A stretch of DNA of 64,000 nucleotides, from positions 288,013 through 352,012 of IMG/VR virus record IMGVR_UViG_3300046787_000200; one strand, 5' to 3'. How positions within the stretch are numbered: the stretch's first letter is position 1; every line of letters starts with the position of its first letter. Made by a program: the position numbers and the translations under genes. Below are positions 1 through 64,000 of the stretch, in pieces. The notes below the pieces were generated by a model that worked only from the letters and a program-made list of their open reading frames with translations, was not told the DNA's origin and ran no database searches.

Positions 1-358
1 TTGCTTTTGCTTTTTCTAGGAAGTCTTCGTCTGTTTCCAGTTCAATCCATTTAACATCATCCCATGCTTGATTAGGGTCTACTTTGCGTTCTTTGGCTTC
101 ATTTAAGTAATCATCTTTGAATTCAGGATTCGTCCAACGATATGGCTTATCAAAGCGTTCGTCATCAGGCCAGACACCTCGTTTAATAGATGCGTCTGCT
201 TGGTATACAGTTTGATCGATTGTACTATACAATATAGAAACGTGAGCATACTCACTTTCATAATCCAGGAATCGTGCATCAGGAAAACAGTTCCAATGAT
301 AATCAGAGCCACCGGTGATTTGGTGACTCAATGCTTCGTTAATCTGGTTCAATTTCAT
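1..358 (-). CDS. Hypothetical phage protein, runs off the window (MKLNQINEALSHQITGGSDYHWNCF...)
   Basis: Open frame from ATG at 358 to the window edge; overlaps the stop of 339..569; absent from the ORF track because it has no stop in the window. Confidence 0.75.
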   Translation of the reverse strand, partial: MKLNQINEALSHQITGGSDYHWNCFPDARFLDYESEYAHVSILYSTIDQTVYQADASIKRGVWPDDERFDKPYRWTNPEFKDDYLNEAKERKVDPNQAWDDVKWIELETDEDFLEKAKA

Positions 359-569
359 TTTCTTCTTTCAACAAGGTTTTACAATTGTCAATAACATTTT
401 TTGGAAATTCGTGTGAATTTTTTACAATTAATTCACATCTATAATTAAGTGTAATGATTGGTTGAGCCGACTCCTCTTCAGGAACACTTAACCAATACAA
501 TGCAAACACTATTGCTAGTATAGCAAATATTTTTTGTTTGTGCAAGTCTAAAATGTCCCAAAAGTTCAT
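339..569 (-). CDS. Small membrane-anchored hypothetical protein
   Basis: N-terminal hydrophobic helix; TATAAATA at 575-582 just upstream of ATG. Confidence 0.65.
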   Translation of the reverse strand: MNFWDILDLHKQKIFAILAIVFALYWLSVPEEESAQPIITLNYRCELIVKNSHEFPKNVIDNCKTLLKEENEIEPD

Positions 570-700
570 ATTGCTATTTATAACAATATTTGTGTCAAAA
601 ATATTATACCTCTACAATATAATAACAACTATGTGGATATGTTTCATGTAGCCACTCTAGCATCCCTTCTTCGTATGGCAACACTACTGACTTGTATTTG

Positions 701-937
701 TTAGTTATGTACCTCACGTTTTGTCCTCCCGATACGACTTTCTTTATTCCAATCGTAGGCAACACCATCAGGACATTTGCCATCTACGACACTATCCACA
801 CCGAACTTACCTACAATCTCTGTAGAGCCGTCGGTGATGGTTACAAACTCATCAACATATTTTGCCATCTCCATTGCGATATTCAGGTCCAGACTTTTAC
901 CCCTGACGTGACCATCACTATCTTTTACTAACCACAT
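701..937 (-). CDS. Hypothetical phage protein
   Basis: ORF with AAAGGA SD; tandem gene packing. Confidence 0.65.
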   Translation of the reverse strand: MWLVKDSDGHVRGKSLDLNIAMEMAKYVDEFVTITDGSTEIVGKFGVDSVVDGKCPDGVAYDWNKESRIGRTKREVHN

Positions 938-946
938 AATAATCCT

Positions 947-1255
947 TTATGCAACAATCCATTCATTGTCTTCCTTATATTCAATAGATTCAGAGCCGTC
1001 ATATTCTACTACTTTGAATAGTGTACCTTCTGGTATCCATTGTACTTCTAAATCCATCATACCTAGTTTACATATTTCTGGATACTTTAACTCCACAAAG
1101 GTTTCTAGTTCATCAAACTTTTCTTCAATAACCAATTGTGCAATTGCAGGATCAAATAATATTTCGGGTGTTTCTCCATTCCAAGTATACCAACCTGCAC
1201 CAAAGCTAGGTGAATATAATACTGCTACTTTTCCATCTACTACTAACTTGTTCAT
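947..1255 (-). CDS. Conserved hypothetical phage protein (VAVLYSPxFGAGW motif)
   Basis: ORF track; motif seen in small large-phage proteins. Confidence 0.7.
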   Translation of the reverse strand: MNKLVVDGKVAVLYSPSFGAGWYTWNGETPEILFDPAIAQLVIEEKFDELETFVELKYPEICKLGMMDLEVQWIPEGTLFKVVEYDGSESIEYKEDNEWIVA

Positions 1256-1257
1256 TA

Positions 1258-1341
1258 TTAAAATCCATCTTTTAAAAGAATCGCTAGGCCCATCACAATG
1301 ACGGGCATCATAACGATAATTAAATTTGTAATAGCTTGCAT
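1258..1341 (-). CDS. 27-aa hydrophobic peptide (MQAITNLIIVMMPVIVMGLAILLKDGF)
   Basis: AAGGAG SD; fills the gap between neighbouring genes. Confidence 0.55.
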   Translation of the reverse strand: MQAITNLIIVMMPVIVMGLAILLKDGF

Positions 1342-1352
1342 TATTTTACTCC

Positions 1353-1514
1353 TTAAGTAAATGCACCGGGCTTTTCTTCTGCACCGGATACTTTTTCACA
1401 ATCACATTCCCACATATAAAACGCTTCATAGTATCCCCTAAAATGTCGTGGTCGCATTGACACCTTACAATAAGGGCATACTGGCATTACTACTTCTTTA
1501 ACTTCTACTGTCAT
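1353..1514 (-). CDS. 53-aa putative zinc-ribbon protein (CPYC...CDC)
   Basis: AAGGAG SD; paired Cys motifs. Confidence 0.6.
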   Translation of the reverse strand: MTVEVKEVVMPVCPYCKVSMRPRHFRGYYEAFYMWECDCEKVSGAEEKPGAFT

Positions 1515-1523
1515 AATTACTCC

Positions 1524-1718
1524 TTAAAAGCAATATTCACGGACCCACTCAAAACGAGTGCTAGCAGGCACCCATCGGAATTCGCTTTTCTTGCGTTCTG
1601 CTTTTTCAAAATCAAAACATACCATAACCCAACCACGCTCGGAGGAGAAGGCCACGGTGTCTGCTGTGCGAACTACTTCAACAACTCTGTCGTTCATTTT
1701 TGCTACTGTGGTCATCAT
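1524..1718 (-). CDS. Hypothetical protein
   Basis: ORF translationally coupled to 1715..2053. Confidence 0.6.
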   Translation of the reverse strand: MMTTVAKMNDRVVEVVRTADTVAFSSERGWVMVCFDFEKAERKKSEFRWVPASTRFEWVREYCF

Positions 1719-2053
1719 TTCACTCCAAATGTGTTCAATGCGGGTTGCAATGTGTTAATCAATTCAGTCTCACGTGCGTGAGCAGGACGCTTGCCTCGAA
1801 CAACTTCTAAGGTACCAAATACAAATCGGTCAGCACCACGCTCACGCAAAGCACGACTCAAACCCCAATCTTTGTTTTCTGTCATAGCACGTTGCATGTG
1901 TTTTTGCATACGACGGGTCAATGTTTTGAATACATTACCTTTAAATGAAAGTGCGGTCAAACCAATGTAATATTCAAGTGTTACTGTATCACGGATATAG
2001 TAAATCACTTGATTACGATCAGTTCTGCGCTTACGGGCGATTTTTGAGTTCAT
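1715..2053 (-). CDS. GIY-YIG-like nuclease domain protein
   Basis: VIYYI...YYIG...R...H...E..LI...LN pattern; ATG 6 nt after a consensus -10 box (leaderless). Confidence 0.6.
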   Translation of the reverse strand: MNSKIARKRRTDRNQVIYYIRDTVTLEYYIGLTALSFKGNVFKTLTRRMQKHMQRAMTENKDWGLSRALRERGADRFVFGTLEVVRGKRPAHARETELINTLQPALNTFGVK

Positions 2054-2059
2054 AGATGA

Positions 2060-2088
2060 ATTATACGCCCAAATTGATTATTTGTCAA
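2060..2088 (-). promoter_or_regulatory. Sigma70 promoter TTGACA-17-TATAAT
   Basis: Perfect consensus hexamers with 17-nt spacer. Confidence 0.85.
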
Positions 2089-2104
2089 ATTTGGGTTGTA
2101 ATAC

Positions 2105-2311
2105 TTAAACACTACCTCTGTAGTCTGCTCTTACATACCACTCGGGAGCATAGTCTAGGTTGTTGTGTTCTTTGTTATAAGAAATAGCACGGTTGCGGGC
2201 TTCTTCCTCGTTATCGTAATACTCAGTATCCCAGTGTTTTTGACCACTGAACCGATCATACTCGGTGAACTCTACTTTATACAGACCTTTTGCTAAAGTG
2301 ACTTTTGCCAT
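2105..2311 (-). CDS. Hypothetical protein
   Basis: ORF with AAAGGA SD downstream of promoter. Confidence 0.65.
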   Translation of the reverse strand: MAKVTLAKGLYKVEFTEYDRFSGQKHWDTEYYDNEEEARNRAISYNKEHNNLDYAPEWYVRADYRGSV

Positions 2312-2352
2312 TTTGCTGTCCTTTCTCGGGGGTTACTATCTACTGTATATAC

Positions 2353-2381
2353 AGTTTAACAGAATGTCCATTTATTGTCAA
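2353..2381 (-). promoter_or_regulatory. Sigma70 promoter TTGACA-17-TAAACT
   Basis: Near consensus; shares the TTGACAATAAAT signature with the other phage promoters. Confidence 0.75.
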
Positions 2382-2494
2382 ATAATGGAAAAAATCGCTA
2401 GACGTGTATCAGTATGAGTTCCTGAATCCTCTAGCGATTTTGAAGCCCCTGAGGGTCAAAAATGAATACTTTTGTTTCTTAAAAATGTAGTACT

Positions 2495-2773
2495 TTAGTG
2501 TACTACTTCTCCTAAGCTTGTGTTCATGTAAGTTTTGATTTCTTTACGTAGGTCTTTTTCAGTATATCCTAAATCGGCTAACTCTTGTATTAATGCTACA
2601 AATAATCCATGAGTAGCAATACCGGGTATATATTCAGGATCATCATTATCATTTTCAAATTCATCTAATAATGGTAATAATGTATCATATATAAAATCAC
2701 ACGCTACTAATGCGCTTTTTTCTATTTGTTCTACTTCTTCAGCAGTATTAACCATTTTAGTTTCTTTTGTCAT
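2495..2773 (-). CDS. Acidic hypothetical protein (likely start MTKETK)
   Basis: ORF track 2495..2803; ATG at 2773 avoids overlap and follows AGGTG. Confidence 0.6.
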   Translation of the reverse strand: MTKETKMVNTAEEVEQIEKSALVACDFIYDTLLPLLDEFENDNDDPEYIPGIATHGLFVALIQELADLGYTEKDLRKEIKTYMNTSLGEVVH

Positions 2774-2774
2774 A

Positions 2775-3224
2775 TTATTCACCTGATTTAGTATTATATT
2801 CATAATTAACAGTTTCTATATTCTCACGGAATATAATAGCACCATTTTTTAAATGAAAGCGTCTTGCTAATTCTGTTTTAGGACTTAATGTTACAAATCT
2901 ATTTACACTAGGATATTGCTCCTGAATACCTTTTACCGCTTGTATCAATAAATCACGACCTTTACCGGCTTTATAACTCCATATAGTATAAAATACAGCA
3001 GTAGTTGGAACCTCAGATACATTAGATAAATCATCTACCCCAGCCGGAACAAAATCATGGAAACTAACACATACCATTGCATCAGGATCATCTTCATTAC
3101 TTGCTAATGCGGCAACCATTCTACCATCACTAACTCTAAAATCAGTAGGTATCTCTGGTCGTACTGGATCATCTTTGATGAAGTTTAATAGTTTGTGTGT
3201 TAGGTCTGTAATGAAGTGTAGCAT
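2775..3224 (-). CDS. Conserved phage protein, possible GNAT-like fold
   Basis: AVFYTIWSY..GKGRDL...A..FH.KNG pattern resembles acetyltransferase motifs A/B. Confidence 0.55.
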   Translation of the reverse strand: MLHFITDLTHKLLNFIKDDPVRPEIPTDFRVSDGRMVAALASNEDDPDAMVCVSFHDFVPAGVDDLSNVSEVPTTAVFYTIWSYKAGKGRDLLIQAVKGIQEQYPSVNRFVTLSPKTELARRFHLKNGAIIFRENIETVNYEYNTKSGE

Positions 3225-3299
3225 GATGGGTGTTCTCTTTTTTGTATTTATACAAGATTGTAAATATACGCTTATTTAGTTTACCTACTAAATATTATC

Positions 3300-4187
3300 A
3301 TGTCAGAAATATTACAATGGTCAACTGGTTTGAATGGGTACAAAAAACATTCCCTACATAACAATCATTTTACTACAGAATTGACCGAATGTCAATTTGA
3401 AAAGGGTAGGAACATTGATGATATTTTTGTCGACCATTTAATTGATAAACCCAATAATCCTGTCGAATTACTATATAGTGGTGGATTAGATAGTGAGTTA
3501 GTTCTTATGTCATTGTTACGTAATAAGATACCAGTAGAAGCAATGACAATGGTTATTACTATTAAGGGTGCAATACTAAATGTAGTGGATCTTTATTACT
3601 CTGAAAAATTCTGTAGGGAAAATAACGTCAAACAAAATCTATTCTACTTTGATGCTATTGATTTCTATGAGAGCGGTAAGTATTTAGAATATGCAATACC
3701 ATTCAACATTATTGAACCTCATGTACCTAGTCACCTGTGGCTTATTGATCAGTGTCATAATTATCCTATAATAGGAGGAGATTGGCCTTGGCTACAAGTT
3801 GAAAAGAAAGTATTGAGTCCATTCAAATTATCATTTAGTAGTTATGAAAGATTTATGCAATCTAAAGGCATACCCGGTATAGGTAATATGATAAGCCACA
3901 GTTTTGAATCTAGTTATTACTTTATAAATGAACATATAAAGGCACATGAAAAGGATATTGATAGTTTTCACACAGTACCATTTTTAAAACATAAAATGTA
4001 CGGAACCAATGAACCTAGAATTAAAAGTTATGGTTGGGAACAATGTCCTATACAACTGTTCAACATAACTAAATACAAGGTAGAATTATTAAAAAGAGCA
4101 CATGCTCAGAAGTCAAGTATAATTTGGGGTGATCAAATATCTCAACTTATAGAATCAGCAACTAATACAAATTCACGTTTTATATGA
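3300..4187 (+). CDS. PP-loop (adenine nucleotide alpha-hydrolase) family protein
   Basis: LLYSGGLDSE motif. Confidence 0.7.
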   Translation: MSEILQWSTGLNGYKKHSLHNNHFTTELTECQFEKGRNIDDIFVDHLIDKPNNPVELLYSGGLDSELVLMSLLRNKIPVEAMTMVITIKGAILNVVDLYYSEKFCRENNVKQNLFYFDAIDFYESGKYLEYAIPFNIIEPHVPSHLWLIDQCHNYPIIGGDWPWLQVEKKVLSPFKLSFSSYERFMQSKGIPGIGNMISHSFESSYYFINEHIKAHEKDIDSFHTVPFLKHKMYGTNEPRIKSYGWEQCPIQLFNITKYKVELLKRAHAQKSSIIWGDQISQLIESATNTNSRFI

Positions 4188-4759
4188 ATACATACGAATC
4201 ATTTTCACATAGTCTTATTGCCAGTAAATTATGGTTATGTGAACACCTAGAAAATACGTTAGACAATGAAAATATAATTAACCCATCAGTTAATATTTTA
4301 GCAAGTTGGGATAGTTTATTAGCATTTATGTTATTAACTAGACGGCCCAAATACTATGGAGTTGTTAATGCATATGACATGGATTCTATGTCAACTGAAA
4401 ATGCAAATAAGATTTGTGATTATTGGAAGTTTGAATATCCAAAAGTATACAATCATACTAAAGATATAAACACACTTGACTTTAATAACACCGGCAGCGA
4501 ATCTATTTTTATAAATTGTAGTATAGATCAAATAGACGGTACTGCCTGGTATGATAGTATACCTAAGGGAAGACTAGTTTGCTTTCAGACTACTGATTTA
4601 CCAACATCTACTTCTGAATGGCACATAAAGCAGAGTTATAATAACTTAACAGACTTTACCGAGACTTATAAAGTAAGTAGATTAATTTACTGCGATTCTA
4701 TTATGTTCAAGTACAATCATTTGACTTTTAAACGTCACATGATGATCGGTATCAAGTAA
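4184..4759 (+). CDS. SAM-dependent methyltransferase-like protein
   Basis: Degenerate motif I (ILASW), YDMD, INCS, C-terminal RHMMIG. Confidence 0.55.
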   Translation: MNTYESFSHSLIASKLWLCEHLENTLDNENIINPSVNILASWDSLLAFMLLTRRPKYYGVVNAYDMDSMSTENANKICDYWKFEYPKVYNHTKDINTLDFNNTGSESIFINCSIDQIDGTAWYDSIPKGRLVCFQTTDLPTSTSEWHIKQSYNNLTDFTETYKVSRLIYCDSIMFKYNHLTFKRHMMIGIK

Positions 4760-5942
4760 CATCTTTCAGGTAGTATTTTTTAGCAAAGCAACCTAGTGTA
4801 CCCTGATATGGATCTTCTTTATTAAAAATAGTAGCATAATGAGTTTTTAAGTAAACCATTGCATCATTGAAATTATGTGCAGATATCCATTTATCATCAG
4901 TGGCATTCTTTAATAGACGTTGGAAAACTTGTTCACGTCCCTCAGTCTTGTATTTACTTTTACCATTTTGAATACCTAATTTAATATTCCATGCGGCGCC
5001 TCGACCGCATGATATACAAAAGTCGTCATAATACTCACTATGACTATTACCGCAATATTCTTTTAAGAAATCACTTGTAATTTTACTAGACATTAAAACT
5101 TTATCAGGGGCAGTAATTATAAAACTGCTAGGAGTAGATCCTAACTTTGTATTGACTAATGGATCAATTTGTTCCGGCTTATATTGTACAGCAGTGCCAT
5201 ATGTTCGTTCAATATGATTTAATGTCATCCAACTTTGCTTCAAATGCAGTTTTGGCATGTCAGGAGCATAGTAGAACAATTCAATATTAGGAATATCGGT
5301 CATAAATGTTTCCATTGTTTTATCGATAACAGTAGAATAATACTTGCCGTCTTCCATTATAATACGAGGCTTATCAACACCTAGTATTATGCCATGATTA
5401 GGTTCATCCGCATGCATAATCTGTTTTACATAGAAACTAAAATTAGTTGGTTGAAAATAACCATGTATTAATGCGCTTGCTGGTTTTTCTAACCAGTCAT
5501 CACTGAAGTAATTATCAAATTCTTCGGGACCAACGTCTACTGTAGTGACTTTAGTATTTGGATATGCTTTGATAAACTCTTGTACTTGCGGATAAATCAA
5601 TCTAATCAATTCATCCTGACGCATTGGATTTGTACGTAAGTTCAATAATACTAGTTCGTCTAATGGAATATTAAAATGATAAAAGCATCGTAAAACATGA
5701 TGACTGTCACGACCTGCACTATAGAATAAGCTTAATTTTTTATAACGTTGACGCAATTGTGTACATCTGTCATAACATAATTGATCCCAAGTTTCTGTTG
5801 GTTCTACTGTCCAATCAAGTTGATCATATGCTTCTTCATAAAAATAGAAGTGTGGTTTAGTGTTTAATTTATGTGCGGCACGCCATGCATCAATTTGACT
5901 GCTCGTGCGTTGTCCGTCTACTATCCAATGTGGTAAATACAT
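4752..5942 (-). CDS. PP-loop family protein
   Basis: LFYSAGRDSH motif; GVDKP. Confidence 0.65.
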   Translation of the reverse strand: MYLPHWIVDGQRTSSQIDAWRAAHKLNTKPHFYFYEEAYDQLDWTVEPTETWDQLCYDRCTQLRQRYKKLSLFYSAGRDSHHVLRCFYHFNIPLDELVLLNLRTNPMRQDELIRLIYPQVQEFIKAYPNTKVTTVDVGPEEFDNYFSDDWLEKPASALIHGYFQPTNFSFYVKQIMHADEPNHGIILGVDKPRIIMEDGKYYSTVIDKTMETFMTDIPNIELFYYAPDMPKLHLKQSWMTLNHIERTYGTAVQYKPEQIDPLVNTKLGSTPSSFIITAPDKVLMSSKITSDFLKEYCGNSHSEYYDDFCISCGRGAAWNIKLGIQNGKSKYKTEGREQVFQRLLKNATDDKWISAHNFNDAMVYLKTHYATIFNKEDPYQGTLGCFAKKYYLKDVT

Positions 5943-5943
5943 A

Positions 5944-6816
5944 TTATTTCTTCGCTACTGATTTTATAATATTTCTAATTTCTTCTGTTGAAATGAAAAT
6001 AGGTTGAGAATTAACTTTTTCTAATTTTTGAACAATATCATTATCTTTACCACAATGATGTATTGTTCGTATTATCATATTTTTTACATTTATATCTACT
6101 GAAGGTTGTACACTTAATATTAGTCCTAATTTCATCTTAGATAGACTAGGACTATATTTTTCAATAGATTCATGTTTATATTTCTTTGCCGTTTGTCTGT
6201 CAAATGTACTTGCAACAATATTAATTTTTTCTGCGTCTACTAGAGGTCTTGATCCAATAAAAGTATCAATAAATAAATCCAAACTTCCGTTAACTACATC
6301 AGTCAGACCTGTAATGCTATTCTTATAAGGTATAATTTGATAAGATATTTTTAGCTCCTTAAACAAATTTTCTATCAGAAAGGTACCAGATGATGACGGT
6401 GACCCGATATTAATTGCACCTTCTTTTAAATCATCTAATGATTTATATTTTCCATTTTTACCTACAATTACCAATGGAGTAGAATTCATATACGTAATTG
6501 GATTAATATCATCTACCAAATCAACATTCGGAAATTTACCTAATACATTCAATCCGAAATTCCCTAAAAGAATATTGGTCATGTTATCAGTGTCTTGTGA
6601 ATTCTGTAACGCTTTAATTGCAACTAAACCTTCGGCTCCGGGCTTGAAGTCTTTCAATACTGAAATACCTTGTTGTTTCAAACAAGGGGAATATGTTTCT
6701 AGTACTACATCAGATCCAGATCCTGGGCCACTAGATAGAATAAATTTATAGGTGTGTGTTTGGGCATTTGCTATGCCAAATGTTAATAATAGTAATGCTA
6801 ATAGTTTTTTCATCAA
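5944..6816 (-). CDS. Tripartite tricarboxylate transporter substrate-binding protein (Bug/TctC family)
   Basis: Signal peptide; PGSGSD, KPGAEG, IPYK...TDVVNG motifs. Confidence 0.75.
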   Translation of the reverse strand: MMKKLLALLLLTFGIANAQTHTYKFILSSGPGSGSDVVLETYSPCLKQQGISVLKDFKPGAEGLVAIKALQNSQDTDNMTNILLGNFGLNVLGKFPNVDLVDDINPITYMNSTPLVIVGKNGKYKSLDDLKEGAINIGSPSSSGTFLIENLFKELKISYQIIPYKNSITGLTDVVNGSLDLFIDTFIGSRPLVDAEKINIVASTFDRQTAKKYKHESIEKYSPSLSKMKLGLILSVQPSVDINVKNMIIRTIHHCGKDNDIVQKLEKVNSQPIFISTEEIRNIIKSVAKK

Positions 6817-6837
6817 ACTATTTATATTGAGAAATTG

Positions 6838-6926
6838 CTCACTTTAGATTTCCTAGTAGCGAATTAGTACGTCAAGCCAGCAGCCGGCTACACCACGGTA
6901 ACGAGTACCGGTCCTAAGGTGTGTTC
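6838..6926 (-). ncRNA. Candidate structured RNA of unknown class
   Basis: GC-rich intergenic stretch with nested stems ACACC/GGTGT, CGGTA/TACCG, AGCCGGC/GCTGGCT and a possible TTCGCT/AGTGAG pairing. Confidence 0.4.
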
Positions 6927-7616
6927 TTACCAAGATGCAACTGCATCATATAAATTATGTTGATCAAATCTTTTTAACCTGTTTATAAATTCATTTGTTT
7001 TCTCTGTCATAACACCTGTTAATTGCAAGGTCACTCTTGGGTTATGTCCTGCATTTGCAGTGCTATGTGGTAGATTTTGCCAATCAAATGTTGTCACATC
7101 CCCGGCATGCCACTGTGTATGCACATGATTACCATAACTCCAAAAATGACCTTGCTCCCAATCAGTTAACTGTATCATTACACGTAGTACTTTCCATGGT
7201 TCTTCAGGAGCCCATTTCTGCAATTTATCTATATGTAAATTCCATACTTCTCCTGGCATTTGAACATGCACACGTTCCATGCAATCGTCTAATGCAAATA
7301 ATCTACTGACTTCTTGCATAGCAGGAGTTAGTTTCCAATTCAAATGAGTGATAATAATTTTAGGATCTACACCTGCACGTTGTAAATCATATTCTTCTGC
7401 AATCAAATCTTCACGTGGTGGCAATACACCCTCACCTTTATAACCACGTGTTTCCCATGTTGCCGGCTTGGAAGTTTTAATTATCTCACTAATATCATTT
7501 TTCCAATCATGTACGATTCTACCAAATCTTATTACTTTATCAACTTGAGGATCATTCTTAAAATTATCAAAATGATAATTACTTTTTGCTTTTGTTGTAT
7601 CCCAACTACTTATCAT
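6927..7616 (-). CDS. 2OG-Fe(II) oxygenase/cupin-like protein
   Basis: HxD (LHIDK)...H (PHSTAN)...R.TLQ. Confidence 0.65.
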   Translation of the reverse strand: MISSWDTTKAKSNYHFDNFKNDPQVDKVIRFGRIVHDWKNDISEIIKTSKPATWETRGYKGEGVLPPREDLIAEEYDLQRAGVDPKIIITHLNWKLTPAMQEVSRLFALDDCMERVHVQMPGEVWNLHIDKLQKWAPEEPWKVLRVMIQLTDWEQGHFWSYGNHVHTQWHAGDVTTFDWQNLPHSTANAGHNPRVTLQLTGVMTEKTNEFINRLKRFDQHNLYDAVASW

Positions 7617-8245
7617 ATTTTATCCTTTATTCCACTTACTTTTCTAACAAGATTATCCAACTCTTGTCGCTCTATCTCATTAAAATATTTTTCATTTGCA
7701 TCGTCTTTAAGTATCTCAAATACTCTAGGATCATCATATGCTATTGGAAAATCTAATTGCTTCGATAAACTATGTATATACTTATCTTTATACAAATATA
7801 ACAGTTCCTGACTTATGTATACTGGATCAAATGTTGTTAAATATTCTAGTGATTCATCAAAGTCAGGTAAACTTATTCTATCTCTAACTCTTTGTTGTTG
7901 ATATTTAAGAACATTTTGATCTCTACCAATAATCGCTACCTTGACTTTAAAGTTGAATTTTTGTAATGTTTCAATAAATTCTTTATATTTGGGGATAGTG
8001 ACTACTCCGTTATTGGCGTATGGACAACTAATGCTAGTGACGTAATACTTATTATTTGACCAATCAATACTATGTAATAAGCTAGGTGTGCCCCAACAGT
8101 CACTAAATGGTTCATGGTCATGTGCTATCCAATATTGATTAAGTAGTTCTTTCCAACCATATACATCTGGGTGCAATGCAAAGATTTTACTAAACACATG
8201 ATTACCTGACCCTTGCGGGCCAGTAATGATTAACATTTCTTTCAT
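7613..8245 (-). CDS. P-loop sulfotransferase-like protein
   Basis: IITGPQGSGN...LHP; IIGRD. Confidence 0.6.
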   Translation of the reverse strand: MKEMLIITGPQGSGNHVFSKIFALHPDVYGWKELLNQYWIAHDHEPFSDCWGTPSLLHSIDWSNNKYYVTSISCPYANNGVVTIPKYKEFIETLQKFNFKVKVAIIGRDQNVLKYQQQRVRDRISLPDFDESLEYLTTFDPVYISQELLYLYKDKYIHSLSKQLDFPIAYDDPRVFEILKDDANEKYFNEIERQELDNLVRKVSGIKDKI

Positions 8246-8862
8246 ATTACAGTAACCCTTACGTCTGATGCTCCGTAATCTTGGTAATATTCACTAGGGG
8301 GCAATTCAATGTTTAACATTTTACATAGCATATGATTAGTTAGTGGCAACTTACTTGGATACTTATATGTTGCTTTGATAATGCCTTGATTCTGTTCTTT
8401 AATCTTAGTAGCCATTACTTTCAAATTCTGATAGTATTCGCTATAGTCAGGATATGTGATATCAAAATGACCACACTTGACCCACCATCCTAAACAAGCA
8501 TCATCTGGACGATGTACTAATACAATAGGACAATCAGGCCATGTTTCTTTGATAAAATCAATATGATTACTGAAAACATGAGACTTGATGATGCGAACAC
8601 CTTCACCGGTGAATGCTTCATCAAAGTCTTGCTCTAGTTGTTCTTTAGTATACATAGGCATTCTATGTAGATACTTACCAAACTCCATGCCAGGATCATA
8701 GTATGCACCTAAGTGCATTAAATCTACTTTGCCGCTAGCGTCATGGTAATATGTTCTAGTATCACTGTAGTCTGATTGATCAACATTAGGACTATAGTAG
8801 ATATTTTTTACAACACTGCTCCACTTAGAGCCGGGAGCGCCGGCTACAAAGATATATTTCAA
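8242..8862 (-). CDS. P-loop sulfotransferase-like protein
   Basis: FVAGAPGSKW, IIKSH, LVHRP. Confidence 0.55.
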   Translation of the reverse strand: MKYIFVAGAPGSKWSSVVKNIYYSPNVDQSDYSDTRTYYHDASGKVDLMHLGAYYDPGMEFGKYLHRMPMYTKEQLEQDFDEAFTGEGVRIIKSHVFSNHIDFIKETWPDCPIVLVHRPDDACLGWWVKCGHFDITYPDYSEYYQNLKVMATKIKEQNQGIIKATYKYPSKLPLTNHMLCKMLNIELPPSEYYQDYGASDVRVTVI

Positions 8863-8864
8863 GT

Positions 8865-9839
8865 TTATTCCTTACTTAAATCTATCTTACTTAGTACAGG
8901 AATAAAGGCTGCTCGTAATTCATCCATATGCTTCTTTAGTCCTGCAGGATTTAATTCATCTTCAGCATAGAAAATAACATTAGCATCAGTATATTCTTTA
9001 TATTCTGCACTACGAACTGCTTTACTAAATTGTTGTTGGTACCATTCAACAATATCTTTATTGGTTCCGGGTGGCAATTGAATACTCCATGCGGCATATA
9101 CATTGATACCCGGAGCTACATCACGCAACAATGGTACTTTGGGGAATTGCGGCATTTTTTGTGTACCGGTAAATCCGATTGGTTTAACTTTACCTGCATC
9201 TACTAATGCTTTAGCGACAGCAATTGGCATGATACCAAACTCAGTACCAGTCTTACCATCAAAACTAGCTACACTTTGTACTGCTGGCTGCGGTCCATTA
9301 AATTTGATAGGCTTTACTGTGTCTTTGTTACCGTTACCTTTAGACATTAGATATTCAAATGCAGTACGATGTGCTCCGCCGCCTATAGCAATATTAATAG
9401 TTCTACCACTTTGGATATACTTGACAAACTCTTGGGGAGTATTGATTCCACTCTTTAGACTAGCAACCAATACTAATGGACTCTTACCCATAGTTAATAC
9501 GTCAACGAAACTGTCATAGTTATATTTCTTAATGTTCTTTTCCCAAATATCATTAGTTACATATGAACTCATATGACTTGGTAAGTTGATAGTATGCCCA
9601 TCATTTGTTGCTTCCAAGAATTTGTTGTTTGCAATTACAGAATCAGCACCCGGGATGTTTTGCACAACATACACAAACTTTGGATTTGATTTCTGTACGA
9701 TATCAGCTAGTTTTCTGAATGCCATTTCATTCCCTGCGCCTGGTGTATTACCTATGATAACAGTTACGGGTTTTGTTGGTTCCCATGCATGGGCTGTTAT
9801 ACTTAATGTTAATGCTAACAATGCTAAAAGTTTTTTCAT
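8865..9839 (-). CDS. Tripartite tricarboxylate transporter substrate-binding protein (Bug/TctC family)
   Basis: Signal peptide, WEPTKPVTVII..PGAG, NIPGA, DGHT, GKVKPIG, PKVP. Confidence 0.85.
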   Translation of the reverse strand: MKKLLALLALTLSITAHAWEPTKPVTVIIGNTPGAGNEMAFRKLADIVQKSNPKFVYVVQNIPGADSVIANNKFLEATNDGHTINLPSHMSSYVTNDIWEKNIKKYNYDSFVDVLTMGKSPLVLVASLKSGINTPQEFVKYIQSGRTINIAIGGGAHRTAFEYLMSKGNGNKDTVKPIKFNGPQPAVQSVASFDGKTGTEFGIMPIAVAKALVDAGKVKPIGFTGTQKMPQFPKVPLLRDVAPGINVYAAWSIQLPPGTNKDIVEWYQQQFSKAVRSAEYKEYTDANVIFYAEDELNPAGLKKHMDELRAAFIPVLSKIDLSKE

Positions 9840-10414
9840 ATTTTCCTCTTTAATAAATTTTCTATTTCTTCAGGTACCCAAGGTACTTCCATTCTCTCGG
9901 GGTGCCACACTACTGCGGCTATTTTACCAGTAATCCATGATTCACAATACCCATCAATGTCGACCGCTAACACAGTTGCTGTTTTTGGTGGTTTGTCTAT
10001 GCATAGATTATGATAGCTGTTTACTGTCTTTTCTTCATTTTTATACATAACCATATGATTGTTTCCCATATGTCTATATCTATTAGTAGTTGTAATTAAC
10101 TTATCATTAATCCAGGAACCACCGAATAATTTTGTTAGTAAAAATGCTCCTTGACAAATTCCTATTATAGTCTTATCAAACTGAATCATTTGTTCTATAA
10201 GTTTTGTTTCAACATCAGTGCGCAATAAACTATTACTTCCACCGGTAACTATTAAGCAATCTAGCTCACTTGCTATCTTAGTAAAGTCTTGTGACACATC
10301 ATTTTTTATAGTAGATATATGATGCTCCTTAAGATACGAGTACCAACCGTGTTCGGTTCTATCATATCTTATACCGTCAATATCTATGATTCCTTGAGTT
10401 AATCCTATTTTCAA
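9836..10414 (-). CDS. Class I glutamine amidotransferase / peptidase C26 family
   Basis: VTGG, GICQG nucleophile, VNSYH, WHPE. Confidence 0.85.
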   Translation of the reverse strand: MKIGLTQGIIDIDGIRYDRTEHGWYSYLKEHHISTIKNDVSQDFTKIASELDCLIVTGGSNSLLRTDVETKLIEQMIQFDKTIIGICQGAFLLTKLFGGSWINDKLITTTNRYRHMGNNHMVMYKNEEKTVNSYHNLCIDKPPKTATVLAVDIDGYCESWITGKIAAVVWHPERMEVPWVPEEIENLLKRKI

Positions 10415-10538
10415 TTTAATTGTCCAATTTTTTTATCATAAACTCTCCTTTTATTTTAATACGATTGTATAGAGATAAGTATATTTATAAAAATTTGTTA
10501 TCCATACGAATTATTTATCATTTTTAGAAAAATTTACT

Positions 10539-11267
10539 ATGAACACTAAAATTTTTAATCTTTTACAGAAAAATTTGCAACTTGCGTTTAATTTACCCAA
10601 GTACTCAAAAATTATTATTGACGGGGATACTATTGTACAAGACTTGCCCTGGACACCCGCACGATATCGTAAATTCAAAGATACGGTTGAATCTGAGTTA
10701 AGCTTACCTTGTGATTATATAGGAACGCTAAGAGATATCACCAATGACCTAAGTGAACGATACATTCTACGTTTTTTTAGTGAGATATGGAAACCTAGAA
10801 CCGGTGACTATGAGCATACTGGATGGGAGTTAGCTGAGGAAATAAACAAGCTTAATCCTGAAAAAGTATTAGATGTTGGATGTGGGTATCATCCATTTAA
10901 AGGCCGCATACAGAATATTATTGGTATTGATCCATACAATAACCAAGCTGATTATGAGGTTGACATACTTGAATATAAAGTTAAGCCTGAAAGCCACGAT
11001 GTTATTATGGCTTTAGGTAGTATAAATTTCAATTCACGTGATGAGATTGAGTCCCGATTCAGTCACTGTATCAATCTTTTAAAGAAAGGTGGCAAGTTCT
11101 ATCTACGTGCTAATCCAGGTATCCCGCACAAGACAGGACCGTATGTTGATATCTTCCCGTGGAGCTTTGAAGTTGTCAATGAGTTTGCTGAAAAATACAA
11201 TCTTAAATTAGAGACATTCAAAAAAGATGCTAACGATAGATTGTATTTTGTGTATCAAAAATTATGA
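10539..11267 (+). CDS. Class I SAM-dependent methyltransferase
   Basis: VLDVGCG, IGID, LKKGG. Confidence 0.8.
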   Translation: MNTKIFNLLQKNLQLAFNLPKYSKIIIDGDTIVQDLPWTPARYRKFKDTVESELSLPCDYIGTLRDITNDLSERYILRFFSEIWKPRTGDYEHTGWELAEEINKLNPEKVLDVGCGYHPFKGRIQNIIGIDPYNNQADYEVDILEYKVKPESHDVIMALGSINFNSRDEIESRFSHCINLLKKGGKFYLRANPGIPHKTGPYVDIFPWSFEVVNEFAEKYNLKLETFKKDANDRLYFVYQKL

Positions 11268-11770
11268 GGATAATTAGCTGTATTCATAGCTAGCCATCTA
11301 TAATACAGTTCACCATCCATATATGGAATTTCATATTTTTTTAATTGTTCTAATAACTTACCTTTGATAATATCAGATAGTTCAATAGTATAATTAGAAA
11401 ATCTATTATGAAATTCCATTTCTGTTTTTAAATTTTCTTTATAAAAATCTACATTAGGATAAATTATCCCTAATCTAGCAACACACCATTGAAGTAAATC
11501 TTCAGAATTCACATTTATGGTAATTGTTTTATATCTAGTATCAGTCATCACCGATTCAACATAATGTTGACAGCTAATTGATTTGAAGTTTAATGATGCA
11601 TTTTCTAACATTGTCGGTAAACTATTAAGATCCACGTGATTATTTTTTAACAATCTTCGTTGATTTATAAAACTGATGGATCCTTTATGTGTTAATGATG
11701 CACCTTTGTTATCTATGACTGCGCTTACTATATCACCGCATGCACCGGGTATTGCTCTTATAATATACAT
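11255..11770 (-). CDS. Degenerate sulfotransferase-like protein
   Basis: PGACGD N-terminal loop; paralogous to 12514..13116. Confidence 0.5.
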   Translation of the reverse strand: MYIIRAIPGACGDIVSAVIDNKGASLTHKGSISFINQRRLLKNNHVDLNSLPTMLENASLNFKSISCQHYVESVMTDTRYKTITINVNSEDLLQWCVARLGIIYPNVDFYKENLKTEMEFHNRFSNYTIELSDIIKGKLLEQLKKYEIPYMDGELYYRWLAMNTANYPHNF

Positions 11771-11785
11771 CGTCTATTTATAGCC

Positions 11786-11814
11786 AAAAAAATAGGACCC
11801 GAAGGTCCTATTTT
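11786..11814. terminator. Intrinsic terminator, probably bidirectional
   Basis: A7-TAGGACC CGAA GGTCCTA-T4. Confidence 0.8.
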
Positions 11815-12376
11815 ACATTGTGGGTCCGTTGCCATTTTTAAAGCCAACTGTTCCACCTTCTGATACTATTCTTTTCATTACATCTTCAAACAACATGGGT
11901 CTGTAATCTGTTTGCTCAACACATACACAATGATATCTTGGATCAATAGTATTACCTAACATAACACGGTTTGCATGTAAATGTCCGTGAATGTTAACAC
12001 CAAAACGACCTAATGATTCAGTATGAATTGGAATATGACTTAAGATCATCCCGTTCATTACATGATATGCACGTAATTCACGGAAGTATTGTCTATAATC
12101 ATCATCACGGAAGATATCATGGTTACCGCGAATTAACACTTTATCACCATTAAGTCTGCCTAATGTCTTTAAAGCTTTGCGGTTAATGACAACATCACCT
12201 AAGTGATATACTTTATCATTTGGTCGTACAGTTTCATTCCAACGCTTCACCATTTCTTCATCCATCTCATCTGGATCAGTCCATGGTCTTAATTTTGTAA
12301 CACCGTCGTTACGTGTGAATCTACATACTCCGGTATGCCCGAAGTGTGTATCACTTGTTAAAAATACTGCAGGCAT
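11813..12376 (-). CDS. Calcineurin-like metallophosphoesterase
   Basis: SDTHFGH, LGD, GNHD, HGHLH motifs. Confidence 0.9.
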   Translation of the reverse strand: MPAVFLTSDTHFGHTGVCRFTRNDGVTKLRPWTDPDEMDEEMVKRWNETVRPNDKVYHLGDVVINRKALKTLGRLNGDKVLIRGNHDIFRDDDYRQYFRELRAYHVMNGMILSHIPIHTESLGRFGVNIHGHLHANRVMLGNTIDPRYHCVCVEQTDYRPMLFEDVMKRIVSEGGTVGFKNGNGPTM

Positions 12377-12403
12377 ATATTACTCCTCTTAGTCAATACA
12401 AGT

Positions 12404-12432
12404 ATTATACACCCATATTGATTTACTGTCAA
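12404..12432 (-). promoter_or_regulatory. Sigma70 promoter TTGACA-17-TATAAT
   Basis: Perfect consensus. Confidence 0.85.
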
Positions 12433-12437
12433 TTGTT

Positions 12438-12511
12438 TGGCATACCCCCAAGGATTCGAACCTTGACCAGCGGTTTTGGAGACCGATATGCTGCCATTAC
12501 ACTAGGGATAC
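12438..12511 (-). tRNA. tRNA-Trp(CCA)
   Basis: Cloverleaf, loop CTCCAAA, encoded CCA end. Confidence 0.9.
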
Positions 12512-12513
12512 AT

Positions 12514-13116
12514 TTATTCTACGGGTGGCAATTTACTGATAATAGTAGATAACCAATGTTGATATATATCATCATTTAAAGGTGTATCTATCCATTGCTG
12601 TAACACTGATATTAGTTTACCTTCTAATATATCTTTAAAATCAATAACTTTTATATTTTTAAATGTTTTTGCGAACCTGATTCGATTCGATCGGTCTGTA
12701 TAATGCTCATCGCTAAAAACGGGATGATCCTTAGGAGATAACCATCTACATCTATCCATACACCATTTTGTATATTTGTATTCTGAATCGTCAATTACGA
12801 TGATTTCAGAATCTAATAACTCTGCCCAGCGAATTACAGTGAAATCATGTCCAGTAGTTAATGATTTATATTTTTTTTCTAAGTTGATAAAAAGTTCTGA
12901 CTTTTCAGTCTTCCCTGTTATTTGATTTAGTGTGACTAGTAAGTCATTACAATATAATCCTTGTTTATGGGAATTTATTATATTCATTTTAAATAAAAAT
13001 CGCTCGGATCTAGGAGTAGCAGTAACATCAATAGATGTTGCTCTATAGTCAGTAGAATCTATTACTGCACTGACCATGTCTCCGCCCGAACCTGCATTAT
13101 ACAAAATAAAAATCAT
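12514..13116 (-). CDS. Degenerate sulfotransferase-like protein
   Basis: YNAGSGGD loop; paralogue of 11255..11770. Confidence 0.5.
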   Translation of the reverse strand: MIFILYNAGSGGDMVSAVIDSTDYRATSIDVTATPRSERFLFKMNIINSHKQGLYCNDLLVTLNQITGKTEKSELFINLEKKYKSLTTGHDFTVIRWAELLDSEIIVIDDSEYKYTKWCMDRCRWLSPKDHPVFSDEHYTDRSNRIRFAKTFKNIKVIDFKDILEGKLISVLQQWIDTPLNDDIYQHWLSTIISKLPPVE

Positions 13117-13123
13117 TCATTAT

Positions 13124-13666
13124 TTATACTAATGGAATGTTCAGTTCTTTTAATTTGTTAAGATAGTGTACTTGACCTTGACTAACAGTTGAACGCCAAT
13201 CATTCAATGAATCTTCATTCGCACCATCGCTAACAAACTTATAACATAAAAATTCTATGTTATGTTTCTTACATACTTTTGCAATAGCATATGCTTCCAT
13301 ATCTACTAGATCAGCAGGGATAAGCAAGTTATTATCAGTGACAAAGTTATCTCCTGTACTGCATGTTAGTCCGTCACCATTATCAATGATAATAGTATCT
13401 TCAAATGGTGTTTGACCTGGTTGACTGCCCAACTCACAACACATCATATCACGCTGTACAAACTTTGAAACTTGATGAAATCCTGACTTAACTGTGATTC
13501 CACCTGCAGTACCGAAGTTAATAACACGTTTTGGGTTATACTTAGTGATAAGTTCTGCCGCGGTCATTGCGGCATTGACTTTACCCACACCAGTATAGAA
13601 GACCTTCATGCTGTAATGCATATCGGGTGCTTCGTCTTTAAGTGCGATAAGAATCAAATCATGCAT
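13124..13666 (-). CDS. mtnN: MTA/SAH nucleosidase (purine nucleoside phosphorylase family)
   Basis: GVGKVNAA, NFGTAGG, TGDNF, VDMEAYA, VSD. Confidence 0.8.
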   Translation of the reverse strand: MHDLILIALKDEAPDMHYSMKVFYTGVGKVNAAMTAAELITKYNPKRVINFGTAGGITVKSGFHQVSKFVQRDMMCCELGSQPGQTPFEDTIIIDNGDGLTCSTGDNFVTDNNLLIPADLVDMEAYAIAKVCKKHNIEFLCYKFVSDGANEDSLNDWRSTVSQGQVHYLNKLKELNIPLV

Positions 13667-13880
13667 TTTTTCTAATGCGTTTTAGATATTCACGACCCAC
13701 TAATCCCTGCTCAATTTCCATCAATGCAGTTACAGTTGGGCCTGCTTTAGTATTAAGTGTAGAACGATGTCCTCGCTTCAATTCTCGTACACGCTGTGCG
13801 GCAATAAGAACTAAATCAAATCGATTGCCAACGGCTAATGCGGCTTCTTCACTTGTATATCTTGCTCTGCTTTCAGTCAT
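13659..13880 (-). CDS. rpoZ: RNA polymerase omega subunit
   Basis: ARYTSEEA...VGNRFDLVLIAAQR.REL...PTVTALMEIEQG. Confidence 0.9.
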   Translation of the reverse strand: MTESRARYTSEEAALAVGNRFDLVLIAAQRVRELKRGHRSTLNTKAGPTVTALMEIEQGLVGREYLKRIRKNA

Positions 13881-13902
13881 TTTCTTCCTTTAAAAGTTAA
13901 AA

Positions 13903-14550
13903 TTAATCTAAGAATAATAAGTTATTGTTTTTAAAAACATCTCTCCAATAACCTGTTTTAGGTACAAGTGCCCATAGTTTGGTTTTCTCAAATACAATTA
14001 ATGTTTTTGCGTTTCTATTTTGCCCTACTGCTAAAAGCACACCGGGGAAAATTTTTGCATAATCATCACCTATTAATAAATCATCATCGGTTACATACTT
14101 AAGAATATCATGCTGTACTGATTCGTACACGTGAGATCCATCAATAAAAGTTAAATTAAATTTTTTATTCTTATTATATAATTCGCTTGATATAACTTGA
14201 AGATTTATATCATTATACATTTTATCACCAATGCAATATTTAAAGCCGGCTTGCCATCCTTGTTCTGTTACAATTTGATTTATTTTTTCAAAATCACTAT
14301 ACTCAGTTGCATGACGCAGTGAAAACTTAAAATTTTTAAAATTTTCTGTATTAAGCGCAGTGAAGTTGTCAACCACTTCTAGTGAGACTGAATCTAACTT
14401 ACCTCGATACAATGCAGTTGTTGAGAGTCCTAAAAAACAACCAATTTCAAGTATAGAGCCATTCTCGGGGACATATCCTGCCAAAGTATGAAGTATTGAC
14501 AACTCTTTTTCATTCATCCATCCTGGTATATCTATATTGTATTTTTGCAT
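13903..14550 (-). CDS. Class I SAM methyltransferase (Methyltransf_24-like)
   Basis: GWM, ILEIGCFLGLST, FIDGSH.YE.V..D, GDDY. Confidence 0.8.
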   Translation of the reverse strand: MQKYNIDIPGWMNEKELSILHTLAGYVPENGSILEIGCFLGLSTTALYRGKLDSVSLEVVDNFTALNTENFKNFKFSLRHATEYSDFEKINQIVTEQGWQAGFKYCIGDKMYNDINLQVISSELYNKNKKFNLTFIDGSHVYESVQHDILKYVTDDDLLIGDDYAKIFPGVLLAVGQNRNAKTLIVFEKTKLWALVPKTGYWRDVFKNNNLLFLD

Positions 14551-14565
14551 ATTATGTTATAAGTT

Positions 14566-14641
14566 TGGAGCGGCTAACGAGGCTCGAACTCGTGACCTAT
14601 ACCTTGGCAAGGTATCGCTCTACCAACTGAGCTACAGCCGC
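14566..14641 (-). tRNA. tRNA-Gly(GCC)
   Basis: Cloverleaf, loop TTGCCAA, CCA. Confidence 0.95.
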
Positions 14642-14648
14642 ATTATTT

Positions 14649-14724
14649 TGGTACATCGTGACGGGCTCGAACCGCCGACAGCCACCGTGTAAGGATGGAG
14701 CTCTACCAACTGAGCTAACGATGC
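14649..14724 (-). tRNA. tRNA-Val(TAC)
   Basis: Cloverleaf, loop CTTACAC, CCA. Confidence 0.95.
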
Positions 14725-14734
14725 ATTATTCTAT

Positions 14735-14926
14735 TTAACCACCTTGAGTGGAATCTTTAATATCTGTGTCAATATCAAGTTCAACATTAGATGAATCAAT
14801 GCGACTAGTGCCTGGAGCCGGTTGCTTGCCATCATCTACTTGATTTTTTCTAAAGATGTTGTCCCAGTTATTATCAAACGTTTTTAAATTAACGCTGTAT
14901 GGTCTAGGAGTACTACCCTTGCTCAC
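14735..14926 (-). CDS. Small phage protein (SKGS.PRP.SV...F..NWD.IF)
   Basis: GAGGAG SD, GTG start overlapping the upstream stop. Confidence 0.65.
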   Translation of the reverse strand: MSKGSTPRPYSVNLKTFDNNWDNIFRKNQVDDGKQPAPGTSRIDSSNVELDIDTDIKDSTQGG

Positions 14927-15087
14927 TTTTTGTCTCCTCGACTAGCCGAGCGTGAATTACTCTTTTCAATTTCTACAAAACTGCGAATGAATGCGCCACG
15001 CACATGTGCATCGGCAATAAGTGATGCCGCACGTTTAACTGTTTTAGACACTTTAACTGCCTTTGGATCATAACCTCTACAACTCAT
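14923..15087 (-). CDS. 54-aa basic protein (MSCRGYDPKAVKVSK...)
   Basis: AAAGGA SD; GTGA overlap with the next gene; below the track size cutoff. Confidence 0.6.
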   Translation of the reverse strand: MSCRGYDPKAVKVSKTVKRAASLIADAHVRGAFIRSFVEIEKSNSRSASRGDKK

Positions 15088-15109
15088 ATTATTTCCTTTT
15101 GTTTAAAAT

Positions 15110-15186
15110 TGGTCGGAGTACAAGGATTCGAACCTTGGACCCCCTGGTCCCAAACCAGGTGCGCTACCAGACTGCGCTACACTCCG
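15110..15186 (-). tRNA. tRNA-Pro(TGG)
   Basis: Cloverleaf, loop TTTGGGA, CCA. Confidence 0.95.
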
Positions 15187-15193
15187 AATATAC

Positions 15194-15514
15194 TTACCAG
15201 TAGTACCAGTGAGGCTTGCGGCTCACACTGGGGTAATCAATGATATCTAAATCATTAATATCTACTTTTAATACATTTTTCTCCCACTGACGACCTTTTG
15301 CTCGTTGTGGTTGATTCATCATTTCACGTATCCACCACATAGGTGTACTCATCCAATGATGTTCTGTATCAACATTCTTTTTCTTTTTAGTTAGTACCCC
15401 GGGATATTGCAAGTAATCAATATACTTACGACCACCGACGAAGTAATACTTATAATCCCATTGTTCCTCAGGATATCTGAGTTTACTGGGAAGGTCTTTA
15501 TACGTCCTAGACAT
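15194..15514 (-). CDS. Basic hypothetical protein (MSRT...)
   Basis: AAGGAG SD. Confidence 0.65.
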   Translation of the reverse strand: MSRTYKDLPSKLRYPEEQWDYKYYFVGGRKYIDYLQYPGVLTKKKKNVDTEHHWMSTPMWWIREMMNQPQRAKGRQWEKNVLKVDINDLDIIDYPSVSRKPHWYYW

Positions 15515-15563
15515 GATGTTCTCCTTATCTAAAATCGCATATTGACCTCTCTTTCTTTATGTT

Positions 15564-15638
15564 TGGATGCGGGTGACAGATTCGAACTGCCGATGCTCCT
15601 GGCTTATGAGACCGAAGTGGTGACCAACCCTACCCGCG
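15564..15638 (-). tRNA. Initiator-like tRNA-Met(CAT) with reduced D arm
   Basis: CGCGGG 5' end with C1:A72 mismatch, loop CTCATAA, CCA. Confidence 0.75.
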
Positions 15639-15710
15639 TAATTTATAAATGTATTTCTTTTTCACTTATAGAGCCGGTCTTATCAGCCGGGTATGAAACA
15701 CACTTATAAA

Positions 15711-15910
15711 GTGAGACTGCTACTTACACCACATAAGCCCAATCTCTGAGTAGTTACCCTGTCCACGTGTTTATTTCTTTTAGCGGCAGTTAGCGTTCTG
15801 CACTTTGTGATTTCTCAAACAGCCCTAAAGAGGCCTTTGCGGTAGATCCAATGCACCGTGCTTTTAAGGTGTTGCAATTACCTAACTCTATTACGCTAAG
15901 TTAACGCGGG
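15711..15910 (-). ncRNA. Candidate structured ncRNA between tRNAs
   Basis: About 200 nt with no credible ORF, relatively GC-rich, several hairpins. Confidence 0.4.
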
Positions 15911-15915
15911 TTTAT

Positions 15916-15989
15916 TGGTGGAGGATGGGAGAATCGAACTCCCACGAAAACCTTGCAAAGGTCCCAGGCTCCCATTACATCAATCCCCC
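15916..15989 (-). tRNA. tRNA-Ala(TGC)
   Basis: G3:U70, loop TTTGCAA, CCA. Confidence 0.92.
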
Positions 15990-16534
15990 GAATTATATTT
16001 CTTGTCCCATGCTTCTATACGGTTAAGTAATTGTTCATAGGACATTGTATTATTCTTGCCTTTAGATACATTTTTTCCGTGTTGCATCAAAACACAATTT
16101 GCCGGATGAGCTAAATGCTCTGATGGCAAATTATTATCATAACCATATCTCACACTAACTGCATGGTCTCTACTAACACCAGACAGATTGTTACCTCTGT
16201 TCTTTGGCTTGTACCAACCGTAGCTTTCGATCAATGTAAAATCAAACTCATCAGGGAAATCCGATAAGTTAAACGTAAACGCACAATCTGCTCTATAATT
16301 TACAAGAGCAGACCTATGTTTTCTTACTTCAGAATAATCTCTAGGCTTCATTTCCTGTGCGACTTTTCCGGCGTCTGAGAGACTCCTAGAAGTGAACAAG
16401 TTCAAGGTTCTAGCCTTAGCTATGGTCTTTCCACTCATTACATATTTCTTACATAAGTCTCGGGTTGATAAGCCAGCATCGTAGTCAGATTGTATCTGGC
16501 TCCATAGCATATCAGTGATAAAAATTCGTTTCAT
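15980..16534 (-). CDS. HNH-like endonuclease with N-terminal HTH (likely start MKRIF)
   Basis: SRDH...H..N......N..K; ATAAATA 5 nt before ATG; stop lies within the 5' end of tRNA-Ala. Confidence 0.6.
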   Translation of the reverse strand: MKRIFITDMLWSQIQSDYDAGLSTRDLCKKYVMSGKTIAKARTLNLFTSRSLSDAGKVAQEMKPRDYSEVRKHRSALVNYRADCAFTFNLSDFPDEFDFTLIESYGWYKPKNRGNNLSGVSRDHAVSVRYGYDNNLPSEHLAHPANCVLMQHGKNVSKGKNNTMSYEQLLNRIEAWDKKYNSGD

Positions 16535-16577
16535 ACTCTTATTTATCACCGGCTATTCAACTGCTCTCCCAAAGCTT

Positions 16578-16662
16578 TGGTGCGGATGGTGAGACTCGAA
16601 CTCACACACCTTTCGGCGACGGCTTCTAAGACCGTTGCGGCTACCAATTACGCCACATCCGC
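16578..16662 (-). tRNA. tRNA-Leu(TAG)
   Basis: Loop CTTAGAA, long variable arm, CCA. Confidence 0.95.
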
Positions 16663-16669
16663 ATTAAAC

Positions 16670-16716
16670 TTTTAAAGAACAAGTAGTATTATAACAGAGA
16701 ACTATTTATCTGTCTA
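16670..16716 (-). promoter_or_regulatory. Sigma70 promoter TAGACA-17-TATAAT followed by boxA-like TTGTTCTTTAAAA
   Basis: Hexamers at 16711-16716 and 16688-16693; boxA at 16670-16682. Confidence 0.7.
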
Positions 16717-16732
16717 CAATATTTGGGTAATT

Positions 16733-16806
16733 TGGAGCGGGGTAAGAGAATCGAACTCTCCGCATCAGCTTGGAAGGCTGAGGTATTACCACTATACGAA
16801 CCCCGC
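16733..16806 (-). tRNA. tRNA-Gly(TCC)
   Basis: Loop CTTCCAA, CCA. Confidence 0.95.
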
Positions 16807-16814
16807 ATGTATTC

Positions 16815-16891
16815 TGGAGTAGGTGACAGGACTTGAACCTGCATAAGACGGATTTGCAATCCGTAGCCTGACCATTCAGCGACACACCTAC
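16815..16891 (-). tRNA. tRNA-Cys(GCA)
   Basis: Loop TTGCAAA, U73, CCA. Confidence 0.92.
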
Positions 16892-16897
16892 ATAAAA

Positions 16898-17005
16898 GCA
16901 TATATAAACACACCTTACCTAGCATTATCAGTGCAAGCCTTGCAGGAACCGGCTTATAGACTATCTAGGTTTCACAGATTCCACGATGGGTGTGTTTATA
17001 TATGC
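16898..17005 (-). repeat. Conserved inverted-repeat stem with variable cargo, copy 1
   Basis: GCATATATAAACACACC...GGTGTGTTTATATATGC, 17-bp perfect stem. Confidence 0.8.
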
Positions 17006-17220
17006 TCTGCATCCCCCGGCGGTAATTGTAGTAAATCTTTAACAAGCCACGTTCTCGCATGACTGAGAAACTAGCATCATTATGTTTACCTTCCACCCGC
17101 TTCCCGACAGGGACCGTTCTCGCATTGCTAGCGGCCTTTTGGTAAGAAGACTACCACCCTTAGTTATCACACTACTTCTCATCGTACGGGTCATACTATC
17201 TGTTGATTAGACAGAACGTT
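17006..17220 (-). ncRNA. Candidate ~210-nt structured RNA, possibly manA-like
   Basis: No ORF, GC-rich, long-range pairings ACCCG/CGGGT and CCCTGTCGG/CCGCCGGGG; class guessed only from size and tRNA context. Confidence 0.4.
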
Positions 17221-17221
17221 C

Positions 17222-17309
17222 TGGTGGAGAGTGTGGGATTCGAACCCACGCACCCATTGCTGAATGACAGATTAGCAATCTGTTGGTTTAACCACTCACC
17301 CAACTCTCC
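17222..17309 (-). tRNA. tRNA-Ser(GCT)
   Basis: Loop TTGCTAA, long variable arm, CCA. Confidence 0.95.
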
Positions 17310-17315
17310 AAATCT

Positions 17316-17400
17316 TATTATACTGAAACACACTACCAACCACCAAAGAGGGTGATTTCGTTTGAGTCAACAAAAAGAAATAATGTGTTTTAGTATAATG
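17316..17400 (-). repeat. Inverted-repeat stem with variable cargo, copy 2
   Basis: ATTATACTGAAACACACTA...TAATGTGTTTTAGTATAAT on the + strand. Confidence 0.8.
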
Positions 17401-18270
17401 GAGCACTGAGAATACATGCTTACCGAGTAACACCTCAGACATTATTGTAAACCTTGCGAGCCTACTTTCTTCTGATTTCCACTAAGCCCTGCTTTTACAC
17501 AGTAACCTAGTCTGTTACCAACATCGCCGTTTTAAGTCAGGCATTAGACTTGACATTGTATGCTATTCTACGCTTTCTACTCCGTTGACCTTTAGAGCCA
17601 TTCACTACCGCTAAGTAGTTACGAAACTTCCTGCATAAACTGTTTTCACCTTGCGAGTTACGACAGACTTGATTGTGTTGCCACTCAAGTATTAGATGCT
17701 TTTCACATACAACCGAGACAGACTTTGCATTTTTATAAGATAGTAGGAGTTGAACCTACAGCCTATTCCTTAAAAGGGAATCACTCTACCATTGAGTTAT
17801 ATCAACCTACTGTGATGTGCTGTCTCAGTTGCTTCATAATCTTTTGGACTACAAAATACAACACGCCACGTACCTTTTGTCTCGCGGACTACTCAGTCGT
17901 TTTTTGCGATTAATGTTGCCCCGCCGGTTTCCCGACAACACCATCAACCACTCAAACTGCATACGAACTCTTAGGTGCGACCCCTCGAATCAATACACTA
18001 CCCTTTCTCATACCAGTTAACTGGGCTGGTTTTGTTGTGAGGTCAGCACCACCTGTTACTCTCTGTCTGCCTGTCTTACCCTCACGGGAACATAAACAAA
18101 CATTCTTTCCACAACTCCCAGCGTCACTGTTATCACCACCCGTCTTATAGATGATGACTGCCTCACGGCAGTGAGCAGGCTTGCTTAGATGAACTATTAC
18201 TAGCGCGGGTCTGTAGGAGACGACCGCTTTGGGCATATCACTATGCTTATTCTAATGAGGCTAAGCCCCC
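17399..18270 (-). ncRNA. GOLLD-like giant ornate RNA (~870 nt) with an embedded tRNA-like domain
   Basis: No credible ORF; many GNRA-capped hairpins; 12-bp stem 17710-17721/17820-17831 encloses a tRNA-like unit; lies in a phage tRNA array. Confidence 0.6.
17736..17806 (-). pseudogene. tRNA-Lys(TTT)-like element inside the large ncRNA
   Basis: Intact D, anticodon (ATTCC-CTTTTAA-GGAAT) and T arms; only 4-bp acceptor stem and no CCA. Confidence 0.7.
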
Positions 18271-18274
18271 AAAA

Positions 18275-18390
18275 TTCTTATACAAATACACATTCACAGG
18301 AATCGAACCTGCCGACCTCGCTCTATACAGGGCGATGCTATATCCACTATATCAGCGTGTACGGCGCTTTTATGTGTATGTGTATAAGAA
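18275..18390 (-). repeat. Inverted-repeat stem, copy 3, whose cargo is a degenerate tRNA (GTA-centred loop)
   Basis: TTCTTATACAAATACACAT...ATGTGTATGTGTATAAGAA; internal T arm GCAGG-TTCGATT-CCTGT. Confidence 0.65.
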
Positions 18391-18400
18391 CTATACAAAA

Positions 18401-18477
18401 TGGTGCCTCGAACTGGACTCGAACCAGTAACCTAACGATTATGAGTCGTGTGCTCTAACCAATTGAGCTATCAAGGC
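18401..18477 (-). tRNA. tRNA-Ile2(CAT), lysidine type; Met not excluded
   Basis: CGA-CTCATAA-TCG anticodon arm as in ileX; CCA. Confidence 0.8.
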
Positions 18478-18481
18478 AATT

Positions 18482-18567
18482 TGGTGCGACTGGCCGGACT
18501 CGAACCGGCACGCTATTACGGCGAGAGATTTTAAGTCTCTTGTGGCTACCAATTACACCACAGTCGC
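18482..18567 (-). tRNA. tRNA-Leu(TAA)
   Basis: Loop CTTAAAA, long variable arm, CCA. Confidence 0.95.
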
Positions 18568-18586
18568 AAAAACTTTTTCAACTAAC

Positions 18587-18634
18587 TTTTTAAAGAACAA
18601 GTTGTATTATATATCAAAAACTATTTATTGTCAA
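18587..18634 (-). promoter_or_regulatory. Sigma70 promoter TTGACA-17-TATAAT plus boxA-like TTGTTCTTTAAAAA
   Basis: Hexamers at 18629-18634 and 18606-18611; boxA at 18587-18600. Confidence 0.85.
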
Positions 18635-18639
18635 ATGAA

Positions 18640-18851
18640 TTTGTAAGTAGTTCTCCCATAGTTATAAGAACCATTCACCCGTTTATACAAGACCGGTCGG
18701 GACTCGGTACGTCACTTGGGATACTAATCCAGTTAGCAACCAATCTGCACCGATCTTCCGATCGGTCGGGAGTTGAACCCGTCCCCTTCTACTATATCAG
18801 TTGTTCGAACAAACCTTTATAGCGTGACATTCTCTTGCTGACACTTACAAA
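18640..18851 (-). ncRNA. Candidate ~210-nt structured RNA with a T-loop module
   Basis: Closing stem TTTGTAAGT/ACTTACAAA; CGGG-TTCAACT-CCCG; ACCGATC-GGAA-GATCGGT. Confidence 0.5.
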
Positions 18852-18949
18852 ACTTTTTGTGTATAAGCATGACCAAACCTGCTACTTATACTTCAGACAC
18901 CTTACCTTGATGCGTGGCGTTGTGGTCAACCCATGTGTCTTACTAAACT

Positions 18950-19026
18950 TGGCGCACCGTAGGGGACTCGAACCCCTGGCCTCCACAGTGACAGTGTGGC
19001 GATCTAACCAACTGAGCTAACGGTGC
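18950..19026 (-). tRNA. tRNA-Asp(GTC)
   Basis: Loop CTGTCAC, G73, CCA. Confidence 0.95.
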
Positions 19027-19031
19027 AAAAA

Positions 19032-19256
19032 CTTTGATTGACTACTTACACTTTCGGCCGTCAATCAAGGCAATGAATTTCTGAGTCGCATTTGATTACA
19101 CGGCATATACGCCCGTCCGTGACGTTACGGTTGTTAATTTACCTGCAGGACGCATTAACAACTATCTTACATTTCTGCCGGGCGTGATTTACAAGGTTAT
19201 CCCCGACCCCCTTGACTGACCCTCTTGTCAGCGTGTGCCGCTTGTTACAGCAGTTC
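19032..19256 (-). ncRNA. Candidate multi-stem ncRNA
   Basis: CGGCA/TGCCG, ACGCCCG/CGGGCGT, GTTGTTAAT/ATTAACAAC, CAAGG/CCTTG and CTGAC/GTCAG stems. Confidence 0.5.
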
Positions 19257-19257
19257 T

Positions 19258-19342
19258 TGGTGGAGATGGTAAGATTCGAACCTACTCACCCGAAAGAATT
19301 GATTTACAGTCAACCGCGCCTCGCCGTCTGCGCCGCATCTCC
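19258..19342 (-). tRNA. tRNA-Tyr(GTA)
   Basis: Loop CTGTAAA, variable arm, CCA. Confidence 0.92.
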
Positions 19343-19348
19343 AAAAAC

Positions 19349-19424
19349 TATTCTGAAACACACTATCCTCTCTACCCATGTACCTTGGGACAGGCTTTTA
19401 CTGTGCGAAATGTGTTTTAGAATA
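19349..19424 (-). repeat. Inverted-repeat stem with variable cargo, copy 4
   Basis: TATTCTGAAACACACT...AATGTGTTTTAGAATA on the + strand. Confidence 0.8.
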
Positions 19425-19429
19425 ATACA

Positions 19430-19730
19430 GTAATACACGGCGTTAAACTGTCGGCCTATGCCCGCTTAACTTCTGTACTGTAACAGCTCTTTCCGCTAAC
19501 AACACTTTTCCTACCCCTACTGGACCGACTTTGCTTATCGTTCGTCACATTGGTCACGGTGCGCTTTCGCGGTGCGTGTATGTGAAGCCCGGGAAGTCTC
19601 TCCCGGGTCGGTTTCCATCTACTCATCTTACTAAGTGTTGTCTTAGTATCTTGACGCAATCGGAACAGTACTCCGATATCTACACTAAGGTACCCTAGTG
19701 TCGTTCTTATCTAGTATTGAACTATGCGAA
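19430..19730 (-). ncRNA. Candidate ~300-nt structured ncRNA
   Basis: Long-range ACAACACTT/AAGTGTTGT, CCGAC/GTCGG, CCCGGGA/TCCCGGG and CGC-GAAA-GCG; GC-rich. Confidence 0.5.
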
Positions 19731-19734
19731 TTTT

Positions 19735-19809
19735 TGGAAGAGCCACGGGGAATCGAACCCCGCTTCTCAGGATGAAAACCTGATGTCCTAACCGATAGAC
19801 GATGGCTCC
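19735..19809 (-). tRNA. tRNA-Glu(TTC), atypical loop TTTTCAT
   Basis: Cloverleaf, CCA. Confidence 0.85.
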
Positions 19810-19811
19810 AT

Positions 19812-20029
19812 CTATATGTAAACACACTATGGGAACTACACTTCTAATATAAGACCGTCTCTTATATTTTCAGTTTTGTCATTACTGCCTAACTACCCGT
19901 CACGTTCAACATTGCGCTACGCACTTTGTTCATACGCTTCTTGCACTCTATGAAACCCAGTTTCGTCCACTGGCTGATTTCAATAGAGTACCTAACGGAT
20001 CAGGTAACCTTTAATATGTTTGCATATAG
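19812..20029 (-). repeat. Inverted-repeat stem, copy 5, with ~180-nt structured cargo
   Basis: CTATATGTAAACACACT...AATATGTTTGCATATAG on the + strand. Confidence 0.7.
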
Positions 20030-20066
20030 TCTCCTGAACTTAACAGGAGCTATATGAAAAATTAAC

Positions 20067-20218
20067 TTTTTAAAGAACGTTGTTGATTTCTCAACTCATG
20101 CTATGATTGTAGCACAATTTTGATTTATTGTCAAATTCTTTTTTTGTATCTCTGTTTCCCAAGAACTTCTTCAATCAATCTAAGTATCTATTGTAGCACC
20201 AAGTTGATTTATTGTCAA
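20067..20218 (-). promoter_or_regulatory. rrn-like leader: tandem sigma70 promoters, boxB-like hairpin and boxA
   Basis: TTGACA-17-TACAAT at 20190-20218 and 20106-20134; GTTGA-GAAA-TCAAC at 20082-20095; GTTCTTTAAAAA at 20067-20078. Confidence 0.8.
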
Positions 20219-20238
20219 CCTATTCGATAAATAATCAA

Positions 20239-20831
20239 ATGATGATACCAATTAACTTGCCCAAACCATCAAACAGGACCATGGCATACATCAACTATTT
20301 CACGCAACAGAATTTACAAAAAAAATTGAATAATTCTAAAGAATGGTTCAACACTACTCAAAGACAAAAAATAAACTGTGCCTCAGGCTATTTAGTCCCT
20401 GACAAGATTATAACATCATTGTCACATGAGGAATATGTCATTTTTTTCCTGATGAAAATTTTGATATATCGATTGGTATATTACAAAATGTTTCTATCAA
20501 CGAACCGGTAGCCTTTGTTCCTCCACATATCGATCGGGGTAGAACCCTTGGCTTAATGTTTATTGTTGAAACAGGTGGTATTAACACAACTACTACATTT
20601 TATAAAACGCCACATGATGAATACACTCCGCAACAAACAGTTATGGTAGATTACAATGATTTAGAATCTGTATATTCGATTAAAACATTGAAGGATCAAT
20701 GGTACCTCATTGACGTTCAACAATTTCATAGTGTAGGAAATATTGAAACGCATCGTATATTATACAGTATAAATTTCTATGGAATTACTTATTCTAATTT
20801 CAAAGAAAAATATAAAAACTATATAATATAG
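20239..20831 (+). CDS. 2OG-Fe(II)/cupin-like protein split by a -1 frameshift at the T7 run 20441-20447
   Basis: The -1 frame reads FPDENF...PPHIDRGRTLGL into ORF 20556..20831 (QFHSV), completing HxD...H. Confidence 0.6.
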
Positions 20832-20833
20832 TT

Positions 20834-20908
20834 TGGTCCGGGGTGCAGGAATCGAACCCACATTCATCGGGTAGAAGCCGATTGTATTATCCATTATACT
20901 AACCCCAG
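20834..20908 (-). tRNA. tRNA-Arg(TCT)
   Basis: Loop CTTCTAC, CCA. Confidence 0.9.
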
Positions 20909-20929
20909 ATAAATTTCTAACTTGCCTCT

Positions 20930-20958
20930 ATTATAGTGTATTGTTGATTTATTGTCAA
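20930..20958 (-). promoter_or_regulatory. Sigma70 promoter TTGACA-17-TATAAT
   Basis: Perfect consensus. Confidence 0.85.
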
Positions 20959-20970
20959 CAATTATTTTAT

Positions 20971-21046
20971 TGGCTCCCCTACGTGGGCTCGAACCACGGA
21001 CATTTTGATTAACAGTCAAACGCTCTACCGACTGAGCTATAGGAGA
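20971..21046 (-). tRNA. tRNA-Asn(GTT)
   Basis: Loop CTGTTAA, G73, CCA. Confidence 0.95.
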
Positions 21047-21053
21047 ATAAATT

Positions 21054-21133
21054 TGGGGCAGGGTTCAAACCTACCGCATTACATACCTTTATCGTTGTAA
21101 CTCTGCACTATGTTATAGCCATTGTGTGCCTGC
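21054..21133 (-). ncRNA. Degenerate tRNA-like unit ending in CCA
   Basis: T-arm GGTAGG-TTTGAAC-CCTGCC directly followed by CCA; no canonical anticodon loop. Confidence 0.4.
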
Positions 21134-21140
21134 ATTTTCT

Positions 21141-21215
21141 TGGTGCCCCAGGTTAGAATCGAACTAACTACCTATCGCTTACAAGGCGAGTGCTCTACCA
21201 GTGAGCTACAAGGGC
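21141..21215 (-). tRNA. tRNA-Thr(TGT)
   Basis: Loop CTTGTAA, CCA. Confidence 0.95.
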
Positions 21216-21235
21216 TTTGTCTTTTATTTAACTGA

Positions 21236-21264
21236 AGTATATCACAACAAAACTTTTTTGTCAA
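21236..21264 (-). promoter_or_regulatory. Sigma70 promoter TTGACA-17-TATACT
   Basis: Near consensus with extended -10 TG. Confidence 0.8.
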
Positions 21265-21283
21265 GCCTCATTGTGATATCTTT

Positions 21284-21844
21284 CTAGCTTAGGAGAATTC
21301 TACTATGCTTGGGAACACCTGCTAACAAATATTCCATTTGATCTGCAAGAATAGTTCTATGTTGTAAAATCATATTTTCATAATGATTCGGTACATACGG
21401 TGCGTACAGCAATTCCATACGTGCTTCTTTCAAAGTCTTGTGACCCTTCTTACTGTTACATTCTTTGCAAGCAGTAACTACGTTCATCCAGGTGTTTTCA
21501 CCACCTTTACTCTTTGGATGAATGTGGTCACGACTTAAGTTATTGTAATTCGCAAAGTGCTCACCGCAATATGCACATACATGCCTATCACGACCAAACA
21601 ATGTTCTGTTGGTAAGTGCAACACATGAATGTTTATATGGATTGAATCCGTGACCTTTAATAGCGATAATGCTAGAAGTTTCTAAGTAACTTTCGCTACC
21701 GTCATTCTGTACACCACCACGATATCTAGCCACAACTTCACCCATTGACCATGCGATGGCATCTTTGGCTTTGTAGGTAATTGCGTCATCATATGAGATC
21801 CATTGTCTTGGAACTCCCGAGATATCTAGTGCTAGAACAGCCAT
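21284..21844 (-). CDS. HNH endonuclease (McrA-like)
   Basis: RD..CAYCG...SRDHI.PKSKGG..W.NVVTAC..CN..K. Confidence 0.9.
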   Translation of the reverse strand: MAVLALDISGVPRQWISYDDAITYKAKDAIAWSMGEVVARYRGGVQNDGSESYLETSSIIAIKGHGFNPYKHSCVALTNRTLFGRDRHVCAYCGEHFANYNNLSRDHIHPKSKGGENTWMNVVTACKECNSKKGHKTLKEARMELLYAPYVPNHYENMILQHRTILADQMEYLLAGVPKHSRILLS

Positions 21845-21893
21845 GGTGTACTCCTTTTCTTGCTATTGTCACTAATTGTATTTAATGTCCTAT

Positions 21894-21968
21894 TGGCGGG
21901 TCCTGCAGGAATTGAACCCACATCCCGAAGTTCGAAGCATCGTATTCTATCCATTGAACTAAGGACCC
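21894..21968 (-). tRNA. tRNA-Arg(TCG)
   Basis: Loop CTTCGAA, A20-type D loop, CCA. Confidence 0.85.
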
Positions 21969-22948
21969 ATGTTTCTATTATACACCTTTACGATTTCTTG
22001 TAAAGTTTTGTTCTTCCATTCTATATTTGGCATATCAGCCATTATTTCTTTAACAGTCAATGCTTGCAATAATGGATGAGAACATAAGTATTCATTTAGT
22101 ACTTTTGTATGTCTAAATTTAAAAATTTCATCTTTAAATTTTAAATTTGATTGAGCACCCGCATATGTAGGATGATAACTCTTTGCAAAACTAAAATCAA
22201 ATTCCCCTAAATTGGATTCTTGTGTAATTTTTTCTAGCACATCAAAAATATCATTATCATATATTTTCATTAAATCCAGTGAGTAGAAATATTTAGGTAT
22301 TTCATGTGGGGTGACATAGTGTTCACTATTTACTTCATGCGGATTATGTTCGTTACGTAAATTAAACCAGTGGGCATAATTATTACGTAATGGTGTTAAA
22401 TTAAAAGTTTCTGTTTGTGTTTCTAACCCAAATGATATAGGAAAAATAGTATCATAATGTTCAATAAACTTATCACGTGTTACTATATCGTTAGGTGGAT
22501 TAAAAAAATCTATATTGTATATTTCATTAAACTTTTTAGCATGGAAATACAACGGCCATTTAGTAATGGCATTTAAATTGCCTATACATCTAGTATAATG
22601 ATTATCTGCAGTGATATGAATGATTACTGGATCTCTATCCATATTCATAATTGTATCAATAGAAGTTATAATACTACCTCTATCCCAACCATTCACTAAA
22701 AATATTTTCTTTTCTTTCGGTTGATTTAGTATCAACCAATACATTATTTCTCGTATAGTAGAATGTGTTGGTATTCTATAATGCAAATGACTTGTACCTG
22801 TACCACCGTATTTCTTATTATCAGAAACATTTAACGGATCATCTACTGTTGTAGTAGATAAATTATTTTCACTCTTACTTAAACACCAGCTTAAGTAACT
22901 ACCTGAATATCCCGGTGGGTATATCAAGTAAACATTTTTATTCAACAT
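21959..22948 (-). CDS. Sulfotransferase-like P-loop protein
   Basis: IYPPGYSGSYL; stop lies inside the 5' end of tRNA-Arg. Confidence 0.55.
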   Translation of the reverse strand: MLNKNVYLIYPPGYSGSYLSWCLSKSENNLSTTTVDDPLNVSDNKKYGGTGTSHLHYRIPTHSTIREIMYWLILNQPKEKKIFLVNGWDRGSIITSIDTIMNMDRDPVIIHITADNHYTRCIGNLNAITKWPLYFHAKKFNEIYNIDFFNPPNDIVTRDKFIEHYDTIFPISFGLETQTETFNLTPLRNNYAHWFNLRNEHNPHEVNSEHYVTPHEIPKYFYSLDLMKIYDNDIFDVLEKITQESNLGEFDFSFAKSYHPTYAGAQSNLKFKDEIFKFRHTKVLNEYLCSHPLLQALTVKEIMADMPNIEWKNKTLQEIVKVYNRNMGP

Positions 22949-23210
22949 TGTCTATAATTTCAATATTAGGAGAAGTAATTCCTAAATTAGCAGTTTCTGT
23001 TAATATAAATTGCTTAAATTCTTCTGCCGCGGCTTGATCTAACCAATACCGTTTAGTTGTAACATCATCTATTACATCATATAAACCATTGGTCTTGTCG
23101 GTTGCTACTGCATTAGATATAAAATCCATTCTATCTTCATTCAAACTATCATGTCCAACTTGTGATTCTAGCGAGTCCCATTTAATTATTGTGGCTTTAG
23201 TCCAAACCAT
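22938..23210 (-). CDS. Small protein of a paralogous family (RYWLDQAAAEEF)
   Basis: Similar to 24878..25180; AGGAG SD. Confidence 0.7.
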   Translation of the reverse strand: MVWTKATIIKWDSLESQVGHDSLNEDRMDFISNAVATDKTNGLYDVIDDVTTKRYWLDQAAAEEFKQFILTETANLGITSPNIEIIDNVE

Positions 23211-23262
23211 ATATTTCTCCTATGCAAACATATTTAGTTACAGTGGTTCAACGATAATTATT

Positions 23263-23338
23263 TGGTGCCAACGAATGGGATCGAACCATTGACGCACAGA
23301 TTTTCAGTCTGTCGCTCTACCATCTGAGCTACATCGGC
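23263..23338 (-). tRNA. tRNA-Phe(GAA)
   Basis: Loop CTGAAAA, CCA. Confidence 0.95.
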
Positions 23339-23959
23339 TTATTTTTTATAGAAAATACTATTATGAACTTTTGAAATAACCATTTCAAATCCCAAGTCAA
23401 GTAATCTATCTCGTAATACATTAGGTACAGCTTCTATAATAAACAATTTACATTTAGTAAGTTTGTTTAAATCAACGTCATTGAATAGCATTTTAAGAAA
23501 TTCTGATTCTGGTTTTGCCTCAACATCTATACTAATTGCATCAACATCCCAACCTACATAATCTAATAACGTGTTAACTGTAGTTGTATTGGTAATGATA
23601 GGGTATTGTCTATCTGTTTGTTTATAGTAATATTGTTGGCTCATCCATGATGGATCAAAACTTGAAGAACCTCCTGTATCTACTGACAGATAAAAATCTG
23701 ATAGTCCACTAGTAGGTGCTACTGCACCGTTAAAGATTTTAACCTTATCTCCATATGACATGACATTGTTAAGCAATCTAGTACATGACATTGGATTAGG
23801 TTCGCAGTAAACACCGTTCCATCCTTTTTCTAGTAGCCCCCAAAATGGCTCGTCATCAGAGTTTGGGCCGCCGTCACATGCACCTATTTCTAGGAATTTT
23901 CCAGTGGGTTGATTCTTAAAAAAATCAATTACAAATTGTTTTTCAATTATGTCGTTCAT
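23339..23959 (-). CDS. FkbM family methyltransferase (likely start MNDIIEK)
   Basis: FLEIGACDG, GWNGVYCEPNP, SIDVE; the longer track ORF runs through three tRNA genes. Confidence 0.85.
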   Translation of the reverse strand: MNDIIEKQFVIDFFKNQPTGKFLEIGACDGGPNSDDEPFWGLLEKGWNGVYCEPNPMSCTRLLNNVMSYGDKVKIFNGAVAPTSGLSDFYLSVDTGGSSSFDPSWMSQQYYYKQTDRQYPIITNTTTVNTLLDYVGWDVDAISIDVEAKPESEFLKMLFNDVDLNKLTKCKLFIIEAVPNVLRDRLLDLGFEMVISKVHNSIFYKK

Positions 23960-24000
23960 TATAATATTTAATAACATTAAAGTGTTATATAAATTATTTA

Positions 24001-24075
24001 TGGTGGATGATGCAAGGATCGAACTTGCGGCCTTCTCAATGTCACTGAGATATTCTACCTCTGAAATAATCATCC
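24001..24075 (-). tRNA. tRNA-Val(GAC), atypical loop GTGACAT
   Basis: Cloverleaf, CCA. Confidence 0.85.
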
Positions 24076-24081
24076 TAAAAT

Positions 24082-24160
24082 TGGTCTGGATGGGAGGATT
24101 CGAACCTCCAGCCTCCGACTTCCAAGGCCGGCCGTCTACGCAGATTGACAATACACCCAG
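24082..24160 (-). tRNA. tRNA-Pro(TGG), second divergent copy
   Basis: Loop CTTGGAA, C1:G72, A73, CCA; unusual D arm. Confidence 0.8.
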
Positions 24161-24167
24161 ATATGTT

Positions 24168-24242
24168 TGGTGGAGACCGAGGGAGTTGAACCCTTCTAGA
24201 CAAGAATCTTGCAAGGATTCCCCGTAGCCCGCTACTGTCCCC
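24168..24242 (-). tRNA. tRNA-Ala(TGC)-like, second copy with minimal D arm
   Basis: G3:U70, GAATC-CTTGCAA-GATTC, CCA. Confidence 0.7.
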
Positions 24243-24245
24243 AAT

Positions 24246-24620
24246 TTATCTTACTGCTTTCGCCCTTGCTTCTACCATCTCGTCAATGAAACATTTATCA
24301 ATGACGTTTGTATAGGTATCTGTATAGCTACTTGCGTGATCCACGACCCTATTGTCTGGTTCGTGGTATGTTCTAATTCTTTCAGAGCCTGCTAAGTTAC
24401 GCTCTTTATCTTTATGAAAATGTGCTTGTATACGACTTAAACAGGTTGTATATGCCGCTCGTTTATTATCTTCTCGGCTACGACTATTCGTACCGTTAGC
24501 TTGAATGCCTGTTGGCTCATGTATGCATCTGCAACAGTTTTGATGTTTGTTACGATGTTGTCCACCTTTGCCGGTGCCACTGAACCATTCATAGCGAAAT
24601 TGATCTTCTGTAATTTTCAT
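24246..24620 (-). CDS. GGQ peptide-chain-release-factor-like peptidyl-tRNA hydrolase (RF-1 domain only)
   Basis: SGTGKGGQHRNK...HEPTGI...RS...NK...ERIRTY..PDNRVVDH; lacks stop-codon recognition domain. Confidence 0.85.
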   Translation of the reverse strand: MKITEDQFRYEWFSGTGKGGQHRNKHQNCCRCIHEPTGIQANGTNSRSREDNKRAAYTTCLSRIQAHFHKDKERNLAGSERIRTYHEPDNRVVDHASSYTDTYTNVIDKCFIDEMVEARAKAVR

Positions 24621-24637
24621 ATGTGCCTTAAAAATAC

Positions 24638-24713
24638 TGGAGCCCCTAGATGGAGTCGAACCATCGACTTCTCTATACCAAAGAGATATTTTACCGTTGC
24701 AAACTATGGGGGC
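24638..24713 (-). tRNA. tRNA-Thr(GGT)
   Basis: Loop TTGGTAT, CCA. Confidence 0.88.
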
Positions 24714-24877
24714 AAAGGAGGGAGCCTAACTATCTGTCGTTACACAGCCTTGTTAGATTGTCTCGAACACAAGAGTTTAAGCTACCTATGCAATCATACT
24801 ATAGTGTCACACACCAGCGCAGTGTGCTAGATTACTCGGGACTCATCGTGCCGTCTATCCCAAAAAAGTGAAGAAGA

Positions 24878-25180
24878 TTAACTAGCGTCAGTAATTTGTA
24901 TATTTACTATGCTAACACCTGCTGCCGGAGACAGAATAGTATTTAAATATGTTTCCCATTCTTCCGCGGCAGCTTGATCCGACCAATAACGTTCTGTTAC
25001 ATAAGTTGGATTTGTTGACAGTTCATGCAATATACCGTCTGTTTTTCCTTCTGTAACCATAGCATTGATCTTTACTTTAGAATCAATTATTGGTTGTTCT
25101 CTTAAATTAATATTACTAGCAGTTTGAAATATAGTAGCGTAGGTTGCCCATTCGCATACAAGTTTTTTTGTTAAACTCAT
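24878..25180 (-). CDS. Small protein of a paralogous family (RYWSDQAAAEEW)
   Basis: Similar to 22938..23210; upstream ATAAATA and AGGA. Confidence 0.7.
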   Translation of the reverse strand: MSLTKKLVCEWATYATIFQTASNINLREQPIIDSKVKINAMVTEGKTDGILHELSTNPTYVTERYWSDQAAAEEWETYLNTILSPAAGVSIVNIQITDAS

Positions 25181-25213
25181 TTTTTAGTCCTAAACATATA
25201 TTTATCTAGTTTT

Positions 25214-25291
25214 TGGCAGAGGGTACTGGATTCGAACCAGTGATCATGGAGTCAAAGTCCAATGCTTTAGGCCAAACTAAGCTAACCCCCA
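25214..25291 (-). tRNA. tRNA-Gln(TTG)
   Basis: Loop CTTTGAC, G73, CCA. Confidence 0.9.
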
Positions 25292-25300
25292 ACAAAATTT

Positions 25301-25376
25301 TGGCATCCTGTACGGGAATCGAACCCGTCTCTACAACTTGAAAGGCTGTTGATCTAAACCGATAATCTAACAGGAT
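25301..25376 (-). tRNA. tRNA-Glu(TTC), second copy
   Basis: Loop CTTTCAA, G73, CCA. Confidence 0.9.
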
Positions 25377-25450
25377 ATAAATTTGGCGCCGATTTTTGTC
25401 ATTTTAACTCAGGCTAACGTACACTCCCTGAGATTAGTTGCAACACAACT

Positions 25451-25527
25451 TGGTAGCCTCACTGTGACTCGAACACAGGACCCCCGCCTTATCAAGACGG
25501 TGCTCTAACCAACTGAGCTATGAGGCT
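25451..25527 (-). tRNA. tRNA-Ile(GAT)
   Basis: Loop TTGATAA, CCA. Confidence 0.95.
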
Positions 25528-25539
25528 ATAAATACTACT

Positions 25540-25704
25540 ATGAAAACCTACAAGAATCTTACTCCTAGTGGTTTACATTTTCATTTGTCTTTAAGTGATG
25601 AAGGTGTATGTTGTATCATAGTCTATGATATCTTTGATTGTGAATCACAACTTCATTACTTCACTGATATCAATAAAGCATTGCGCTTTATCAACAATTT
25701 ATAA
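25540..25704 (+). CDS. 54-aa protein oriented against the tRNA array (MKTYKNLTPSGLHFHL...)
   Basis: TATAAATA 5 nt upstream of ATG; fills the inter-tRNA gap. Confidence 0.55.
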   Translation: MKTYKNLTPSGLHFHLSLSDEGVCCIIVYDIFDCESQLHYFTDINKALRFINNL

Positions 25705-25706
25705 TT

Positions 25707-25781
25707 TGGTGGATGTAAGTAGATTTGAACTACTGACCTGCTCCGTATGAAGGAGATGCACTACCGCTGTGCTATACATCC
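25707..25781 (-). tRNA. tRNA-Met(CAT), elongator-like
   Basis: Loop TTCATAC, paired 1:72, A73, CCA. Confidence 0.85.
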
Positions 25782-25784
25782 ATT

Positions 25785-25858
25785 TGGTGCCCCTTGACAG
25801 AATTGAACTGCCGTATCCTGATTACAAAACAGGCGTAATACCGTTATACGAAAAGGGC
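25785..25858 (-). tRNA. tRNA-Thr(TGT), second copy
   Basis: Loop TTTGTAA, CCA. Confidence 0.88.
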
Positions 25859-25865
25859 GATATCT

Positions 25866-25942
25866 TGGGGTGCTTGATGGGATTCGAACCCACGCATATC
25901 GGAATCACAATCCGAGGTCTTGACCGCTTGACGACAAGCACC
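25866..25942 (-). tRNA. tRNA-His(GTG)
   Basis: G-1:C73, loop TTGTGAT, CCA. Confidence 0.93.
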
Positions 25943-25948
25943 ATATGT

Positions 25949-26040
25949 TGGAGGAAGATGTGAGATTCGAACTCACGGAACCATTTCTGATCCGTCTGAT
26001 TTCAAGTCAGGTGCATTAAACCGGGCTCTGCCAATCTTCC
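25949..26040 (-). tRNA. tRNA-Ser(TGA)
   Basis: Loop CTTGAAA, long variable arm, CCA. Confidence 0.93.
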
Positions 26041-26041
26041 G

Positions 26042-26227
26042 TTATACTTTTTTGTCTATATGATTGTTATGATGTGTAGGCTCTAACTCTCCTACTCTGT
26101 TATATAGATACTGAACAACTTCAATAACTTTCTTATTAGTTGCAGGATCTACTAACATACTGTAAACCGTGTTGCGATATTGGTGATTAACCATATCGTT
26201 TACTGAGGTTACACTTTGAACTATCAT
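26042..26227 (-). CDS. Hypothetical protein
   Basis: TAAATA just upstream of ATG. Confidence 0.5.
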   Translation of the reverse strand: MIVQSVTSVNDMVNHQYRNTVYSMLVDPATNKKVIEVVQYLYNRVGELEPTHHNNHIDKKV

Positions 26228-26240
26228 ATAGTATTTAACA

Positions 26241-26324
26241 TACCATATAGAAACACACTAGCGATTGGTTGATCTCCAACCTTTACCCACGCTTCTCACC
26301 TGACTAATGTGTTTTTATATGATA
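26241..26324 (-). repeat. Inverted-repeat stem with variable cargo, copy 6
   Basis: TACCATATAGAAACACACTAG...CTAATGTGTTTTTATATGATA on the + strand. Confidence 0.85.
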
Positions 26325-26461
26325 TTGAGGGTGGGTAACGATCCCACTAACTATCGGTGCGATGCCGATTGTGCTACGCTCCATATACAATTAGTTTACT
26401 CTGTTTCGAACCAGACCAACTGTATATCTTTGCACTAACTTTCCATGTCGTTTTCCTCTTT

Positions 26462-26589
26462 ACCATATAAAAACATTTTCAATACTCAACGCAATGCTGG
26501 CACAATGTTCTTTCGCCCCTGCCAGGGAACCGAACAGAGCACCGAAAATTTGTGGCCGATGATGCCCGTCAAAAATGTTTTTATATGGT
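26462..26589 (-). repeat. Inverted-repeat stem with variable cargo, copy 7
   Basis: ACCATATAAAAACATTTT...AAAATGTTTTTATATGGT. Confidence 0.8.
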
Positions 26590-26650
26590 GGCTCCTTACT
26601 TCGATACGAGCGAATCGTGTCGGTCTGGTGGAGTTAACCACGGAGTTAAA

Positions 26651-26734
26651 CTACCATATAGAAACACACTCCCGGAGACGCATTACCTCCCCGTACCGTA
26701 GTATTATGAATTCAAGTGTGTTTTTATATGGTAG
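26651..26734 (-). repeat. Inverted-repeat stem, copy 8, sharing the CCA end of tRNA-Lys
   Basis: CTACCATATAGAAACACACT...AGTGTGTTTTTATATGGTAG. Confidence 0.85.
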
Positions 26735-26805
26735 AAGCACAGGGACTTGAACCCTGAACCTACCGGTTAAAAGCCGGTTGCTCTAGCCAGTTGAGCTATA
26801 CTTCC
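26729..26805 (-). tRNA. tRNA-Lys(TTT)
   Basis: Loop CTTTTAA, CCA. Confidence 0.95.
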
Positions 26806-26812
26806 ATAATTA

Positions 26813-26887
26813 TGGTCCCTCCACTCAGAATTGAACTGAGTCTTGTCGGATTAAGAGTCCGCTATGCTACCGTAACATCTTAGAGGG
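26813..26887 (-). tRNA. tRNA-Lys(CTT)
   Basis: Loop CTCTTAA, CCA. Confidence 0.85.
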
Positions 26888-26952
26888 ATGACTGTATTAA
26901 ATTGTCTTTAATGTGCCATCCCTAGACCATACTTGGAAGTCTAAGAATGACA

Positions 26953-26976
26953 CTATCGTTTACCTGAACGTTTCAT
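26953..26976 (-). CDS. Mini leader peptide MKRSGKR
   Basis: Strong AAGGAG SD, own sigma70 promoter, 14-bp hairpin starting right after TAG. Confidence 0.6.
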   Translation of the reverse strand: MKRSGKR

Positions 26977-26998
26977 GTCGTTCTCCTTTAAAAAATGA

Positions 26999-27027
26999 AG
27001 TATACTAGACAACTGAATTATTGTCAA
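26999..27027 (-). promoter_or_regulatory. Sigma70 promoter TTGACA-17-TATACT
   Basis: Near consensus. Confidence 0.8.
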
Positions 27028-27031
27028 ATAT

Positions 27032-27108
27032 TGGTGCGACCTAAGAGAGTCGAACTCCTGACCCCCAAGTTCGTAGCCTGGTGCTCTATCCATCTGAGCT
27101 AAGGTCGC
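27032..27108 (-). tRNA. tRNA-Arg(ACG)
   Basis: Loop CTACGAA, CCA. Confidence 0.95.
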
Positions 27109-27121
27109 ATATAAATACAGA

Positions 27122-27658
27122 ATGAATCCATTCTGCGTTAATTTAAATTTAGATATACCCCCTTTAAGACCTGATATAGATATCAATAACTTTTCTAAAG
27201 ATTATTGGAATACTATTCCTTTATCATATATCAATACAAATTTAATCTCTTTTCTATTACAAAAAGGATTAGATTTGCCTAAAGCGGCTACTTTCTATTC
27301 TGAAGGTGAATGCATTCATCCTATACATATTGATGGCATAGCAGAATCTGATATGGTTAAAATCAATTGGGTATACGGTGATAACCATATGATGAATTGG
27401 TATTCATCTAATATAATTAAGCCATATAGTCTTGAAAAAAATGATAGAACATATGTCTATTATAAACCACATGAAGTTAATCTAGTGCATTCTCAACAAG
27501 TAGGATGTCCTAGTATAGTTCAAACAGGAATACCGCATAACGTAGTAAATTACTACGGAACACGTAGATGTATATCTATTGCATTGTCACATCGCCAATC
27601 TAAAAAGCTTGTAACAATGGATGAAGCATTGCATTTGTTTAATGAGATTACGGCTTAA
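27122..27658 (+). CDS. 2OG-Fe(II)/cupin-like protein
   Basis: IHIDG...INW...PSIV..G.PHNV.N...R..ISI; TATAAATA at 27110-27117. Confidence 0.65.
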   Translation: MNPFCVNLNLDIPPLRPDIDINNFSKDYWNTIPLSYINTNLISFLLQKGLDLPKAATFYSEGECIHPIHIDGIAESDMVKINWVYGDNHMMNWYSSNIIKPYSLEKNDRTYVYYKPHEVNLVHSQQVGCPSIVQTGIPHNVVNYYGTRRCISIALSHRQSKKLVTMDEALHLFNEITA

Positions 27659-27694
27659 CCCGTCAGAAGGGTCAGTGTGCTGTTCATCCGTAAA

Positions 27695-27757
27695 GCATTC
27701 TAAAACATACTAGATGCGGCATTTCAGCCCATATCAACTTAGTATGTTTTAGAATGC
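27695..27757 (-). repeat. Inverted-repeat stem with variable cargo, copy 9
   Basis: GCATTCTAAAACATACTA...TAGTATGTTTTAGAATGC, 18-bp perfect stem. Confidence 0.8.
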
Positions 27758-28047
27758 CGTGTATTGCTACACGACATGTTAGGGTCGATACCCTAACCAG
27801 TGATTTTAGTCTCTGCGTTATCGCCACAGATTTCATCCTACTGTCCGCCCATTCTATACATTTTGCGCTGTATCACGGCTCTCGTTGCCTATTCACGCTA
27901 TCTATCAATCTTCAAGTAAGTACTTGTCTTTCTCTCTTAACTGATAGATTTTAGCACGGTCAATCTTATTTTGTATCAACTGTGCTAGTTGCTCCTTTGT
28001 CAGAACATGAGTGCTAAACCAATCATGTTTTGCTTCAGAAGTTTTGT

Positions 28048-28076
28048 ATTCTATCTCTTTATCCATTTATTGTCAA
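28048..28076 (-). promoter_or_regulatory. Sigma70 promoter TTGACA-17-TAGAAT
   Basis: Near consensus with TTGACAATAAAT signature. Confidence 0.75.
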
Positions 28077-28094
28077 ATTTTCTTTCCACTAAGT

Positions 28095-28126
28095 AAAAAC
28101 CCTGAGAGTCTTGCGATTCCCAGGGT
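28095..28126 (-). terminator. Intrinsic terminator / putative attenuator hairpin
   Basis: ACCCTGGGAATC-GCAA-GACTCTCAGGGT followed by TTTT. Confidence 0.8.
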
Positions 28127-28155
28127 CTTGATAATTTTGTTATGATGCTAACTTG

Positions 28156-28293
28156 TTACCTCGTCCCCGGGCTATGTTCCTGTGAATCATTTGTGCCGCG
28201 AATACTTGTTGGATATGCTGGTGCAAAGGATACATTGGCTATTGTTGACCATTGTCCCATATGTTTCAGCAAATTACAAGTTTTATTCATCAT
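28156..28293 (-). CDS. 45-aa leader peptide containing all 20 amino acids
   Basis: MMNKTCNLLKHMGQWSTIANVSFAPAYPTSIRGTNDSQEHSPGTR; CTAAATA 7 nt upstream of ATG; last codons complementary to the terminator 5' arm. Confidence 0.65.
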   Translation of the reverse strand: MMNKTCNLLKHMGQWSTIANVSFAPAYPTSIRGTNDSQEHSPGTR

Positions 28294-28369
28294 AGTCTTT
28301 TATTTAGTCCTGGTTTAAAATAAGTGCAAATAACGGTTGTTTTTTACACCTTTTTTCAATTCATGCTGA

Positions 28370-28398
28370 AGTATAGCATTGTTTTGAATTAAAGTCAA
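28370..28398 (-). promoter_or_regulatory. Sigma70 promoter TTGACT-17-TATACT upstream of the leader peptide
   Basis: Near consensus with extended -10 TG. Confidence 0.7.
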
Positions 28399-28424
28399 TA
28401 AGTTTTTTAAGTAGTTTACCCAAA

Positions 28425-29156
28425 TTATTGTATTTTGAAATGTTCTGCAACACCTGCACGTTGTGCCCACTCTTTGTTAAAAGCACCATCGATACGAAGG
28501 CTCCATGCAGTATGCAATGGGTGCCCCTCACTTGCATGTACATTGTTAGAATCAAACACACATGCTCTAGTATTAGAGTAATGCTTTTCATTGGTCTCTG
28601 GATCAAACACTACTAACTGCTTAGGAATGACACCGGTAAGCCAAATAAAAGGATCTTTATTTATACCATGGTATTTGTCCGGGTAATCTCTATGTAGTGC
28701 TGTTTTTTGACAAGGTTCATTTATCCAAAAAATAACTCTACCGTATTCAGTGAAACATCCTTGTGCATCTATCCAATCAAATAAAAATCTAAATTGCTCA
28801 TCAAATGCAAATTTAGAAGTATATTGGCTCATATGCTTCTTAGAATAAGTAGCAGGGTATCCTATATTCCCTCTTAATACAAAATTAGTACCCAACGTAA
28901 CAGTTCCTGTCAGCTTACTGTAAAATAAAGCTTCATCTGGAGCTAAGTCCGGATTTTCTTTCATAACATCATCACGTTTCTTATATACTGATAACTTAGA
29001 TTTATCGTATATCGTATCTTGTGAAGTACCAGAAGGTCTAAAATGGTGTCTATTTTTTGCTAAGGTCCTACATATTTGATCATTTATAGCATCAAACCCT
29101 GCCATATCCAAATGATCTTCTAAATTGCAAAATATCTGATTGTTAATTAAATTCAT
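28425..29156 (-). CDS. 2OG-Fe(II)/cupin-like oxygenase
   Basis: LHRD...FD...HAS....SLRIDG. Confidence 0.6.
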   Translation of the reverse strand: MNLINNQIFCNLEDHLDMAGFDAINDQICRTLAKNRHHFRPSGTSQDTIYDKSKLSVYKKRDDVMKENPDLAPDEALFYSKLTGTVTLGTNFVLRGNIGYPATYSKKHMSQYTSKFAFDEQFRFLFDWIDAQGCFTEYGRVIFWINEPCQKTALHRDYPDKYHGINKDPFIWLTGVIPKQLVVFDPETNEKHYSNTRACVFDSNNVHASEGHPLHTAWSLRIDGAFNKEWAQRAGVAEHFKIQ

Positions 29157-29192
29157 ACTTTATATATGATAGTATGAGGGGCCAGAAATATT

Positions 29193-29489
29193 TTACACAT
29201 CCTTTTGCCAAAATGATACAATATCATTAGCTGTGTTATAGGCTTCACGGTCTCTTTGGCATGCTACTAACACAGGATCATTAATAAATTGCTGAAGTGC
29301 CGCATAATCTTTCCATATGCCAGAGTAAGTGCGTATTAATCCGTCATCTGAAAATGTTTTTGATACACTTTCTCGTAACCCAGTTGCTACATAATTTTCT
29401 TCTATATGTTGCTTAACTTCTTCTGGAAAGTCCCAGAAAGGGATGTTTGGATCTGTTCTGAAAGATAATCTAGTCTCTTTGTAACTCAT
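29193..29489 (-). CDS. Small hypothetical protein
   Basis: CAGGAG SD, upstream ATAAATA; loosely like the 22938/24878 family. Confidence 0.65.
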   Translation of the reverse strand: MSYKETRLSFRTDPNIPFWDFPEEVKQHIEENYVATGLRESVSKTFSDDGLIRTYSGIWKDYAALQQFINDPVLVACQRDREAYNTANDIVSFWQKDV

Positions 29490-29513
29490 TGTTTGTTCTC
29501 CTGATAACTATAT

Positions 29514-30218
29514 TTATCTCATATCATTGAAGTAATCAGTGCCGGACAATCTCTTTTTGTCAAATGCATTAAACCAAGTTTTAACTTCATCTAAATTTTC
29601 TACTAGTTTCTCTAGGTTAGTATGTTCATCTTTTGAATTAACTACATAAGGTTTTCCAAATACATCTGACTTTCCGTTAACAAGTTCATCAAAATATATT
29701 AAGGTAGATGACATGTTTTCTAATACCCAATTTTGTAGTGTGTCAGTCTTATAATAGTCCCAATATGTCTTTCTAAAAGCATCTAATTTGAACGTTACTG
29801 GCTTACTTTCTTTTAATCCATCAAAGTTATAATTTTTTGAACTTATATACCAACTTAACATCTGCTGCCAGGGATCCCTTTTTACACAAGCCCAATGATA
29901 AGTTTGGTATTCATTTAACATAAATGGAAATTCTAATAATGAATCAGGCCAAATAGTAATGACACTTTTGTTAGTGTTTTTATACAAGTTAAATCTTTTT
30001 ATATGTTCTACTGTTTTATGATATTTTATCTCAGATAAGGCTAACGACGGAAGAATTCTATCTTCTTTACGTATAGCTTTATTATTTTCTATCTTAGTGG
30101 AAAATAATGAATACCATTCACCAAACGAATGATATCCAAAATCTTCTAAAATTTTTGCTAGAAGCTTTGTGCCGGTTCTAGGTTGTGAAAATATTACAAT
30201 ATTATCATGTTCTAACAT
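29514..30218 (-). CDS. Sulfotransferase-like protein
   Basis: FSQPRTGT 5'-PSB loop; KRDPWQQMLS 3'-PB. Confidence 0.7.
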   Translation of the reverse strand: MLEHDNIVIFSQPRTGTKLLAKILEDFGYHSFGEWYSLFSTKIENNKAIRKEDRILPSLALSEIKYHKTVEHIKRFNLYKNTNKSVITIWPDSLLEFPFMLNEYQTYHWACVKRDPWQQMLSWYISSKNYNFDGLKESKPVTFKLDAFRKTYWDYYKTDTLQNWVLENMSSTLIYFDELVNGKSDVFGKPYVVNSKDEHTNLEKLVENLDEVKTWFNAFDKKRLSGTDYFNDMR

Positions 30219-30219
30219 T

Positions 30220-31659
30220 TCATTCTATTTCCCGATACATAAGTGCATATTCATGTGCAGTTTTATATCCTATTTTTGGTCCTGCATGATCTACCATTTG
30301 CTTATTAGATAATAATATAGTAGAGTATACTTTTTTGCGATTTTGAGATTTTGCAATGATATCTACACATTTATGCAATTGTTTATGAATGCTATGACCA
30401 CGATGATCCTTGTTTACATATGCTAATTTAATTAGTAAATCTTCCTTGTATGATGCAGTATGAAAGAATATGCCGGCAATAACTTCATTGCCTTTTTTAA
30501 GTAATGCGCCACCGTCAATAAGATGAGGCGTTGGTTTATTGATATAATCTTCTGTGTCAACTCGATATAACGCAAACATCTTTTCATACTCAGTAACTAA
30601 TGCTACATTTGAGTGACTAAACATTACATATTCATAATCTAAATATTTCTCAACATCGTGTTCAGTCGCTATGTTTACATCCGGAGAATTTATAATAACT
30701 TCACCGTTACTTTGTGTTTCGTTATTCATTGATACGAACCGTGAATCTTCTGCATATATCCACTCGCTATAATCTTTATGCGTTGACCTATTATTTTCTA
30801 AAAAGTCTACTAAATCCCAATAAGGTACTGACACTTTTGTTTCTTTAATCATACATGAGTCTTTAAACCAAGTGGGATATGATTCATACCCAGTCAGTTT
30901 ACCATACCATATGATATCATTTTTAAAATGCTTAGCCTTCATCATGCCCTTACCGTAATAATTCCAATAGTTACCTGGCTTAAGTATCGACCCGCGTAAA
31001 AAAGCTAATTTATTTTCATGGTAATACTGTATAGAATTACAGAATGCTTTAACAATGTCATCAGTATAATAACTTGCTATCGTTTCAGGGCTGTACGGAA
31101 AATCAATAATCTGTCTACTCTTACCCATCATTCTAAAACGCTGTTGCATCGTTTCAAAATAATTGCAGTATATTGACATCTTCTGACTAGTAGTACCTAA
31201 AATTTCAGGATCATTTGCTCCTTGGGTAATGATAGGATAATTACCTTCTAAGTGCTGACTTAACCATTCGAATGGATAATGATACATTGAAAATGGATGT
31301 TCAGTTTTACTACGTGCTATCCATTCTTCTTTATGTTCATCTATATTGATATCGACAACACGAACTTTAAACCCAAAGAACTTTTCACATTCACGTACAT
31401 GGGCTAATTCAGCATCACTATATCCAACAGAGTTTAAGAAAACATATTCTGCATCTACCCCCATATCTAAAAAAGTTCTTGCTATAACTTGGCTGTCAAC
31501 ACCAGAACTAAACAAAACATATACTTGACCATATGTGTTTTTAATCCTTACCGCATCATTATTAGATTCGGTGCGAAAATCAGAAAAATCTCTATCCGGT
31601 GCTTGATATCGGACAATACATTTCTGTCCTTCTAATATATACTCTAAACCTTGTTTCAT
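30220..31659 (-). CDS. PP-loop ATPase fused to a C-terminal GNAT acetyltransferase domain
   Basis: LFSSGVDSQ; C-terminal AYVNKDHRGHSIHKQL. Confidence 0.65.
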   Translation of the reverse strand: MKQGLEYILEGQKCIVRYQAPDRDFSDFRTESNNDAVRIKNTYGQVYVLFSSGVDSQVIARTFLDMGVDAEYVFLNSVGYSDAELAHVRECEKFFGFKVRVVDINIDEHKEEWIARSKTEHPFSMYHYPFEWLSQHLEGNYPIITQGANDPEILGTTSQKMSIYCNYFETMQQRFRMMGKSRQIIDFPYSPETIASYYTDDIVKAFCNSIQYYHENKLAFLRGSILKPGNYWNYYGKGMMKAKHFKNDIIWYGKLTGYESYPTWFKDSCMIKETKVSVPYWDLVDFLENNRSTHKDYSEWIYAEDSRFVSMNNETQSNGEVIINSPDVNIATEHDVEKYLDYEYVMFSHSNVALVTEYEKMFALYRVDTEDYINKPTPHLIDGGALLKKGNEVIAGIFFHTASYKEDLLIKLAYVNKDHRGHSIHKQLHKCVDIIAKSQNRKKVYSTILLSNKQMVDHAGPKIGYKTAHEYALMYREIE

Positions 31660-31667
31660 AATTTTAT

Positions 31668-32336
31668 TTATATGTATTCTTGGGGTGCTGAAATCTTATG
31701 CAGATAATCAGTTACTTCAGTTAAATTCTCAATAGTTACTACATTTTTTGCATCTTGTACAATATACCTAGTACTAGGATTCCACCATTCTGATTTGGGA
31801 AAATCTATCATATCCTCATAATATATTTTTATCGGATTGAACATCTCACTTACCGTTGCTATCTTGTTATCACATTTTTTCATAATATGGATTGCATCAT
31901 CTATTGACGATAAATTTACACTTATGTTTTTTTTGTATACGGTATTATGCAATTCCAATGTGTTCAATGCGATGAGTAAACTCCAAAAAGTATCACGTTT
32001 ATTCTTTCTTTCTAATAAAATATACTGCAAATCTCTTTCTGCAAAGAATTCACAAATTGAGTCAGTTAACAAATGTAAATGAGTTTTAACTGATATGGCT
32101 TTGTGTTTATCGTTAAATGTGTCAAACAATTCAAACCGATAGTCTAGGTCGGTGTTTGCGACAGTTGAATAGTTGTATCTTATTCCTGTATCCATGTCTA
32201 CACTTTTTATACCACAATACATAGTGAATAATTCACTTAAATTAAATTGCGGTAAACTATCTTGTATCCATGTGCTGCCACTTCTTGGATGACTTAATAT
32301 GATTACAGATTTGTTTGGGCCGAGAATAGGTGCCAT
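31668..32336 (-). CDS. Sulfotransferase-like protein
   Basis: LSHPRSGSTW; VKTH; LERKN.RD..WS; IYYED. Confidence 0.7.
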   Translation of the reverse strand: MAPILGPNKSVIILSHPRSGSTWIQDSLPQFNLSELFTMYCGIKSVDMDTGIRYNYSTVANTDLDYRFELFDTFNDKHKAISVKTHLHLLTDSICEFFAERDLQYILLERKNKRDTFWSLLIALNTLELHNTVYKKNISVNLSSIDDAIHIMKKCDNKIATVSEMFNPIKIYYEDMIDFPKSEWWNPSTRYIVQDAKNVVTIENLTEVTDYLHKISAPQEYI

Positions 32337-32893
32337 GGGTCTTGTGTAAATCTAAAACTTATAGAAATTCTTACATCTTTTGTATCGTTATGTATAGAAT
32401 GTGGTACTGTATTATTCATAATCACCGGAGTATCTAGTACATATCTGTCAATCTCTTTTAACTTGGATTCCCCGTAAAATATGAATGACCCTTCAGAAGG
32501 ATCGGGTAATGGTATATATTGTTTTGGACCACTGATATATTCATACAATATTACAGAAGTCTCTGTATAATTTTGTATGCCGAAATTTAAACTTAAACAA
32601 CCACTGGTGTTGCCGAAACTTACAGGTGGTTCTATGTCTCTATCTACATGTGCGTCATTTTCTTTAGTACCCGGATGTACTACAATATAACAAACTTTTT
32701 TTAAATGTTCTAGTAAGTTATTTGATTTAATATATGCAAGTATCGTTGGGCAAGATGATATAAAGTTATCTAAATTCACACTCCATAATCCAGTGGGCTT
32801 GTCAACACAGTGAGGAAGAATATAATTACATAGTTCCTCATGTATCTCTTTTAATTTTGGAACTATTAAATGTTTGTATGTAACATAATTCAT
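32303..32893 (-). CDS. 2OG-Fe(II)/cupin-like protein
   Basis: AHVD...SLNF...PVI....PHSI.N...RISIS. Confidence 0.65.
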   Translation of the reverse strand: MNYVTYKHLIVPKLKEIHEELCNYILPHCVDKPTGLWSVNLDNFISSCPTILAYIKSNNLLEHLKKVCYIVVHPGTKENDAHVDRDIEPPVSFGNTSGCLSLNFGIQNYTETSVILYEYISGPKQYIPLPDPSEGSFIFYGESKLKEIDRYVLDTPVIMNNTVPHSIHNDTKDVRISISFRFTQDPWHLFSAQTNL

Positions 32894-33591
32894 TTTATTA
32901 AATGATTAATATCTTCTGTACCATCAACTGAAATCATAAAGGTATATCTATCATGCTTGCTAAAATTCATAACCGCATGTTTGTATCCTGTATTAAGAAA
33001 ATATGCGTTGCCGGGCTTAAACGTTACAGATTCAACATTATTTTTAACCCAAAATACATTCAAACAATCTATATCTGCTATTACCGGAATAATTATACGT
33101 ACTGCATAACTAGGATCATAATCTATATGAGGTGTAATATTACTTCCGGCTTCTAATTTTACTAATCGAATACGTGTTGGTTTACCTTTAAACTTACTGA
33201 CAATCTTATCAAAGATGTGTGCATACTTATTATAAGTGTCATTCTTTTTAGTGTAAGTTGCTTCGTTTAAAACACTATTATCATCTTTTACTAATAATTG
33301 CTTATGTCTATAGCCATTCGCATGTAATGTGTTGTGTACTAGTTCACATTCATCTAATGATATATTATTATTTTCTACTGTGCTATCTGTTAATGCAATT
33401 TGAAAAAAATTGTCATATACCGATTTGGCTAATTCATGGTGTACCCCACACAAACCTTTATTAACTTCGAGCACTGATTTAAATTCTTCGTTTAATTCAG
33501 TGATGCAACTAGTTAATTCATCTAGTAAAGTGTCATCAATGCATAAGTGTTCGATTACACTGTATGTCGGTAACTTATGTTTTAATTTCAT
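32890..33591 (-). CDS. Aspartyl/asparaginyl beta-hydroxylase-like 2OG oxygenase
   Basis: RIRLVKL.AG..I.PHID...R..IP...G.AYFLNTG.KHAVMN...R. Confidence 0.75.
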   Translation of the reverse strand: MKLKHKLPTYSVIEHLCIDDTLLDELTSCITELNEEFKSVLEVNKGLCGVHHELAKSVYDNFFQIALTDSTVENNNISLDECELVHNTLHANGYRHKQLLVKDDNSVLNEATYTKKNDTYNKYAHIFDKIVSKFKGKPTRIRLVKLEAGSNITPHIDYDPSYAVRIIIPVIADIDCLNVFWVKNNVESVTFKPGNAYFLNTGYKHAVMNFSKHDRYTFMISVDGTEDINHLIK

Positions 33592-34295
33592 TTAACGCTC
33601 AGTAGTTTATGGAAGTATCCTCCCCAATCAGCCCAATGTCTGAATGAAGGGTTTGCTGGTTGTTCGTGGTGGTTTTTGTGCCAACCTTCTCCGCCTATTA
33701 ATACACCAAGTAGTGTTACATTGAGTGGACCATCTTTGCTATGACAAAAAACATTAATCATACTTCCACCAAACCACATTAGTACACCGGGTACTACTAA
33801 CAAAATCCAATATAATTGTAATGGTAGTAAAACTAAACACAACACATGCAACGACCATAATACTGTAAAATAATGTGTATGTTGAAATATATACCATGGC
33901 TTTCTCAATAAGTCAGGAACATATTTTACAATATCTTTATCATTGTCTGATAATTGCCAATATGCTTTCCATCTTCCCATAAACTTTGGACTATGCGGAT
34001 CTTTTTCTGTGTCGCTAAATCTATGATGCTTTCTATGTACTCCCGCCCAAGCTAGAGCAGAACTAGTAGCACCCAACCATGACAATAATAATAGAATTTT
34101 TTCTGCTATAGGATTGATATCATTCTTGTGTGCAACTGTTCTATGAAATAACATAGTTCCGCATAACCCTACATATACTATCTGTGATAGAATAATTGTA
34201 GGTATAGATATGTACCAAGGCGTTAGTATTAAACCTACAATAAAGGCAATATGCATGTAAATTTGAGTGAGTAATAACTTTTGTTTGTATGTCAT
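33588..34295 (-). CDS. Membrane fatty-acid (delta-9-type) desaturase
   Basis: His boxes HRTVAH, HRKHH.FSD...DPHSP and GEGWHKNHH; TM helices. Confidence 0.9.
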   Translation of the reverse strand: MTYKQKLLLTQIYMHIAFIVGLILTPWYISIPTIILSQIVYVGLCGTMLFHRTVAHKNDINPIAEKILLLLSWLGATSSALAWAGVHRKHHRFSDTEKDPHSPKFMGRWKAYWQLSDNDKDIVKYVPDLLRKPWYIFQHTHYFTVLWSLHVLCLVLLPLQLYWILLVVPGVLMWFGGSMINVFCHSKDGPLNVTLLGVLIGGEGWHKNHHEQPANPSFRHWADWGGYFHKLLSVK

Positions 34296-34307
34296 AACGT
34301 TATTTAG

Positions 34308-34838
34308 TCATAGCTTCATTGTTAATAGCCATTGTTTAACTCCATTAAACAATATAGGCTCAGTAGATGCAACAAAAGTATGATTGGGGAATGCTCTGGG
34401 TAATAGATATCTTTGATTTAAATCAAAGAGTTTATAATTATAATCATTAAATGATATAATTACACTGTGACAATTTAATTCTCTTGCTCGTTCTATTTGA
34501 AATTTAGTATTATATGCATGTGTATATGATTTTACACCCAATCCTTTATGTCTATGGTCTGCATATGAGAAACCGCGGAACACAGCCTGATATACTTTGT
34601 TACCTTCAAACTCTCTGACAATTCCTCCGGTAGCTGTCCAAAACTTATCATTCACATATAACAATTGATATGTGTCTAGCATATCGTCATTAATTAAATT
34701 CAATAAACTCCATGGATGCGTTGTACCATAGTTTTCAGGTAATTCATTGCCAAACTTTTCGGTCAATGCTATCTTTAACTTTTCAACAAACTCACTTTTA
34801 TTTTCTTTAGTGAGGGTGATCATTTCTACTTTGTCCAT
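34308..34838 (-). CDS. Hypothetical protein, possible GNAT-like
   Basis: Coupled ORF within the enzyme cluster. Confidence 0.55.
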   Translation of the reverse strand: MDKVEMITLTKENKSEFVEKLKIALTEKFGNELPENYGTTHPWSLLNLINDDMLDTYQLLYVNDKFWTATGGIVREFEGNKVYQAVFRGFSYADHRHKGLGVKSYTHAYNTKFQIERARELNCHSVIISFNDYNYKLFDLNQRYLLPRAFPNHTFVASTEPILFNGVKQWLLTMKL

Positions 34839-35695
34839 GCTAATCTTTCTATAAGTTCAAAATATTCATAGTTACTTGACCCCCACCATTTATCTTTCCA
34901 ACTATTTACTAGTTGAATGTCAGGATGGTTAAAAATAGGACTTTGTTCTACAATCTCGTAGCCATGTTTTTTAACACGTTGTTCTAACTTAAAGTGATTT
35001 TGATTATTATACACATGTACTTTACTTGAATAAGAGCCTGTCTTACCTGGTATCTGATTGTTTGCTAATTGTTGCATTGTAGGATCTGTAAGAAATGCAA
35101 AGTATTGTTCAGATGTATAGCTTAAAAAGAACGGAGTTCCATGTATATTATTTTTCTTAAAGAATTCAAACTGTGTATAGACTGGTTCTATTTCATCTAC
35201 ATACCATTTAGAATCAGTGTGTAGAAACATATGAGGATTTGAATCTCCGGTAATTACAGTACCATCAATCTGTGTAGTGAGCCATAAATTACTAGGTATC
35301 TGATATGCGGCTATTTGATAGTCAGTTGCAATTTTTAAAAAATCACCTGACTCAACAAACTTGTCATAATCTAAATCAATAATTACAGGAGTAATACTAT
35401 TTTCTTCACAGTATTTAAATGCATATTGAATCTCGTGGTGATTGTATTGGGTGCGCATAATCACTGGTGTAATTGGCATACCTAATGTTTTAAATACAGC
35501 TAGAACATACTCACTGTCAAGCCCACCGCTATAGCACAAAAAAACATTACCTTGCTTTTGTGCCCATATCATTTCTGCTACGTTGACTGTTTCTTCAAAG
35601 TATGATTTAATGGACCCACTTGGATTAGTTATTTCAACATTCCAAGTAGGTCCATTACCACTAGTACGTATATAATTATTATATAGTAATGACAT
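34826..35695 (-). CDS. PP-loop family protein
   Basis: LCYSGGLDSE; paralogue of 3300..4187. Confidence 0.7.
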   Translation of the reverse strand: MSLLYNNYIRTSGNGPTWNVEITNPSGSIKSYFEETVNVAEMIWAQKQGNVFLCYSGGLDSEYVLAVFKTLGMPITPVIMRTQYNHHEIQYAFKYCEENSITPVIIDLDYDKFVESGDFLKIATDYQIAAYQIPSNLWLTTQIDGTVITGDSNPHMFLHTDSKWYVDEIEPVYTQFEFFKKNNIHGTPFFLSYTSEQYFAFLTDPTMQQLANNQIPGKTGSYSSKVHVYNNQNHFKLEQRVKKHGYEIVEQSPIFNHPDIQLVNSWKDKWWGSSNYEYFELIERLAWTK

Positions 35696-36234
35696 TAAAT
35701 TGATATTTTACCAATTGCATTAACAACAGCCGCAATACGACCAATTGCCATCAACTCTTGTGTAGTCATTCCTTCTTTCTTTAATGTATCATAGTGTGCT
35801 TTAACACAGAAATGACACTTACCGATAATACTTGCGGCTAGTGAGTACATTTCAAATTTCTTCTTCGAAACACCACCGTGCGTAGCATAAGCATTCATGC
35901 GCAAACCAGCTGGTAAACCCTTCATGCCTTCGTCACCTGCCATCTCTGTAAATGGATACCAGATGTTGTTTTGACCCATCAAACTTGCCGCAGTCTTTGC
36001 GGCTTCACGTTCTGCTTCAGCAGTAAACAAAGGACTGTTGTGCTCAATCTCAAATGCTAGACCACCATTGCCTGCGGCAAGTGCTGATACATAAGCGATA
36101 GCATGTGTATCAACTGGATCTAGTCCACTACGATTAATAACTGCATCAATGTTTAACTTGATATCTTTAGAGTGATCCGGAATGCTATCTTTTACAGATT
36201 GTACCCAATCACCATTAATAGTGATTGGTTGCAT
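35695..36234 (-). CDS. ahpD: Alkyl hydroperoxide reductase AhpD (likely start MQPIT)
   Basis: PD.SKDIKLN, AASLM..NNIWY, LRMN, GKCHFCVKAH; TAATG overlap with ahpC. Confidence 0.9.
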   Translation of the reverse strand: MQPITINGDWVQSVKDSIPDHSKDIKLNIDAVINRSGLDPVDTHAIAYVSALAAGNGGLAFEIEHNSPLFTAEAEREAAKTAASLMGQNNIWYPFTEMAGDEGMKGLPAGLRMNAYATHGGVSKKKFEMYSLAASIIGKCHFCVKAHYDTLKKEGMTTQELMAIGRIAAVVNAIGKISI

Positions 36235-36779
36235 TATAGTGTTTCTCCACCGATTGGGCGTGAGCATGGGCATAGTTCTCCAGTTTGCAATGCGTCTAAG
36301 ATACGCAATGTTTCATCTGGGTTACGTCCAACATCCAGGTTGTTTACTGTAACGTGTTGAATAACGTTCTCTGGATCAACGATGAATGTTGCACGTAGTG
36401 CCGCACCTGCTGGACCATAGAAAATACCTAGTTGCTCTGCTAAACTATTCTCATCACGTGCTACATCAGCGAATGACCAAGATGTAGTTTTCTTCAAATC
36501 TTCATGTGCATTACGCCATGCTAGTTTACAGAATTCATTATCAGTAGAACCAATCAATAATACTGCGTCACGGTCTGTAAAGTCTTTATTCAACTTGTCA
36601 TACGCTACGATTTCTGTAGGGCATACAAATGTGAAGTCTTTTGGATAGTATACAATAACTTTCCATTTACCTTCGAAACTCTTATCTGTGATAGTCTCAA
36701 ACGCGCCATCTGGTGTGAGTGCACCTGGCTTAACGCCTGTTACTGCAAAACTTGTGATTTTATCGCCGATTGTTTTCAT
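36234..36779 (-). CDS. ahpC: Peroxiredoxin AhpC
   Basis: YPKDFTFVCPTEI, RATFIVDP, GRN.DE.LR.LDALQ...LCPC. Confidence 0.95.
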   Translation of the reverse strand: MKTIGDKITSFAVTGVKPGALTPDGAFETITDKSFEGKWKVIVYYPKDFTFVCPTEIVAYDKLNKDFTDRDAVLLIGSTDNEFCKLAWRNAHEDLKKTTSWSFADVARDENSLAEQLGIFYGPAGAALRATFIVDPENVIQHVTVNNLDVGRNPDETLRILDALQTGELCPCSRPIGGETL

Positions 36780-36795
36780 TTTAATTTCCTTTGTG

Positions 36796-37161
36796 TTAAT
36801 GTTTCTGTGACTTACAGTTGGGGCAAATTAAGAATAGATTGTCTTCTTTATTGTTATAACTATCACCATCAACGTAAGATACATCTAATGGAATCTTTTC
36901 TCCATTGTGCTGTGTGTTATCACATACTTCACAACGATGACCACGCTGATTAATCAAGTACTGTTTGATCCAATCAGGAATCTTAGCCCAGGCTTGCGGC
37001 TCTTTGGCTTCTTTCCATTTCTGAACATTCTCAAACGCTTTGTTACGGCGCTGGTGTTCTTGTTGGCAACTATTATTACAGTACTTGTTAGTGTAAGAAT
37101 GACCCTTGATAGGGTTAACCTTTCCACAATTCAAACAAGTAAAACAACCTAAACTCAACAT
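36796..37161 (-). CDS. Zn-binding HNH-fold protein with degenerate active site
   Basis: CLNC..YCN.SC, CEVC, PLDVSYVDGD..NN...NL..ICPNC. Confidence 0.6.
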   Translation of the reverse strand: MLSLGCFTCLNCGKVNPIKGHSYTNKYCNNSCQQEHQRRNKAFENVQKWKEAKEPQAWAKIPDWIKQYLINQRGHRCEVCDNTQHNGEKIPLDVSYVDGDSYNNKEDNLFLICPNCKSQKH

Positions 37162-37269
37162 ACATCCTTAATCATAGAGCATTTTAGTAGAGCACTATGT
37201 ACTTTTATTTAGTGGTCTACAGAGACAATTATATACTACTATTTTGAAAATAGTAGTATAATGGGTAAA

Positions 37270-37569
37270 TTACTCGTCTGATTGTATTAGACCGTTACTA
37301 TGTTTATCAGTAACTTTTTCTACATCCTGATACATACGTTTCTCTTGTGCCGTGCGTTCTTTAAATATCTTTCGAGGATTACCGCATAACATACACCCTG
37401 GTTGTCCGCAGTCCATGGCATGATGTTTAGCCATACGATGAGGTTCTTTTATAGCTTTATCATGGAATCCTAGACCATGCGATTTAGCAATACGAACTTG
37501 TCTTGCGATTGCTACATCGTTTTTATGACGACGGCGACTATTTAAATATTTTGCTGTTTCGTTACTCAT
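37270..37569 (-). CDS. Basic hypothetical protein with a C..PGC.LCGNPR motif
   Basis: ORF track; Cys/His cluster. Confidence 0.65.
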   Translation of the reverse strand: MSNETAKYLNSRRRHKNDVAIARQVRIAKSHGLGFHDKAIKEPHRMAKHHAMDCGQPGCMLCGNPRKIFKERTAQEKRMYQDVEKVTDKHSNGLIQSDE

Positions 37570-37584
37570 AATTTAATTACCAGT

Positions 37585-38235
37585 TTAAGTTATTTCTGAC
37601 TTCTCAAATGTTTCTATGCACTTATTTGTAGCATTTCTCCATTTTATTAAGTCATCGACTGAAAATTTAATTGTATCTATGTGTGTGAATTTACTTATTT
37701 TAAGTATCAATTCTTCAGGATCACCTTTATATAATTCTTTCCAAGAAATGAACAATACATTAGGCATATCTAATTTATTAAATTTACGCAACCATCTATG
37801 AACATGTAATCGACTTGAACTAATTGTGTTGTGAATTACATTTTCTTTTTTACTATCATCAGTGAACCGTTTACCAAAATAAACATATGTTAATTCTTCC
37901 GTGTCACTTAAATCATATGTGATTCGTATAGATTTTTTAAAATACGTATTCACTAAATTTATATCAGATATATGTGCAAGTGTGTAATAGGGTTTAACTG
38001 ATCCGGGGTTTGGTGGTGTATTTAATAGATATTCAATCTTATTGATATCAGATTCTGCTGTACCCAATGATGAACCGTTTATATCCTTTAAACCCAAGTG
38101 TGCGTTTCCGTTCTCACTTAATCTTAACGGAATATTATATTTTCTAGTTGCACTTACAATAAAATGACACAAAAAATTACCACCAGTGCCACTGGCATAT
38201 GTGATAGGTATTATATTTTCGTTAGGGGTTAACAT
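37585..38235 (-). CDS. Sulfotransferase-like protein
   Basis: IIPITYASGTGGNFLC; close paralogue of 38613..39275. Confidence 0.55.
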   Translation of the reverse strand: MLTPNENIIPITYASGTGGNFLCHFIVSATRKYNIPLRLSENGNAHLGLKDINGSSLGTAESDINKIEYLLNTPPNPGSVKPYYTLAHISDINLVNTYFKKSIRITYDLSDTEELTYVYFGKRFTDDSKKENVIHNTISSSRLHVHRWLRKFNKLDMPNVLFISWKELYKGDPEELILKISKFTHIDTIKFSVDDLIKWRNATNKCIETFEKSEIT

Positions 38236-38609
38236 TTTGAACGATAATCGTTTACCGCGGCTTTGATGGCGTCTTCGGCAAGGATTGAGCAGTGGATCTT
38301 GACTGGGGGGAGTGCAAGTTCTTCTGCGATTGTAGAGTTTTTGAGTTCGGCAGCTTCATCCAATGTCTTACCTTTGACCCACTCAGTGACAAGACTTGAG
38401 CTAGCAATAGCCGACCCGCACCCATACGTTTTAAATTTGGCATCTGTGATTACCCCTGTTAGTTTATCTACTTTAATTTGTAGTTTCATTACATCCCCAC
38501 ACGCCGGGGCTCCGACCATACCTGTACCTACATCATTATCGTCTTTTGCAAAACTCCCGACGTTTCGAGGGTTTTCATAATGATCAACAACTTGTGCGCT
38601 ATAAGCCAT
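38229..38609 (-). CDS. iscU: Fe-S cluster scaffold IscU
   Basis: DHYENPRNVG, GAPACGDVM, FKTYGCGSAIASSS, LPPVKIHCS. Confidence 0.97.
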   Translation of the reverse strand: MAYSAQVVDHYENPRNVGSFAKDDNDVGTGMVGAPACGDVMKLQIKVDKLTGVITDAKFKTYGCGSAIASSSLVTEWVKGKTLDEAAELKNSTIAEELALPPVKIHCSILAEDAIKAAVNDYRSKC

Positions 38610-38612
38610 GTT

Positions 38613-39275
38613 TTAGTCTCCTTTGTTATATTTATACAGTACTGATTGTTGTATTTGTTTAATACAATTACTAGTACGTTCTCTCCAGTGTATTATATTA
38701 CTAATATTAAATTTATCAACATCAATTGATGTAAATTTACTTATTTTATCTAATAACAATGTAATATCATCTTTGTACAAATCATCCCATGAAATATATA
38801 GTACATTAGTTACGTCTTGGTTTGTGAATTGCTGTTGATATTTATATAAATTGTTAATTGTCATTGTGTATAACACAGACATATTTTTTATATATTGTTT
38901 TTCATCTACAAAGAACTTTCCTACATATGTATATCCTATTTCAGGAATATTCTCTGTACTGTAGATGATCCTTATAGACTTATGAAAATAGGTGTTCACT
39001 AAATTCAAATCAACTATATGAGATGATGTATAGTAGGGAATGATGTTCGAATTAATCGGGGCTTCAATAATTGAATTTATTTTATGTTGATCAATATATT
39101 CTATTGAATGAGCCGGTGTAGCTATATCTTTTATAGCATTAGAATGCATGTTTCCATGTTCACTTAATTGAAATGAAGATTGATTATTGTTCTTCGCCGC
39201 AACAATAAAACTACATAAAAAATTACCACCTGTACCACTCATAAAAGTGATTGGGATAATTGAATTATTCTTCAT
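38613..39275 (-). CDS. Sulfotransferase-like protein
   Basis: IIPITFMSGTGGNFLC; paralogue of 37585..38235. Confidence 0.55.
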   Translation of the reverse strand: MKNNSIIPITFMSGTGGNFLCSFIVAAKNNNQSSFQLSEHGNMHSNAIKDIATPAHSIEYIDQHKINSIIEAPINSNIIPYYTSSHIVDLNLVNTYFHKSIRIIYSTENIPEIGYTYVGKFFVDEKQYIKNMSVLYTMTINNLYKYQQQFTNQDVTNVLYISWDDLYKDDITLLLDKISKFTSIDVDKFNISNIIHWRERTSNCIKQIQQSVLYKYNKGD

Positions 39276-39819
39276 AGTCTACTACTATCCAACCTAGCTT
39301 CAATAAATCTTCTCGGATTTCATCAGTTACTACACTTTCCGAGACAAACTTCTTACCTTGTATATAATATTCTTGCTGTTCTTTAGTTAATTGTTGAAAT
39401 TGGTCGTCATCTAATTCTTTACTATCTCTTATGCCACTACAGTACCAATCAATATAATCACCTTTACCTTGCATATCAGCAATAATACCACCTGCGTGGC
39501 GCCAACTACAACTCCACTTTTTCTCAGTTAGAATAGGAATAACATCATTCTTGGTGAAGTCGTTGTTACACATAGCGGCATATAGATTCTGTGCATATGC
39601 ATCATCTTTGGCTTTATCAATAATCCACTGAGTGGAACGAAGGTCATACTCCATGTTATCTCGTTGCCATTCAGGATTTACAATGTTTTCTTCATCCCGT
39701 TGTTTCGCAGACTTATAAAGATTTAGATAATCTTCATTAGGCTCTTTGCCTTCTTCTTCACATCGTTTGACATACATCTCAGCTTGAAAAGTATGTCGTT
39801 CTGGACTTTTACTTATCAT
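39265..39819 (-). CDS. Conserved hypothetical phage protein (YAQNLYAAMCNN...WSCSWR...DWYCSG)
   Basis: Coupled ORF. Confidence 0.7.
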   Translation of the reverse strand: MISKSPERHTFQAEMYVKRCEEEGKEPNEDYLNLYKSAKQRDEENIVNPEWQRDNMEYDLRSTQWIIDKAKDDAYAQNLYAAMCNNDFTKNDVIPILTEKKWSCSWRHAGGIIADMQGKGDYIDWYCSGIRDSKELDDDQFQQLTKEQQEYYIQGKKFVSESVVTDEIREDLLKLGWIVVDYEE

Positions 39820-40285
39820 CTTCTACCTCTATCCAAGTGTGATCACCTAACCATTTAACTTTGCAAATATATTCGTATTCTTCTGGCTTACCGGTAGACC
39901 AATCAGTTGGTCCATTGATACTTAATCTAGTAAACTGTTTTCTATGGTCATACAACAACCAATATGTATTACCATTTGCTAACTGAAAGTTATATACTGC
40001 TCCGTGAACCATATCAGTCAAGTCTAATCTATGTTTGATTTGTTCTGCTTGTTTCTGTAAAACAGTTACTAGTTCCATAATTCTATCATATTCTTGTTTA
40101 GCATGTAATCTAGCTACATTAAGCATAATGTCTTTATGCTTTTCAACAGGAACTAAATCAAATTTAGGCCCACTACTTTCTGTAGCGTAAGGAGTTACAT
40201 TGCGATTGAAGAAATGAATTAGAGAACCAGTACCAGTAGAATCATAACTACTGACACCGTTCGCTGAATTTGGTTTATCTGTCAT
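39809..40285 (-). CDS. Conserved hypothetical protein (DUF2452-like)
   Basis: PY.T....PK, coiled coil, A.YNF....G..Y.LY, SI..P.DW, D.TW. Confidence 0.55.
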   Translation of the reverse strand: MTDKPNSANGVSSYDSTGTGSLIHFFNRNVTPYATESSGPKFDLVPVEKHKDIMLNVARLHAKQEYDRIMELVTVLQKQAEQIKHRLDLTDMVHGAVYNFQLANGNTYWLLYDHRKQFTRLSINGPTDWSTGKPEEYEYICKVKWLGDHTWIEVEDDK

Positions 40286-40291
40286 TAGATA

Positions 40292-40885
40292 TTATATCTT
40301 ATTTTCATTTTTAGCAACAATCTTTTGGGTAGATTTTTTCTGTTTACTATAAAAAATATGATTACCAATCTTAGCTACTTGTTTATAAGGCCATAATGGA
40401 TCTACTTGCAAGTTATGGAAGAACAATGCTGATTTTGGTACAACTTCACTGTATGCATCATTAGCCATAACATCATATGCCACTTGATATGCTTGTTTAT
40501 AGCGTTGACTATTTTTATTGGGTTCACCTTTGCCCTCACACACCCAACTAAACTGACAAAGTTTTACTTTAACTATTTCGTCATCTATTACTCTATCTAC
40601 GGTGTGTGCTTGATATACAACCGCGCACGGATTGTGGGCGAAGCCATGGCTTACTCTATTCAATACCACACGTGCTACTGCTGCCTGCCCCATAATAGAT
40701 TCGTGACCAGCTTCATAAAATATATTTTTTGCTATACAAGCAAGTTGTTTTGGATCTACTACTTTAGCTACAACCTTTTCTTCCGGTTCATCTTCAACAG
40801 AAAGCATATCTATCGGGTTATATGTTATACCTGCAATTACCAATATAACAAAGGCAATTATAGGTTTGATAAATCTTAAGTTCAT
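40292..40885 (-). CDS. SleB-like cell wall hydrolase (Hydrolase_2)
   Basis: CIAKNIFYEAGHES..GQ.AVA.VVLNRV...CQFSW...IGNHIFY. Confidence 0.9.
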   Translation of the reverse strand: MNLRFIKPIIAFVILVIAGITYNPIDMLSVEDEPEEKVVAKVVDPKQLACIAKNIFYEAGHESIMGQAAVARVVLNRVSHGFAHNPCAVVYQAHTVDRVIDDEIVKVKLCQFSWVCEGKGEPNKNSQRYKQAYQVAYDVMANDAYSEVVPKSALFFHNLQVDPLWPYKQVAKIGNHIFYSKQKKSTQKIVAKNENKI

Positions 40886-40894
40886 ATTTTATCT

Positions 40895-42655
40895 TTAAGT
40901 TAAATCCCAGCAATCGCAGTTACAAAGAATTACTTGTTCAATAGATTCTGCGATTGTGTATGTAGACGGTAACAATGTATTTGATATGTAATATATGTTT
41001 AAGTTAGGTGGTGTAATATTCGAATATTGTGAACCACCAAATGATCCTATCACGTTTGAGTTACCAAAATCTACTACATCTCCGGTCGAACTTCCGCCGG
41101 CTGTACCGCTTTCTCCCGCAAATGACTCAGTTCCACCACCTGAAGTTCCACCACCGCCTGGATTGTTAGTAGAATAGTCTGGATTAGTTATTATTATATC
41201 ACCAGTTGCAGTATCATACGATGCAATTGGGATAACTCCTACTGGTATAGTTTGACTACCTACTGCTACAGATGTTCCTGCAAGAATAGATTGCTGTAGT
41301 GTTGTTAATGTATCTCTGATGTTATTGTCTAGTGTTACACCCATTTCAACTAGTCTATTTTGATTGCGACTTTCACGCATCATTGCGACAATACTTTGAC
41401 CTCCGGGAGTATTTAAATTACATATTGCTTCTAATGTTTGTGAATACATATGCGGCATAATGTTTTTAGCATACTGTGGAATAGAATCAGTAAATGTATA
41501 TTGTGAAGTAGGAAATAGTGATAAGAAATCTTCTCTAGTAATATCATCTAACGGAGGTCGTAAAGCACTAACTCTAGCTCGTTGTTCAATATTTAATTGA
41601 TATCCTGTTTCGTTCCATGAATCGTTTAAACTTTTACATTGAGCAGGCTTTGCAGCCAAGATAACATTGATTTCTTCATTAGCTTGGTCAATGTATAATT
41701 GTATAGGTGTATTCATACCTGGCCATTGTGCCGGGCCAGTAACTATAGTTCCTAGCGAGCCCGTACCGTACCCTAATGATACATTAGTCCCTGCCGTAGA
41801 GAAACTACCATCCGGCTGGACTGGTAAGTCATCCGGTGGAGGTAATTCAATGTAAATTATTTCTTCAGGTGGAGTAGGAGCCGCCGGCGGCCCAGCTTGC
41901 ATAACTGATGTTGTTGCATATTTGTATGGGCTACCAAAATTTGCACTTAACCCATTAACTCTACCAAAATCTCCCGGTATATTATTGTCATTTGTTCCTA
42001 TAGTGCAAGTTGCACTTGCACCTACATTATTTGGTTGAATAGTAATTACCGGAGGTGGGGCAGTACCTCTTCCATAACCGCCACCGGTAACGCCTACTGC
42101 AAAAGTTATTGTGTAATACCAATCATCAATTCTAGGTTGACCTGCAATAGGAGGAATAGCAGATGGATCCGGTGCAATATAAGGTTGTATCAACACATTA
42201 TATTTAGGTTGTGTTATACTCATTCTTGCACGTTGATATGTTACTGCAAGATAAGTCTCATGGTATATGTTGAATAACTTTCTAGTTGCTACTGCATTTA
42301 GTTGATTGTAAATGTTTATCAACGGACCGTTATAAGGTAAGCCGCTCATACAGCCAAAGAAGTCACTCATTGTATATGATTGTTGCGGGCCACTTCCTAA
42401 AGCAATTAATGGTCTTGCCGCAGTTCTTAAATCTAAATTTGTAGGTACAGTAGTTCCGTTAACCGGTAAACCTGCTATTGTTTCTAAGTTCATGCATACT
42501 TGTGCGAACTTTTCTACAGGTACATTAGTGATGTTTTTAACTTGGCCAACTGACGCTCCAAATGCGCCGGCTGCGGTCGCTATATCAGGTGGCAATATAC
42601 CATCTAAGTATGATCCAAATCCCGTAGCAAAATTTTGTATTGTTATATCTGCCAT
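40895..42655 (-). CDS. Putative virion (baseplate/tail) protein
   Basis: Pro/Gly/Thr-rich; adjacent to PAAR. Confidence 0.55.
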   Translation of the reverse strand: MADITIQNFATGFGSYLDGILPPDIATAAGAFGASVGQVKNITNVPVEKFAQVCMNLETIAGLPVNGTTVPTNLDLRTAARPLIALGSGPQQSYTMSDFFGCMSGLPYNGPLINIYNQLNAVATRKLFNIYHETYLAVTYQRARMSITQPKYNVLIQPYIAPDPSAIPPIAGQPRIDDWYYTITFAVGVTGGGYGRGTAPPPVITIQPNNVGASATCTIGTNDNNIPGDFGRVNGLSANFGSPYKYATTSVMQAGPPAAPTPPEEIIYIELPPPDDLPVQPDGSFSTAGTNVSLGYGTGSLGTIVTGPAQWPGMNTPIQLYIDQANEEINVILAAKPAQCKSLNDSWNETGYQLNIEQRARVSALRPPLDDITREDFLSLFPTSQYTFTDSIPQYAKNIMPHMYSQTLEAICNLNTPGGQSIVAMMRESRNQNRLVEMGVTLDNNIRDTLTTLQQSILAGTSVAVGSQTIPVGVIPIASYDTATGDIIITNPDYSTNNPGGGGTSGGGTESFAGESGTAGGSSTGDVVDFGNSNVIGSFGGSQYSNITPPNLNIYYISNTLLPSTYTIAESIEQVILCNCDCWDLT

Positions 42656-42656
42656 A

Positions 42657-44279
42657 TTATCTCACTGCGTTATCAAATGTTTCATATGCTTTACCACCGG
42701 CACCCGATGATGCAGTTGATGTAGCGACAGCAATCGTTTCTACATTAGGTATCGATTGCGCTACGGTTACTTCTATTTGCGGTGTTCCTGCAGATACTTG
42801 AGTTCCAATCTGTTCTTTAACTAAAGGACTATTTAAATTACCATTAGTACCTAACCCACTGTAGATAGGGTAATATGTTTTACTATTAGTTATTGATTGT
42901 GTAGTGTTATATACCGGAACAGTTAATGATTGATAGCTATTAGGAAATAACTTTTTAGGATTTAACAAATCAGCTAATGAATCCAATCCTGCAGTTTTGC
43001 AATTTAATGAGACTAATACTTCATTTAAACTATCACCTACTATTATACTAAATGCACCGTATAGTTTACGTTCTTGGTCTTTAGTTGGTAAAGTTATATT
43101 TCCTAATATGTTGCCTAACTCATTTGGTTCAATACCAGAAGCTATAATTGCTAAACTAACATTCTTCGTTAGACCATTATTCTGTTGTAATGTCATTAGT
43201 AGATTACTAGGTAATCCAAATGTAGATATCTTATTAAGATTAATTGCTCTACCGGTCTTAATTAAATCTTGTCCAAATATGTTTGTTGCTAAACTTACAC
43301 CTGTTATGTCTGCTGTTATCAAATCATTCATGTTACTATACGTACCATCTAAGAATGTTTTACTATTATCAACAGATAATATTGCATTGTTTGAATATTC
43401 TGCATAACCATAACAACTCATCCATGATTGTAAGAAATCTCTATATCCTGCAGGGTTATTAGTTGATCCTGATCCTAACGTGCTATTATAATTAAATTCC
43501 ATCCATGCTTGTAATGGCATTAGTCTTACATAACCCCATTGTGTTGCAGGATTAGCAGTTGAATCACTTGATGTTACTGGTAAAGGTTGATTGTTTTTAT
43601 ATAGTGAGCCGCCCCAACCTTTTTTATCACCCAAAGTGAATGATCCTACACCGTATGGGCCAATTTTTTGTTCCCAAGTATATACAAATGATTTTGCATT
43701 ACCTAATCCGGGAACTTGATTGTCAATAGTAAAGTATCCAGGTGTTGTCGCACTACCATAGTTAGCAGTTACATATACTCTAAATGATAGTCCACTTACT
43801 GTAGCTATTTCCCAATTACCATTGTAATAGCCAGGAGGAACTAGTGGATCAACACTTGATATTTCAGAACCATTGATTCGTATAAATGTTCCAGGGGTCA
43901 ACACTGGCCCACTAGCATAAGTTACTTCAAAGTATATTGTATCAGTGCCTGATATGACACCTGATGTTATACTAGTGATGTTGATATTTGTGAGTCCACC
44001 GCCAATACTTATCAAGTTATTATATACGGTCTGACTAGGTGTTCCGTCCGGTGGTGTTCCAGGACTCAAATCTATATGTCCTTTATAACCTTCATTAATA
44101 GCATAAGTGATTACACGTAATACAGTATTCTGACATACTTTACCAAACGAATATGATGGGAAGCTAGTGCTTGTTCCCGCATATGAAGTAAAGGTAGGAT
44201 TGATTTGCAATCCTTGTACTATCAATAAGGAGTTAAGACTATTAACTCCTAATGGGCTTTGTTTTCCTGTATCACTCAT
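42657..44279 (-). CDS. Putative virion (baseplate/tail) protein
   Basis: Coupled to the PAAR gene. Confidence 0.55.
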   Translation of the reverse strand: MSDTGKQSPLGVNSLNSLLIVQGLQINPTFTSYAGTSTSFPSYSFGKVCQNTVLRVITYAINEGYKGHIDLSPGTPPDGTPSQTVYNNLISIGGGLTNINITSITSGVISGTDTIYFEVTYASGPVLTPGTFIRINGSEISSVDPLVPPGYYNGNWEIATVSGLSFRVYVTANYGSATTPGYFTIDNQVPGLGNAKSFVYTWEQKIGPYGVGSFTLGDKKGWGGSLYKNNQPLPVTSSDSTANPATQWGYVRLMPLQAWMEFNYNSTLGSGSTNNPAGYRDFLQSWMSCYGYAEYSNNAILSVDNSKTFLDGTYSNMNDLITADITGVSLATNIFGQDLIKTGRAINLNKISTFGLPSNLLMTLQQNNGLTKNVSLAIIASGIEPNELGNILGNITLPTKDQERKLYGAFSIIVGDSLNEVLVSLNCKTAGLDSLADLLNPKKLFPNSYQSLTVPVYNTTQSITNSKTYYPIYSGLGTNGNLNSPLVKEQIGTQVSAGTPQIEVTVAQSIPNVETIAVATSTASSGAGGKAYETFDNAVR

Positions 44280-44548
44280 GGGACAAATACATCCGGGCTA
44301 CCTTGTGCCATATGATGACCGCAACTATTACCAGAGCCTACTCTAGCTACTGCTATACCGTCAGCAAATACAGTAGGACTACCTTCGGTTACAATCGCGG
44401 CTTTATGCGGACCTTTCCAAGGTGCGTGAGGACTAATGCGACTACCTTGTTGACCAACTAGTATTCCATTGGCAAAGACAGTACTAGCGCCTGCAATAAT
44501 GGCGCCCTTCATTTCATTTGTGTCCCCTATCCTACTTATCTGTGGCAT
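44276..44548 (-). CDS. PAAR-repeat tail spike tip (T4 gp5.4-like)
   Basis: SRIGD, GSPTVFADGIAVARVG...CGH....GS.DVF. Confidence 0.9.
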   Translation of the reverse strand: MPQISRIGDTNEMKGAIIAGASTVFANGILVGQQGSRISPHAPWKGPHKAAIVTEGSPTVFADGIAVARVGSGNSCGHHMAQGSPDVFVP

Positions 44549-44549
44549 A

Positions 44550-44855
44550 TTATCCTAATACTATTTTCTTATCTGGTACTTTAATACCAGTTGTTGCTTC
44601 TAAATACTTCATTTTAACACTATCGTCAGTCTCGGCATAAAGAGCAATACTAGTAGTATTTAGTCTAAAAATACCCTTCGGATCTGCAGTAAACACGCTA
44701 GGAATCATTTGCATCCCTTGTTGTGTGGGTGCAATAGAAACTGGTTCTTCTAATTCAATAAAGTTTCCACCTGCTTGCGTTACTTTCGCAATAAGTTCTT
44801 CTCCTGAGTTAAGTTTAAATGTATATACGTGATTTGGTGTGAGTGCTATTTGCAT
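44550..44855 (-). CDS. Phage Sm-like domain protein
   Basis: FKLNSGEELIA...Y..ATTGI..P pattern. Confidence 0.6.
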   Translation of the reverse strand: MQIALTPNHVYTFKLNSGEELIAKVTQAGGNFIELEEPVSIAPTQQGMQMIPSVFTADPKGIFRLNTTSIALYAETDDSVKMKYLEATTGIKVPDKKIVLG

Positions 44856-45085
44856 TACGCTGCCTTTGTTAAAAATTGTTTAAGTTCGTTGAAACCACCG
44901 ATTAATTCACCATCGATAATAATTTGTGGTACTGTTCTTGCTGTTGGAATTGCTTCTAGCAATTCTTCTTTTGTGTAGCCGTCTCCGATTTTCTTTTCTT
45001 CAAACGGTATCTCTCGTTGCCCTAATAATGCCTTTGCTTGGTCACAATAAGGGCAGTGGTACTTACTCCATATAATTGCTTTCAT
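44855..45085 (-). CDS. Glutaredoxin
   Basis: CPYC, TVPQI, IGGF. Confidence 0.95.
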   Translation of the reverse strand: MKAIIWSKYHCPYCDQAKALLGQREIPFEEKKIGDGYTKEELLEAIPTARTVPQIIIDGELIGGFNELKQFLTKAA

Positions 45086-45096
45086 TTTTATTCTCC

Positions 45097-46200
45097 TTAA
45101 ATATTCGGTAGATCATCGTAATTGATACTATCAGTCATAACACCAATAACATAATTAGTTGATTCGTTTTCTTGTAATGCTGTTTGTTTTTTACTTGTGT
45201 CACTATGTTTATTGAACCAAGGAATAGGTGTAGCTTTTGGGAATGGATTATTGTAACGAATGCCAATTGCTTTCAATGCATCATTGGCTGTGTAGTCAAC
45301 GAAGTCTTTTAACACAGTTGCATTCAATCCGATGACAGGTCCCATCTTAAACAAGTAGTCTGCCCATTCTTTTTCTTCACGTATAACATCCATATAAAGT
45401 TGATATACTTCATTTTCACATTCAGATTTAACTTGTGCGAAACGACTATCTTCTTTAACAACTTGATTAATAAGGTAGGCAGTCCAGCCTTTATGGAGAA
45501 GTTCATCTTGGAGAATTAAACTGATAATATTGCCATTACCAATAAAGATTTTGTTCTCAACCATTGCCAACGATGTAGCGAATGATACCATAAAGCGGAA
45601 TGCTTCCAATGCGTAACTGGCGTGTAGTGCCATATAAATTGCTTTGATGTGTGATTTTTCTGACTCTAACTCAAAGCCTAATTCTTTCTTACAGTTCATC
45701 TTATGTAACTCATCATAGTAGCGACCAACACTACTTGCCATGTCTACAATCTCTTTTGTATCATGGATAGTGTTGAATACGTCTTTAGGCACATTATAGA
45801 TGTTACGAATGATATGACTATAGCTACGACTATGAATATTAGTTTCAAAGAAACTCCAATTGTAAATCAATGCCTCTAGTTCAGGTAGTGACACTACTGG
45901 GGTAAACACTTGACTAGGGGCACGACCTTGTAAACTATCTAGTGCAGTTTGGCGTAATAGATTGCTAGTAAAAATATGCTTTACTGCATCGCTTGCTTCT
46001 TTAAAGTCATTGGCATCTTTAGTTAGACTAACTTCTTCTGGAACCCAAAAGAAACCTCGTGCTGTTGTTTCAAAGTCTGCAATCTTTTTATATTTTACTT
46101 CTTCAAATCGTTGAATGGTTACGGGACCTTCCGGGTCCAAAAACATTTTTCTATTCAAATAATCTGTACGTGTGTTTAAATTGTATTGTTGTTTTGACAT
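45097..46200 (-). CDS. nrdB: Ribonucleotide reductase class Ia beta subunit
   Basis: FFWVPEEV, QTALDSLQGR, ETNIHSRSY, LEAFRF, DELLH. Confidence 0.95.
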   Translation of the reverse strand: MSKQQYNLNTRTDYLNRKMFLDPEGPVTIQRFEEVKYKKIADFETTARGFFWVPEEVSLTKDANDFKEASDAVKHIFTSNLLRQTALDSLQGRAPSQVFTPVVSLPELEALIYNWSFFETNIHSRSYSHIIRNIYNVPKDVFNTIHDTKEIVDMASSVGRYYDELHKMNCKKELGFELESEKSHIKAIYMALHASYALEAFRFMVSFATSLAMVENKIFIGNGNIISLILQDELLHKGWTAYLINQVVKEDSRFAQVKSECENEVYQLYMDVIREEKEWADYLFKMGPVIGLNATVLKDFVDYTANDALKAIGIRYNNPFPKATPIPWFNKHSDTSKKQTALQENESTNYVIGVMTDSINYDDLPNI

Positions 46201-46208
46201 TGTTTTCC

Positions 46209-48524
46209 TTAAAGCTTACAAGCTTCACAATCTTCTTCTATATCATTAAAGCCGCTCGGCAAATCTAATACAGTTTCATCTTGGCTCTTACTACCTGCTT
46301 TATTAATTAAGCTATAGTAGAATGTTTTTAATCCCCAGTAATGGCTTTGCATCAAGTTCTTAGCAATCAATGTTGTTGGAACTTTGCGCTCAGGGAAATG
46401 TGCAGGGTTGTAGAATGTGTTAGTACTGATACTTTGGTCAACATAAGCCGCAATAACTGCGGCAGTCTTTAAGTAACCATCACAATCTTTTTGTTCCCAC
46501 ATCAATTGATATTTGTTTTTCAATTTATGATATTCCGGAACTACTTGTACAAAACTTCCTGCTTTACTTTCTTTAACTGAGATTAGACTCATTGGCATTT
46601 CAATGCCATTAGTACTATTAATTACTACAGAACTAGATTCTACAGGAGCTACTGCCATTTGTGTAGCATTACGGACACCATACTCTTTCATTTGTGTACG
46701 TAGTGATTCCCAATCTAATTCAGGTGTAAAATCAGTTAGTTCGTTAACGCCTTTAGCACGTAATTCCCAAGGAAATGTGCCTTGTCCATAACGTGTCTTA
46801 TCACTGCCTTCACACTTGCCACGTTCTTTGGCTAACTCTACTGAAGCTTCAGTTAGATAGAATGCCAAATGTTCCATCCAAGATTTAACTTCTTGTAGTG
46901 CATCTTTCTCTCCGTATTTCAATGAGCGTTTAGCATGCCAGTATGCAAGATTAGTTACACCAATGCCCAATGGACGAATCTCATCATTACTTAACTTAGA
47001 CTGTATGGATAGAAAATCCTGATAATCCAATATGTTATTAAGGCTGCGATGCAAAATGCGACAAGCCCTACGCATATCTTCTGGGTTGCGGAAGGCTCCC
47101 CAGTTAATTGAACCCAACGTACATAGTGCGATACGACCAGTATCGTCATCCAGACGTTTAAAGGACTTAGTAGGAAGTAGAATTTCACAGCAAAGATTAC
47201 TCTGGTAAATCGTATGATATTCGGGGTCAAACGGACCTTGATTCATCACGTTGTCAACAAATACAAGATAAATACGTCCGGTATCTGTTCTTTCTTTTAA
47301 GATGCCGCCTTTGAATACATCTTCGGCAGCCATTTGTTTTTTTCGCAGGCCAGGTTGTTTCTCATACTTAACGTATAATTCTTCAAACTTTTCGGTGTTT
47401 GAATAGAACGCTTCATATAAGTCTGGTACTTCGTTAGGATCAAAGAATGTAATCTGTTCTTTGTTTTTAAATCTACGCCAGAAGAATGCGCTAAGAACAA
47501 CCCCATAGTCCATGAACCTGACACGGGTTTCGTCTGTGCCTTGGTTGTTCTTAAGGACGATAAGATCATCAAACTGATGATGCCAAATTGGATAAAAAAC
47601 TGTAGCACTAGCATTGCGAATACCTCCTTGACTGCAACTACGTAGGTCACCAAACCATTTCTTTAAGAATGGAATCATACCTGTATGCATAATTTCACCA
47701 CCGCGAATCGGTGATCCTAATGGGCGTAGTCTCCCAATTTCTAAGCCAATGCCAGCACGTTTGCTAGCATATTTTGCCATCATCTCACCACTAGCAAAAA
47801 TACTATCAAGGTCATCATCACTGCGAATAAGTACGCACGAACTGAATTGTTTAGTAGGGGTACCGAGACCAGCAAGGACAGGAGTAGCAAGAGTAAATAA
47901 TCCATCAGAGGCCGCATTATAATATTCCTTTATATAACGCATTCTTGCGTTATTTGGTTCTTCACTATGAAACACTGTAGCTGCCGCAATCATATAACGA
48001 ATCTGCGGAGTTTCATAGATTTCTTTTGTACTGCGATTTTTTACTAGATATTTTTCAATCAATTGTTCAATGGCGGCATAACTATATTGCTCGTCCTTAG
48101 AATGATCTAACATATCATTCATCTTGTTCCAATCTTCTTCAGTATACCATTCTAATAGTTCATTAGTATACAATCCAGTTGCTACATTCTTTTTAACAAT
48201 CTCATAGAGATGTGGTACTTCGTATGATCCATATACATCTTTACGTAGCATACTTACACGCTGTTTACCTGCTACATATTGATAGTTAGTATGACCTACA
48301 TCACTATTGTTTTCTACATCAATCAAGTCAACAATAGCACGTAAGGTGATTTCATCAATTTCTTTGGTAGTAATACCATCATAGAAATGAAGTTGTGATT
48401 TGATTTCAATCATCGAAGGGCTAACGTCTGCGATCCCTTTACATACTTTTGCTACTTGTGCTTGCCATTTTTCGAGTGTGAGTGGCTCTTTTATACCAGA
48501 GCGTTTGGTGACGTTTATCTTCAT
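46209..48524 (-). CDS. nrdA: Ribonucleotide reductase class Ia alpha subunit
   Basis: ATP cone (VTKRSG), QFSSCVL, QSNLCCEI, GLKTFYY, C-terminal CEAC. Confidence 0.97.
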   Translation of the reverse strand: MKINVTKRSGIKEPLTLEKWQAQVAKVCKGIADVSPSMIEIKSQLHFYDGITTKEIDEITLRAIVDLIDVENNSDVGHTNYQYVAGKQRVSMLRKDVYGSYEVPHLYEIVKKNVATGLYTNELLEWYTEEDWNKMNDMLDHSKDEQYSYAAIEQLIEKYLVKNRSTKEIYETPQIRYMIAAATVFHSEEPNNARMRYIKEYYNAASDGLFTLATPVLAGLGTPTKQFSSCVLIRSDDDLDSIFASGEMMAKYASKRAGIGLEIGRLRPLGSPIRGGEIMHTGMIPFLKKWFGDLRSCSQGGIRNASATVFYPIWHHQFDDLIVLKNNQGTDETRVRFMDYGVVLSAFFWRRFKNKEQITFFDPNEVPDLYEAFYSNTEKFEELYVKYEKQPGLRKKQMAAEDVFKGGILKERTDTGRIYLVFVDNVMNQGPFDPEYHTIYQSNLCCEILLPTKSFKRLDDDTGRIALCTLGSINWGAFRNPEDMRRACRILHRSLNNILDYQDFLSIQSKLSNDEIRPLGIGVTNLAYWHAKRSLKYGEKDALQEVKSWMEHLAFYLTEASVELAKERGKCEGSDKTRYGQGTFPWELRAKGVNELTDFTPELDWESLRTQMKEYGVRNATQMAVAPVESSSVVINSTNGIEMPMSLISVKESKAGSFVQVVPEYHKLKNKYQLMWEQKDCDGYLKTAAVIAAYVDQSISTNTFYNPAHFPERKVPTTLIAKNLMQSHYWGLKTFYYSLINKAGSKSQDETVLDLPSGFNDIEEDCEACKL

Positions 48525-48970
48525 ATGTTACCTATTTTTTTAATTATTGTTTCTAAATCTAACTTGTTTACTACTTTAAAATCTTTTAGACTATTACTTA
48601 TTACCGTATTAGGCCAGTAATTCATTATATATTTTGCGTTATCAACCAGGACTAATACTACATCTTCTGCTGTTTCGTTCGTTGCTAACACTAATTCTAT
48701 ATCTTTTACTCCTACTAGCATTAGAGTATAACACATTCCTAATGCTCTTGCAACCTCACAATAATTATTTTCGGACAAAAGTTCCCAAGGATCAGGCCAG
48801 TTTTCCATATCATATGGATGTAAGTGGTGGGTAACTAATGGGGCACGTTGCCACCATTCGTCAATGGTTATACATTGTTGTTCTATGGGTAAATTAATTA
48901 CGTATTGACGTAATTGAAACCAAGCTTGAAGTCTTGCTTCATACGTTGATTGGAAGATATTCATACACAC
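48521..48970 (-). CDS. Conserved hypothetical phage protein (WP.PWELL..N.YC)
   Basis: ORF coupled to nrdA. Confidence 0.65.
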   Translation of the reverse strand: MCMNIFQSTYEARLQAWFQLRQYVINLPIEQQCITIDEWWQRAPLVTHHLHPYDMENWPDPWELLSENNYCEVARALGMCYTLMLVGVKDIELVLATNETAEDVVLVLVDNAKYIMNYWPNTVISNSLKDFKVVNKLDLETIIKKIGNI

Positions 48971-49007
48971 TTACTTATCAATTTTAGTAAGTGTGTATGA
49001 AAATTGA

Positions 49008-51704
49008 TTAAGAATATGTAGCCGCGAAACGTGAGCCGGTACTTAATGTGAAGTTACCTGTTACTGTACCAGCTGTTGTGTTTGCACCAGTAGTCAATGT
49101 TGTTGCTTGTAATGTAGTATATACACCAGTTGCCGCACCAACGTTGCCAATGTTTGCATTGCCGCTTACACTCAAGCCGGTTAATGTACCAACGCTAGTA
49201 ATATTCGGTTGTGCCGCTGTCGTTACTGTACCGGCTGTTCCTGCAGTTGCTACGTTCAAGTTTGCAACTTGTGTAGTTGAAGTAACTGTTAATGGTGCAG
49301 TACCAGTAGCTATGTTAGAAATCAAGCGACTACCAGTTACTGTTCCAGCAGTATTTAAGTTGCCTGCGGCTGCATTACCAGTGACATTCAAGCTTGCTAA
49401 TGTTCCAACTGCTGTCAAGCTAGATGTAACAACTGTAGAACTTAACGTTGTTCCAACAATGTTTGCTGCCTGAACACTAGAAATACCATTAGCGTTACCA
49501 CTGATAACACCTGTGTTAGCTGTCAATGCAACAGCGGTTACTGTACCATTGACACCCAAACTAGTTAGTGTTCCTAAACTTGTTACATTAGGTTGGGCCG
49601 CTGTTGTTAAGCTACCTGCTATTGTAGTAAATACACCTGCTGCCGCACCGATGTTACCGACGTTAGCATTACCAGTAGCACTAATAATACCTGCTGTACC
49701 TATGTTACCGATATTAGCATTACCTGATATCGATAAGCTTGTTAGTGTACCTAAGCTAGTAACGTTAGGTTGACTTGCGGTAGTTAATGATCCGGCTACT
49801 GTAGTAAATACACCTGCGGCTGCTCCGATATTACCTACGTTAGCATTACCAACTGCACTTAATGTACCGGTTGCTTGTAGGTTACCTAGTTTAACAGTCG
49901 GGTATGTTGCATTAGCCCAATCAATAACTGTTGTTGGTTCGGCAACAACACCATCAAAGAATGTCCAGAAATCAGTAGATGCATTACGAGCAATACCGGT
50001 ATGATAGTATGTTCCGTTGTTATAGCTACCTACTATACCTAAATCAACTGTGTCACCTGTATTGTTTGCACCTACATAAATTAACGGGTCACCGACAACT
50101 AAATCAGTTACATTACTATAATTTACATTACCACTAACATTCAAGTTACCAGTAACATCTAAGTTACCTGACAACACAGTCAATGAGCCTGTTGTAACCT
50201 GTAACCCATTACCCGCAGTTACTTTGTTTGTAGTAGATAAGTTATTAGACGATACGTTAGCAGTAAATACACCTGTCGCCGCGCCAATATTACCTACGTT
50301 TGCATTACCAGTAACACTGATAACACCACCTGTTACTAAGTTACCACCTGTGATATTACCAGTTGCTGTTACTACCCCACCGGTCACTAAGTTACCACCT
50401 GTGATATTACCAGTTGCAGTAATTAATCCTGCAGTAGAAACGTTACCTGCAACAGCGTTACCAGATACTGATACTGTTGACAATGTACCTACACTTGTTA
50501 TATTTGGCTGAGTTGCTGTTGTTAAGCTACCTGCAACAGTAGTGAATACACCTGCGGCTGCTCCAATATTACCAACGTTTGCGTTGCCACCTGCACTTAA
50601 TGTACCTGTTGTGGCTAAGTTACCTCCAGTAACAGTACCTGTTGCTGTAACTGTGCCTGAAGTACTTAAATTACCTACAGTTGTTGTTCCACTTGCACTT
50701 AATGTACCTGCCACGTCAATACCAGTAGCAGATACTAGTAATACGTTTGCAGTACCAGCAACACTAGTTGTTACTGCACTATTAGGATATACTTTTACAT
50801 TACTATTACCATTTTGAATACTAGTAGCATCGATACCAGTTAACTGACTACCATTACCAATAAAGAATCCACCAGTAATGTTACCGGTTGCAGATACTAT
50901 ACCAGCAGTAATAATGTTTGAACCTGTAATATTACCAGTAGCGGTTACAACACCACCTGTTACTAAATTACCACCGGTAATATTACCGGTTGCAGTTACA
51001 ACACCACCTGTATTGATATTACCGGCACCGATATTACCTGTTGCAGTTATTAAACCACCTGTACCTAAGTTACCAACATTAGCATCGCCTGTAGAACTGA
51101 ATGATCCAGTGACAGCAATACCGAGTGCAGATACGATTAATACATTCGAAGTTCCGGCAACACTAGTTGTAACTGCGGAGTTTGCATATACTTGAACATT
51201 ACTGTTACCATTCTGAATTGTAGTAGCATCGATACCAGTTAACTGACTACCATTACCAATGAAGAAACCACCTGTAATATTACCAGTTGCACTTAATGTG
51301 CCTGTTATATTTGCGCCAGTACCAGTTACAACTAGTACGTTTGCAACACCGCCTACGCTAGTTGTTACATTACCACTAGCACCAATAATGTCAACATTAC
51401 TTGTACCGTTTGCAATAGAAGAAACATTAATATCGCCTGCATTCAAGTTACCAGTAACTGACAAGTTTACTACTGACATTGTTGATGTTGCTTTATCAAA
51501 AGTCAGATTAGCATTGCCGTTAATTGCGCCTGCATCATTAAAGAATACCTGTGTATTCGAACCCTGTACCGTTGGGAATTGTGTTACATTCCCGTCTGGG
51601 CTTTTAACAGACATGACACTATTGTCATTGACGAATAGTGTGCTTTTGCCCGCCGGTGGGGTTGCTATCGTGTTAGCTGGTTCTTGTTTTAAAATTAAAC
51701 TCAT
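49008..51704 (-). CDS. Gly/Asn/Thr-rich repetitive fibre-like virion protein
   Basis: GNANVGNI/TATGNITGGN and TTAAQPNITSVGTL repeats. Confidence 0.75.
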   Translation of the reverse strand: MSLILKQEPANTIATPPAGKSTLFVNDNSVMSVKSPDGNVTQFPTVQGSNTQVFFNDAGAINGNANLTFDKATSTMSVVNLSVTGNLNAGDINVSSIANGTSNVDIIGASGNVTTSVGGVANVLVVTGTGANITGTLSATGNITGGFFIGNGSQLTGIDATTIQNGNSNVQVYANSAVTTSVAGTSNVLIVSALGIAVTGSFSSTGDANVGNLGTGGLITATGNIGAGNINTGGVVTATGNITGGNLVTGGVVTATGNITGSNIITAGIVSATGNITGGFFIGNGSQLTGIDATSIQNGNSNVKVYPNSAVTTSVAGTANVLLVSATGIDVAGTLSASGTTTVGNLSTSGTVTATGTVTGGNLATTGTLSAGGNANVGNIGAAAGVFTTVAGSLTTATQPNITSVGTLSTVSVSGNAVAGNVSTAGLITATGNITGGNLVTGGVVTATGNITGGNLVTGGVISVTGNANVGNIGAATGVFTANVSSNNLSTTNKVTAGNGLQVTTGSLTVLSGNLDVTGNLNVSGNVNYSNVTDLVVGDPLIYVGANNTGDTVDLGIVGSYNNGTYYHTGIARNASTDFWTFFDGVVAEPTTVIDWANATYPTVKLGNLQATGTLSAVGNANVGNIGAAAGVFTTVAGSLTTASQPNVTSLGTLTSLSISGNANIGNIGTAGIISATGNANVGNIGAAAGVFTTIAGSLTTAAQPNVTSLGTLTSLGVNGTVTAVALTANTGVISGNANGISSVQAANIVGTTLSSTVVTSSLTAVGTLASLNVTGNAAAGNLNTAGTVTGSRLISNIATGTAPLTVTSTTQVANLNVATAGTAGTVTTAAQPNITSVGTLTGLSVSGNANIGNVGAATGVYTTLQATTLTTGANTTAGTVTGNFTLSTGSRFAATYS

Positions 51705-51781
51705 TTTGTTTCCTTGTTAGCGCAGTGGTATTTCACCCTAATGTTACTCTTATTTATCATTTTTTGAATTGTATACATAAG

Positions 51782-52462
51782 TTATCCTACAATCCAGTTC
51801 GTTCCATTTGATACAACAGGTACAGAATTGCTGCCACTGCCACCTACTATAGCCAAAAATGTTGTTGTATTTGCATCCGTTATAAAGGAACGGGCACCTG
51901 CACCAGCTGTACCCGCATTGGGCAGACCGCTGTATGTTGTTGCTGTAGTTTTAACTACTCCTGTAGTCGTTATATTCGGTACTGATAGTATCCCGGTTGA
52001 TGCTACAAATGTGAATGCCGCATTTCCGCCCATTACATTGCCATTATTGTACTGAACATAGTTTATACTACCTGCAGGGATGGTAGCATCATTTACATCT
52101 ACTAAAATACCCTCAACATCTAATGTACCATCAATTGTGATTGGGTAACCAAATAGACCTTGAAAGTTTGCTGAGATTAATAATTCATCACCCACTGCTA
52201 CATAAGTAGGCATTGGTGCAGGAGTTGAGGCTGCTGTTGCAAAAGAAAGATTTCCTGCACCATCAGTAACAATTGATTGACCACTAGTGCCACCTGTTAT
52301 AATAACATTAGCAATAGCACCTAAATTACTTACACCTGTGACTGATAAATCTCCAGTTAAGGATAAATTTGCTCCGGATATATTACCGCTATCAGCATCA
52401 AGTGTGATATTGCCGGTTGTAAGTCCGTTCTTAACTACGAAGTTTTTTGTAAATCCAGTCAC
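51782..52462 (-). CDS. Fibre-associated virion protein
   Basis: Shares the KNFVVKNG N-terminus with 52511 and the NFQGLF module with 55222. Confidence 0.65.
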   Translation of the reverse strand: MTGFTKNFVVKNGLTTGNITLDADSGNISGANLSLTGDLSVTGVSNLGAIANVIITGGTSGQSIVTDGAGNLSFATAASTPAPMPTYVAVGDELLISANFQGLFGYPITIDGTLDVEGILVDVNDATIPAGSINYVQYNNGNVMGGNAAFTFVASTGILSVPNITTTGVVKTTATTYSGLPNAGTAGAGARSFITDANTTTFLAIVGGSGSNSVPVVSNGTNWIVG

Positions 52463-52510
52463 AGTTCCATATTCCCTGTTTAATTAAATTGTAATGAAAA
52501 TTAATTCATA

Positions 52511-55204
52511 TTATGTTTTTAAGTATGTTGTTAGTAAATTAACTGTTGCAGTTCCACCTGAACTAGTTGCATATACTGCTACATTTCCCGATACACCATT
52601 GATGTTACTACTAACTTCAATAATGTCTGCTGTTACATTAGAACAAACTGAACCGTAAATTGTTACATAACTGTTTGTTCCATCTTGAACCAATAATGCT
52701 TCAACTGACTGATAGCCGTTTGCGCTTGAAGCACTAATAATATATTTAGCCGTTCTGTATGTTGATGGGGCAAATTGGTCAATAACTGTATTTGTTGTTA
52801 CTGATACATTTGAACGATTACTTTGTAATCCACCATTCAATAATACATTACCTACTGTTGCGTTGCCAGTAACTGCTACACTTGTTAGTGTACCAACTGA
52901 GGTAACATTTGGCTGAGCCGCTGTTGTTAATGAACCTGCTACTGTAGTGAATACACCACCTGTAGCACCGATATTACCAACATTAGCATTGCCAGTAGCA
53001 CTGATAACACCACCGGTTACTAAGTTTCCACCAGTGATATTACCAGTTGCTGTAATTAAACCCCCTGTACCGATGTTGCCAATATTCGCATTAGCACTTA
53101 TGCTTAATGCAGTAGATGCTACAGTTCCAGTAGCACTTAAGTTACCACCTGTAATATTACCAGTTGCAGATACAACACCTGCAGTATTAATATTTCCACC
53201 ACCGATATTACCAGTCGCAGTGATTAATCCGCCTGTACCGATATTACCGATGTTAGCATTACCACTAGCACTTACTGTAGTAGCAACAACACCTGTAGTA
53301 CCGATATTACCAACATTAGCATTACCACTTACACTTAATGTACCTGCAATATTTGCACCAGTTCCAGTAATAACTGCGGTAGTATTACCATCAGAGTTGA
53401 TATTAACATTGCCATTAGCTGTAGGAATACTTACATTACTTGTTCCGTTTGAAACACTTGATGTGCTGATTGTAACAAATGACAATCCACCTGAACCATT
53501 TGTTTGAATAACTTGTCCTGATGAACCACCGGTGACTGTTACATTACCGATAGCACCTAAGTTACTTACACCGGTAACGGTTAATGTTCCTGCATTAACT
53601 AAACCTGCAGTATTGATATTACCACCTTGAATATTGCCAGTAGCTGTAATTAATCCACCTGTGCCTAAATTACCTACATTAGCATTACCGCTAGCACTTA
53701 CAGTAGTAGATACAACGCCTGTTGCACCAATATTACCGACATTAGCATTACCTGTGGCACTAATTGCACCGCTTGTAGTCAAGTTGCCACCTGACACATT
53801 GCCTGCGGCGCTTACTAGTCCTGCAGTTCCAATATTACCGACATTTGCATCGCCTGATACGCTTAATGATGTTAGTGTACCAACACTTGTAATTGTAGGT
53901 TGTGCAACATTTACACTGAATGTTGAGCCTGTTAATGTTAAACCTGTACCCGCTTGATATGTTCCTGCACCACTGAACTGAACGAATGTAATATCAGTTG
54001 TGCCAACCGTTACAGGACTATTTGTAGTACATACCCAACCTGTATCTGCATTTGTTGAACCACCTTCAACGAATACGAATGCACCCGGAATCTCACCGCT
54101 CGGTGATGCACTATCAAAGTCTGTTGTTCTTGTCAATACGAAGGCTGCACCTGCGCCACCTGTTGCTGTAACTACATATATACCGTTATAAGGTGCATTA
54201 GTTGAAGTTTCGTTCTTAATCAATACACGTTGATTAGCTGATACTGCACTACCATCAAGTGACAATGCACCATTTGCATTAGCAGTAATAGTGGCGCCGA
54301 CACCTGAAGTTCCATTATCGTATGTAAATGCAGCTAGTGCGGCTGCTGAAGCGTATGAAACAGAAGCTTTTGGATCTAGACCCTGTGCAACATCATCAAC
54401 ATATTGTTTAGTTGCGGCATCTTGTGCATTAACTGGATCAGCAAGGCCAGTAATGTTCTTATTTGTCATTGCAACATTACCAGCGAATGTTGCACCACCT
54501 GTTGCACTTAATATACCACCAGTAATAACATTACCTGCTGTAGCATTACCGGTTACAGATACTGTTCCGGTGAACACACCTGCGGCTGCTCCAATATTAC
54601 CAACGTTAGCATTACCTGTTGCACTTAATACACCGCCTGTTACTAAGTTAGCACCTTGAATGTTACCTGTAGCAGTTATTAAACCGCCAGTTGTTATATT
54701 TCCACCAGTAACATTGCCAGTTGCAGTGACTACGCCACCTGTTACAATATTACCACCACCAATATTACCGGTCGCTGTGATAAGGCCAGCTGTTCCGATA
54801 TTACCTACGTTAGCATTACCAGTTGCAGATATGACACCACCTGTAACTAAGTTTCCACCTTGAATATTGCCAGTAGCAGTGACTAATCCACCAGTGCCAA
54901 TATTACCAATATTTGCATTTCCGGATACAGATACACTAGTGAGAGTTCCTACACTAGTGATGTTAGGTTGTGCGGCTGTTGTTACAGTTCCCGCAGTAGT
55001 TGCAGTCGTTGCGTTAGCAACAGTACCCACAACATTTGCACCTTGAATATTGAATAATGCGTTAGCATTACCACTAAAGAAGTTAGCAACTGCTAAGTTA
55101 CCTAAGTTAGCGTTACCAACGCCTGTAATATTACCAGTAGCCGCATCTAGTGTGATGTTACCTGTTGTAATACCATTCTTAACAACGAAATTTTTTGTAG
55201 TCAT
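52511..55204 (-). CDS. Repetitive fibre-like virion protein
   Basis: Same repeats; DAATKQYVD...AQGL tail-fibre module. Confidence 0.75.
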   Translation of the reverse strand: MTTKNFVVKNGITTGNITLDAATGNITGVGNANLGNLAVANFFSGNANALFNIQGANVVGTVANATTATTAGTVTTAAQPNITSVGTLTSVSVSGNANIGNIGTGGLVTATGNIQGGNLVTGGVISATGNANVGNIGTAGLITATGNIGGGNIVTGGVVTATGNVTGGNITTGGLITATGNIQGANLVTGGVLSATGNANVGNIGAAAGVFTGTVSVTGNATAGNVITGGILSATGGATFAGNVAMTNKNITGLADPVNAQDAATKQYVDDVAQGLDPKASVSYASAAALAAFTYDNGTSGVGATITANANGALSLDGSAVSANQRVLIKNETSTNAPYNGIYVVTATGGAGAAFVLTRTTDFDSASPSGEIPGAFVFVEGGSTNADTGWVCTTNSPVTVGTTDITFVQFSGAGTYQAGTGLTLTGSTFSVNVAQPTITSVGTLTSLSVSGDANVGNIGTAGLVSAAGNVSGGNLTTSGAISATGNANVGNIGATGVVSTTVSASGNANVGNLGTGGLITATGNIQGGNINTAGLVNAGTLTVTGVSNLGAIGNVTVTGGSSGQVIQTNGSGGLSFVTISTSSVSNGTSNVSIPTANGNVNINSDGNTTAVITGTGANIAGTLSVSGNANVGNIGTTGVVATTVSASGNANIGNIGTGGLITATGNIGGGNINTAGVVSATGNITGGNLSATGTVASTALSISANANIGNIGTGGLITATGNITGGNLVTGGVISATGNANVGNIGATGGVFTTVAGSLTTAAQPNVTSVGTLTSVAVTGNATVGNVLLNGGLQSNRSNVSVTTNTVIDQFAPSTYRTAKYIISASSANGYQSVEALLVQDGTNSYVTIYGSVCSNVTADIIEVSSNINGVSGNVAVYATSSGGTATVNLLTTYLKT

Positions 55205-55221
55205 TTTATTTTATATCCTTA

Positions 55222-56940
55222 TCAATCTGGAACGTAAGTACCCATTAAGTTTAAATTAGTGTTCGCACCAACTGCGGTTGCATAAACGTTGACATTGCCA
55301 GCACTAATATCTGTGTCAAAAGTTACAAGGTCGCTTCCAGATGTTGATAAACTTCCATAAACAGTTATAATACTATTTATGTCATTATGAACTAAAAGGA
55401 CCTCCAGAGCTTGGTAATCTGTGCCGTCACCTGCTCTCATTGTGTATTTTGCTGAACGATATTCAGCAATAGGGAAAGTATCAATCGGTGTTAATGATGT
55501 AATTGGAACTGATGTTCGCTTACTATATAAATCCGTTACTTTGATGTTACCAGCATCAATAGTATTTGTAACTGTTAGATTAGCACTAGATATGTTGCCA
55601 GTCACACTTAAACTTGCTAATGTACCTGTGCTTGTAATATTTGGTTGCGCTCCGGTAGTCAATGTACCTGTAAGTAAGTTACCGGACACTGTACCAGTGA
55701 CTGATACATTACTATTAGCGATTAAGTTACCTTGAATTGTGACACTATTATTAGCACCACCCATAACAATATTGGCTGCTATACCTAAATTAATATCATC
55801 AACAAATGTGTTAAATATACCTGCATCAGTGCCACTAACTGCAATAGTGCCATTACCAATGCTCACACAACCAGCAGATGATACTAGATAGTTAGCTGTT
55901 ACAATATTACCTAAGTTAGCGTTACTTGCGGCAATATTACCAGTAACTGTTAGTAAATTAGTTGCACTGTCAAATGTAAAGTTTGAACTTGCACCAAACT
56001 CTCCACCGTTATTGTATTGAACTTGTGTGTTAGAACCACCGGGGTTTCCGCCCATATCTAATGGTTGACCGTTTGCATAATAATAGTTGTCGGTTAATAT
56101 GCCAGTAGTTGCTGTATTTCCGATAACTGTTACCCCAGTGCTTGAAGCTACGAATATATTTGCATTACCGTCAGCACTTATATTAATAGAAGTTGAAGTT
56201 ACGATAATATTACTATTACCATTGCTCATTGAGTCAGTCGTAGCTGTTCCGTTACCTGAAATATCTAAACTACCACCATCTGCGTTAGTAATAACTACAT
56301 TTGCACCATCTGTGCTAATAGTGCTATTACCAATATAAATTGTATTGTTAGAAAGATATAAATCTTTCCATCGTTGAGTCGGGCTACCTAAATCATATGT
56401 AATGTTAGCTGAGGGTAATAAACTACCAGTAAATGTTCCGGAGCCAGGAACTGCCAAATTACCTGTTACTTGGTCAAAAGTAAACCCTGCATTACCAGTT
56501 AATTCACCGTTATCATCATATATGATTTGACCGCTAATAGAATTGATTGCGGTGCCAACTTCAGCTAATATACCGTCTACTTCAAATGTACCATCGATTG
56601 TGATTGGTACAGTGAATAAGCCTTGGAAGTTTTCAGGGACATTGTACGTCTCACCTACGGGGATAATGTAGGGCATCGGGGCAGAACTATTACCACCCGA
56701 TGAATCTATGAATGATAAATTACCTGCCCCGTCTGTAGAAAGAACTTGACCGTTACTACCACCAGTTATATGTATATTTGCTACTGCACCTAATGAAACA
56801 TTAGAAGTCGCAGTGAAATCTACTACACTATTGGCAGTAATATTTGTGGTAGTGATATCTCCATTAGCTTGTATTATCGTTACATGCGGATCATTTCCTA
56901 CGGAAATACCTGCTATGGAGTTTAAGGGTCTTAGTGCCAT
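55222..56940 (-). CDS. Repetitive fibre-like virion protein
   Basis: YDLGS.TQRWKDLYL, GSNTQVQYN, C-terminal YRSAKY domain. Confidence 0.75.
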   Translation of the reverse strand: MALRPLNSIAGISVGNDPHVTIIQANGDITTTNITANSVVDFTATSNVSLGAVANIHITGGSNGQVLSTDGAGNLSFIDSSGGNSSAPMPYIIPVGETYNVPENFQGLFTVPITIDGTFEVDGILAEVGTAINSISGQIIYDDNGELTGNAGFTFDQVTGNLAVPGSGTFTGSLLPSANITYDLGSPTQRWKDLYLSNNTIYIGNSTISTDGANVVITNADGGSLDISGNGTATTDSMSNGNSNIIVTSTSINISADGNANIFVASSTGVTVIGNTATTGILTDNYYYANGQPLDMGGNPGGSNTQVQYNNGGEFGASSNFTFDSATNLLTVTGNIAASNANLGNIVTANYLVSSAGCVSIGNGTIAVSGTDAGIFNTFVDDINLGIAANIVMGGANNSVTIQGNLIANSNVSVTGTVSGNLLTGTLTTGAQPNITSTGTLASLSVTGNISSANLTVTNTIDAGNIKVTDLYSKRTSVPITSLTPIDTFPIAEYRSAKYTMRAGDGTDYQALEVLLVHNDINSIITVYGSLSTSGSDLVTFDTDISAGNVNVYATAVGANTNLNLMGTYVPD

Positions 56941-56944
56941 TTAA

Positions 56945-59900
56945 TTACATTACTCTGTATTGTGTTGTCCAAACTGTAGAATTACTACTTGATGGAGTAA
57001 CTTGCAACGCTACGTTGCCTCCTGATATATTGACCGCTAATGCTCCTGTTCCTGAAGTTAAAAATGCTGTTGCATACGTTGCATAATCAACGTTTGTTCC
57101 ATCTGTTACTGCTGTTACTGTTGCTACACTGTATTTATCACCAGTTGAATCTTCACCCTTAACTAAAAACTCAATTGCCGCAATACCTGTTGTACTGAAT
57201 TCTGCAATAGTTTGGTTAGCATCAATGTTAGACGTTGTTACTGTTCCCCAACCTACTTTAGTATTACCAATATTTGCACTAATGTTTGCTAATATTGTAT
57301 TTGCTGTGACTGCGTTTGCAGTATTTATGTTGCCCCCGGTTACATTACCGGTAGCTGTAATTAATCCTGCAGTTGTGATATTACCACCGGTTACATTACC
57401 TGTAGCAGTTACAACCCCGCCGGTTACAATATTACCGCCACCAATATTACCGGTAGCTGTAATTAAGCCTGCAGTTCCAATGTTGCCAATGTTAGCATTA
57501 CCTGTTACGGTTAATAGACCACCGGTTACTAAGTTAGCACCAGTGATGTTACCTGTAGCAGTTACGACACCGCCGGTGATTAAATTGCCGCCTGTAATAT
57601 TTGCAGTAGCAGTGAAAGTATTAGCAGATACTACATTAGCACCTGATATATTTCCACCTGAACCAGTTGTGCTGATATTACCAAATGTACCATTACCTGT
57701 AGCAGATACAATACCGGCTGTAATAATATTACCTGCATTTAGGTTACCTGTAGCAGTTACAACACCGCCAGTTACTAAATTAGCACCTTGAATATTGCCA
57801 GTAGCTGTAATTAATCCAGCAGTACCGATGTTTCCAATGTTCGCATTACCAGTGACTGATAATAGTCCTGATGCTATTAAGTTGCCTGAATTTATATTAC
57901 CTACAATAGATAATACATTTGTAGCACTATCAAATGTAAAGTTAGCACTTGCACCAAAATTGTTGTTATCATTAAACTGAATCTGTGTATTTGATCCGGC
58001 TGCTTGTTGGAAATCTACAGGACTACCATTAGCATAATAATAGTTATCAGTTAATATTCCACCAACTGCCGCGTTGCCTGTAATATTTGCTGTATTACCG
58101 TATACACCATTTGATGCTACAATATTAGCACCTGATACATTACCGGTGGCAGTTACAACACCGCCCGTTACTATGTTAGCACCTGTAATATTACCAAGAG
58201 CAAGAATTAAACCAGCAGTACCAATGTTACCAATGTTAGCATTAGCAGTAGCACTTAATGTAGTTGCAAATACCCCAGTCGTATTCAAGTTTGCAACATT
58301 AGCGTTACCGGTTGCACTGATTACTCCACCAGTATTAATGTTACCTGCATCTAAATTACCAGTAGCAGTAATTAAACCGGCTGTTCCTAAATTACCGACA
58401 TTAGCATTAGCAGTAGCACTTAATGTAGTTGCAAATACCCCAGTAGTATTCAAGTTTGCAACATTAGCGTTACCAGTTGCAGTTACTATACCACCTGTTA
58501 CTATATTACCGCCGCCAATATTACCTGTTGCTGTAATTAACCCAGCTGTTCCAATATTACCAATATTAGCGTTGCCGGTGACTGTTAGTAATCCAGCTGT
58601 AGTTAAATTTGCACCAGTAACGTTACCATTAGCGATTATTGCATAATTAGCAAATATGTTAGCATCTACTGTTAAATTACCTGAAATATTTGCAAGATTA
58701 CCAATGCTTAAATTGTTTGCTGTTACATTACCAGTAACGCTTAAACTTGTACCAGTTGCCGCTCCGATATTTGGAGTAGTAAATTGTGCGCTTGCCTTAA
58801 CTACAATGTTACCACCAACAATATCAGTTGTTACACCATCAGTATTAGCACTAATAGTAGTACCGGTAATTGCGATACCATTACCTGCACTGTATGAACC
58901 GGCAGCACTAAATTGACTGAATCCAATGTTAGTATAACCAAATAATATTTCACCAGTCGGTGTTGTTACTACATAGCTTGATCCTGCATAGCTACTACCT
59001 TGTTGAACAAAGAAATAGTCACCATAACCTAACGCATTTGTTTCTGTCGGGCTGTATGTATCTTCATCCGTTGCACGTGTTAGTACCCAAGCTGTTGAAC
59101 CATCACCTACAGTTGTAACAGTATAGACACCGTTTTCATATCCGTTAGTTTGACCCTGAACTAAAACTCTATTAGTTGATGATAGTGCTACCCCGTCAAT
59201 ACTAATTGCGGCATTTGCGCCCGCATTAGTAAGTGTTGCGCCAACTCCTGTGTTTGCATTGGCTGATTGTGTTAATCCGGTGCCGTTTGTTAGTGTAGTT
59301 ACTTCTGCGCCAAAGTATCCTGCTTTAACAGTAATAGTATCGGCAGCAGGTGTGCTATAAACAAAGTATGCATCATCTGCAATAAGACCATTGAATGAGT
59401 TATCCCATGAAACCTCATCACCAATACTTAAATTGTGAGCCGCACTAAATTGAATTGTTTTACCACCAGTAATTGCAATTGTTGATAGAACCGAACCACC
59501 GTTGGCATATGTTGCATTTAAGTTAGTAGCACTTGTAACTTTTACTGCAGTATGTATTGTTAACCCTTGTGCAGTATTATCAACATATTCTTTTGTTGTT
59601 GCGTCACGTGGTTCAACTGGATCTGCTAATTGAGTAATTCGTTTTAATGAAACATCTACTGTGCCATTACCAGTTGGTGTTAAATTAATAGAACCATCAG
59701 ATCCTGCCGCATTAATTGTAATGTTACCACTTGGGGCAAGAATTGTATCAGTTTTTAAGTTACCAGCTGTTATTTGTCCAGATATATTAGCATTACTACT
59801 ATCGATATTACCATTAGCAGTAATTGTTCCATTTGCTAATATTGCACCTGATTGTATAGTATTACCGGTTCCAGATACTACAATACCAGTGTCTGTTACT

Positions 59901-60844
59901 AAAAGAATATTTGCATTGCCGGCAACACTTGTAGCTACGTTGCCATTAGCAAATACTCTTACATTACTGTTACCATTGCTTAGTAATGAAGTATCAATTC
60001 CAGTTAAGAATGCACCGTTACCTAATATGTAAGTACCACTAATGTTTCCATTAGCAGTAATATTAGCATTAGCGTTGATATCGGTTAATGCAATAAGGTT
60101 ATTAGCAGTTACGTTACCTGTAGCTGTAATCAATCCACCTGTGATTAAGTTTGCACCAGTTATGTTAGCATTACTTGTTAATACTGAACTTACTTGAACT
60201 ATACCAGAACCATTTGGCGTAAAAATTATATTGCCATTTGAGTTAACACTTGTTATAGTTGTACCAGCAAAGTTTAAGTTGCCAATTTGTGTGTTGCTAG
60301 GTAAGTTAGTTACACCAACTAAACCAATATATCTATAACCAACTACATAAAGAACTTTACCTGAAGTCAATGCAGCCGGAATAGTTTCACCAATAAAGTT
60401 GATAACACCTGATTGATAGTTATAGTAATATTGGCCTGTTCCACCTGAACCATCAGCAAATATTTGTGTACCAGTAGCAGTAGGATCAGCTACACCTGGA
60501 TCATCTACCCAGACTTGAACGTTGTATGTTGAACCAAACTCAGTAGGAATCCAATATGTTAATCCTGTTAACCACGTTGGGTAAATACCACCAACCGGAA
60601 CAGTTGTATTATCTGCAGTACATTCTACCGCATTTGCTCCTGTATATGCTTGTACAATGCCTGCTGTTGCGGCTGCTGTGCCTGGAATCTGATCTGATTC
60701 AGTCCACTGAGTGTCGCCACGTATTAGCAGTGGACTAGGAATTGATTCGTTACTTGGACTCTTATTCGTAGCAGTATCGGTTTTGGTTACCCCGAATGCT
60801 TCTTTATATAATAAGTCTACGATTTGTGATTGTGATACGGCCAT
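56945..60844 (-). CDS. Large repetitive fibre-like virion protein (1299 aa)
   Basis: Same repeats; DATTKEYVD..AQGL module. Confidence 0.75.
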   Translation of the reverse strand: MAVSQSQIVDLLYKEAFGVTKTDTATNKSPSNESIPSPLLIRGDTQWTESDQIPGTAAATAGIVQAYTGANAVECTADNTTVPVGGIYPTWLTGLTYWIPTEFGSTYNVQVWVDDPGVADPTATGTQIFADGSGGTGQYYYNYQSGVINFIGETIPAALTSGKVLYVVGYRYIGLVGVTNLPSNTQIGNLNFAGTTITSVNSNGNIIFTPNGSGIVQVSSVLTSNANITGANLITGGLITATGNVTANNLIALTDINANANITANGNISGTYILGNGAFLTGIDTSLLSNGNSNVRVFANGNVATSVAGNANILLVTDTGIVVSGTGNTIQSGAILANGTITANGNIDSSNANISGQITAGNLKTDTILAPSGNITINAAGSDGSINLTPTGNGTVDVSLKRITQLADPVEPRDATTKEYVDNTAQGLTIHTAVKVTSATNLNATYANGGSVLSTIAITGGKTIQFSAAHNLSIGDEVSWDNSFNGLIADDAYFVYSTPAADTITVKAGYFGAEVTTLTNGTGLTQSANANTGVGATLTNAGANAAISIDGVALSSTNRVLVQGQTNGYENGVYTVTTVGDGSTAWVLTRATDEDTYSPTETNALGYGDYFFVQQGSSYAGSSYVVTTPTGEILFGYTNIGFSQFSAAGSYSAGNGIAITGTTISANTDGVTTDIVGGNIVVKASAQFTTPNIGAATGTSLSVTGNVTANNLSIGNLANISGNLTVDANIFANYAIIANGNVTGANLTTAGLLTVTGNANIGNIGTAGLITATGNIGGGNIVTGGIVTATGNANVANLNTTGVFATTLSATANANVGNLGTAGLITATGNLDAGNINTGGVISATGNANVANLNTTGVFATTLSATANANIGNIGTAGLILALGNITGANIVTGGVVTATGNVSGANIVASNGVYGNTANITGNAAVGGILTDNYYYANGSPVDFQQAAGSNTQIQFNDNNNFGASANFTFDSATNVLSIVGNINSGNLIASGLLSVTGNANIGNIGTAGLITATGNIQGANLVTGGVVTATGNLNAGNIITAGIVSATGNGTFGNISTTGSGGNISGANVVSANTFTATANITGGNLITGGVVTATGNITGANLVTGGLLTVTGNANIGNIGTAGLITATGNIGGGNIVTGGVVTATGNVTGGNITTAGLITATGNVTGGNINTANAVTANTILANISANIGNTKVGWGTVTTSNIDANQTIAEFSTTGIAAIEFLVKGEDSTGDKYSVATVTAVTDGTNVDYATYATAFLTSGTGALAVNISGGNVALQVTPSSSNSTVWTTQYRVM

Positions 60845-60846
60845 AA

Positions 60847-63800
60847 TTAGTTACTCGCAGTCTGTAATGATAGGGCAGTAACCGACTGCCCACTTGTTAA
60901 TGCTATTCTTATATAAATTTCGTTTGTAACAGTGCTTGAACTACTTACAGTACCGAAGGTTGCTGTTACTGATTTATTTGTTTGTGCTGAATTTAGTGGA
61001 GCAACACCACCTAATGCGCATCCGTCACTTCCATTACCTGGACTATTTACACCCGGTATACCTGAACCAGCGTATGCCACACTCATATCAATCCATCCAT
61101 TAGCACCTGATGTTGTATCAATAGTACTACCCGGCAATGCAACCCATAGACCAGCAAGTGTGCCTGTCCATTTAACATCAAATTTAGATACTGAAGTTCT
61201 TACAATCTTAAATGTAAAATATTGTGTACCTGTTCTACCTGAACTTAAGTTAGGGCCAGCTGGTAAATAACCAGTTGAATAATTTGTTTGGTCGTGTTTC
61301 AATATGTTTGCTACTACAGTACTATCATAAGTCTGTAATGTACTTGATTGACTATTGAATGCGGCTTCACTACCTGTGAATGTTGGGGTATTTCCTGAGC
61401 CTGGATTTACAATTCTATATGCTAATCCAGAACCACTACCGATTGTTGATCCAACAAAGACGTTAGCTTCTTCAATGCGTGATGCACTACTTGTTGTACC
61501 TGTTTTGTACAATACGTTTGCAGCCAATTGTGTTGTGAATGCTTGTGTACCAGTATTATAACTGTTGAATACGCTTACACTTGGACCTGTTGTGCTTGCA
61601 CCAAATCCTGAAATAATAGTTGAAGTAGTTGCTACTGAAGCATTTCCACTTGACACATATAAGTTCTGTGCCAATGGTGTTGAAATACCTGCAGTAGAAT
61701 ATGTTACACTTGTTGGTGCACCAAATGATCCACCTGCTGTACCAGTAACAAATGTATCACTTGTTGGATACATATTACCACTTAATTTGTTTACACTGAA
61801 TGTAACATCAAACACATTGGTATTGTCATAGTGAGGGACAGTACTTGAATATACATATGATGGTGATCCAGGAGGAGTAATACCTAACGAACTGAACGTT
61901 GGTGTACCCGGAGCACTTGAATCATAGAACCAATTTGCAGTGTTGCTATTACTTGCCGCACTGTCAGCAATATAAACTTCATTCCAACCTTCTGTTACAG
62001 TACCTGCGGCTCTTGACGAGAATACACTCCAGAACCCTGCAGTAATATTAGCATTGGCGTTTGCATAATCATAGTTGTTATATATTACTAAGTTACTGTA
62101 TGTTCCGTTACCATCTAAGTTAGCAGTCAATGCTCTATTACCTGCATCAGTACCATTTAAGAATGCAGTGATTGTTCCTGAATCACCAGGACCTGCTACA
62201 GTAATGTTACCTGTTGTATATGAGCTTGCTCTACGCACTGATGAAACTGTTGTTCCACCTGCTACTGATTTGTTTGCACCCGGTGTGTTGTCAGTTTGTA
62301 CATAGTTTGCCATACGATATGTTGACAAACTTTGAATAGCAATAGACTGACTTGCAGGGAAGTTAGGGGGTGCAGGAGGAACAAGTTTTCCTAGCACTAG
62401 ATTTAATTGAGCAATTGCGTTTGACACAGATGAACTATTTGAAAGAGTTACAGCATTACTTACAAGATTACCTTGAGTAGGATCACCCATTGCAATCGCT
62501 GTTGCACCACCTGCTGTGTTAGCGATAACAACTACACCTGTACCATTTGGTTCAATATTAAGATTAGCATTACTTGCTGTTGTAATATTTGCACCAACAA
62601 TGTTTGGTAATGTACTTGTACCGGTGATACTTAAGTTGCCACCGGATATGTTGCCACTAGCAGTAACGCTCTTTGTGCTTAGATAACCAAACCCAGCGTC
62701 GCCGCCGATTTCAGTGCCGCCTGCACCTACTGTTAATACTTGATTTGGATTGTCCCAAACTAAATTAGTAGTGTCAAGTAATTGTTTATTTGCACCAACG
62801 TATGGTACACGTGTTGATGTTAAAGCATTAGATATTAAACTATCACCGGAGATGTTACCAGTAGCTGTTACAACACCTGCTGTAACAATGTTCCCACCAG
62901 TGATATTACCTGTTGCACTTACAACACCACCTGTGTTCAAGTTTCCACCGTCAATATTACCAGTCGCAGTAATTAAACCAGCAGTTCCTAAATTACCTAC
63001 ATTAGCATTTGCAGTTGCACTTAATGTTGTTGCAAACACACCTGTTGTATTTAAGTTAGCTACGTTAGCATTGCCGGTTGCACTAATAGTACCACCAGTT
63101 ATTAGATTACCAAATGTACCATTACCGGTAGCAGTTACTTCACCTGCTGTTCCGATGTTGCCGATATTTGCATTACCAGTTACTGATAGAACGCCACCTG
63201 TTACTAAGTTAGCACCTTGAATGTTACCTGATGCAGTTATTAGACCAGCAGTACCGATGTTTCCAATATTTGCATTACCAGTTACAGTTAGTAGTCCACC
63301 TGTAGAAATGTTTCCTGCGCCAATATTACCTACAGCAGTTATTAAACCACCTGTTCCGATGTTACCAATATTAGCATTACCGATGACTGATAAACTTGCT
63401 AGAGCACCGACTGATGTTACGTTAGGTTGTGCGGCTGTTGTTAATGTACCTTCTACTAACGTGAATATACCAGCAGTTGCACCAATGTTTCCAACATTAG
63501 CGTTACCTATTGCGCTGATTAACCCAGTTGTTATTAAGTTACCTGAACTTACATTACCTACTGTACTTAAGTTACCTACAATTGCATTACCTGATGCGCT
63601 GACAGTACCTGCTACGATGAGACCAGTACCTGTGATAGTTACAACATTTGCATTGCCTGCAGAGCTAATTTCTACGTTAGCGTTAGCGTAAACTTTGACA
63701 TTACTATTACCGTTTTGAATACTAGTAGCATCAATACCTGTCAACTGACTACCGTTACCTAAGAAGTAAGTAGCAGTAATATTACCATTAGCAATAATGT

Positions 63801-63912
63801 TTGCGTTGGCTTGAATATTACCGGTAATTATGTCACCATTTGCTAAGACAACGTTGGCCGGTATCTCACCTACTGAGAAACCGCCTACCGAGTTAAATGG
63901 TTTAATTGCCAT
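60847..63912 (-). CDS. Large virion protein with N-terminal repeats and Ser/Thr-rich beta domains (1021 aa)
   Basis: MAIKPFNS start similar to 55222; AAGGA SD; upstream ATAAATA. Confidence 0.75.
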   Translation of the reverse strand: MAIKPFNSVGGFSVGEIPANVVLANGDIITGNIQANANIIANGNITATYFLGNGSQLTGIDATSIQNGNSNVKVYANANVEISSAGNANVVTITGTGLIVAGTVSASGNAIVGNLSTVGNVSSGNLITTGLISAIGNANVGNIGATAGIFTLVEGTLTTAAQPNVTSVGALASLSVIGNANIGNIGTGGLITAVGNIGAGNISTGGLLTVTGNANIGNIGTAGLITASGNIQGANLVTGGVLSVTGNANIGNIGTAGEVTATGNGTFGNLITGGTISATGNANVANLNTTGVFATTLSATANANVGNLGTAGLITATGNIDGGNLNTGGVVSATGNITGGNIVTAGVVTATGNISGDSLISNALTSTRVPYVGANKQLLDTTNLVWDNPNQVLTVGAGGTEIGGDAGFGYLSTKSVTASGNISGGNLSITGTSTLPNIVGANITTASNANLNIEPNGTGVVVIANTAGGATAIAMGDPTQGNLVSNAVTLSNSSSVSNAIAQLNLVLGKLVPPAPPNFPASQSIAIQSLSTYRMANYVQTDNTPGANKSVAGGTTVSSVRRASSYTTGNITVAGPGDSGTITAFLNGTDAGNRALTANLDGNGTYSNLVIYNNYDYANANANITAGFWSVFSSRAAGTVTEGWNEVYIADSAASNSNTANWFYDSSAPGTPTFSSLGITPPGSPSYVYSSTVPHYDNTNVFDVTFSVNKLSGNMYPTSDTFVTGTAGGSFGAPTSVTYSTAGISTPLAQNLYVSSGNASVATTSTIISGFGASTTGPSVSVFNSYNTGTQAFTTQLAANVLYKTGTTSSASRIEEANVFVGSTIGSGSGLAYRIVNPGSGNTPTFTGSEAAFNSQSSTLQTYDSTVVANILKHDQTNYSTGYLPAGPNLSSGRTGTQYFTFKIVRTSVSKFDVKWTGTLAGLWVALPGSTIDTTSGANGWIDMSVAYAGSGIPGVNSPGNGSDGCALGGVAPLNSAQTNKSVTATFGTVSSSSTVTNEIYIRIALTSGQSVTALSLQTASN

Positions 63913-64000
63913 AATCTTTTCCTTTATTAATCATATTTATCTGAAATCTATAATGCGTCATGGTGCATACTCCGTAATCATCATCTTATAAGTAGTAGAA

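What the first reader, a model, noticed from the sequence alone, without database searches (positions are those of the whole stretch)
16898..27757. Dispersed family of conserved inverted-repeat stems, each holding a different cargo, confined to the tRNA array
Seen: at least nine elements (16898-17005, 17316-17400, 18275-18390, 19349-19424, 19812-20029, 26241-26324, 26462-26589, 26651-26734, 27695-27757; a possible arm-swapped copy at 15642-15710). On the transcribed strand they read roughly CATATAAAAACACAYT-[cargo]-AGTGTGTTTCTATATG. The 15-20-bp arms covary between copies (TATATA, TATACT, TTCT outer segments), four copies keep an A.C mismatch at the same position, and the cargos are unrelated: about 30, four of about 43-47, about 75, 80, 90 and 180 nt, one being a degenerate tRNA. 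I saw none outside the array. Inference: a standardised processing stem (RNase III-like or a phage nuclease) that releases a library of small RNAs from the polycistronic tRNA transcript, which could act as antisense regulators, decoys for defence nucleases, or CRISPR/antitoxin mimics. The arms are inverted, not direct, so this is not a CRISPR array.
Basis: partly seen in the sequence, partly recalled or inferred. Interest (0 to 1): 0.82.

Follow-up and report, generated by a model that had tools for sequence, protein, structure and literature searches.

The report
Standard-stem hairpin RNA cassettes in phage tRNA arrays
A large uncultivated freshwater phage, and well over a hundred related viral contigs, carry between their tRNA genes a so far undescribed family of hairpin RNAs that share one conserved 18-base-pair stem but hold very different inner parts, which look like exchangeable small-RNA cassettes cut out by ordinary tRNA processing.

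Summary
Nine hairpins share one stem inside the minus-strand tRNA and non-coding RNA island (16.9-27.8 kb) of a 352-kb IMG/VR phage contig. A covariance model finds none elsewhere in the window.

- **Spread:** the family is phage-specific. There are no hits in GenBank phages, and one 1.5-kb contig among 185,579 species genomes. No Rfam family matches it.
- **Stem:** on the tRNA-sense strand it reads CCAUAUA-A-AAACACA-U...G-UGUGUUU-C-UAUAUGG. The outer pairs covary. An A.C mismatch sits at pair 8 and a U.G at pair 16.
- **Position:** the stem starts with the CCA of the upstream tRNA (117 of 121 abutting cases). It usually ends at the first bases of the next tRNA, following G-1 in tRNA-His. In nine contigs the same hairpin is the excised intervening segment of a permuted tmRNA gene.
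- **Cargo:** 134 families occur among 199 elements. Cargos turn over at one junction, and the same cargo recurs at different junctions in divergent phages. One cargo family shows compensatory changes.

Best reading: excisable small-RNA cassettes with a common stem, released by tRNA end-processing. RNase III involvement and any antisense or decoy role are untested.

The parts
16897..17006 (-). Element 1. It has an 18-bp perfect stem (AGCAUAUAUAAACACACC / GGUGUGUUUAUAUAUGCU) and a 74-nt cargo. It follows non-coding RNA 'ncD' (17010-17220) and lies 5 nt upstream of tRNA-Cys.
   Evidence: model R1 E = 1e-7
17316..17400 (-). Element 2. Its stem carries the A.C mismatch and its cargo is about 47 nt. 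It starts 3 nt after the 3' end of the GOLLD RNA and ends 6 nt before tRNA-Ser.
   Evidence: R1 56.4 bits on minus against 44.5 on plus
18275..18390 (-). Element 3. It has a variant stem (CAUACACAU / AUGUGUAUUUG) and an 80-nt cargo with T-arm and D-like arm, which is a degenerate tRNA body. It sits between tRNA-Met and the GOLLD 5' domain.
   Evidence: R1 E = 0.013; not called as tRNA
19347..19426 (-). Element 4. Its stem carries the A.C mismatch and its cargo is 44 nt. It sits between non-coding RNA 'ncA' (19430-19730) and tRNA-Tyr.
   Evidence: R1 52.7 bits on minus against 32.2 on plus
19811..20030 (-). Element 5. It has a variant stem (CUAUAUGCAAACAUAUU / AGUGUGUUUACAUAUAG) and a 184-nt branched cargo. 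It is the first RNA after the promoters at 20218 and 20134, and ends 2 nt before tRNA-Glu.
   Evidence: a 180-nt identical contig of the cargo occurs in an RNA run (table 8, record 24)
26241..26324 (-). Element 6. It has the canonical stem with A.C and a 48-nt cargo.
   Evidence: R1 60.4 bits on minus against 42.6 on plus
26462..26589 (-). Element 7. It has an 18-bp perfect stem (ACCAUAUAAAAACAUUUU) and a 92-nt cargo.
   Evidence: R1 E = 3e-7
26651..26734 (-). Element 8. It has a 20-bp stem with A.C, and its 5' arm contains the CUACCA 3' end of tRNA-Lys(UUU) (26729-26805). Its 44-nt cargo is conserved at 96-98% in three other contigs at different tRNA junctions.
   Evidence: R1 62.4 bits
27695..27757 (-). 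Element 9. It has an 18-bp perfect stem (GCAUUCUAAAACAUACUA) and a 27-nt cargo. It starts 3 nt after conserved non-coding RNA 'ncF' (27760-27945).
17403..18270 (-). GOLLD RNA. The Rfam match covers 17403-17869, and the variable 5' domain reaches about 18270. It is bracketed by elements 3 and 2.
   Evidence: 206 bits; 5' domain conserved in 8 loci; summed depth 1e4-1e5 in metatranscriptome contigs
16688..28076 (-). Set of near-consensus sigma-70 promoters on the minus strand that drive the island. First hexamers start at 28076, 27027, 22004, 21264, 20958, 20218, 20134, 18634 and 16716.

Best explanation
The elements are RNA-level modules. Each is a 63-230-nt hairpin RNA encoded in the same sense as the tRNAs and co-transcribed with them from strong sigma-70-type promoters.

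The common part is an A/U-rich closing stem of about 18 bp. It has an A.C mismatch at pair 8 and a U.G at pair 16. It begins with, or directly after, the 3' CCA of the upstream stable RNA (tRNA, tmRNA acceptor piece, GOLLD or 'ncF'). Where a tRNA follows, it ends at position -1/+1 of that tRNA.

The whole spacer is therefore the hairpin. RNase P cleavage at the downstream tRNA would make its 3' end. A cut just after CCA would make its 5' end (RNase BN/Z, E, III or a phage enzyme; not determined). The product would be a closed hairpin with a 1-nt 3' overhang.

The stem is the common handle, serving stability, processing and possibly a shared binding protein, and it also gives homology for recombination. 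The apical 'cargo' is the specific part: a small structured RNA whose function is unknown. Cassettes are swapped among phages. This explains one junction holding many different cargos and one cargo appearing at many junctions.

Shown:
- The family exists, and its stem and orientation are conserved.
- The geometry of the junctions with neighbouring RNAs.
- It is specific to phages.
- Cargo is highly diverse and turns over.
- Cargo structure is conserved in one family.
- The hairpin is used as the tmRNA intervening segment.

Inferred:
- The hairpin is excised.
- Which enzymes act on it.
- That the cargo does anything.
For: Transcription sense:
- All nine elements lie downstream of consensus minus-strand promoters, in tRNA orientation.
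- The model scores 8-20 bits higher on the tRNA strand for the four asymmetric copies.
- Across 199 non-redundant relatives, pair 8 is A.C on the tRNA strand in 114 cases, and G.U in at most 3.

Junctions:
- In 117 of 121 elements that abut an upstream tRNA, the CCA lies inside the stem.
- Of 61 that abut a downstream tRNA, 43 overlap it by 2 nt. A further 9, mostly tRNA-His, overlap by 1 nt, as expected if the register follows G-1.
- In nine contigs the hairpin lies between ...CCACCA and GGGG... of permuted tmRNA genes, which is the intervening segment removed on maturation (PMC11915505).

Stem: 93.9% of cells pair and 9 of 18 pairs changed on both sides.

Not needed for tRNA processing as such: 405 of 867 inter-tRNA gaps are under 10 nt and hold no hairpin.

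Cargo:
- There are 134 families among 199 elements.
- The Lys-to-Met junction holds 16 cargo families in 20 elements, and 0, 1 or 2 cassettes.
- Elements are 93-97% identical between loci whose tRNAs are only 70-86% identical.
- In the 'GUCUUGCAAGC' cargo family, internal helices are 97% paired and 6 of 10 pairs changed on both sides.
- Cargo is 50% G+C and slightly more stable than shuffles, more so in sense than in antisense.

RNA presence: RNA libraries cover the element bins at depths like those of tRNA bins. Neighbouring reading-frame and intergenic bins read zero.
Against: - No discrete processed hairpin RNA has been seen. The only expression data are assembler contigs without ends or strand, summed over relatives.
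- The cut after CCA is hypothetical. A stable 18-bp stem directly after CCA would block 3' exonucleases.
- Cargo covariation was shown for one family only, and that family was enlarged with a pattern that fixed its single-stranded motif.
- The mean cargo folding z-score is only -0.5.
- In the window, four elements sit 2-6 nt from the next tRNA rather than abutting it, and five of the nine cargos have no relative among about 200 sampled loci.
- No partner protein was identified.
Confidence: 0.45

Rival explanations
1. Pure processing or insulating spacers. Only the stem matters, for example as an RNase III-type site or a fold that separates and stabilises neighbouring RNAs, like the T7 early RNase III hairpins or the rRNA operon stems. 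The cargo is tolerated filler, partly decayed tRNA bodies.
For: - The stem is far more conserved than the cargo.
- Within cargo families, differences fall mostly in the cargo.
- 10 of 114 cargos contain sense T-arm remnants.
- The stem is 18-20 bp, long enough for RNase III.
- Hairpins directly follow the GOLLD 3' end in 4 of 8 loci and 'ncF' in 9 of 13, which fits a 3' cap or processing role.
- The hairpin serves as the tmRNA intervening segment.
Against: - Most tRNA junctions need no hairpin: 405 of 867 gaps are under 10 nt.
- A tetraloop would do for processing, yet cargos are 27-184 nt, G+C-rich and, in one family, kept by compensatory changes.
- The stem sequence, not only its pairing, is conserved.
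- The neighbours' mature ends are staggered by 1 nt, not the 2 nt of RNase III products.
Confidence: 0.22
2. Selfish palindromic DNA elements of MITE or REPIN type. They spread between phage genomes and survive at sites where they do no harm, because tRNA processing throws the spacer away.
For: - The same element occurs at non-syntenic junctions with higher identity than the flanking tRNAs.
- One junction holds 0, 1 or 2 copies.
- Variants lacking elements appear among the metatranscriptome contig joints (table 5).
- HNH endonuclease genes sit in the arrays, in the window at 21284-21844 and in 10 loci.
Against: - Orientation is fixed relative to transcription: A.C on the sense strand in 114 cases, G.U in at most 3.
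- The ends coincide with RNA ends to the nucleotide and follow G-1 of tRNA-His.
- Interiors are unrelated between copies, with 134 families in 199 elements, unlike MITEs or REPINs, whose copies share their interior.
- No transposase or RAYT gene was seen among the window reading frames I scanned.
- No target-site duplication is evident.
Confidence: 0.13
3. Y-RNA-like ribonucleoprotein scaffolds. The conserved mismatched stem would be the docking site of one phage or host protein, as Ro/Rsr binds the Y RNA stem. The cargo would be the effector module, sometimes tRNA-like as in YrlA.
For: - The long closing stem carries a conserved non-Watson-Crick pair.
- A minority of cargos are tRNA-like, with the T-arm stacked next to the 3' arm (element 3).
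- Several different modules sit on the same stem within one genome.
Against: - The Rfam YrlA model does not match the elements. Its only hit is 23.8 bits, on true tRNAs.
- No TROVE or other RNA-binding protein was found among the scanned window reading frames.
- No protein family is universal in the arrays.
- About 90% of cargos are not tRNA-like.
Confidence: 0.1
4. DNA-level recombination sites of attC type. Folded single-stranded hairpins with a strand-marking mismatch would be used by a recombinase to shuffle cassettes.
For: - The arms are imperfect inverted repeats with a variable centre and a conserved asymmetric mismatch.
- Cassette-like turnover is seen.
Against: - No integrase or recombinase was seen in the window or among the common array proteins.
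- The attC core (RYYYAAC / GTTRRRY) is not matched, by inspection.
- The variable part lies inside the hairpin, not between sites.
- The exact match to RNA ends has no explanation at the DNA level.
Confidence: 0.04

Closest known systems
Intervening segment of permuted (two-piece) tmRNA genes, and inter-tRNA spacers removed by tRNA-processing enzymes
   Same: The position is identical: between a mature CCA 3' end and the next mature 5' end. In nine related contigs the hairpin literally is the tmRNA intervening segment. PMC11915505 states that permuted transcripts are cleaved by tRNA-processing enzymes and that intervening segments can hold a tRNA or a repeat.
   Different: The Rfam consensus of cellular intervening segments is only a short A/U-rich loop. 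Here a conserved 18-bp stem with a 27-184-nt structured insert is reused at many tRNA junctions and after GOLLD.
RNase III processing hairpins of phage T7 early transcripts and rRNA operon stems (from general knowledge)
   Same: A dispersed family of similar hairpins lies between cistrons of phage polycistronic RNA. The stems are long enough for RNase III, and a hairpin may remain as a 3' cap on the upstream RNA.
   Different: The T7 sites have an internal loop and no cargo, and they are not tied to CCA or +1 positions. Here the neighbours' mature ends are 1 nt apart across the stem rather than 2, and the enzyme is unknown.
Functional RNAs from tRNA operon spacers (E. coli 3'ETS-leuZ sponge; mitochondrial tRNA punctuation; from general knowledge)
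   Same: An RNA lying between tRNAs is released by tRNA end-processing and can act in its own right.
   Different: Those are single, species-specific spacers. This is a modular family with one standard stem, hundreds of different inserts and exchange between phages.
REP / BIME / REPIN palindromic elements
   Same: Short imperfect palindromes are dispersed outside genes, form RNA hairpins and vary in copy number.
   Different: REPIN copies share their interior, occur in both orientations in bacterial chromosomes and depend on RAYT transposases. Here interiors are unrelated, orientation is fixed and the family is absent from cellular genomes.
Bacterial Y RNAs (YrlA)
   Same: A modular RNA with a long closing stem bearing a conserved irregularity. 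Some members have a tRNA-like module, and several copies can sit in a row.
   Different: There is no match to the Rfam model and no Ro/Rsr gene in view. Most cargos are not tRNA-like.
Integron attC sites
   Same: Imperfect inverted repeats with a variable centre, an asymmetric mismatch and cassette turnover.
   Different: There is no integrase and the attC core consensus is not matched. The cargo lies inside the hairpin, and the boundaries are set by RNA ends.

Membership tests
RNase III substrate hairpins | Double-stranded stem of about 20 bp or more | tested here: met
   Stems are 18-20 bp. 18 pairs are conserved across 56 relatives.
RNase III substrate hairpins | Staggered cuts that leave 2-nt 3' overhangs | tested here: inconclusive
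   No ends have been mapped. The mature ends of the flanking tRNAs are offset by 1 nt across the stem: A76 pairs with U-1. Those ends therefore cannot both be direct RNase III products. Cuts higher in the stem remain possible.
RNase III substrate hairpins | Processing depends on RNase III | not testable with these tools
   This needs rnc mutants or in vitro cleavage.
Intervening segment of permuted tmRNA | Lies between the CCA of the acceptor piece and the 5' end of the coding piece of a gene matched by RF04321 / RF01849 / RF01850 | tested here: met
   Met in nine related loci: L014, L016, L050, L049, L103, L105, L102, L109, L118. The window itself holds no tmRNA gene.
Bacterial Y RNA (YrlA, RF02553) | Match to the Rfam covariance model | tested here: not met
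   The only hit is 23.8 bits (gathering score 69), at 18426-18537 on true tRNAs. Nothing matches on the elements.
Bacterial Y RNA (YrlA, RF02553) | Neighbouring Ro/Rsr (TROVE) gene | tested here: not met
   No TROVE domain was found in the window reading frames scanned with Pfam. The frames at 947-3224 and from 48.5 kb onwards were not scanned.
CRISPR array | Direct repeats separated by spacers | tested here: not met
   The arms are inverted. Each pair closes one hairpin.
REP / REPIN | Copies share arms and interior, and occur in both orientations | tested here: not met
   There are 134 cargo families among 199 elements. A.C lies on the sense strand in 114 cases, and the opposite orientation occurs in at most 3.
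REP / REPIN | Resident in bacterial chromosomes with a RAYT transposase | tested here: not met
   One hit on a 1.5-kb contig among 185,579 species genomes. No transposase was found in the scanned reading frames.
Integron attC | R''/R' core RYYYAAC / GTTRRRY and a linked IntI integrase | tested here: not met
   The stem logo does not fit the core. No integrase was found.
tRNA (element 3 cargo) | Called by ARAGORN or by the Rfam tRNA model | tested here: not met
   Not listed. A T-arm and a D-like arm are visible in the sequence.
Spacer-derived small RNA of tRNA operons | Encoded in a transcribed spacer of a tRNA operon, in sense | tested here: met
Spacer-derived small RNA of tRNA operons | Accumulates as a discrete RNA and acts on a partner | not testable with these tools
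   Only contig-level metatranscriptome depth is available.

The most novel reading that the evidence does not exclude
The hairpins are an 'RNA cassette array'. One standard stem, bound by a dedicated phage or host factor, displays a hypervariable library of small structured RNAs, such as decoys, aptamers or tRNA mimics aimed at host defence or translation factors. The library is exchanged horizontally by recombination in the conserved arms and docked at tRNA 3' ends, above all tRNA-Lys. In effect this would be an RNA counterpart of integron cassettes in phage tRNA islands.
Probability: 0.25. Interest if true: 0.9.

Novelty: new variant of a known kind. Interest (0 to 1): 0.68.

Why it matters
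Phage tRNA islands are usually read as lists of tRNAs with junk between them. Here the 'junk' is organised. A conserved, phage-only hairpin scaffold sits to the nucleotide between mature RNA ends, is reused in tmRNA precursors and after GOLLD, and carries hundreds of different structured inserts that move between phages.

If the inserts are functional, this is a large untapped class of phage small RNAs with a built-in release mechanism. It also offers a natural design for expressing arbitrary small RNAs from tRNA arrays.

If the inserts are not functional, the stem is still a new processing or stability signal. It must be dealt with by the tRNA 3'-end machinery, which makes the order and enzymes of tRNA maturation in these hosts testable.

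It also gives GOLLD and several other very abundant unnamed RNAs a defined genomic grammar.

Tried and rejected
1. RNase III signature. I first computed a 2-nt stagger between the flanking mature ends. Checking against an ARAGORN drawing showed an off-by-one error. The true offset is 1 nt, so that argument was dropped.
2. Known RNA families. Rfam at gathering and at E <= 1 gives nothing on the elements. YrlA is rejected.
3. Cultured relatives. There is no similar DNA in 50,697 GenBank phage records.
4. Cellular origin. One tiny contig matched among 185,579 species genomes.
5. Antisense targets. The longest complementarity of each window cargo to the window is 10-13 nt, no better than shuffles.
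6. Partner protein.
   - I clustered 2,208 reading frames from 105 loci. The commonest array proteins are a calcineurin-like phosphoesterase (Metallophos, 20 loci), a PF04308 RNase H-like protein (14), a dual-specificity phosphatase, an RNA polymerase omega-like protein, a cytidine/TadA-like deaminase (13 each) and HNH (10). None is universal.
   - The window frames I scanned show no RNase III, TROVE, reverse transcriptase, integrase or transposase.
7. Expression. Reads could be laid only as Logan contigs. Depth is summed over relatives and has no ends or strand, so it cannot show processed hairpins.
8. The 'arm-swapped' copy at 15642-15710 has no model hit and no partner arm.
9. Cargo inversion. 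The cargo orientation is the same in L058 and L077 relative to the tRNAs, which rules out an invertible DNA switch (with tRNA strands).
10. A generic long-stem scan of the window was too permissive to be useful.

Full report
**What the window is.** The 64-kb window is part of IMG/VR contig IMGVR_UViG_3300046787_000200 (352 kb). It has about 35% G+C. GenBank phages hold nothing close: only a tRNA-Glu matches. ARAGORN finds 34 tRNA genes, all on the minus strand, between 12.4 and 27.1 kb. Rfam finds a GOLLD RNA at 17403-17869 on the minus strand (206 bits), with an embedded tRNA-like segment. Near-consensus sigma-70 promoters lie on the minus strand at 28076, 27027, 20218, 20134, 18634 and 16716, among others. 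The whole island is therefore read in the tRNA sense.

- On the minus strand each folds as a long closing stem with a hairpin or branched top.
- I built covariance model R1 from 56 relatives in other contigs and ran it over the whole window without filters.
  - It recovers seven elements at E = 2e-14 to 3e-7 and element 3 at E = 0.013.
  - Element 5 has a 184-nt cargo and escapes the model.
  - The only other hit below 0.01 is a plain hairpin at 48953-49006.
  - The proposed arm-swapped copy at 15642-15710 is not a member.
- The four asymmetric copies score 8-20 bits better on the tRNA strand.

**The family is large and phage-specific.**
- In 185,579 species genomes the strict pattern hits one 1.5-kb contig of a freshwater MAG.
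- GenBank phages give nothing. Rfam gives nothing even at E <= 1.
- The fetched loci are tRNA arrays: the first 121 loci held 1,187 tRNAs, spread over 84 of them.
- After removing duplicates there are 199 elements in 133 tRNA-bearing loci.

**Anatomy of the stem.** On the tRNA-sense strand the stem reads 5'-CCAUAUA-A-AAACACA-U...(G/A)-UGUGUUU-C-UAUAUGG-3'.
- Pairs 1-7 covary with almost no mismatches.
- Pair 8 is A.C in 114 of 199 elements and A-U in 50.
- Pair 16 is U.G in 121. Pair 17 is U-A.
- On the 56-sequence alignment, 93.9% of cells pair, against 30-58% when the partner column is slid. Nine of 18 pairs changed on both sides.
- Pairs 9-15 were fixed by the search patterns, so their invariance is not evidence. 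In the window they do vary, with compensation (ACAUUU, ACAUAC, ACAUAU in elements 7, 9 and 5).
- The mismatch is always on the sense strand. This argues for an RNA-level role, as does the constant cargo orientation.

**Junction geometry.**
- Of 121 elements that abut an upstream tRNA, 117 start with its CCA.
- Of 61 that abut a downstream tRNA, 43 overlap its first two bases and 9 overlap one base.
- An ARAGORN drawing of one case gives this register:
  - C74 pairs with G+2, C75 with G+1, and A76 with U-1.
  - The spacer itself is a fully paired hairpin with a 1-nt 3' overhang.
- For tRNA-His the program's start is one base later in 6 of 7 cases. This is expected if the extra G-1 occupies the same stem position.
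- My first count of a 2-nt stagger was an off-by-one error and is withdrawn.
- In the window only element 8 shows the CCA overlap, with tRNA-Lys(UUU). Elements 1, 2, 4 and 5 end 2-6 nt before the next tRNA.

**The tmRNA link.**
- In nine contigs the same AAACACAC/GUGUGUUU hairpin, with cargo, lies between ...CCACCA and GGGG... of genes matched by the Rfam permuted tmRNA models. Both alpha and beta types occur.
- That is the intervening segment absent from mature two-piece tmRNA, which tRNA-processing enzymes remove (PMC11915505).
- The hairpin also directly follows the GOLLD 3' end in 4 of 8 other loci and a conserved RNA I call 'ncF' in 9 of 13. Both arrangements also occur in the window.
- The module therefore sits wherever a stable RNA's 3' end meets the next RNA.

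**Not a requirement of tRNA processing.** Inter-tRNA gaps are bimodal. 405 of 867 are under 10 nt with no hairpin. Of 114 gaps of 60-100 nt, 44 are this family. Other families of long-stem spacers anchored on CCA exist in the same arrays.

**Cargo.**
- The 199 elements hold 134 cargo families.
- The tRNA-Lys to tRNA-Met junction alone has 20 elements with 16 cargo families, and 0, 1 or 2 cassettes.
- Conversely, 13 of 38 multi-member families sit behind different tRNAs.
- Whole elements are 93-97% identical between loci whose tRNAs are 70-86% identical and not syntenic. This implies exchange between phages.
- Cargos are 50% G+C and slightly more stable than shuffles: z = -0.53 in sense against -0.25 in antisense.
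- Ten of 114 contain a sense T-arm, usually next to the 3' arm.
- In the 14-member 'GUCUUGCAAGC' family the internal helices are 97% paired, and 6 of 10 pairs changed on both sides.
- Window cargos have no antisense match in the window beyond chance.
- Element 8's cargo recurs at 96-98% identity in three other contigs. Five of the nine window cargos have no relative in the sample.

**Expression.**
- Freshwater metatranscriptomes hold the region, but only as assembler contigs.
- Summed depth is 1e4-1e5 on GOLLD and other long G+C-rich spacers.
- Depth is 1-400 on bins holding elements or tRNAs, and zero on neighbouring reading-frame and intergenic bins.
- This shows RNA presence, not processing.

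**Interpretation.**
- The best-supported reading (0.45) is that these are excisable small-RNA cassettes with a standard stem. They would be released by RNase P on the 3' side and by an undetermined cut after CCA on the 5' side, and exchanged through their conserved arms.
- The rivals are:
  - pure processing or 3'-cap spacers with filler cargo (0.22);
  - selfish palindromic DNA at harmless sites (0.13);
  - a Y-RNA-like ribonucleoprotein scaffold (0.10);
  - attC-like recombination sites (0.04).
- No partner enzyme was found.
- I found no description of this hairpin in the paper library searched.

Noticed in passing
window 17403-18270 (-): A GOLLD RNA (Rfam 206 bits over 17403-17869) with an embedded tRNA-like segment at 17739-17803. 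Its variable 5' domain reaches about 18270. It lies downstream of tRNA-Met and is bracketed by elements 3 and 2. Summed depth in freshwater metatranscriptome contigs is 1e4-1e5.
   Followed up: partly
window 18640-18945, 17010-17220, 27760-27945, 15700-15912, 19430-19730, 26325-26461 (all -): Several unnamed G+C-rich spacers are conserved RNA-like families with no Rfam match. The first recurs in 43 sampled loci, the second in 25, the third in 14 and the fourth in 7. Bins 18652-18848 and 17076-17272 reach depths of 2e4-1e5 and 6e3-2e4 in RNA libraries.
   Followed up: partly
L014:13913-14302, L016:1926-2306, L050:352-749, L049:9117-9423, L103:12312-12662, L105:2481-2807, L102:1-261, L109:3769-4155, L118:7508-7945: Viral contigs encode permuted (two-piece) tmRNA genes of both alpha and beta type. 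Their intervening segment is the same hairpin with a 45-75-nt cargo. One cargo (L050) contains a T-arm.
   Followed up: partly
L114, L099, L061, L076 (gaps of about 127 nt); L004, L032, L045, L077, L092, L112 and others (gaps of about 72 nt): Other spacer families occur in the same arrays. One has a second long stem anchored on CCA (CCAUUUGUUUUGCUGAUGUAAGC...GCAAAACAAAUGG, with covarying arms). Another is an element of about 72 nt reading AGGAUAGC...GCUAUCCUGUUUUAU.
   Followed up: no
window 24246-24620 (-), 21284-21844 (-), 11813-12376 (-), 13903-14550 (-): Proteins are embedded in or beside the tRNA array. They are an RF-1-domain protein (ArfB / peptidyl-tRNA hydrolase-like), a free-standing HNH endonuclease, a calcineurin-like phosphoesterase shared with 20 other arrays, and a methyltransferase.
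   Followed up: partly
window 5944-6816 and 8865-9839 (-); 33588-36779 (-): Two TctC/Bug-type periplasmic receptor genes are present. To my knowledge this family is greatly expanded in Betaproteobacteria, so they hint at such a host. Auxiliary genes are also present: AhpC, CMD, a fatty-acid desaturase and an Asp/Asn hydroxylase.
   Followed up: no
window 48953-49006: A plain 19-bp hairpin (AUAUUCAUACACACUUACU / AGUAAGUGUGUAUGAAAAU, 10-nt loop) lies between two large minus-strand genes. It weakly resembles the family stem (R1 E about 0.006).
   Followed up: no
window 18585-18598, 20065-20078, and a near copy at about 16669-16683: A conserved box ACTTTTTAAAGAAC (plus strand) lies just downstream of three of the consensus minus-strand promoters. 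Two exact copies occur against 0.02 expected. It is a possible leader hairpin or operator.
   Followed up: partly
window 15500-21400 (joints): Metatranscriptome and metagenome contigs of relatives join tRNA-Met (18401) directly to tRNA-Ser (17309), skipping element 3, GOLLD and element 2. Others skip element 5. The blocks are therefore present or absent as units among strains.
   Followed up: no

Follow-up and report, generated by a model that had tools for sequence, protein, structure and literature searches.

At the upstream end of a tRNA array near the end of a 352-kb jumbo phage genome lies a tiny, conserved reading frame that carries Lys codons and precedes a predicted two-state RNA fold, which can tie up the ends of the phage's two lysine tRNAs, so that translation of the frame probably decides whether those tRNAs mature. 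The cassette consists of a Shine-Dalgarno sequence, a frame of 6-10 codons, a hairpin (H1) starting at the G of the stop codon, a small hairpin (H2), tRNA-Lys(CUU) and tRNA-Lys(UUU), and is present in at least 170 IMG/VR contigs of uncultivated phages. No prior description was found: Rfam scans at gathering and E-value thresholds return only tRNAs in 26000-27200, GenBank phages give no match to the 91-nt leader at E <= 1 (a 701-nt query matches only tRNAs), and literature searches for the peptides and for leader peptides controlling tRNA genes found nothing.

The analysed window comprises the last 64 kb (64,000 nucleotides) of an IMG/VR virus record rated complete. Its - strand carries 34 tRNA genes between 12.4 and 27.1 kb, with the cassette at the upstream end of this array and a GOLLD RNA inside it. 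The observation made in the sequence-only reading is confirmed: promoter, Shine-Dalgarno sequence, mini-frame, hairpin, alternative pairing and both tRNA genes are all found where they had been placed (Table 1), and none is a chance feature.

Table 1. Features of the tRNA-Lys leader and of neighbouring elements in the window.
Feature	Position	Strand	Description
Promoter	26999-27027	-	Sigma-70-type; TTGACA, 17 nt, TATACT; 11 of 12 positions match
Shine-Dalgarno sequence	26983-26988	-	AAGGAG, 6 nt before the ATG
Mini-frame	26953-26976	-	MKRSGKR plus TAG (ATG AAA CGT TCA GGT AAA CGA TAG); Lys AAA codons at 26973-26971 (codon 2) and 26961-26959 (two codons before the stop)
Hairpin H1	26913-26953	-	16 bp including G-U pairs; 5' arm 26953-26938, loop 26937-26929, 3' arm 26928-26913; first pair uses the G of TAG
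Masking ("anti-tRNA") strand	26915-26940	-	H1 loop plus 3' arm; complementary to both flanks of tRNA-Lys(CTT) and to the start of tRNA-Lys(TTT)
Part of the 3' arm in the 9-bp pairing	26915-26923	-	AGGGATGGC; pairs with target b, one G-U pair
Hairpin H2	26896-26912	-	ATTAAA/TTTAAT here, CGTAAA/TTTACG in most relatives
Target b	26884-26892	-	GTCATCCCT; 5' flank (-5 to -1) and bases 1-4 of tRNA-Lys(CTT), spanning the RNase P site
tRNA-Lys(CTT)	26813-26887	-	C1-G72 pair, encoded CCA
Target c	26800-26817	-	G72, A73 and CCA of tRNA-Lys(CTT), 7-nt spacer, first 6 bases of tRNA-Lys(TTT)
tRNA-Lys(TTT)	26729-26805	-	Decoder of the AAA codons of the mini-frame
Long-stem elements	26732-26652, 26590-26458, 26324-26240	-	Shared closing helix ACCAUAUAAAAACAC / GUGUUUCUAUAUGGU, 18-20 bp, z = -3.7 to -6, around variable inserts
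Second tiny frame	26459-26323	-	AAGAGG, spacer AAAACGAC, ATG GAA AGT TAG, then a tRNA-like stretch
RF-1 domain protein	24246-24620	-	124 aa, PF00472 (55.5 bits), GGQ motif
GOLLD RNA	17403-17869	-	RF02032, 206 bits; embedded tRNA-like segment at 17739-17803

A degenerate pattern for the Shine-Dalgarno sequence plus the peptide finds 39 viral contigs, and a pattern for the last two codons, the stop and the ends of H1 finds at least 119. Of 113 distinct pattern-derived sequences 111 are real, and all 111 possess a ribosome-binding site and a frame of 6-9 codons. Two anchors were chosen independently of the frame: an exact T-arm of the tRNA recovers the frame in 7 of 7 members, and the 18-nt junction between the two tRNAs in 81 of 81 real members. 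Frame lengths of 6, 7, 8, 9 and 10 codons occur, i.e. length changes only by whole codons. Interior codons vary (Ser-Gly, Ala, Gly, Ser-Ala, Ser-Met, Thr-Gly and others) without creating a stop, and the Shine-Dalgarno sequence varies (AAGGAG, AAGAGG, AAGGAA, TAGGAG) at constant spacing. In the frame-independent sample the codon two positions before the stop is AAA in 80 of 80 members, whereas codon 2 is AAA in 74 and AAG in 5; genome-wide, AAA makes up 67% of the Lys codons of this phage. The last codon is variable (CGT, CGA, CTG, CTC, AGC, CAG and others) and encodes Leu, Ser or Gln in 24 of 80 members, which weakens the idea that Arg codons are co-sensors. The conserved core is therefore Met-Lys(AAA) ... 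Lys(AAA)-X-stop, fused to H1.

The stop is TAG in 79 of 80 members and TAA in one, although TAG ends only 4 of 183 long frames in this phage. Reassignment of TAG is not supported, as reading TAG as sense gains no more open frame in the whole genome than reading TGA as sense. Outside the window (83288-83786 of the phage contig G000:C1, extracted as L305) the phage encodes a permuted, Betaproteobacteria-type tmRNA (RF01850, 106 bits; RF04321, 113 bits; tag ANDSQFALAA), and next to it a tRNA with anticodon CUA, by anticodon an amber suppressor, which could let ribosomes run from the mini-frame into H1. The base of H1, GUGUC/GGCAC, is otherwise invariant, but two informative variants occur at the related loci L036 (second copy) and L303: in one, this base is replaced by GAGCC/GGCUC, with both sides changed; in the other, the stop is TAA followed by an extra G that starts H1.

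Whether homologous leaders also precede unrelated genes had been named in advance as a point that would overturn the interpretation. The leader precedes only tRNA-Lys genes, in 109 of 112 distinct copies, and never another tRNA: about 101 copies are followed by tRNA-Lys(CTT), about 92 by the CTT-TTT pair and 7 directly by tRNA-Lys(TTT). Among 2,678 tRNAs in 143 loci, it is the only recurrent mini-frame led by a ribosome-binding site upstream of a tRNA. The second tiny frame of the window has the same spacer as the Lys leader, and the tRNA-like stretch behind it has a GGATCGTTACC T-loop that neither ARAGORN nor Rfam calls. Several very different tRNA-Lys(CTT) types sit in the same cassette (loci L020, L021, L030 and others), including ones with a GGAUCGUUACC T-loop and unusual D-arms, and ARAGORN misses some of them (L113, L114). 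The upstream neighbour is variable; it is tRNA-Arg(ACG) in only 8 of 117 copies, so that the idea of this tRNA belonging to the unit was rejected. A dedicated promoter is present in about a third of the members, while the others lie inside a polycistronic tRNA transcript. An 85%-identical copy of the window's promoter drives a MoxR-like ATPase gene elsewhere in the genome, and two further copies of the extended consensus (TTGACAATAAATCA...TATACT/TACAAT) lie upstream of a MoxR-like AAA ATPase gene at ~87.9 kb of G000:C1 (extract L002, 1400-1570), which suggests a reused early-promoter cassette.

A scan of 185,579 species genomes gives 86 pattern hits, about what chance predicts. Only two are real, both on tiny MAG contigs (a Polynucleobacter bin and a Bacteroidetes bin), which are probably mis-binned phage. 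A neighbour-protein search for syntenic relatives finds one locus, non-syntenic and without tRNAs.

Two mutually exclusive folds are predicted. State A comprises H1, H2 and the tRNA cloverleaves. State B had been seen only in part, as the 9-bp pairing. The H1 loop is also complementary to the CCA end of tRNA-Lys(CTT), the spacer and the first bases of tRNA-Lys(TTT), so that the loop plus 3' arm forms one continuous antisense strand to both sides of tRNA-Lys(CTT), with 24 of its 26 bases paired in the centroid fold of the window. The minimum-energy fold of the window is state A, the centroid fold state B. H2 forms in both states and brings the 3' arm next to the tRNA 5' flank.

Conservation of both pairings in relatives, another check set beforehand, is observed, with compensatory changes. 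In an alignment of 98 sequences, state A is 87% paired against 30-46% in slid controls, with 285 double-change cells against 98 in shuffles, and state B is 88.5% paired against 31-53%, with 102 double-change cells against 49. Alignment column 97 in the 3' arm (A or U) covaries with its partner in the 5' arm (UA 49, AU 29) as well as with its partner in the tRNA flank (AU 50, UA 38). The loop covaries with the first bases of tRNA-Lys(TTT) (CCCCC/GGGGG, AUCCC/GGGAU, CUUCC/GGAAG). In an alignment-free comparison of each locus's own duplex energy with cross-locus pairs, the means are -23.7 against -18.7 kcal/mol for loop:junction (z = -13.7), -11.0 against -8.3 kcal/mol for 3' arm:5' flank (z = -10.2) and -14.5 against -11.0 kcal/mol for the H1 arms (z = -12.2), with controls at z = -1.0 and -2.4. 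These comparisons do not correct for shared ancestry, but the controls share the same ancestry. G-U pairs outnumber A-C about 4:1, so the pairing is on the tRNA-sense RNA. Natural deletion variants lacking tRNA-Lys(CTT) have a loop and 3' arm complementary to the flank and start of tRNA-Lys(TTT), at -19 to -28.5 kcal/mol; masking the 5' end of the AAA-decoding tRNA therefore looks like the core function. A fourth pairing, between the Shine-Dalgarno/start region and the H1 5' arm, appears in minimum-energy folds but shows no covariation (z = -1.1), and is left undecided.

Dependence on ribosome position was modelled with a ribosome occupying bases -14 to +12 relative to the first base of its P-site codon, an assumption that follows the established position of the mRNA-entry helicase near +11. 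Nascent RNAs of 99 members were folded up to base 5 of tRNA-Lys(CUU). P(H1) and P(tRNA 5' strand held by the 3' arm) are 0.91 and 0.06 with AAA of codon 2 in the A site, 0.72 and 0.16 with the second AAA in the A site, 0.26 and 0.72 with the stop codon in the A site, and 0.54 and 0.47 without a ribosome. The second AAA lies exactly where a waiting ribosome leaves the first pair of H1 at the channel entrance, and one more codon starts to melt H1. At full-length equilibrium, however, the masked state dominates in most members wherever the ribosome is placed (P(H1) about 0.01-0.12), so that H1 must act as a kinetic, co-transcriptional trap; the models omit tRNA tertiary stability. The window's own sequence does show the dependence at full length, with P(acceptor stem of tRNA-Lys(CUU)) of 0.76 with a stalled and 0.002 with a terminating ribosome.

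The best explanation, held with moderate confidence, is a ribosome-position-dependent RNA switch in front of the tRNA-Lys pair. Four regions would compete: the H1 5' arm (1), the H1 loop plus 3' arm (2), the 5' flank and start of tRNA-Lys(CUU) plus its CCA end, the spacer and the start of tRNA-Lys(UUU) (3), and the tRNAs' own 3' acceptor strands (4). If no ribosome has passed, or one waits for Lys-tRNA(UUU) at either AAA codon, 1:2 would hold, 3:4 would form, and the tRNAs would fold and could be cut by RNase P. A ribosome reaching the stop codon would unwind region 1, so that region 2 pairs with region 3 (21-24 bp in two stacked helices) and the ends of both tRNAs are masked. The outcome would be more tRNA-Lys when AAA decoding is failing and less when it is adequate. 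The most economical reading is that state A is productive, as both RNase P sites are exposed there, whereas state B runs a helix through both. What the analysis itself demonstrates is the conserved, translated-looking frame, both folds with covariation, the exclusive linkage to tRNA-Lys and the footprint dependence in thermodynamic models; that the frame is translated, that the masked state blocks maturation, and what the physiological trigger is, are inferences.

The interpretation given in the sequence-only reading, a ribosome at the stop freeing the 3' arm to block tRNA-Lys folding and a stall at the Lys-2 codon permitting maturation, is thus partly supported. Its claim that control is not exerted on transcription agrees with the absence of any terminator-like site between 26800 and 27000. 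The masking strand, however, is much longer than 9 bp, with the 5' end of tRNA-Lys(UUU) as its best-conserved target; the second AAA, not only codon 2, is the invariant sensor candidate; and the Arg part of the Lys/Arg-rich frame is not general. That the masked state is "off", and the link it drew to PrrC and PARIS AriB, remain inference. No experimental or end-mapped RNA data exist. Assembled contigs of four freshwater metatranscriptomes cover the leader and the tRNAs, and several bridge them (e.g. 26717-26957, 26858-26976 and 26773-26944), while the flanks at 27114-27400 have no coverage; these assemblies carry neither ends nor strand, and DNA carry-over is not excluded. Other points weigh against the switch: the H1 loop stays exposed in state A and could still pair with the junction, AAA after ATG also simply favours initiation, and it is not obvious why a lytic phage should limit its own tRNA-Lys.

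Among the alternatives, a processing stalk with reversed logic survives best; it appears unlikely but cannot be excluded. In this view the bipartite helix of the masked state is a double-strand-specific (RNase III-type) cleavage site that separates the leader and the two tRNAs, and translation to the stop promotes maturation by letting it form. The helix has the length of such a stalk (about 20 bp or more of duplex formed by sequences flanking a stable RNA), and the masked state is the thermodynamic ground state of most full-length precursors; cleavage by RNase III was not assayed. The three long-stem elements in the same array add some weight, as their 5' strands begin with a tRNA-type ACCA end, the first with the CCA end of tRNA-Lys(TTT) and the others at two further ACCA ends. 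They may be processing hairpins, and GUGUGUUU motifs also precede several other tRNAs. The loop:junction helix could likewise be a processing site rather than a lock. On the other hand, state A alone offers both RNase P sites, so no stalk is needed for release, the helix runs into acceptor stems that must then refold, and the invariant Lys codons stay unexplained.

It is doubtful that the mini-frame acts through its product, as a small basic peptide, or through peptidyl-tRNA drop-off, as lambda bar minigenes do, with the RNA folds serving only processing or stability. The strong Shine-Dalgarno sequence, the very short length and the conserved basic residues would fit, and the RF-1 domain protein in the array looks like an ArfB-like peptidyl-tRNA hydrolase or ribosome-rescue factor; homologues occur in 9 of 147 related loci, and in one of them (L138) the gene ends 8 nt before the stretch extracted for the leader. 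However, the stop codon is fused to the first base pair of H1 in every member, the peptide is poorly conserved apart from the two Lys (the last residue being R, L, S or Q), and the cassette is linked only to tRNA-Lys. Toxicity through drop-off was not measured. A purely structural RNA, with the frame as a by-product of sequence conserved for pairing or protein binding, is very unlikely: wobble positions of the most common variant are nearly invariant, but length changes are multiples of three across five length classes, interior codons change amino acid without ever creating a stop, the Shine-Dalgarno sequence changes but keeps its spacing, and a broken frame with intact folds was not seen among about 190 distinct copies. 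Inverted repeats at the DNA level, left by insertion or recombination of the tRNA-Lys(CTT) gene, would account for the loop plus 3' arm reading as the reverse complement of the two joined flanks, as if the tRNA had been inserted into one arm of a long hairpin, but are all but ruled out by the strand-specific excess of G-U pairs and by covariation maintained across deeply diverged tRNA types.

Phage tRNAs are now understood as countermeasures to tRNA-cleaving defences, with tRNA-Lys as a documented target (PMC11464382, PMC10264068); PARIS AriB degrades host tRNA-Lys, and the T5 tRNA-Lys rescues infection (PMC11464382). How phages control these tRNAs is essentially unknown. A possible, more speculative reading, untested here, is an on-demand counter-defence: the AAA codons would report, through ribosome stalling, the loss of host tRNA-Lys(UUU) to anticodon nucleases of the PrrC or PARIS AriB kind, and the stall would flip the leader so that the phage's own tRNA-Lys pair is released and matured only then. 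This would be the first case of leader-peptide attenuation with tRNA maturation as output, and the first regulated anti-defence tRNA. The element would extend ribosome-mediated attenuation to the folding and processing of a tRNA precursor, would give a sequence-defined, widely distributed RNA family of about 200 nt with clear, cheap experimental predictions, and offers a compact natural design for coupling translation status to release of a structured RNA.

The logic resembles trp-type attenuation, with a tRNA acceptor stem in place of the terminator. Leader-peptide transcription attenuators (trpL, hisL, pheL and the pheST leader) likewise have a short frame with a ribosome-binding site and codons of the regulated amino acid, and overlapping, mutually exclusive helices (1:2, 2:3, 3:4) selected co-transcriptionally by where the ribosome stands. 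Here, the last helix is a tRNA acceptor stem instead of an intrinsic terminator, no U-run is present (H1 is followed by GUAAAAG/AUUAAAG), the regulated products are the tRNAs themselves rather than biosynthesis or synthetase genes, the frame has only 6-10 codons with two sensor codons, and a stall gives the 1:2 state, because the stop codon rather than the sensor codons abuts region 1. In translational attenuation leaders (ermC, cat), a ribosome on a very short leader frame also remodels a downstream hairpin after transcription, but exposes a downstream ribosome-binding site in response to a drug; in the phage cassette no coding gene follows, the tRNAs begin 66 nt after the stop, and the masked elements are tRNA ends. 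T-box riboswitches share the tie of a cis-RNA to a particular tRNA identity and a UGGU-type sequence pairing with an ACCA 3' end, but the leader lacks a specifier loop, a T-box consensus and any Rfam match to this family, sensing would go through the ribosome and not by direct tRNA binding, and tRNA genes instead of synthetase genes are controlled. In leader-trailer processing stems of rRNA/tRNA operons (RNase III sites), sequences on both sides of a stable RNA also pair into a long enclosing helix, whereas here one continuous upstream strand splints both flanks, invades the acceptor stems and is itself held in a competing hairpin fused to the frame. Phage lambda bar minigenes are also very short frames with strong ribosome-binding sites whose effect depends on particular tRNAs, but they have 2-3 codons, act in trans by sequestering peptidyl-tRNA, and possess neither a fused switch hairpin nor linked tRNA genes.

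Follow-up and report, generated by a model that had tools for sequence, protein, structure and literature searches.

Does the small ORF that precedes the tRNA array of a giant phage encode an ordinary peptide, or does it belong to a regulatory leader that samples every amino acid before the tRNA genes are reached? This question was raised by a sequence-only reading of a 64,000-nucleotide stretch of the IMG/VR virus record IMGVR_UViG_3300046787_000200 (positions 288,013 to 352,012, here called the window). In it, a 45-codon ORF with all 20 amino acids and 33 different codons was proposed to act with an overlapping antiterminator and a terminator as an attenuator, and thereby as a candidate sensor of any tRNA loss. 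All the sequence features described in that reading are present, and the observation is confirmed. The interpretation, in contrast, is only partly supported, since the module passes most of the comparative tests that had been set for its refutation, but several points had to be corrected, as described below.

Organization of the locus

The locus comprises the following features, given in transcriptional order along the minus strand (window coordinates).

28370-28398 (-), promoter P1 (TTGACT, 17-nt spacer, TG-TATACT), upstream of the leader ORF
28315-28359 (-), 5'-UTR hairpin, variable, shortened or absent in relatives
28300-28311 (-), invariant motif AGGACTAAATAA, 7 nt upstream of the ATG, which may be a translation-initiation element or a phage promoter
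28156-28293 (-), leader ORF of 45 codons plus stop, containing all 20 amino acids, the full set being complete at codon 39
28156-28171 (-), predicted 5' strand of the antiterminator, made of CCCGGGG (28171-28165) and GGTAA (28160-28156), which includes the stop codon
28139-28152 (-), predicted apical mini-hairpin of the antiterminator (GTTA...TAAC), highly conserved in sequence
28119-28134 (-), predicted 3' strand of the antiterminator, made of TTATC (28134-28130) and CCCTGGG (28125-28119), shared with the 5' arm of the terminator
28095-28126 (-), predicted intrinsic terminator, a 12-position stem with one A-C mismatch, GCAA loop and TTTTT
28048-28076 (-), promoter P2 (TTGACA, 17-nt spacer, TAGAAT) of the recurrent TTGACAATAAAT type
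27905-28066 (-), ORF2 (53 aa), with its ATG in the spacer of P2 and its codons 5-7 forming the -10 box
27690-27905 (-, limits approximate), conserved structured RNA-like element between ORF2 and the tRNA array, with no Rfam match
27122-27658 (+), opposite-strand 178-aa ORF between the module and the first tRNA, specific to this phage and some relatives
12438-27108 (-), array of 34 tRNA genes (ARAGORN) for all 20 amino acids, interspersed with ORFs and about 10 near-consensus promoters

In a consensus scan P1 scores 10 of 12 with an extended -10, and a sigma-70-type promoter lies upstream of the ORF in all aligned relatives, at variable distance. The 5'-UTR hairpin was seen in the fold of 28365-28085, but in the alignment of relatives it is long, short or deleted, and it is therefore probably not essential. 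The motif AGGACTAAATAA is invariant in 79 distinct module sequences and is kept as AGGAATAAATAG in the distant locus L146 (L numbers denote loci retrieved in our searches). The sequence-only reading had suggested that control may apply mainly to a late transcript driven by CTAAATA, but CTAAATA is not enriched in the window, and its role as a late promoter is conjecture. A second GGACTAAATA at 20389-20398 proved not to be a second module.

The terminator hairpin (28126-28099) starts 29 nt after the stop codon, has a predicted energy of -19.1 kcal/mol (z = -5.1), and is followed by TTTTT ending at 28095. When its 3' arm is left out of the fold, the pairing of CCCGGGG with CCCTGGG, extended by GGTAA with TTATC, is the minimum-free-energy structure (-18.9 kcal/mol, z = -3.8). 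The array is not, as had been stated, directly downstream of the terminator, because the first tRNA starts 1,048 nt after the stop codon, with P2, ORF2, the structured element and the opposite-strand ORF in between.

Conservation of the module and of the complete amino-acid set

Within the window alone the evidence that the composition of the peptide is more than chance is weak. The leader is the only one of 91 ORFs of 40-50 aa with all 20 residues, which is roughly what multiple testing would give, as 1.3% of 45-aa windows of the real proteins of this phage also have all 20 (0.36% under an i.i.d. model). The codon diversity to which the sequence-only reading drew attention is ordinary, since 8 of 41 ORFs of similar length have 33 or more codons, and the signal is at the amino-acid level.

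In order to evaluate the module comparatively, we searched for relatives. Megablast, blastn and tblastn against a collection of 50,697 phage records found nothing except tRNA matches, leaving no cultured relative for comparison. The first relative, L002, was found through the upstream 243-aa gene, but it lacks both the module and the array and is uninformative. The module was then found in more than 140 metagenomic loci of freshwater jumbo phages, whereas the hits L144 and L145 were discarded as spurious because they lie inside an opposite-strand gene. In 87 of 87 loci with at least 1.5 kb downstream a same-strand tRNA follows within 357-1537 nt, and in 0 of 99 loci with at least 3 kb upstream is there a tRNA upstream, so that the module always sits at the 5' head of a tRNA array.

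All 20 amino acids are present in 64 of 67 distinct peptides from the loci, in 143 of 154 after a word-indexed database search, and in 174 of 193 after an exhaustive HMM search (41-62 aa, down to about 33% identity), while about 10% of the family members lack one or two amino acids. Among full-length representatives of the 50%-identity clusters, 38 of 48 have all 20 (P = 3e-12 against the site-independent profile null of 0.30, and 3e-5 against 0.5). A tree-based null, with the same tree and the same number of changes per column, gave a mean of 26 of 66 and a maximum of 59 in 6000 simulations, against 63 observed (P<5e-4). A simulation on the tree of the broad family was not relied upon, because its parsimony root had only 19 residue types, which biases it against retention. 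A stratified test of singleton versus redundant substitutions gave only z = -2.4, which is supportive but weak on its own.

Residues relocate rather than disappear. When Cys, His, Tyr, Asp, Glu or Phe is missing from its usual column, it is present elsewhere in 31/38, 21/24, 45/45, 93/99, 119/119 and 19/19 peptides, respectively, and second copies are uncommon when the usual one is present. The three uncompensated losses among the close relatives (L036, L113 and L115) sit on tip branches. Given these results, and the conservation of the ORF and its frame in more than 190 variants, chance combined with shared ancestry is strongly disfavoured and we regard it as very unlikely.

The ORF also shows a coding signature, with 16, 15 and 28 variable sites at codon positions 1, 2 and 3, a pN/pS of 0.37, and purely synonymous variation at K10, H11, R32, G33 and E39. 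However, it has no ordinary SD spacing, as AGGA lies 14 nt upstream of the ATG, against 6-9 nt for other genes of the phage, and its translation is inferred from sequence alone. The peptide core (W15, F23, the YPTSIRG motif and G43) is strongly conserved, and this core and the invariant synonymous sites are not explained by a pure codon-sampling role.

Mutually exclusive RNA pairings

A hairpin is present in 86 of 87 distinct downstream regions, 76 of them with at least 5 U. In 86 of 86 variants the 5' arm of the terminator is predicted to pair with the last codons of the ORF when the 3' arm is withheld. RNAalifold on a plain MAFFT alignment of the antiterminator returned no structure, because the subfamilies are offset by 1 nt, and we therefore used per-sequence folds and a covariance-model alignment. 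In this structure-guided alignment 93.6% of cells are paired (97.7% in helix 3, the apical mini-hairpin), with 21 compensatory cells against 3.8 in shuffles (0 of 500 shuffles reach this), and slid controls reach at most 60%. Covariation in helix 1 is limited, and five of the 78 classified variants carry a C-U mismatch (CCCCGGG), created by a synonymous Pro change.

CCCGGGG is conserved in two reading frames, and subfamilies use different helices for the same pairing, namely TAGGTAA/TTATCTA, GGAATAA/TTATTTT, TAGA/TCTA, an 18-bp helix in the 57-aa subfamily, and GGGTTTAGAT/ATCTAAACCC in L146. The terminator itself is conserved with compensatory changes, for example CCCCGAG/CTCGGGG in L113 and CCCCGGAAAC/GTTTCCGGGG in L149. 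The stop codon lies in or at the end of the antiterminator strand, and the terminator arm starts 23-34 nt after the stop in every variant listed. The full amino-acid set is complete 1-4 codons before that strand in 74 of 74 cases, but this is only suggestive, as the per-peptide null is 0.33 and the lineages are not independent.

An alternative explanation is that this is an ordinary small phage protein gene, the peptide having a function of its own, and its completeness and the complementary stretch being by-products. The conserved core, the pN/pS value and the possession of its own promoter and terminator agree with this, as does P2, which makes the downstream genes independent of it. Nevertheless, we consider it unlikely, because it explains neither the reappearance of rare residues, nor a retention of all 20 that exceeds every simulation, nor CCCGGGG in two reading frames, nor the unrelated sequences at the ORF end that always complement the terminator arm, nor the constant position of the gene as first element of a tRNA array while its upstream neighbours vary. 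In addition, PHROG, Pfam, NCBIfam and PDB sequence searches of the leader, ORF2 and neighbours gave no significant hits. A RiPP precursor was rejected because no neighbouring enzyme is conserved: the upstream neighbour is a 243-aa orphan in the window, radical SAM in L146, NifU/DUF2452 in L148 and an AAA ATPase in L149, and only the downstream tRNA array is constant.

The region between the terminator and the tRNA genes

In the window, and in most relatives, a strong promoter follows the terminator at once. P2 scores 11 of 12, its extended -35 recurs at 6 exact sites on the minus strand, and it is present in 82 of 86 distinct downstream regions with a recognisable hairpin. With the about 10 further strong promoters inside the array, the contribution of the attenuator to tRNA supply would be small in this window, where an opposite-strand gene also separates it from the first tRNA. 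The attenuator therefore cannot be the main gate of tRNA transcription here. Terminator strength tracks P2, since all 4 variants without P2 have at most 4 U, and all 76 variants with at least 5 U have P2.

ORF2 is translatable only from transcripts that start upstream, because its start codon lies within P2. It has 63 distinct homologues of 48-56 aa, and the ATG or TTG sits at offset +10 in 76 of 80 regions, with an SD-like AGAGGA/AAAGGA upstream of the -35. For the structured element, RNAalifold predicts 51 pairs, 11 with changes on both sides, in 6 sequences, and the element is recognisable in the distant L146 and L149. The 178-aa ORF shows weak similarity to an ORF of L002 and is absent in L005-L011, where tRNA-Arg follows the structured element directly.

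These observations leave room for a translation-coupled RNA switch whose output is not transcription termination but mRNA stability, processing of the structured RNA or tRNA precursor, or translation of ORF2, the hairpin and U tract then acting mainly as a 3' stabiliser or an insulator. The start codon and SD-like element of ORF2 lie just after the hairpin, a conserved structured RNA follows, and in some relatives the U tract is only 3-4 nt long and followed by CCA, which makes a poor terminator. However, most variants have a canonical hairpin with at least 5 U, the alternative pairing specifically sequesters the 5' arm of the terminator, which is the classic attenuator design, and nothing pairs with the ORF2 start region in the folds made here. 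We thus consider this possibility unlikely.

Proposed mechanism

In our view, and with moderate confidence, the segment from P1 to the terminator is a ribosome-mediated transcription attenuator, whose leader peptide is selected to contain at least one codon for each of the 20 amino acids. Host RNA polymerase would start at P1, followed by a ribosome translating the leader. If this pioneer ribosome reaches the end of the ORF in time, it would melt and cover the antiterminator strand, the terminator would fold, and the P1 transcript would end at about 28095. If it is delayed at any earlier codon, because some aminoacyl-tRNA is scarce or has been cleaved, the antiterminator would form first and transcription would read through. 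In the window this would provide an mRNA from which ORF2 can be translated, and extra transcription into the structured RNA and the tRNA array, whereas in the few relatives without P2 read-through is the only evident source of the structured RNA and the first tRNAs. Our analysis establishes the sequence features and their conservation, the selection for all 20 amino acids, the mutually exclusive pairings and the fixed position at the head of the array. In contrast, function is only inferred from these, including translation of the leader in vivo, termination and read-through, the direction and size of the response to charged tRNA, and the physiological trigger, sensing of tRNA loss among them.

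Some aspects fit this model less well. Each amino acid is usually represented once (7, Cys6 and Trp15 among them, occur only once in the peptide of the window), which according to classical theory gives low sensitivity to partial starvation. The last residue that completes the set lies only 2-3 codons before the antiterminator strand (2 codons for Glu39 in the window), so that a ribosome stalled there would probably still mask it. Without any ribosome the antiterminator would also form, and the default state would be read-through. No convincing segment 1:2 hairpin was found, as only a weak 5-bp CGCGGC/GCCCG pairing appears in one fold, together with a possible GGT/ACC versus GGC/GCC covariation in the alignment of relatives. 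A general sensor of translation activity, reporting only whether ribosomes are translating at all, for example during host shut-off or under ribosome-targeting defences, would agree with the poor sensitivity of single codons and with a geometry that responds to any delay, including failure to initiate. It is nevertheless unlikely, since such a sensor has no need to retain or regain Cys, His, Tyr, Asp and the others, nor to complete the set before the antiterminator strand.

A more far-reaching reading, which we put forward only tentatively, as possible but not favoured, is that a clade of freshwater jumbo phages carries a universal sensor of the tRNA pool, a leader that must be decoded by all 20 aminoacyl-tRNA families within the time RNA polymerase needs to reach the terminator. 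Loss of any one tRNA, through a host anticodon nuclease or decay of host tRNAs late in infection, for example, would switch on read-through into ORF2, the structured RNA and the replacement tRNAs of the phage, forming a feedback loop that restores decoding.

Comparison with known systems

Large phage tRNA sets covering all amino acids have been discussed as a counter-measure to host tRNA-targeting defences or to loss of host tRNAs (PMC10264068). The genomic context is the same, but that work concerns the tRNAs themselves, and our full-text literature searches found no description of a regulatory leader ORF at the head of such arrays. The module would also be the first regulatory element described for phage tRNA arrays, whose purpose (codon supply versus escape from tRNA-cleaving defences) is still debated, and it gives that debate a direct handle, because the device predicts which conditions should induce the array. 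At 140 nt it is small and self-contained, amenable to E. coli or cell-free systems, and could serve as a compact reporter of tRNA depletion.

T-box riboswitches, upstream of aminoacyl-tRNA synthetase and amino-acid genes, also couple tRNA status to a choice between terminator and antiterminator, but they bind one specific uncharged tRNA without translation and have defining motifs (a specifier loop in Stem I and the T-box sequence in the antiterminator bulge). No Rfam family other than tRNA reaches E<=1 in 26500-29500, and nothing credible appears in 27640-27930. Here sensing would go through the ribosome and would cover all tRNAs.

Regulatory arrest peptides such as TnaC, SecM and the Erm leaders (PMC8429421, PMC4737659, PMC5499644) are likewise short leader ORFs with a conserved nascent-peptide sequence that controls downstream expression, and the YPTSIRG core may hint at a nascent-chain effect. 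However, arrest peptides respond to one ligand or to a force signal, and completeness of the amino-acid set is not a feature of any of them.

In pyrBI-type attenuation of E. coli, a 44-residue leader of similar length works by a kinetic race between RNA polymerase and the leading ribosome, and the outcome depends on how closely the ribosome follows rather than on a special codon run. There, close coupling prevents terminator formation and the signal is UTP-dependent polymerase pausing, whereas here arrival of the ribosome is predicted to favour termination, and the variable is ribosome speed.

The leader-peptide attenuators of enterobacterial amino-acid operons (trpL, hisL, thrL, leuL, pheL, ilvL; see also PMC1183508 and PMC3082878) share with this module a short ORF in the 5' leader, translated in those operons, an intrinsic terminator after it, and an alternative hairpin that shares a strand with the terminator and overlaps the end of the ORF, so that ribosome position chooses between the two folds. 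This mechanism is well established, but every known case monitors one or a few amino acids for a biosynthetic operon, by tandem runs of the corresponding codons. The leader described here has no such runs and no clear segment 1:2 hairpin. It keeps instead, in most family members, at least one codon of every amino acid, sits in a phage, and precedes tRNA genes, a small ORF and a structured RNA, and would be the first attenuator that monitors decoding capacity as a whole.

Genomic context of the leader module

The window is part of a 352-kb viral contig, IMGVR_UViG_3300046787_000200, for which no close relative exists among deposited phage genomes. On the minus strand, the region at the head of the tRNA cluster holds, in order:

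28398-28370 (-), a sigma-70-type promoter, P1
a 5' hairpin
the motif AGGACTAAATAA
28293-28156 (-), the leader ORF, containing 20 residue types and 33 codons
28126-28099 (-), a hairpin with a GCAA loop, followed by TTTTT (predicted terminator)
28076-28048 (-), a strong promoter, P2
28066-27905 (-), a 53-codon ORF, ORF2
27905-27690 (-), a conserved structured RNA-like element
27122-27658 (+), an opposite-strand 178-codon ORF
27108-12438 (-), 34 tRNA genes for all 20 amino acids, found with ARAGORN

The terminator hairpin folds at -19.1 kcal/mol (z = -5.1). When its 3' arm is left out, the best fold pairs CCCGGGG in codons 41-43 of the leader ORF with CCCTGGG of the terminator, and GGTAA, which includes the stop codon, with TTATC, at -18.9 kcal/mol (z = -3.8). 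The translation of the leader ORF is exactly that given in the sequence-only reading, and the observation made there, of a leader with all 20 amino acids coupled to a terminator and an alternative pairing, is confirmed. Two of its details need correction, since 33 codons are ordinary for ORFs of this length, and the tRNA array, which had been placed directly downstream, is not adjacent but begins only after P2, ORF2, the structured element and the opposite-strand ORF. The last of these is inserted between the module and tRNA-Arg, is preceded by TATAAATA and followed by a terminator-like hairpin at 27778-27797, and is weakly similar (22% identity, E = 2e-5) to an ORF next to the homologue of the 243-aa gene (upstream of the module in the window) in the related locus L002.

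The leader is the only one of 91 ORFs of 40-50 codons in six frames that has all 20 residues. However, 1.3% of 45-residue windows of the phage's real proteins also have all 20, as do 0.36% under an i.i.d. model, and with hundreds of short ORFs available the single case proves nothing, so that the question had to be settled with relatives.

Relatives of the module and their position

A scan with ORF2 found 8 further viral contigs in which the whole module aligns, including P1, the motif, the ORF, the terminator and P2. A scan with an alignment of the leader peptides found 43 viral loci, a metagenome scan found 75 more, and a scan with a divergent 57-residue form of the peptide found 16 more, of which two (loci L144 and L145) proved spurious. 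In addition, a profile search of 5.8 billion proteins returned 84 cluster representatives, and an exhaustive HMM search of 1.84 billion representatives returned 50 clusters less than 50% identical to one another, all annotated at most as hypothetical proteins. Many of the source contigs are long, ranging from about 250 to 525 kb, and several lie near 350 kb, the size of the window's own contig. One very long contig (IMGVR_UViG_3300027749_002876, 524 kb) carries two different copies of the leader module (loci L023 and L029, at about 121-133 kb and 410-423 kb), which may be a genuine duplication or an assembly of two related phages.

In all 87 loci with at least 1.5 kb of downstream sequence, a same-strand tRNA gene follows the ORF within 357-1537 nt, whereas in none of the 99 loci with at least 3 kb upstream is there a tRNA upstream. 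The upstream neighbours differ between loci. In the window a weak QueC-like/PAPS-reductase-like gene lies upstream (30220-31659, minus strand; PHROG E about 3e-4), whereas a radical-SAM gene lies upstream in L146 (218-1201), a distant member of the family, and both may be deazapurine or tRNA-modification genes next to the array. The module therefore marks the 5' head of the tRNA array, and the array is its only constant partner.

Retention of all 20 amino acids

All 20 amino acids are present in 64 of 67 distinct peptides from the loci, in 143 of 154 after the word-indexed database search, and in 174 of 193 after the exhaustive HMM search (lengths 41-62, identity to the window's peptide down to about 33%), as well as in 38 of 48 full-length representatives of the 50%-identity clusters. 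Sampling each alignment column independently from the family profile gives all 20 in only 30% of draws, against which 38 of 48 has P = 3e-12, and even against 0.5 it has P = 3e-5. In order to allow for shared ancestry, we took 66 close relatives, a nucleotide tree and the parsimony number of changes per column, and placed the changes on random branches. On average 26 of 66 leaves kept all 20, with a maximum of 59 in 6000 simulations, whereas the observed value is 63, and the three real uncompensated losses all lie on tip branches. A stratified test of substitution rates at singleton versus redundant residues is supportive but weak (z = -2.4). A simulation on a tree of the broad family started from a root with 19 residue types, and was therefore not used. 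We conclude that the amino-acid set is under selection.

The most telling pattern is that residues move rather than vanish. When Cys, His, Tyr, Asp, Glu or Phe is absent from its usual column, it is present elsewhere in 31/38, 21/24, 45/45, 93/99, 119/119 and 19/19 peptides, respectively, while extra copies are uncommon when the usual one is present. Part of this reflects alignment offsets between subfamilies, but not all of it, since, for example, several peptides have lost the N-terminal Cys and carry one in the middle of the peptide instead.

Coding signature of the leader ORF

Among 49 distinct 135-nt versions of the ORF, the variable sites at codon positions 1, 2 and 3 number 16, 15 and 28, pN/pS is 0.37, and K10, H11, R32, G33 and E39 vary only synonymously, so the ORF looks translated. 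In contrast, the nearest SD-like AGGA lies 14 nt from the ATG, whereas other genes of the phage have GGAG or AGGA at 6-9 nt, or a TATAAATA-like motif just before the start codon. This T4-late-promoter-like octamer, TATAAATA, lies 2-5 nt upstream of five start codons in the window, at 6816, 11770, 13116 and 31659 (-) and 27122 (+), and ten of its 12 copies are on the coding strand, which may mean leaderless late mRNAs or an AT-rich initiation signal, although its overall count is not enriched. The AGGA.TAAATA motif upstream of the leader ORF is invariant across the family and persists in its most distant members, so it is functional, and may act in translation initiation or as a phage promoter; CTAAATA is not enriched in the window. 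The peptide core YPTSIRG (codons 27-34; 28192-28215, minus strand) is almost invariant, and its codons TAT, ACA, AGT and ATT show no synonymous variation in the 49 distinct sequences. A pure codon-sampling role does not explain this, which may reflect a nascent-peptide effect or an RNA element.

Conservation of the predicted RNA switch

In all 86 distinct 3' regions, folding without the 3' arm of the terminator pairs its 5' arm with the last codons of the ORF. CCCGGGG(A) is kept at the nucleotide level although it is read in two frames, giving ..PGTR-stop in one subfamily and ..RGTE-stop in another. Substitutions opposite the T of CCCTGGG are G-to-A in locus L047 and the PGNR subfamily, while locus L113 changes both terminator arms and the ORF strand together, and a synonymous CCG-to-CCC change creates a C-U mismatch in five variants. 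The second helix uses different sequence pairs in different subfamilies, and the 57-residue subfamily has an 18-bp helix with the stop codon in the apical loop. Among the distant members, L146 uses GGGTTTAGAT against ATCTAAACCC, and L149 has a different terminator, CCCCGGAAAC/GTTTCCGGGG, with CCGGGG at the ORF end.

In a covariance-model alignment of 70 sequences, 93.6% of cells are paired and there are 21 compensatory cells against 3.8 in shuffles, a value reached by 0 of 500 shuffles, while slid controls reach at most 60%; the alignment is fitted to the model, which favours the structure. The terminator arm begins 23-34 nt after the stop codon in every variant printed, and a ribosome at the stop would cover the antiterminator strand but not the terminator.

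Possible targets of the switch

About ten near-consensus sigma-70 promoters (11-12 of 12 matches) lie on the tRNA strand (12400-28400, minus strand), six of which have the identical extended -35 sequence TTGACAATAAAT, as in P2. In this window the attenuator therefore cannot be the main gate for tRNA transcription. ORF2 is a conserved protein with 63 distinct versions of 48-56 residues and no detectable homologue of known function, and is dual-coded with P2 (27905-28076, minus strand). Its ATG lies 10 nt into the promoter, in the spacer, and its codons 5-7 (I-E/Q-Y) spell the -10 box TAGAAT or TACAAT, while an SD-like AGAGGA or AAAGGA lies upstream of the -35. This arrangement holds in 76 of 80 distinct relatives, 8 of which use TTG as the start. 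Transcripts that start at P2 cannot encode ORF2, and only read-through transcripts from P1 can.

The structured RNA-like element, of about 215 nt, lies between ORF2 and the first tRNA in the window and aligns with L007:5163-5396, L006:5160-5351, L010:5148-5380 and L011:5148-5372 among the related loci, and is also recognisable in L146:3230-3300 and L149:3260-3340. It has long invariant runs and stems with compensatory changes, with 51 predicted pairs, 11 of them with changes on both sides, in only 6 sequences, and no Rfam family matches it. It is conserved more widely than ORF2 and may be a principal product of this transcription unit.

Four variants (loci L032, L033, L117 and L149) lack P2 and ORF2. 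In L117 and L149, the two that were scanned, no strong promoter precedes the first tRNA, so the attenuator would gate the structured RNA and the first tRNAs directly. Among 86 distinct downstream regions with a recognisable hairpin (for example L032:6190-6215, L117:4175-4200 and L149:3175-3205), the length of the U tract correlates with the presence of P2, since all 76 variants with at least 5 T have P2, and all 4 without it have 3-4 T followed by CCA (TTTCCA or TTTTCC). This suggests that terminator strength is tuned to whether an independent promoter follows.

Proposed mechanism and comparison with known systems

The mechanism we propose is a kinetic race. A ribosome that translates all 45 codons in step with the polymerase would occupy the antiterminator strand while the terminator is being made, and the transcript would end, whereas a delay at any earlier codon would leave the strand free, and transcription would continue. 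A single codon per amino acid suits an all-or-none loss of a tRNA better than graded starvation. This model has weak points, since the default state without any ribosome would also be read-through, and the residue that completes the set (Glu39 here) is only 2 codons ahead of the strand, so stalling there would probably not be sensed; completion precedes the strand by 1-4 codons in 74 of 74 variants. The conserved peptide core and the invariant synonymous sites also point to an extra constraint that we cannot explain. The sequence features, their conservation, the selection on the residue set, the competing pairings and the place at the head of the array come from the analysis itself, while translation of the leader, termination and read-through in the cell, and the response to tRNA loss, are inferred. 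The interpretation offered by the sequence-only reading, a sensor of any tRNA loss acting through attenuation, is partly supported. We hold the attenuator-sensor reading with moderate confidence, and the full feedback model, in which tRNA loss would switch on read-through into the phage's own replacement tRNAs, only as a tentative possibility.

The module is not a T-box and matches no other Rfam family. Full-text literature searches found no description of such a leader at phage tRNA arrays, the closest context being the proposal that phage tRNAs evade tRNA-targeting defences (PMC10264068). Its anatomy matches leader-peptide attenuators in three defining features, namely a short leader ORF, whose translation is inferred from its coding signature, an intrinsic terminator, and a mutually exclusive antiterminator that overlaps the ORF end. 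It departs from them in the fourth, having no run of regulatory codons but a complete set of amino acids, and also in what lies downstream.
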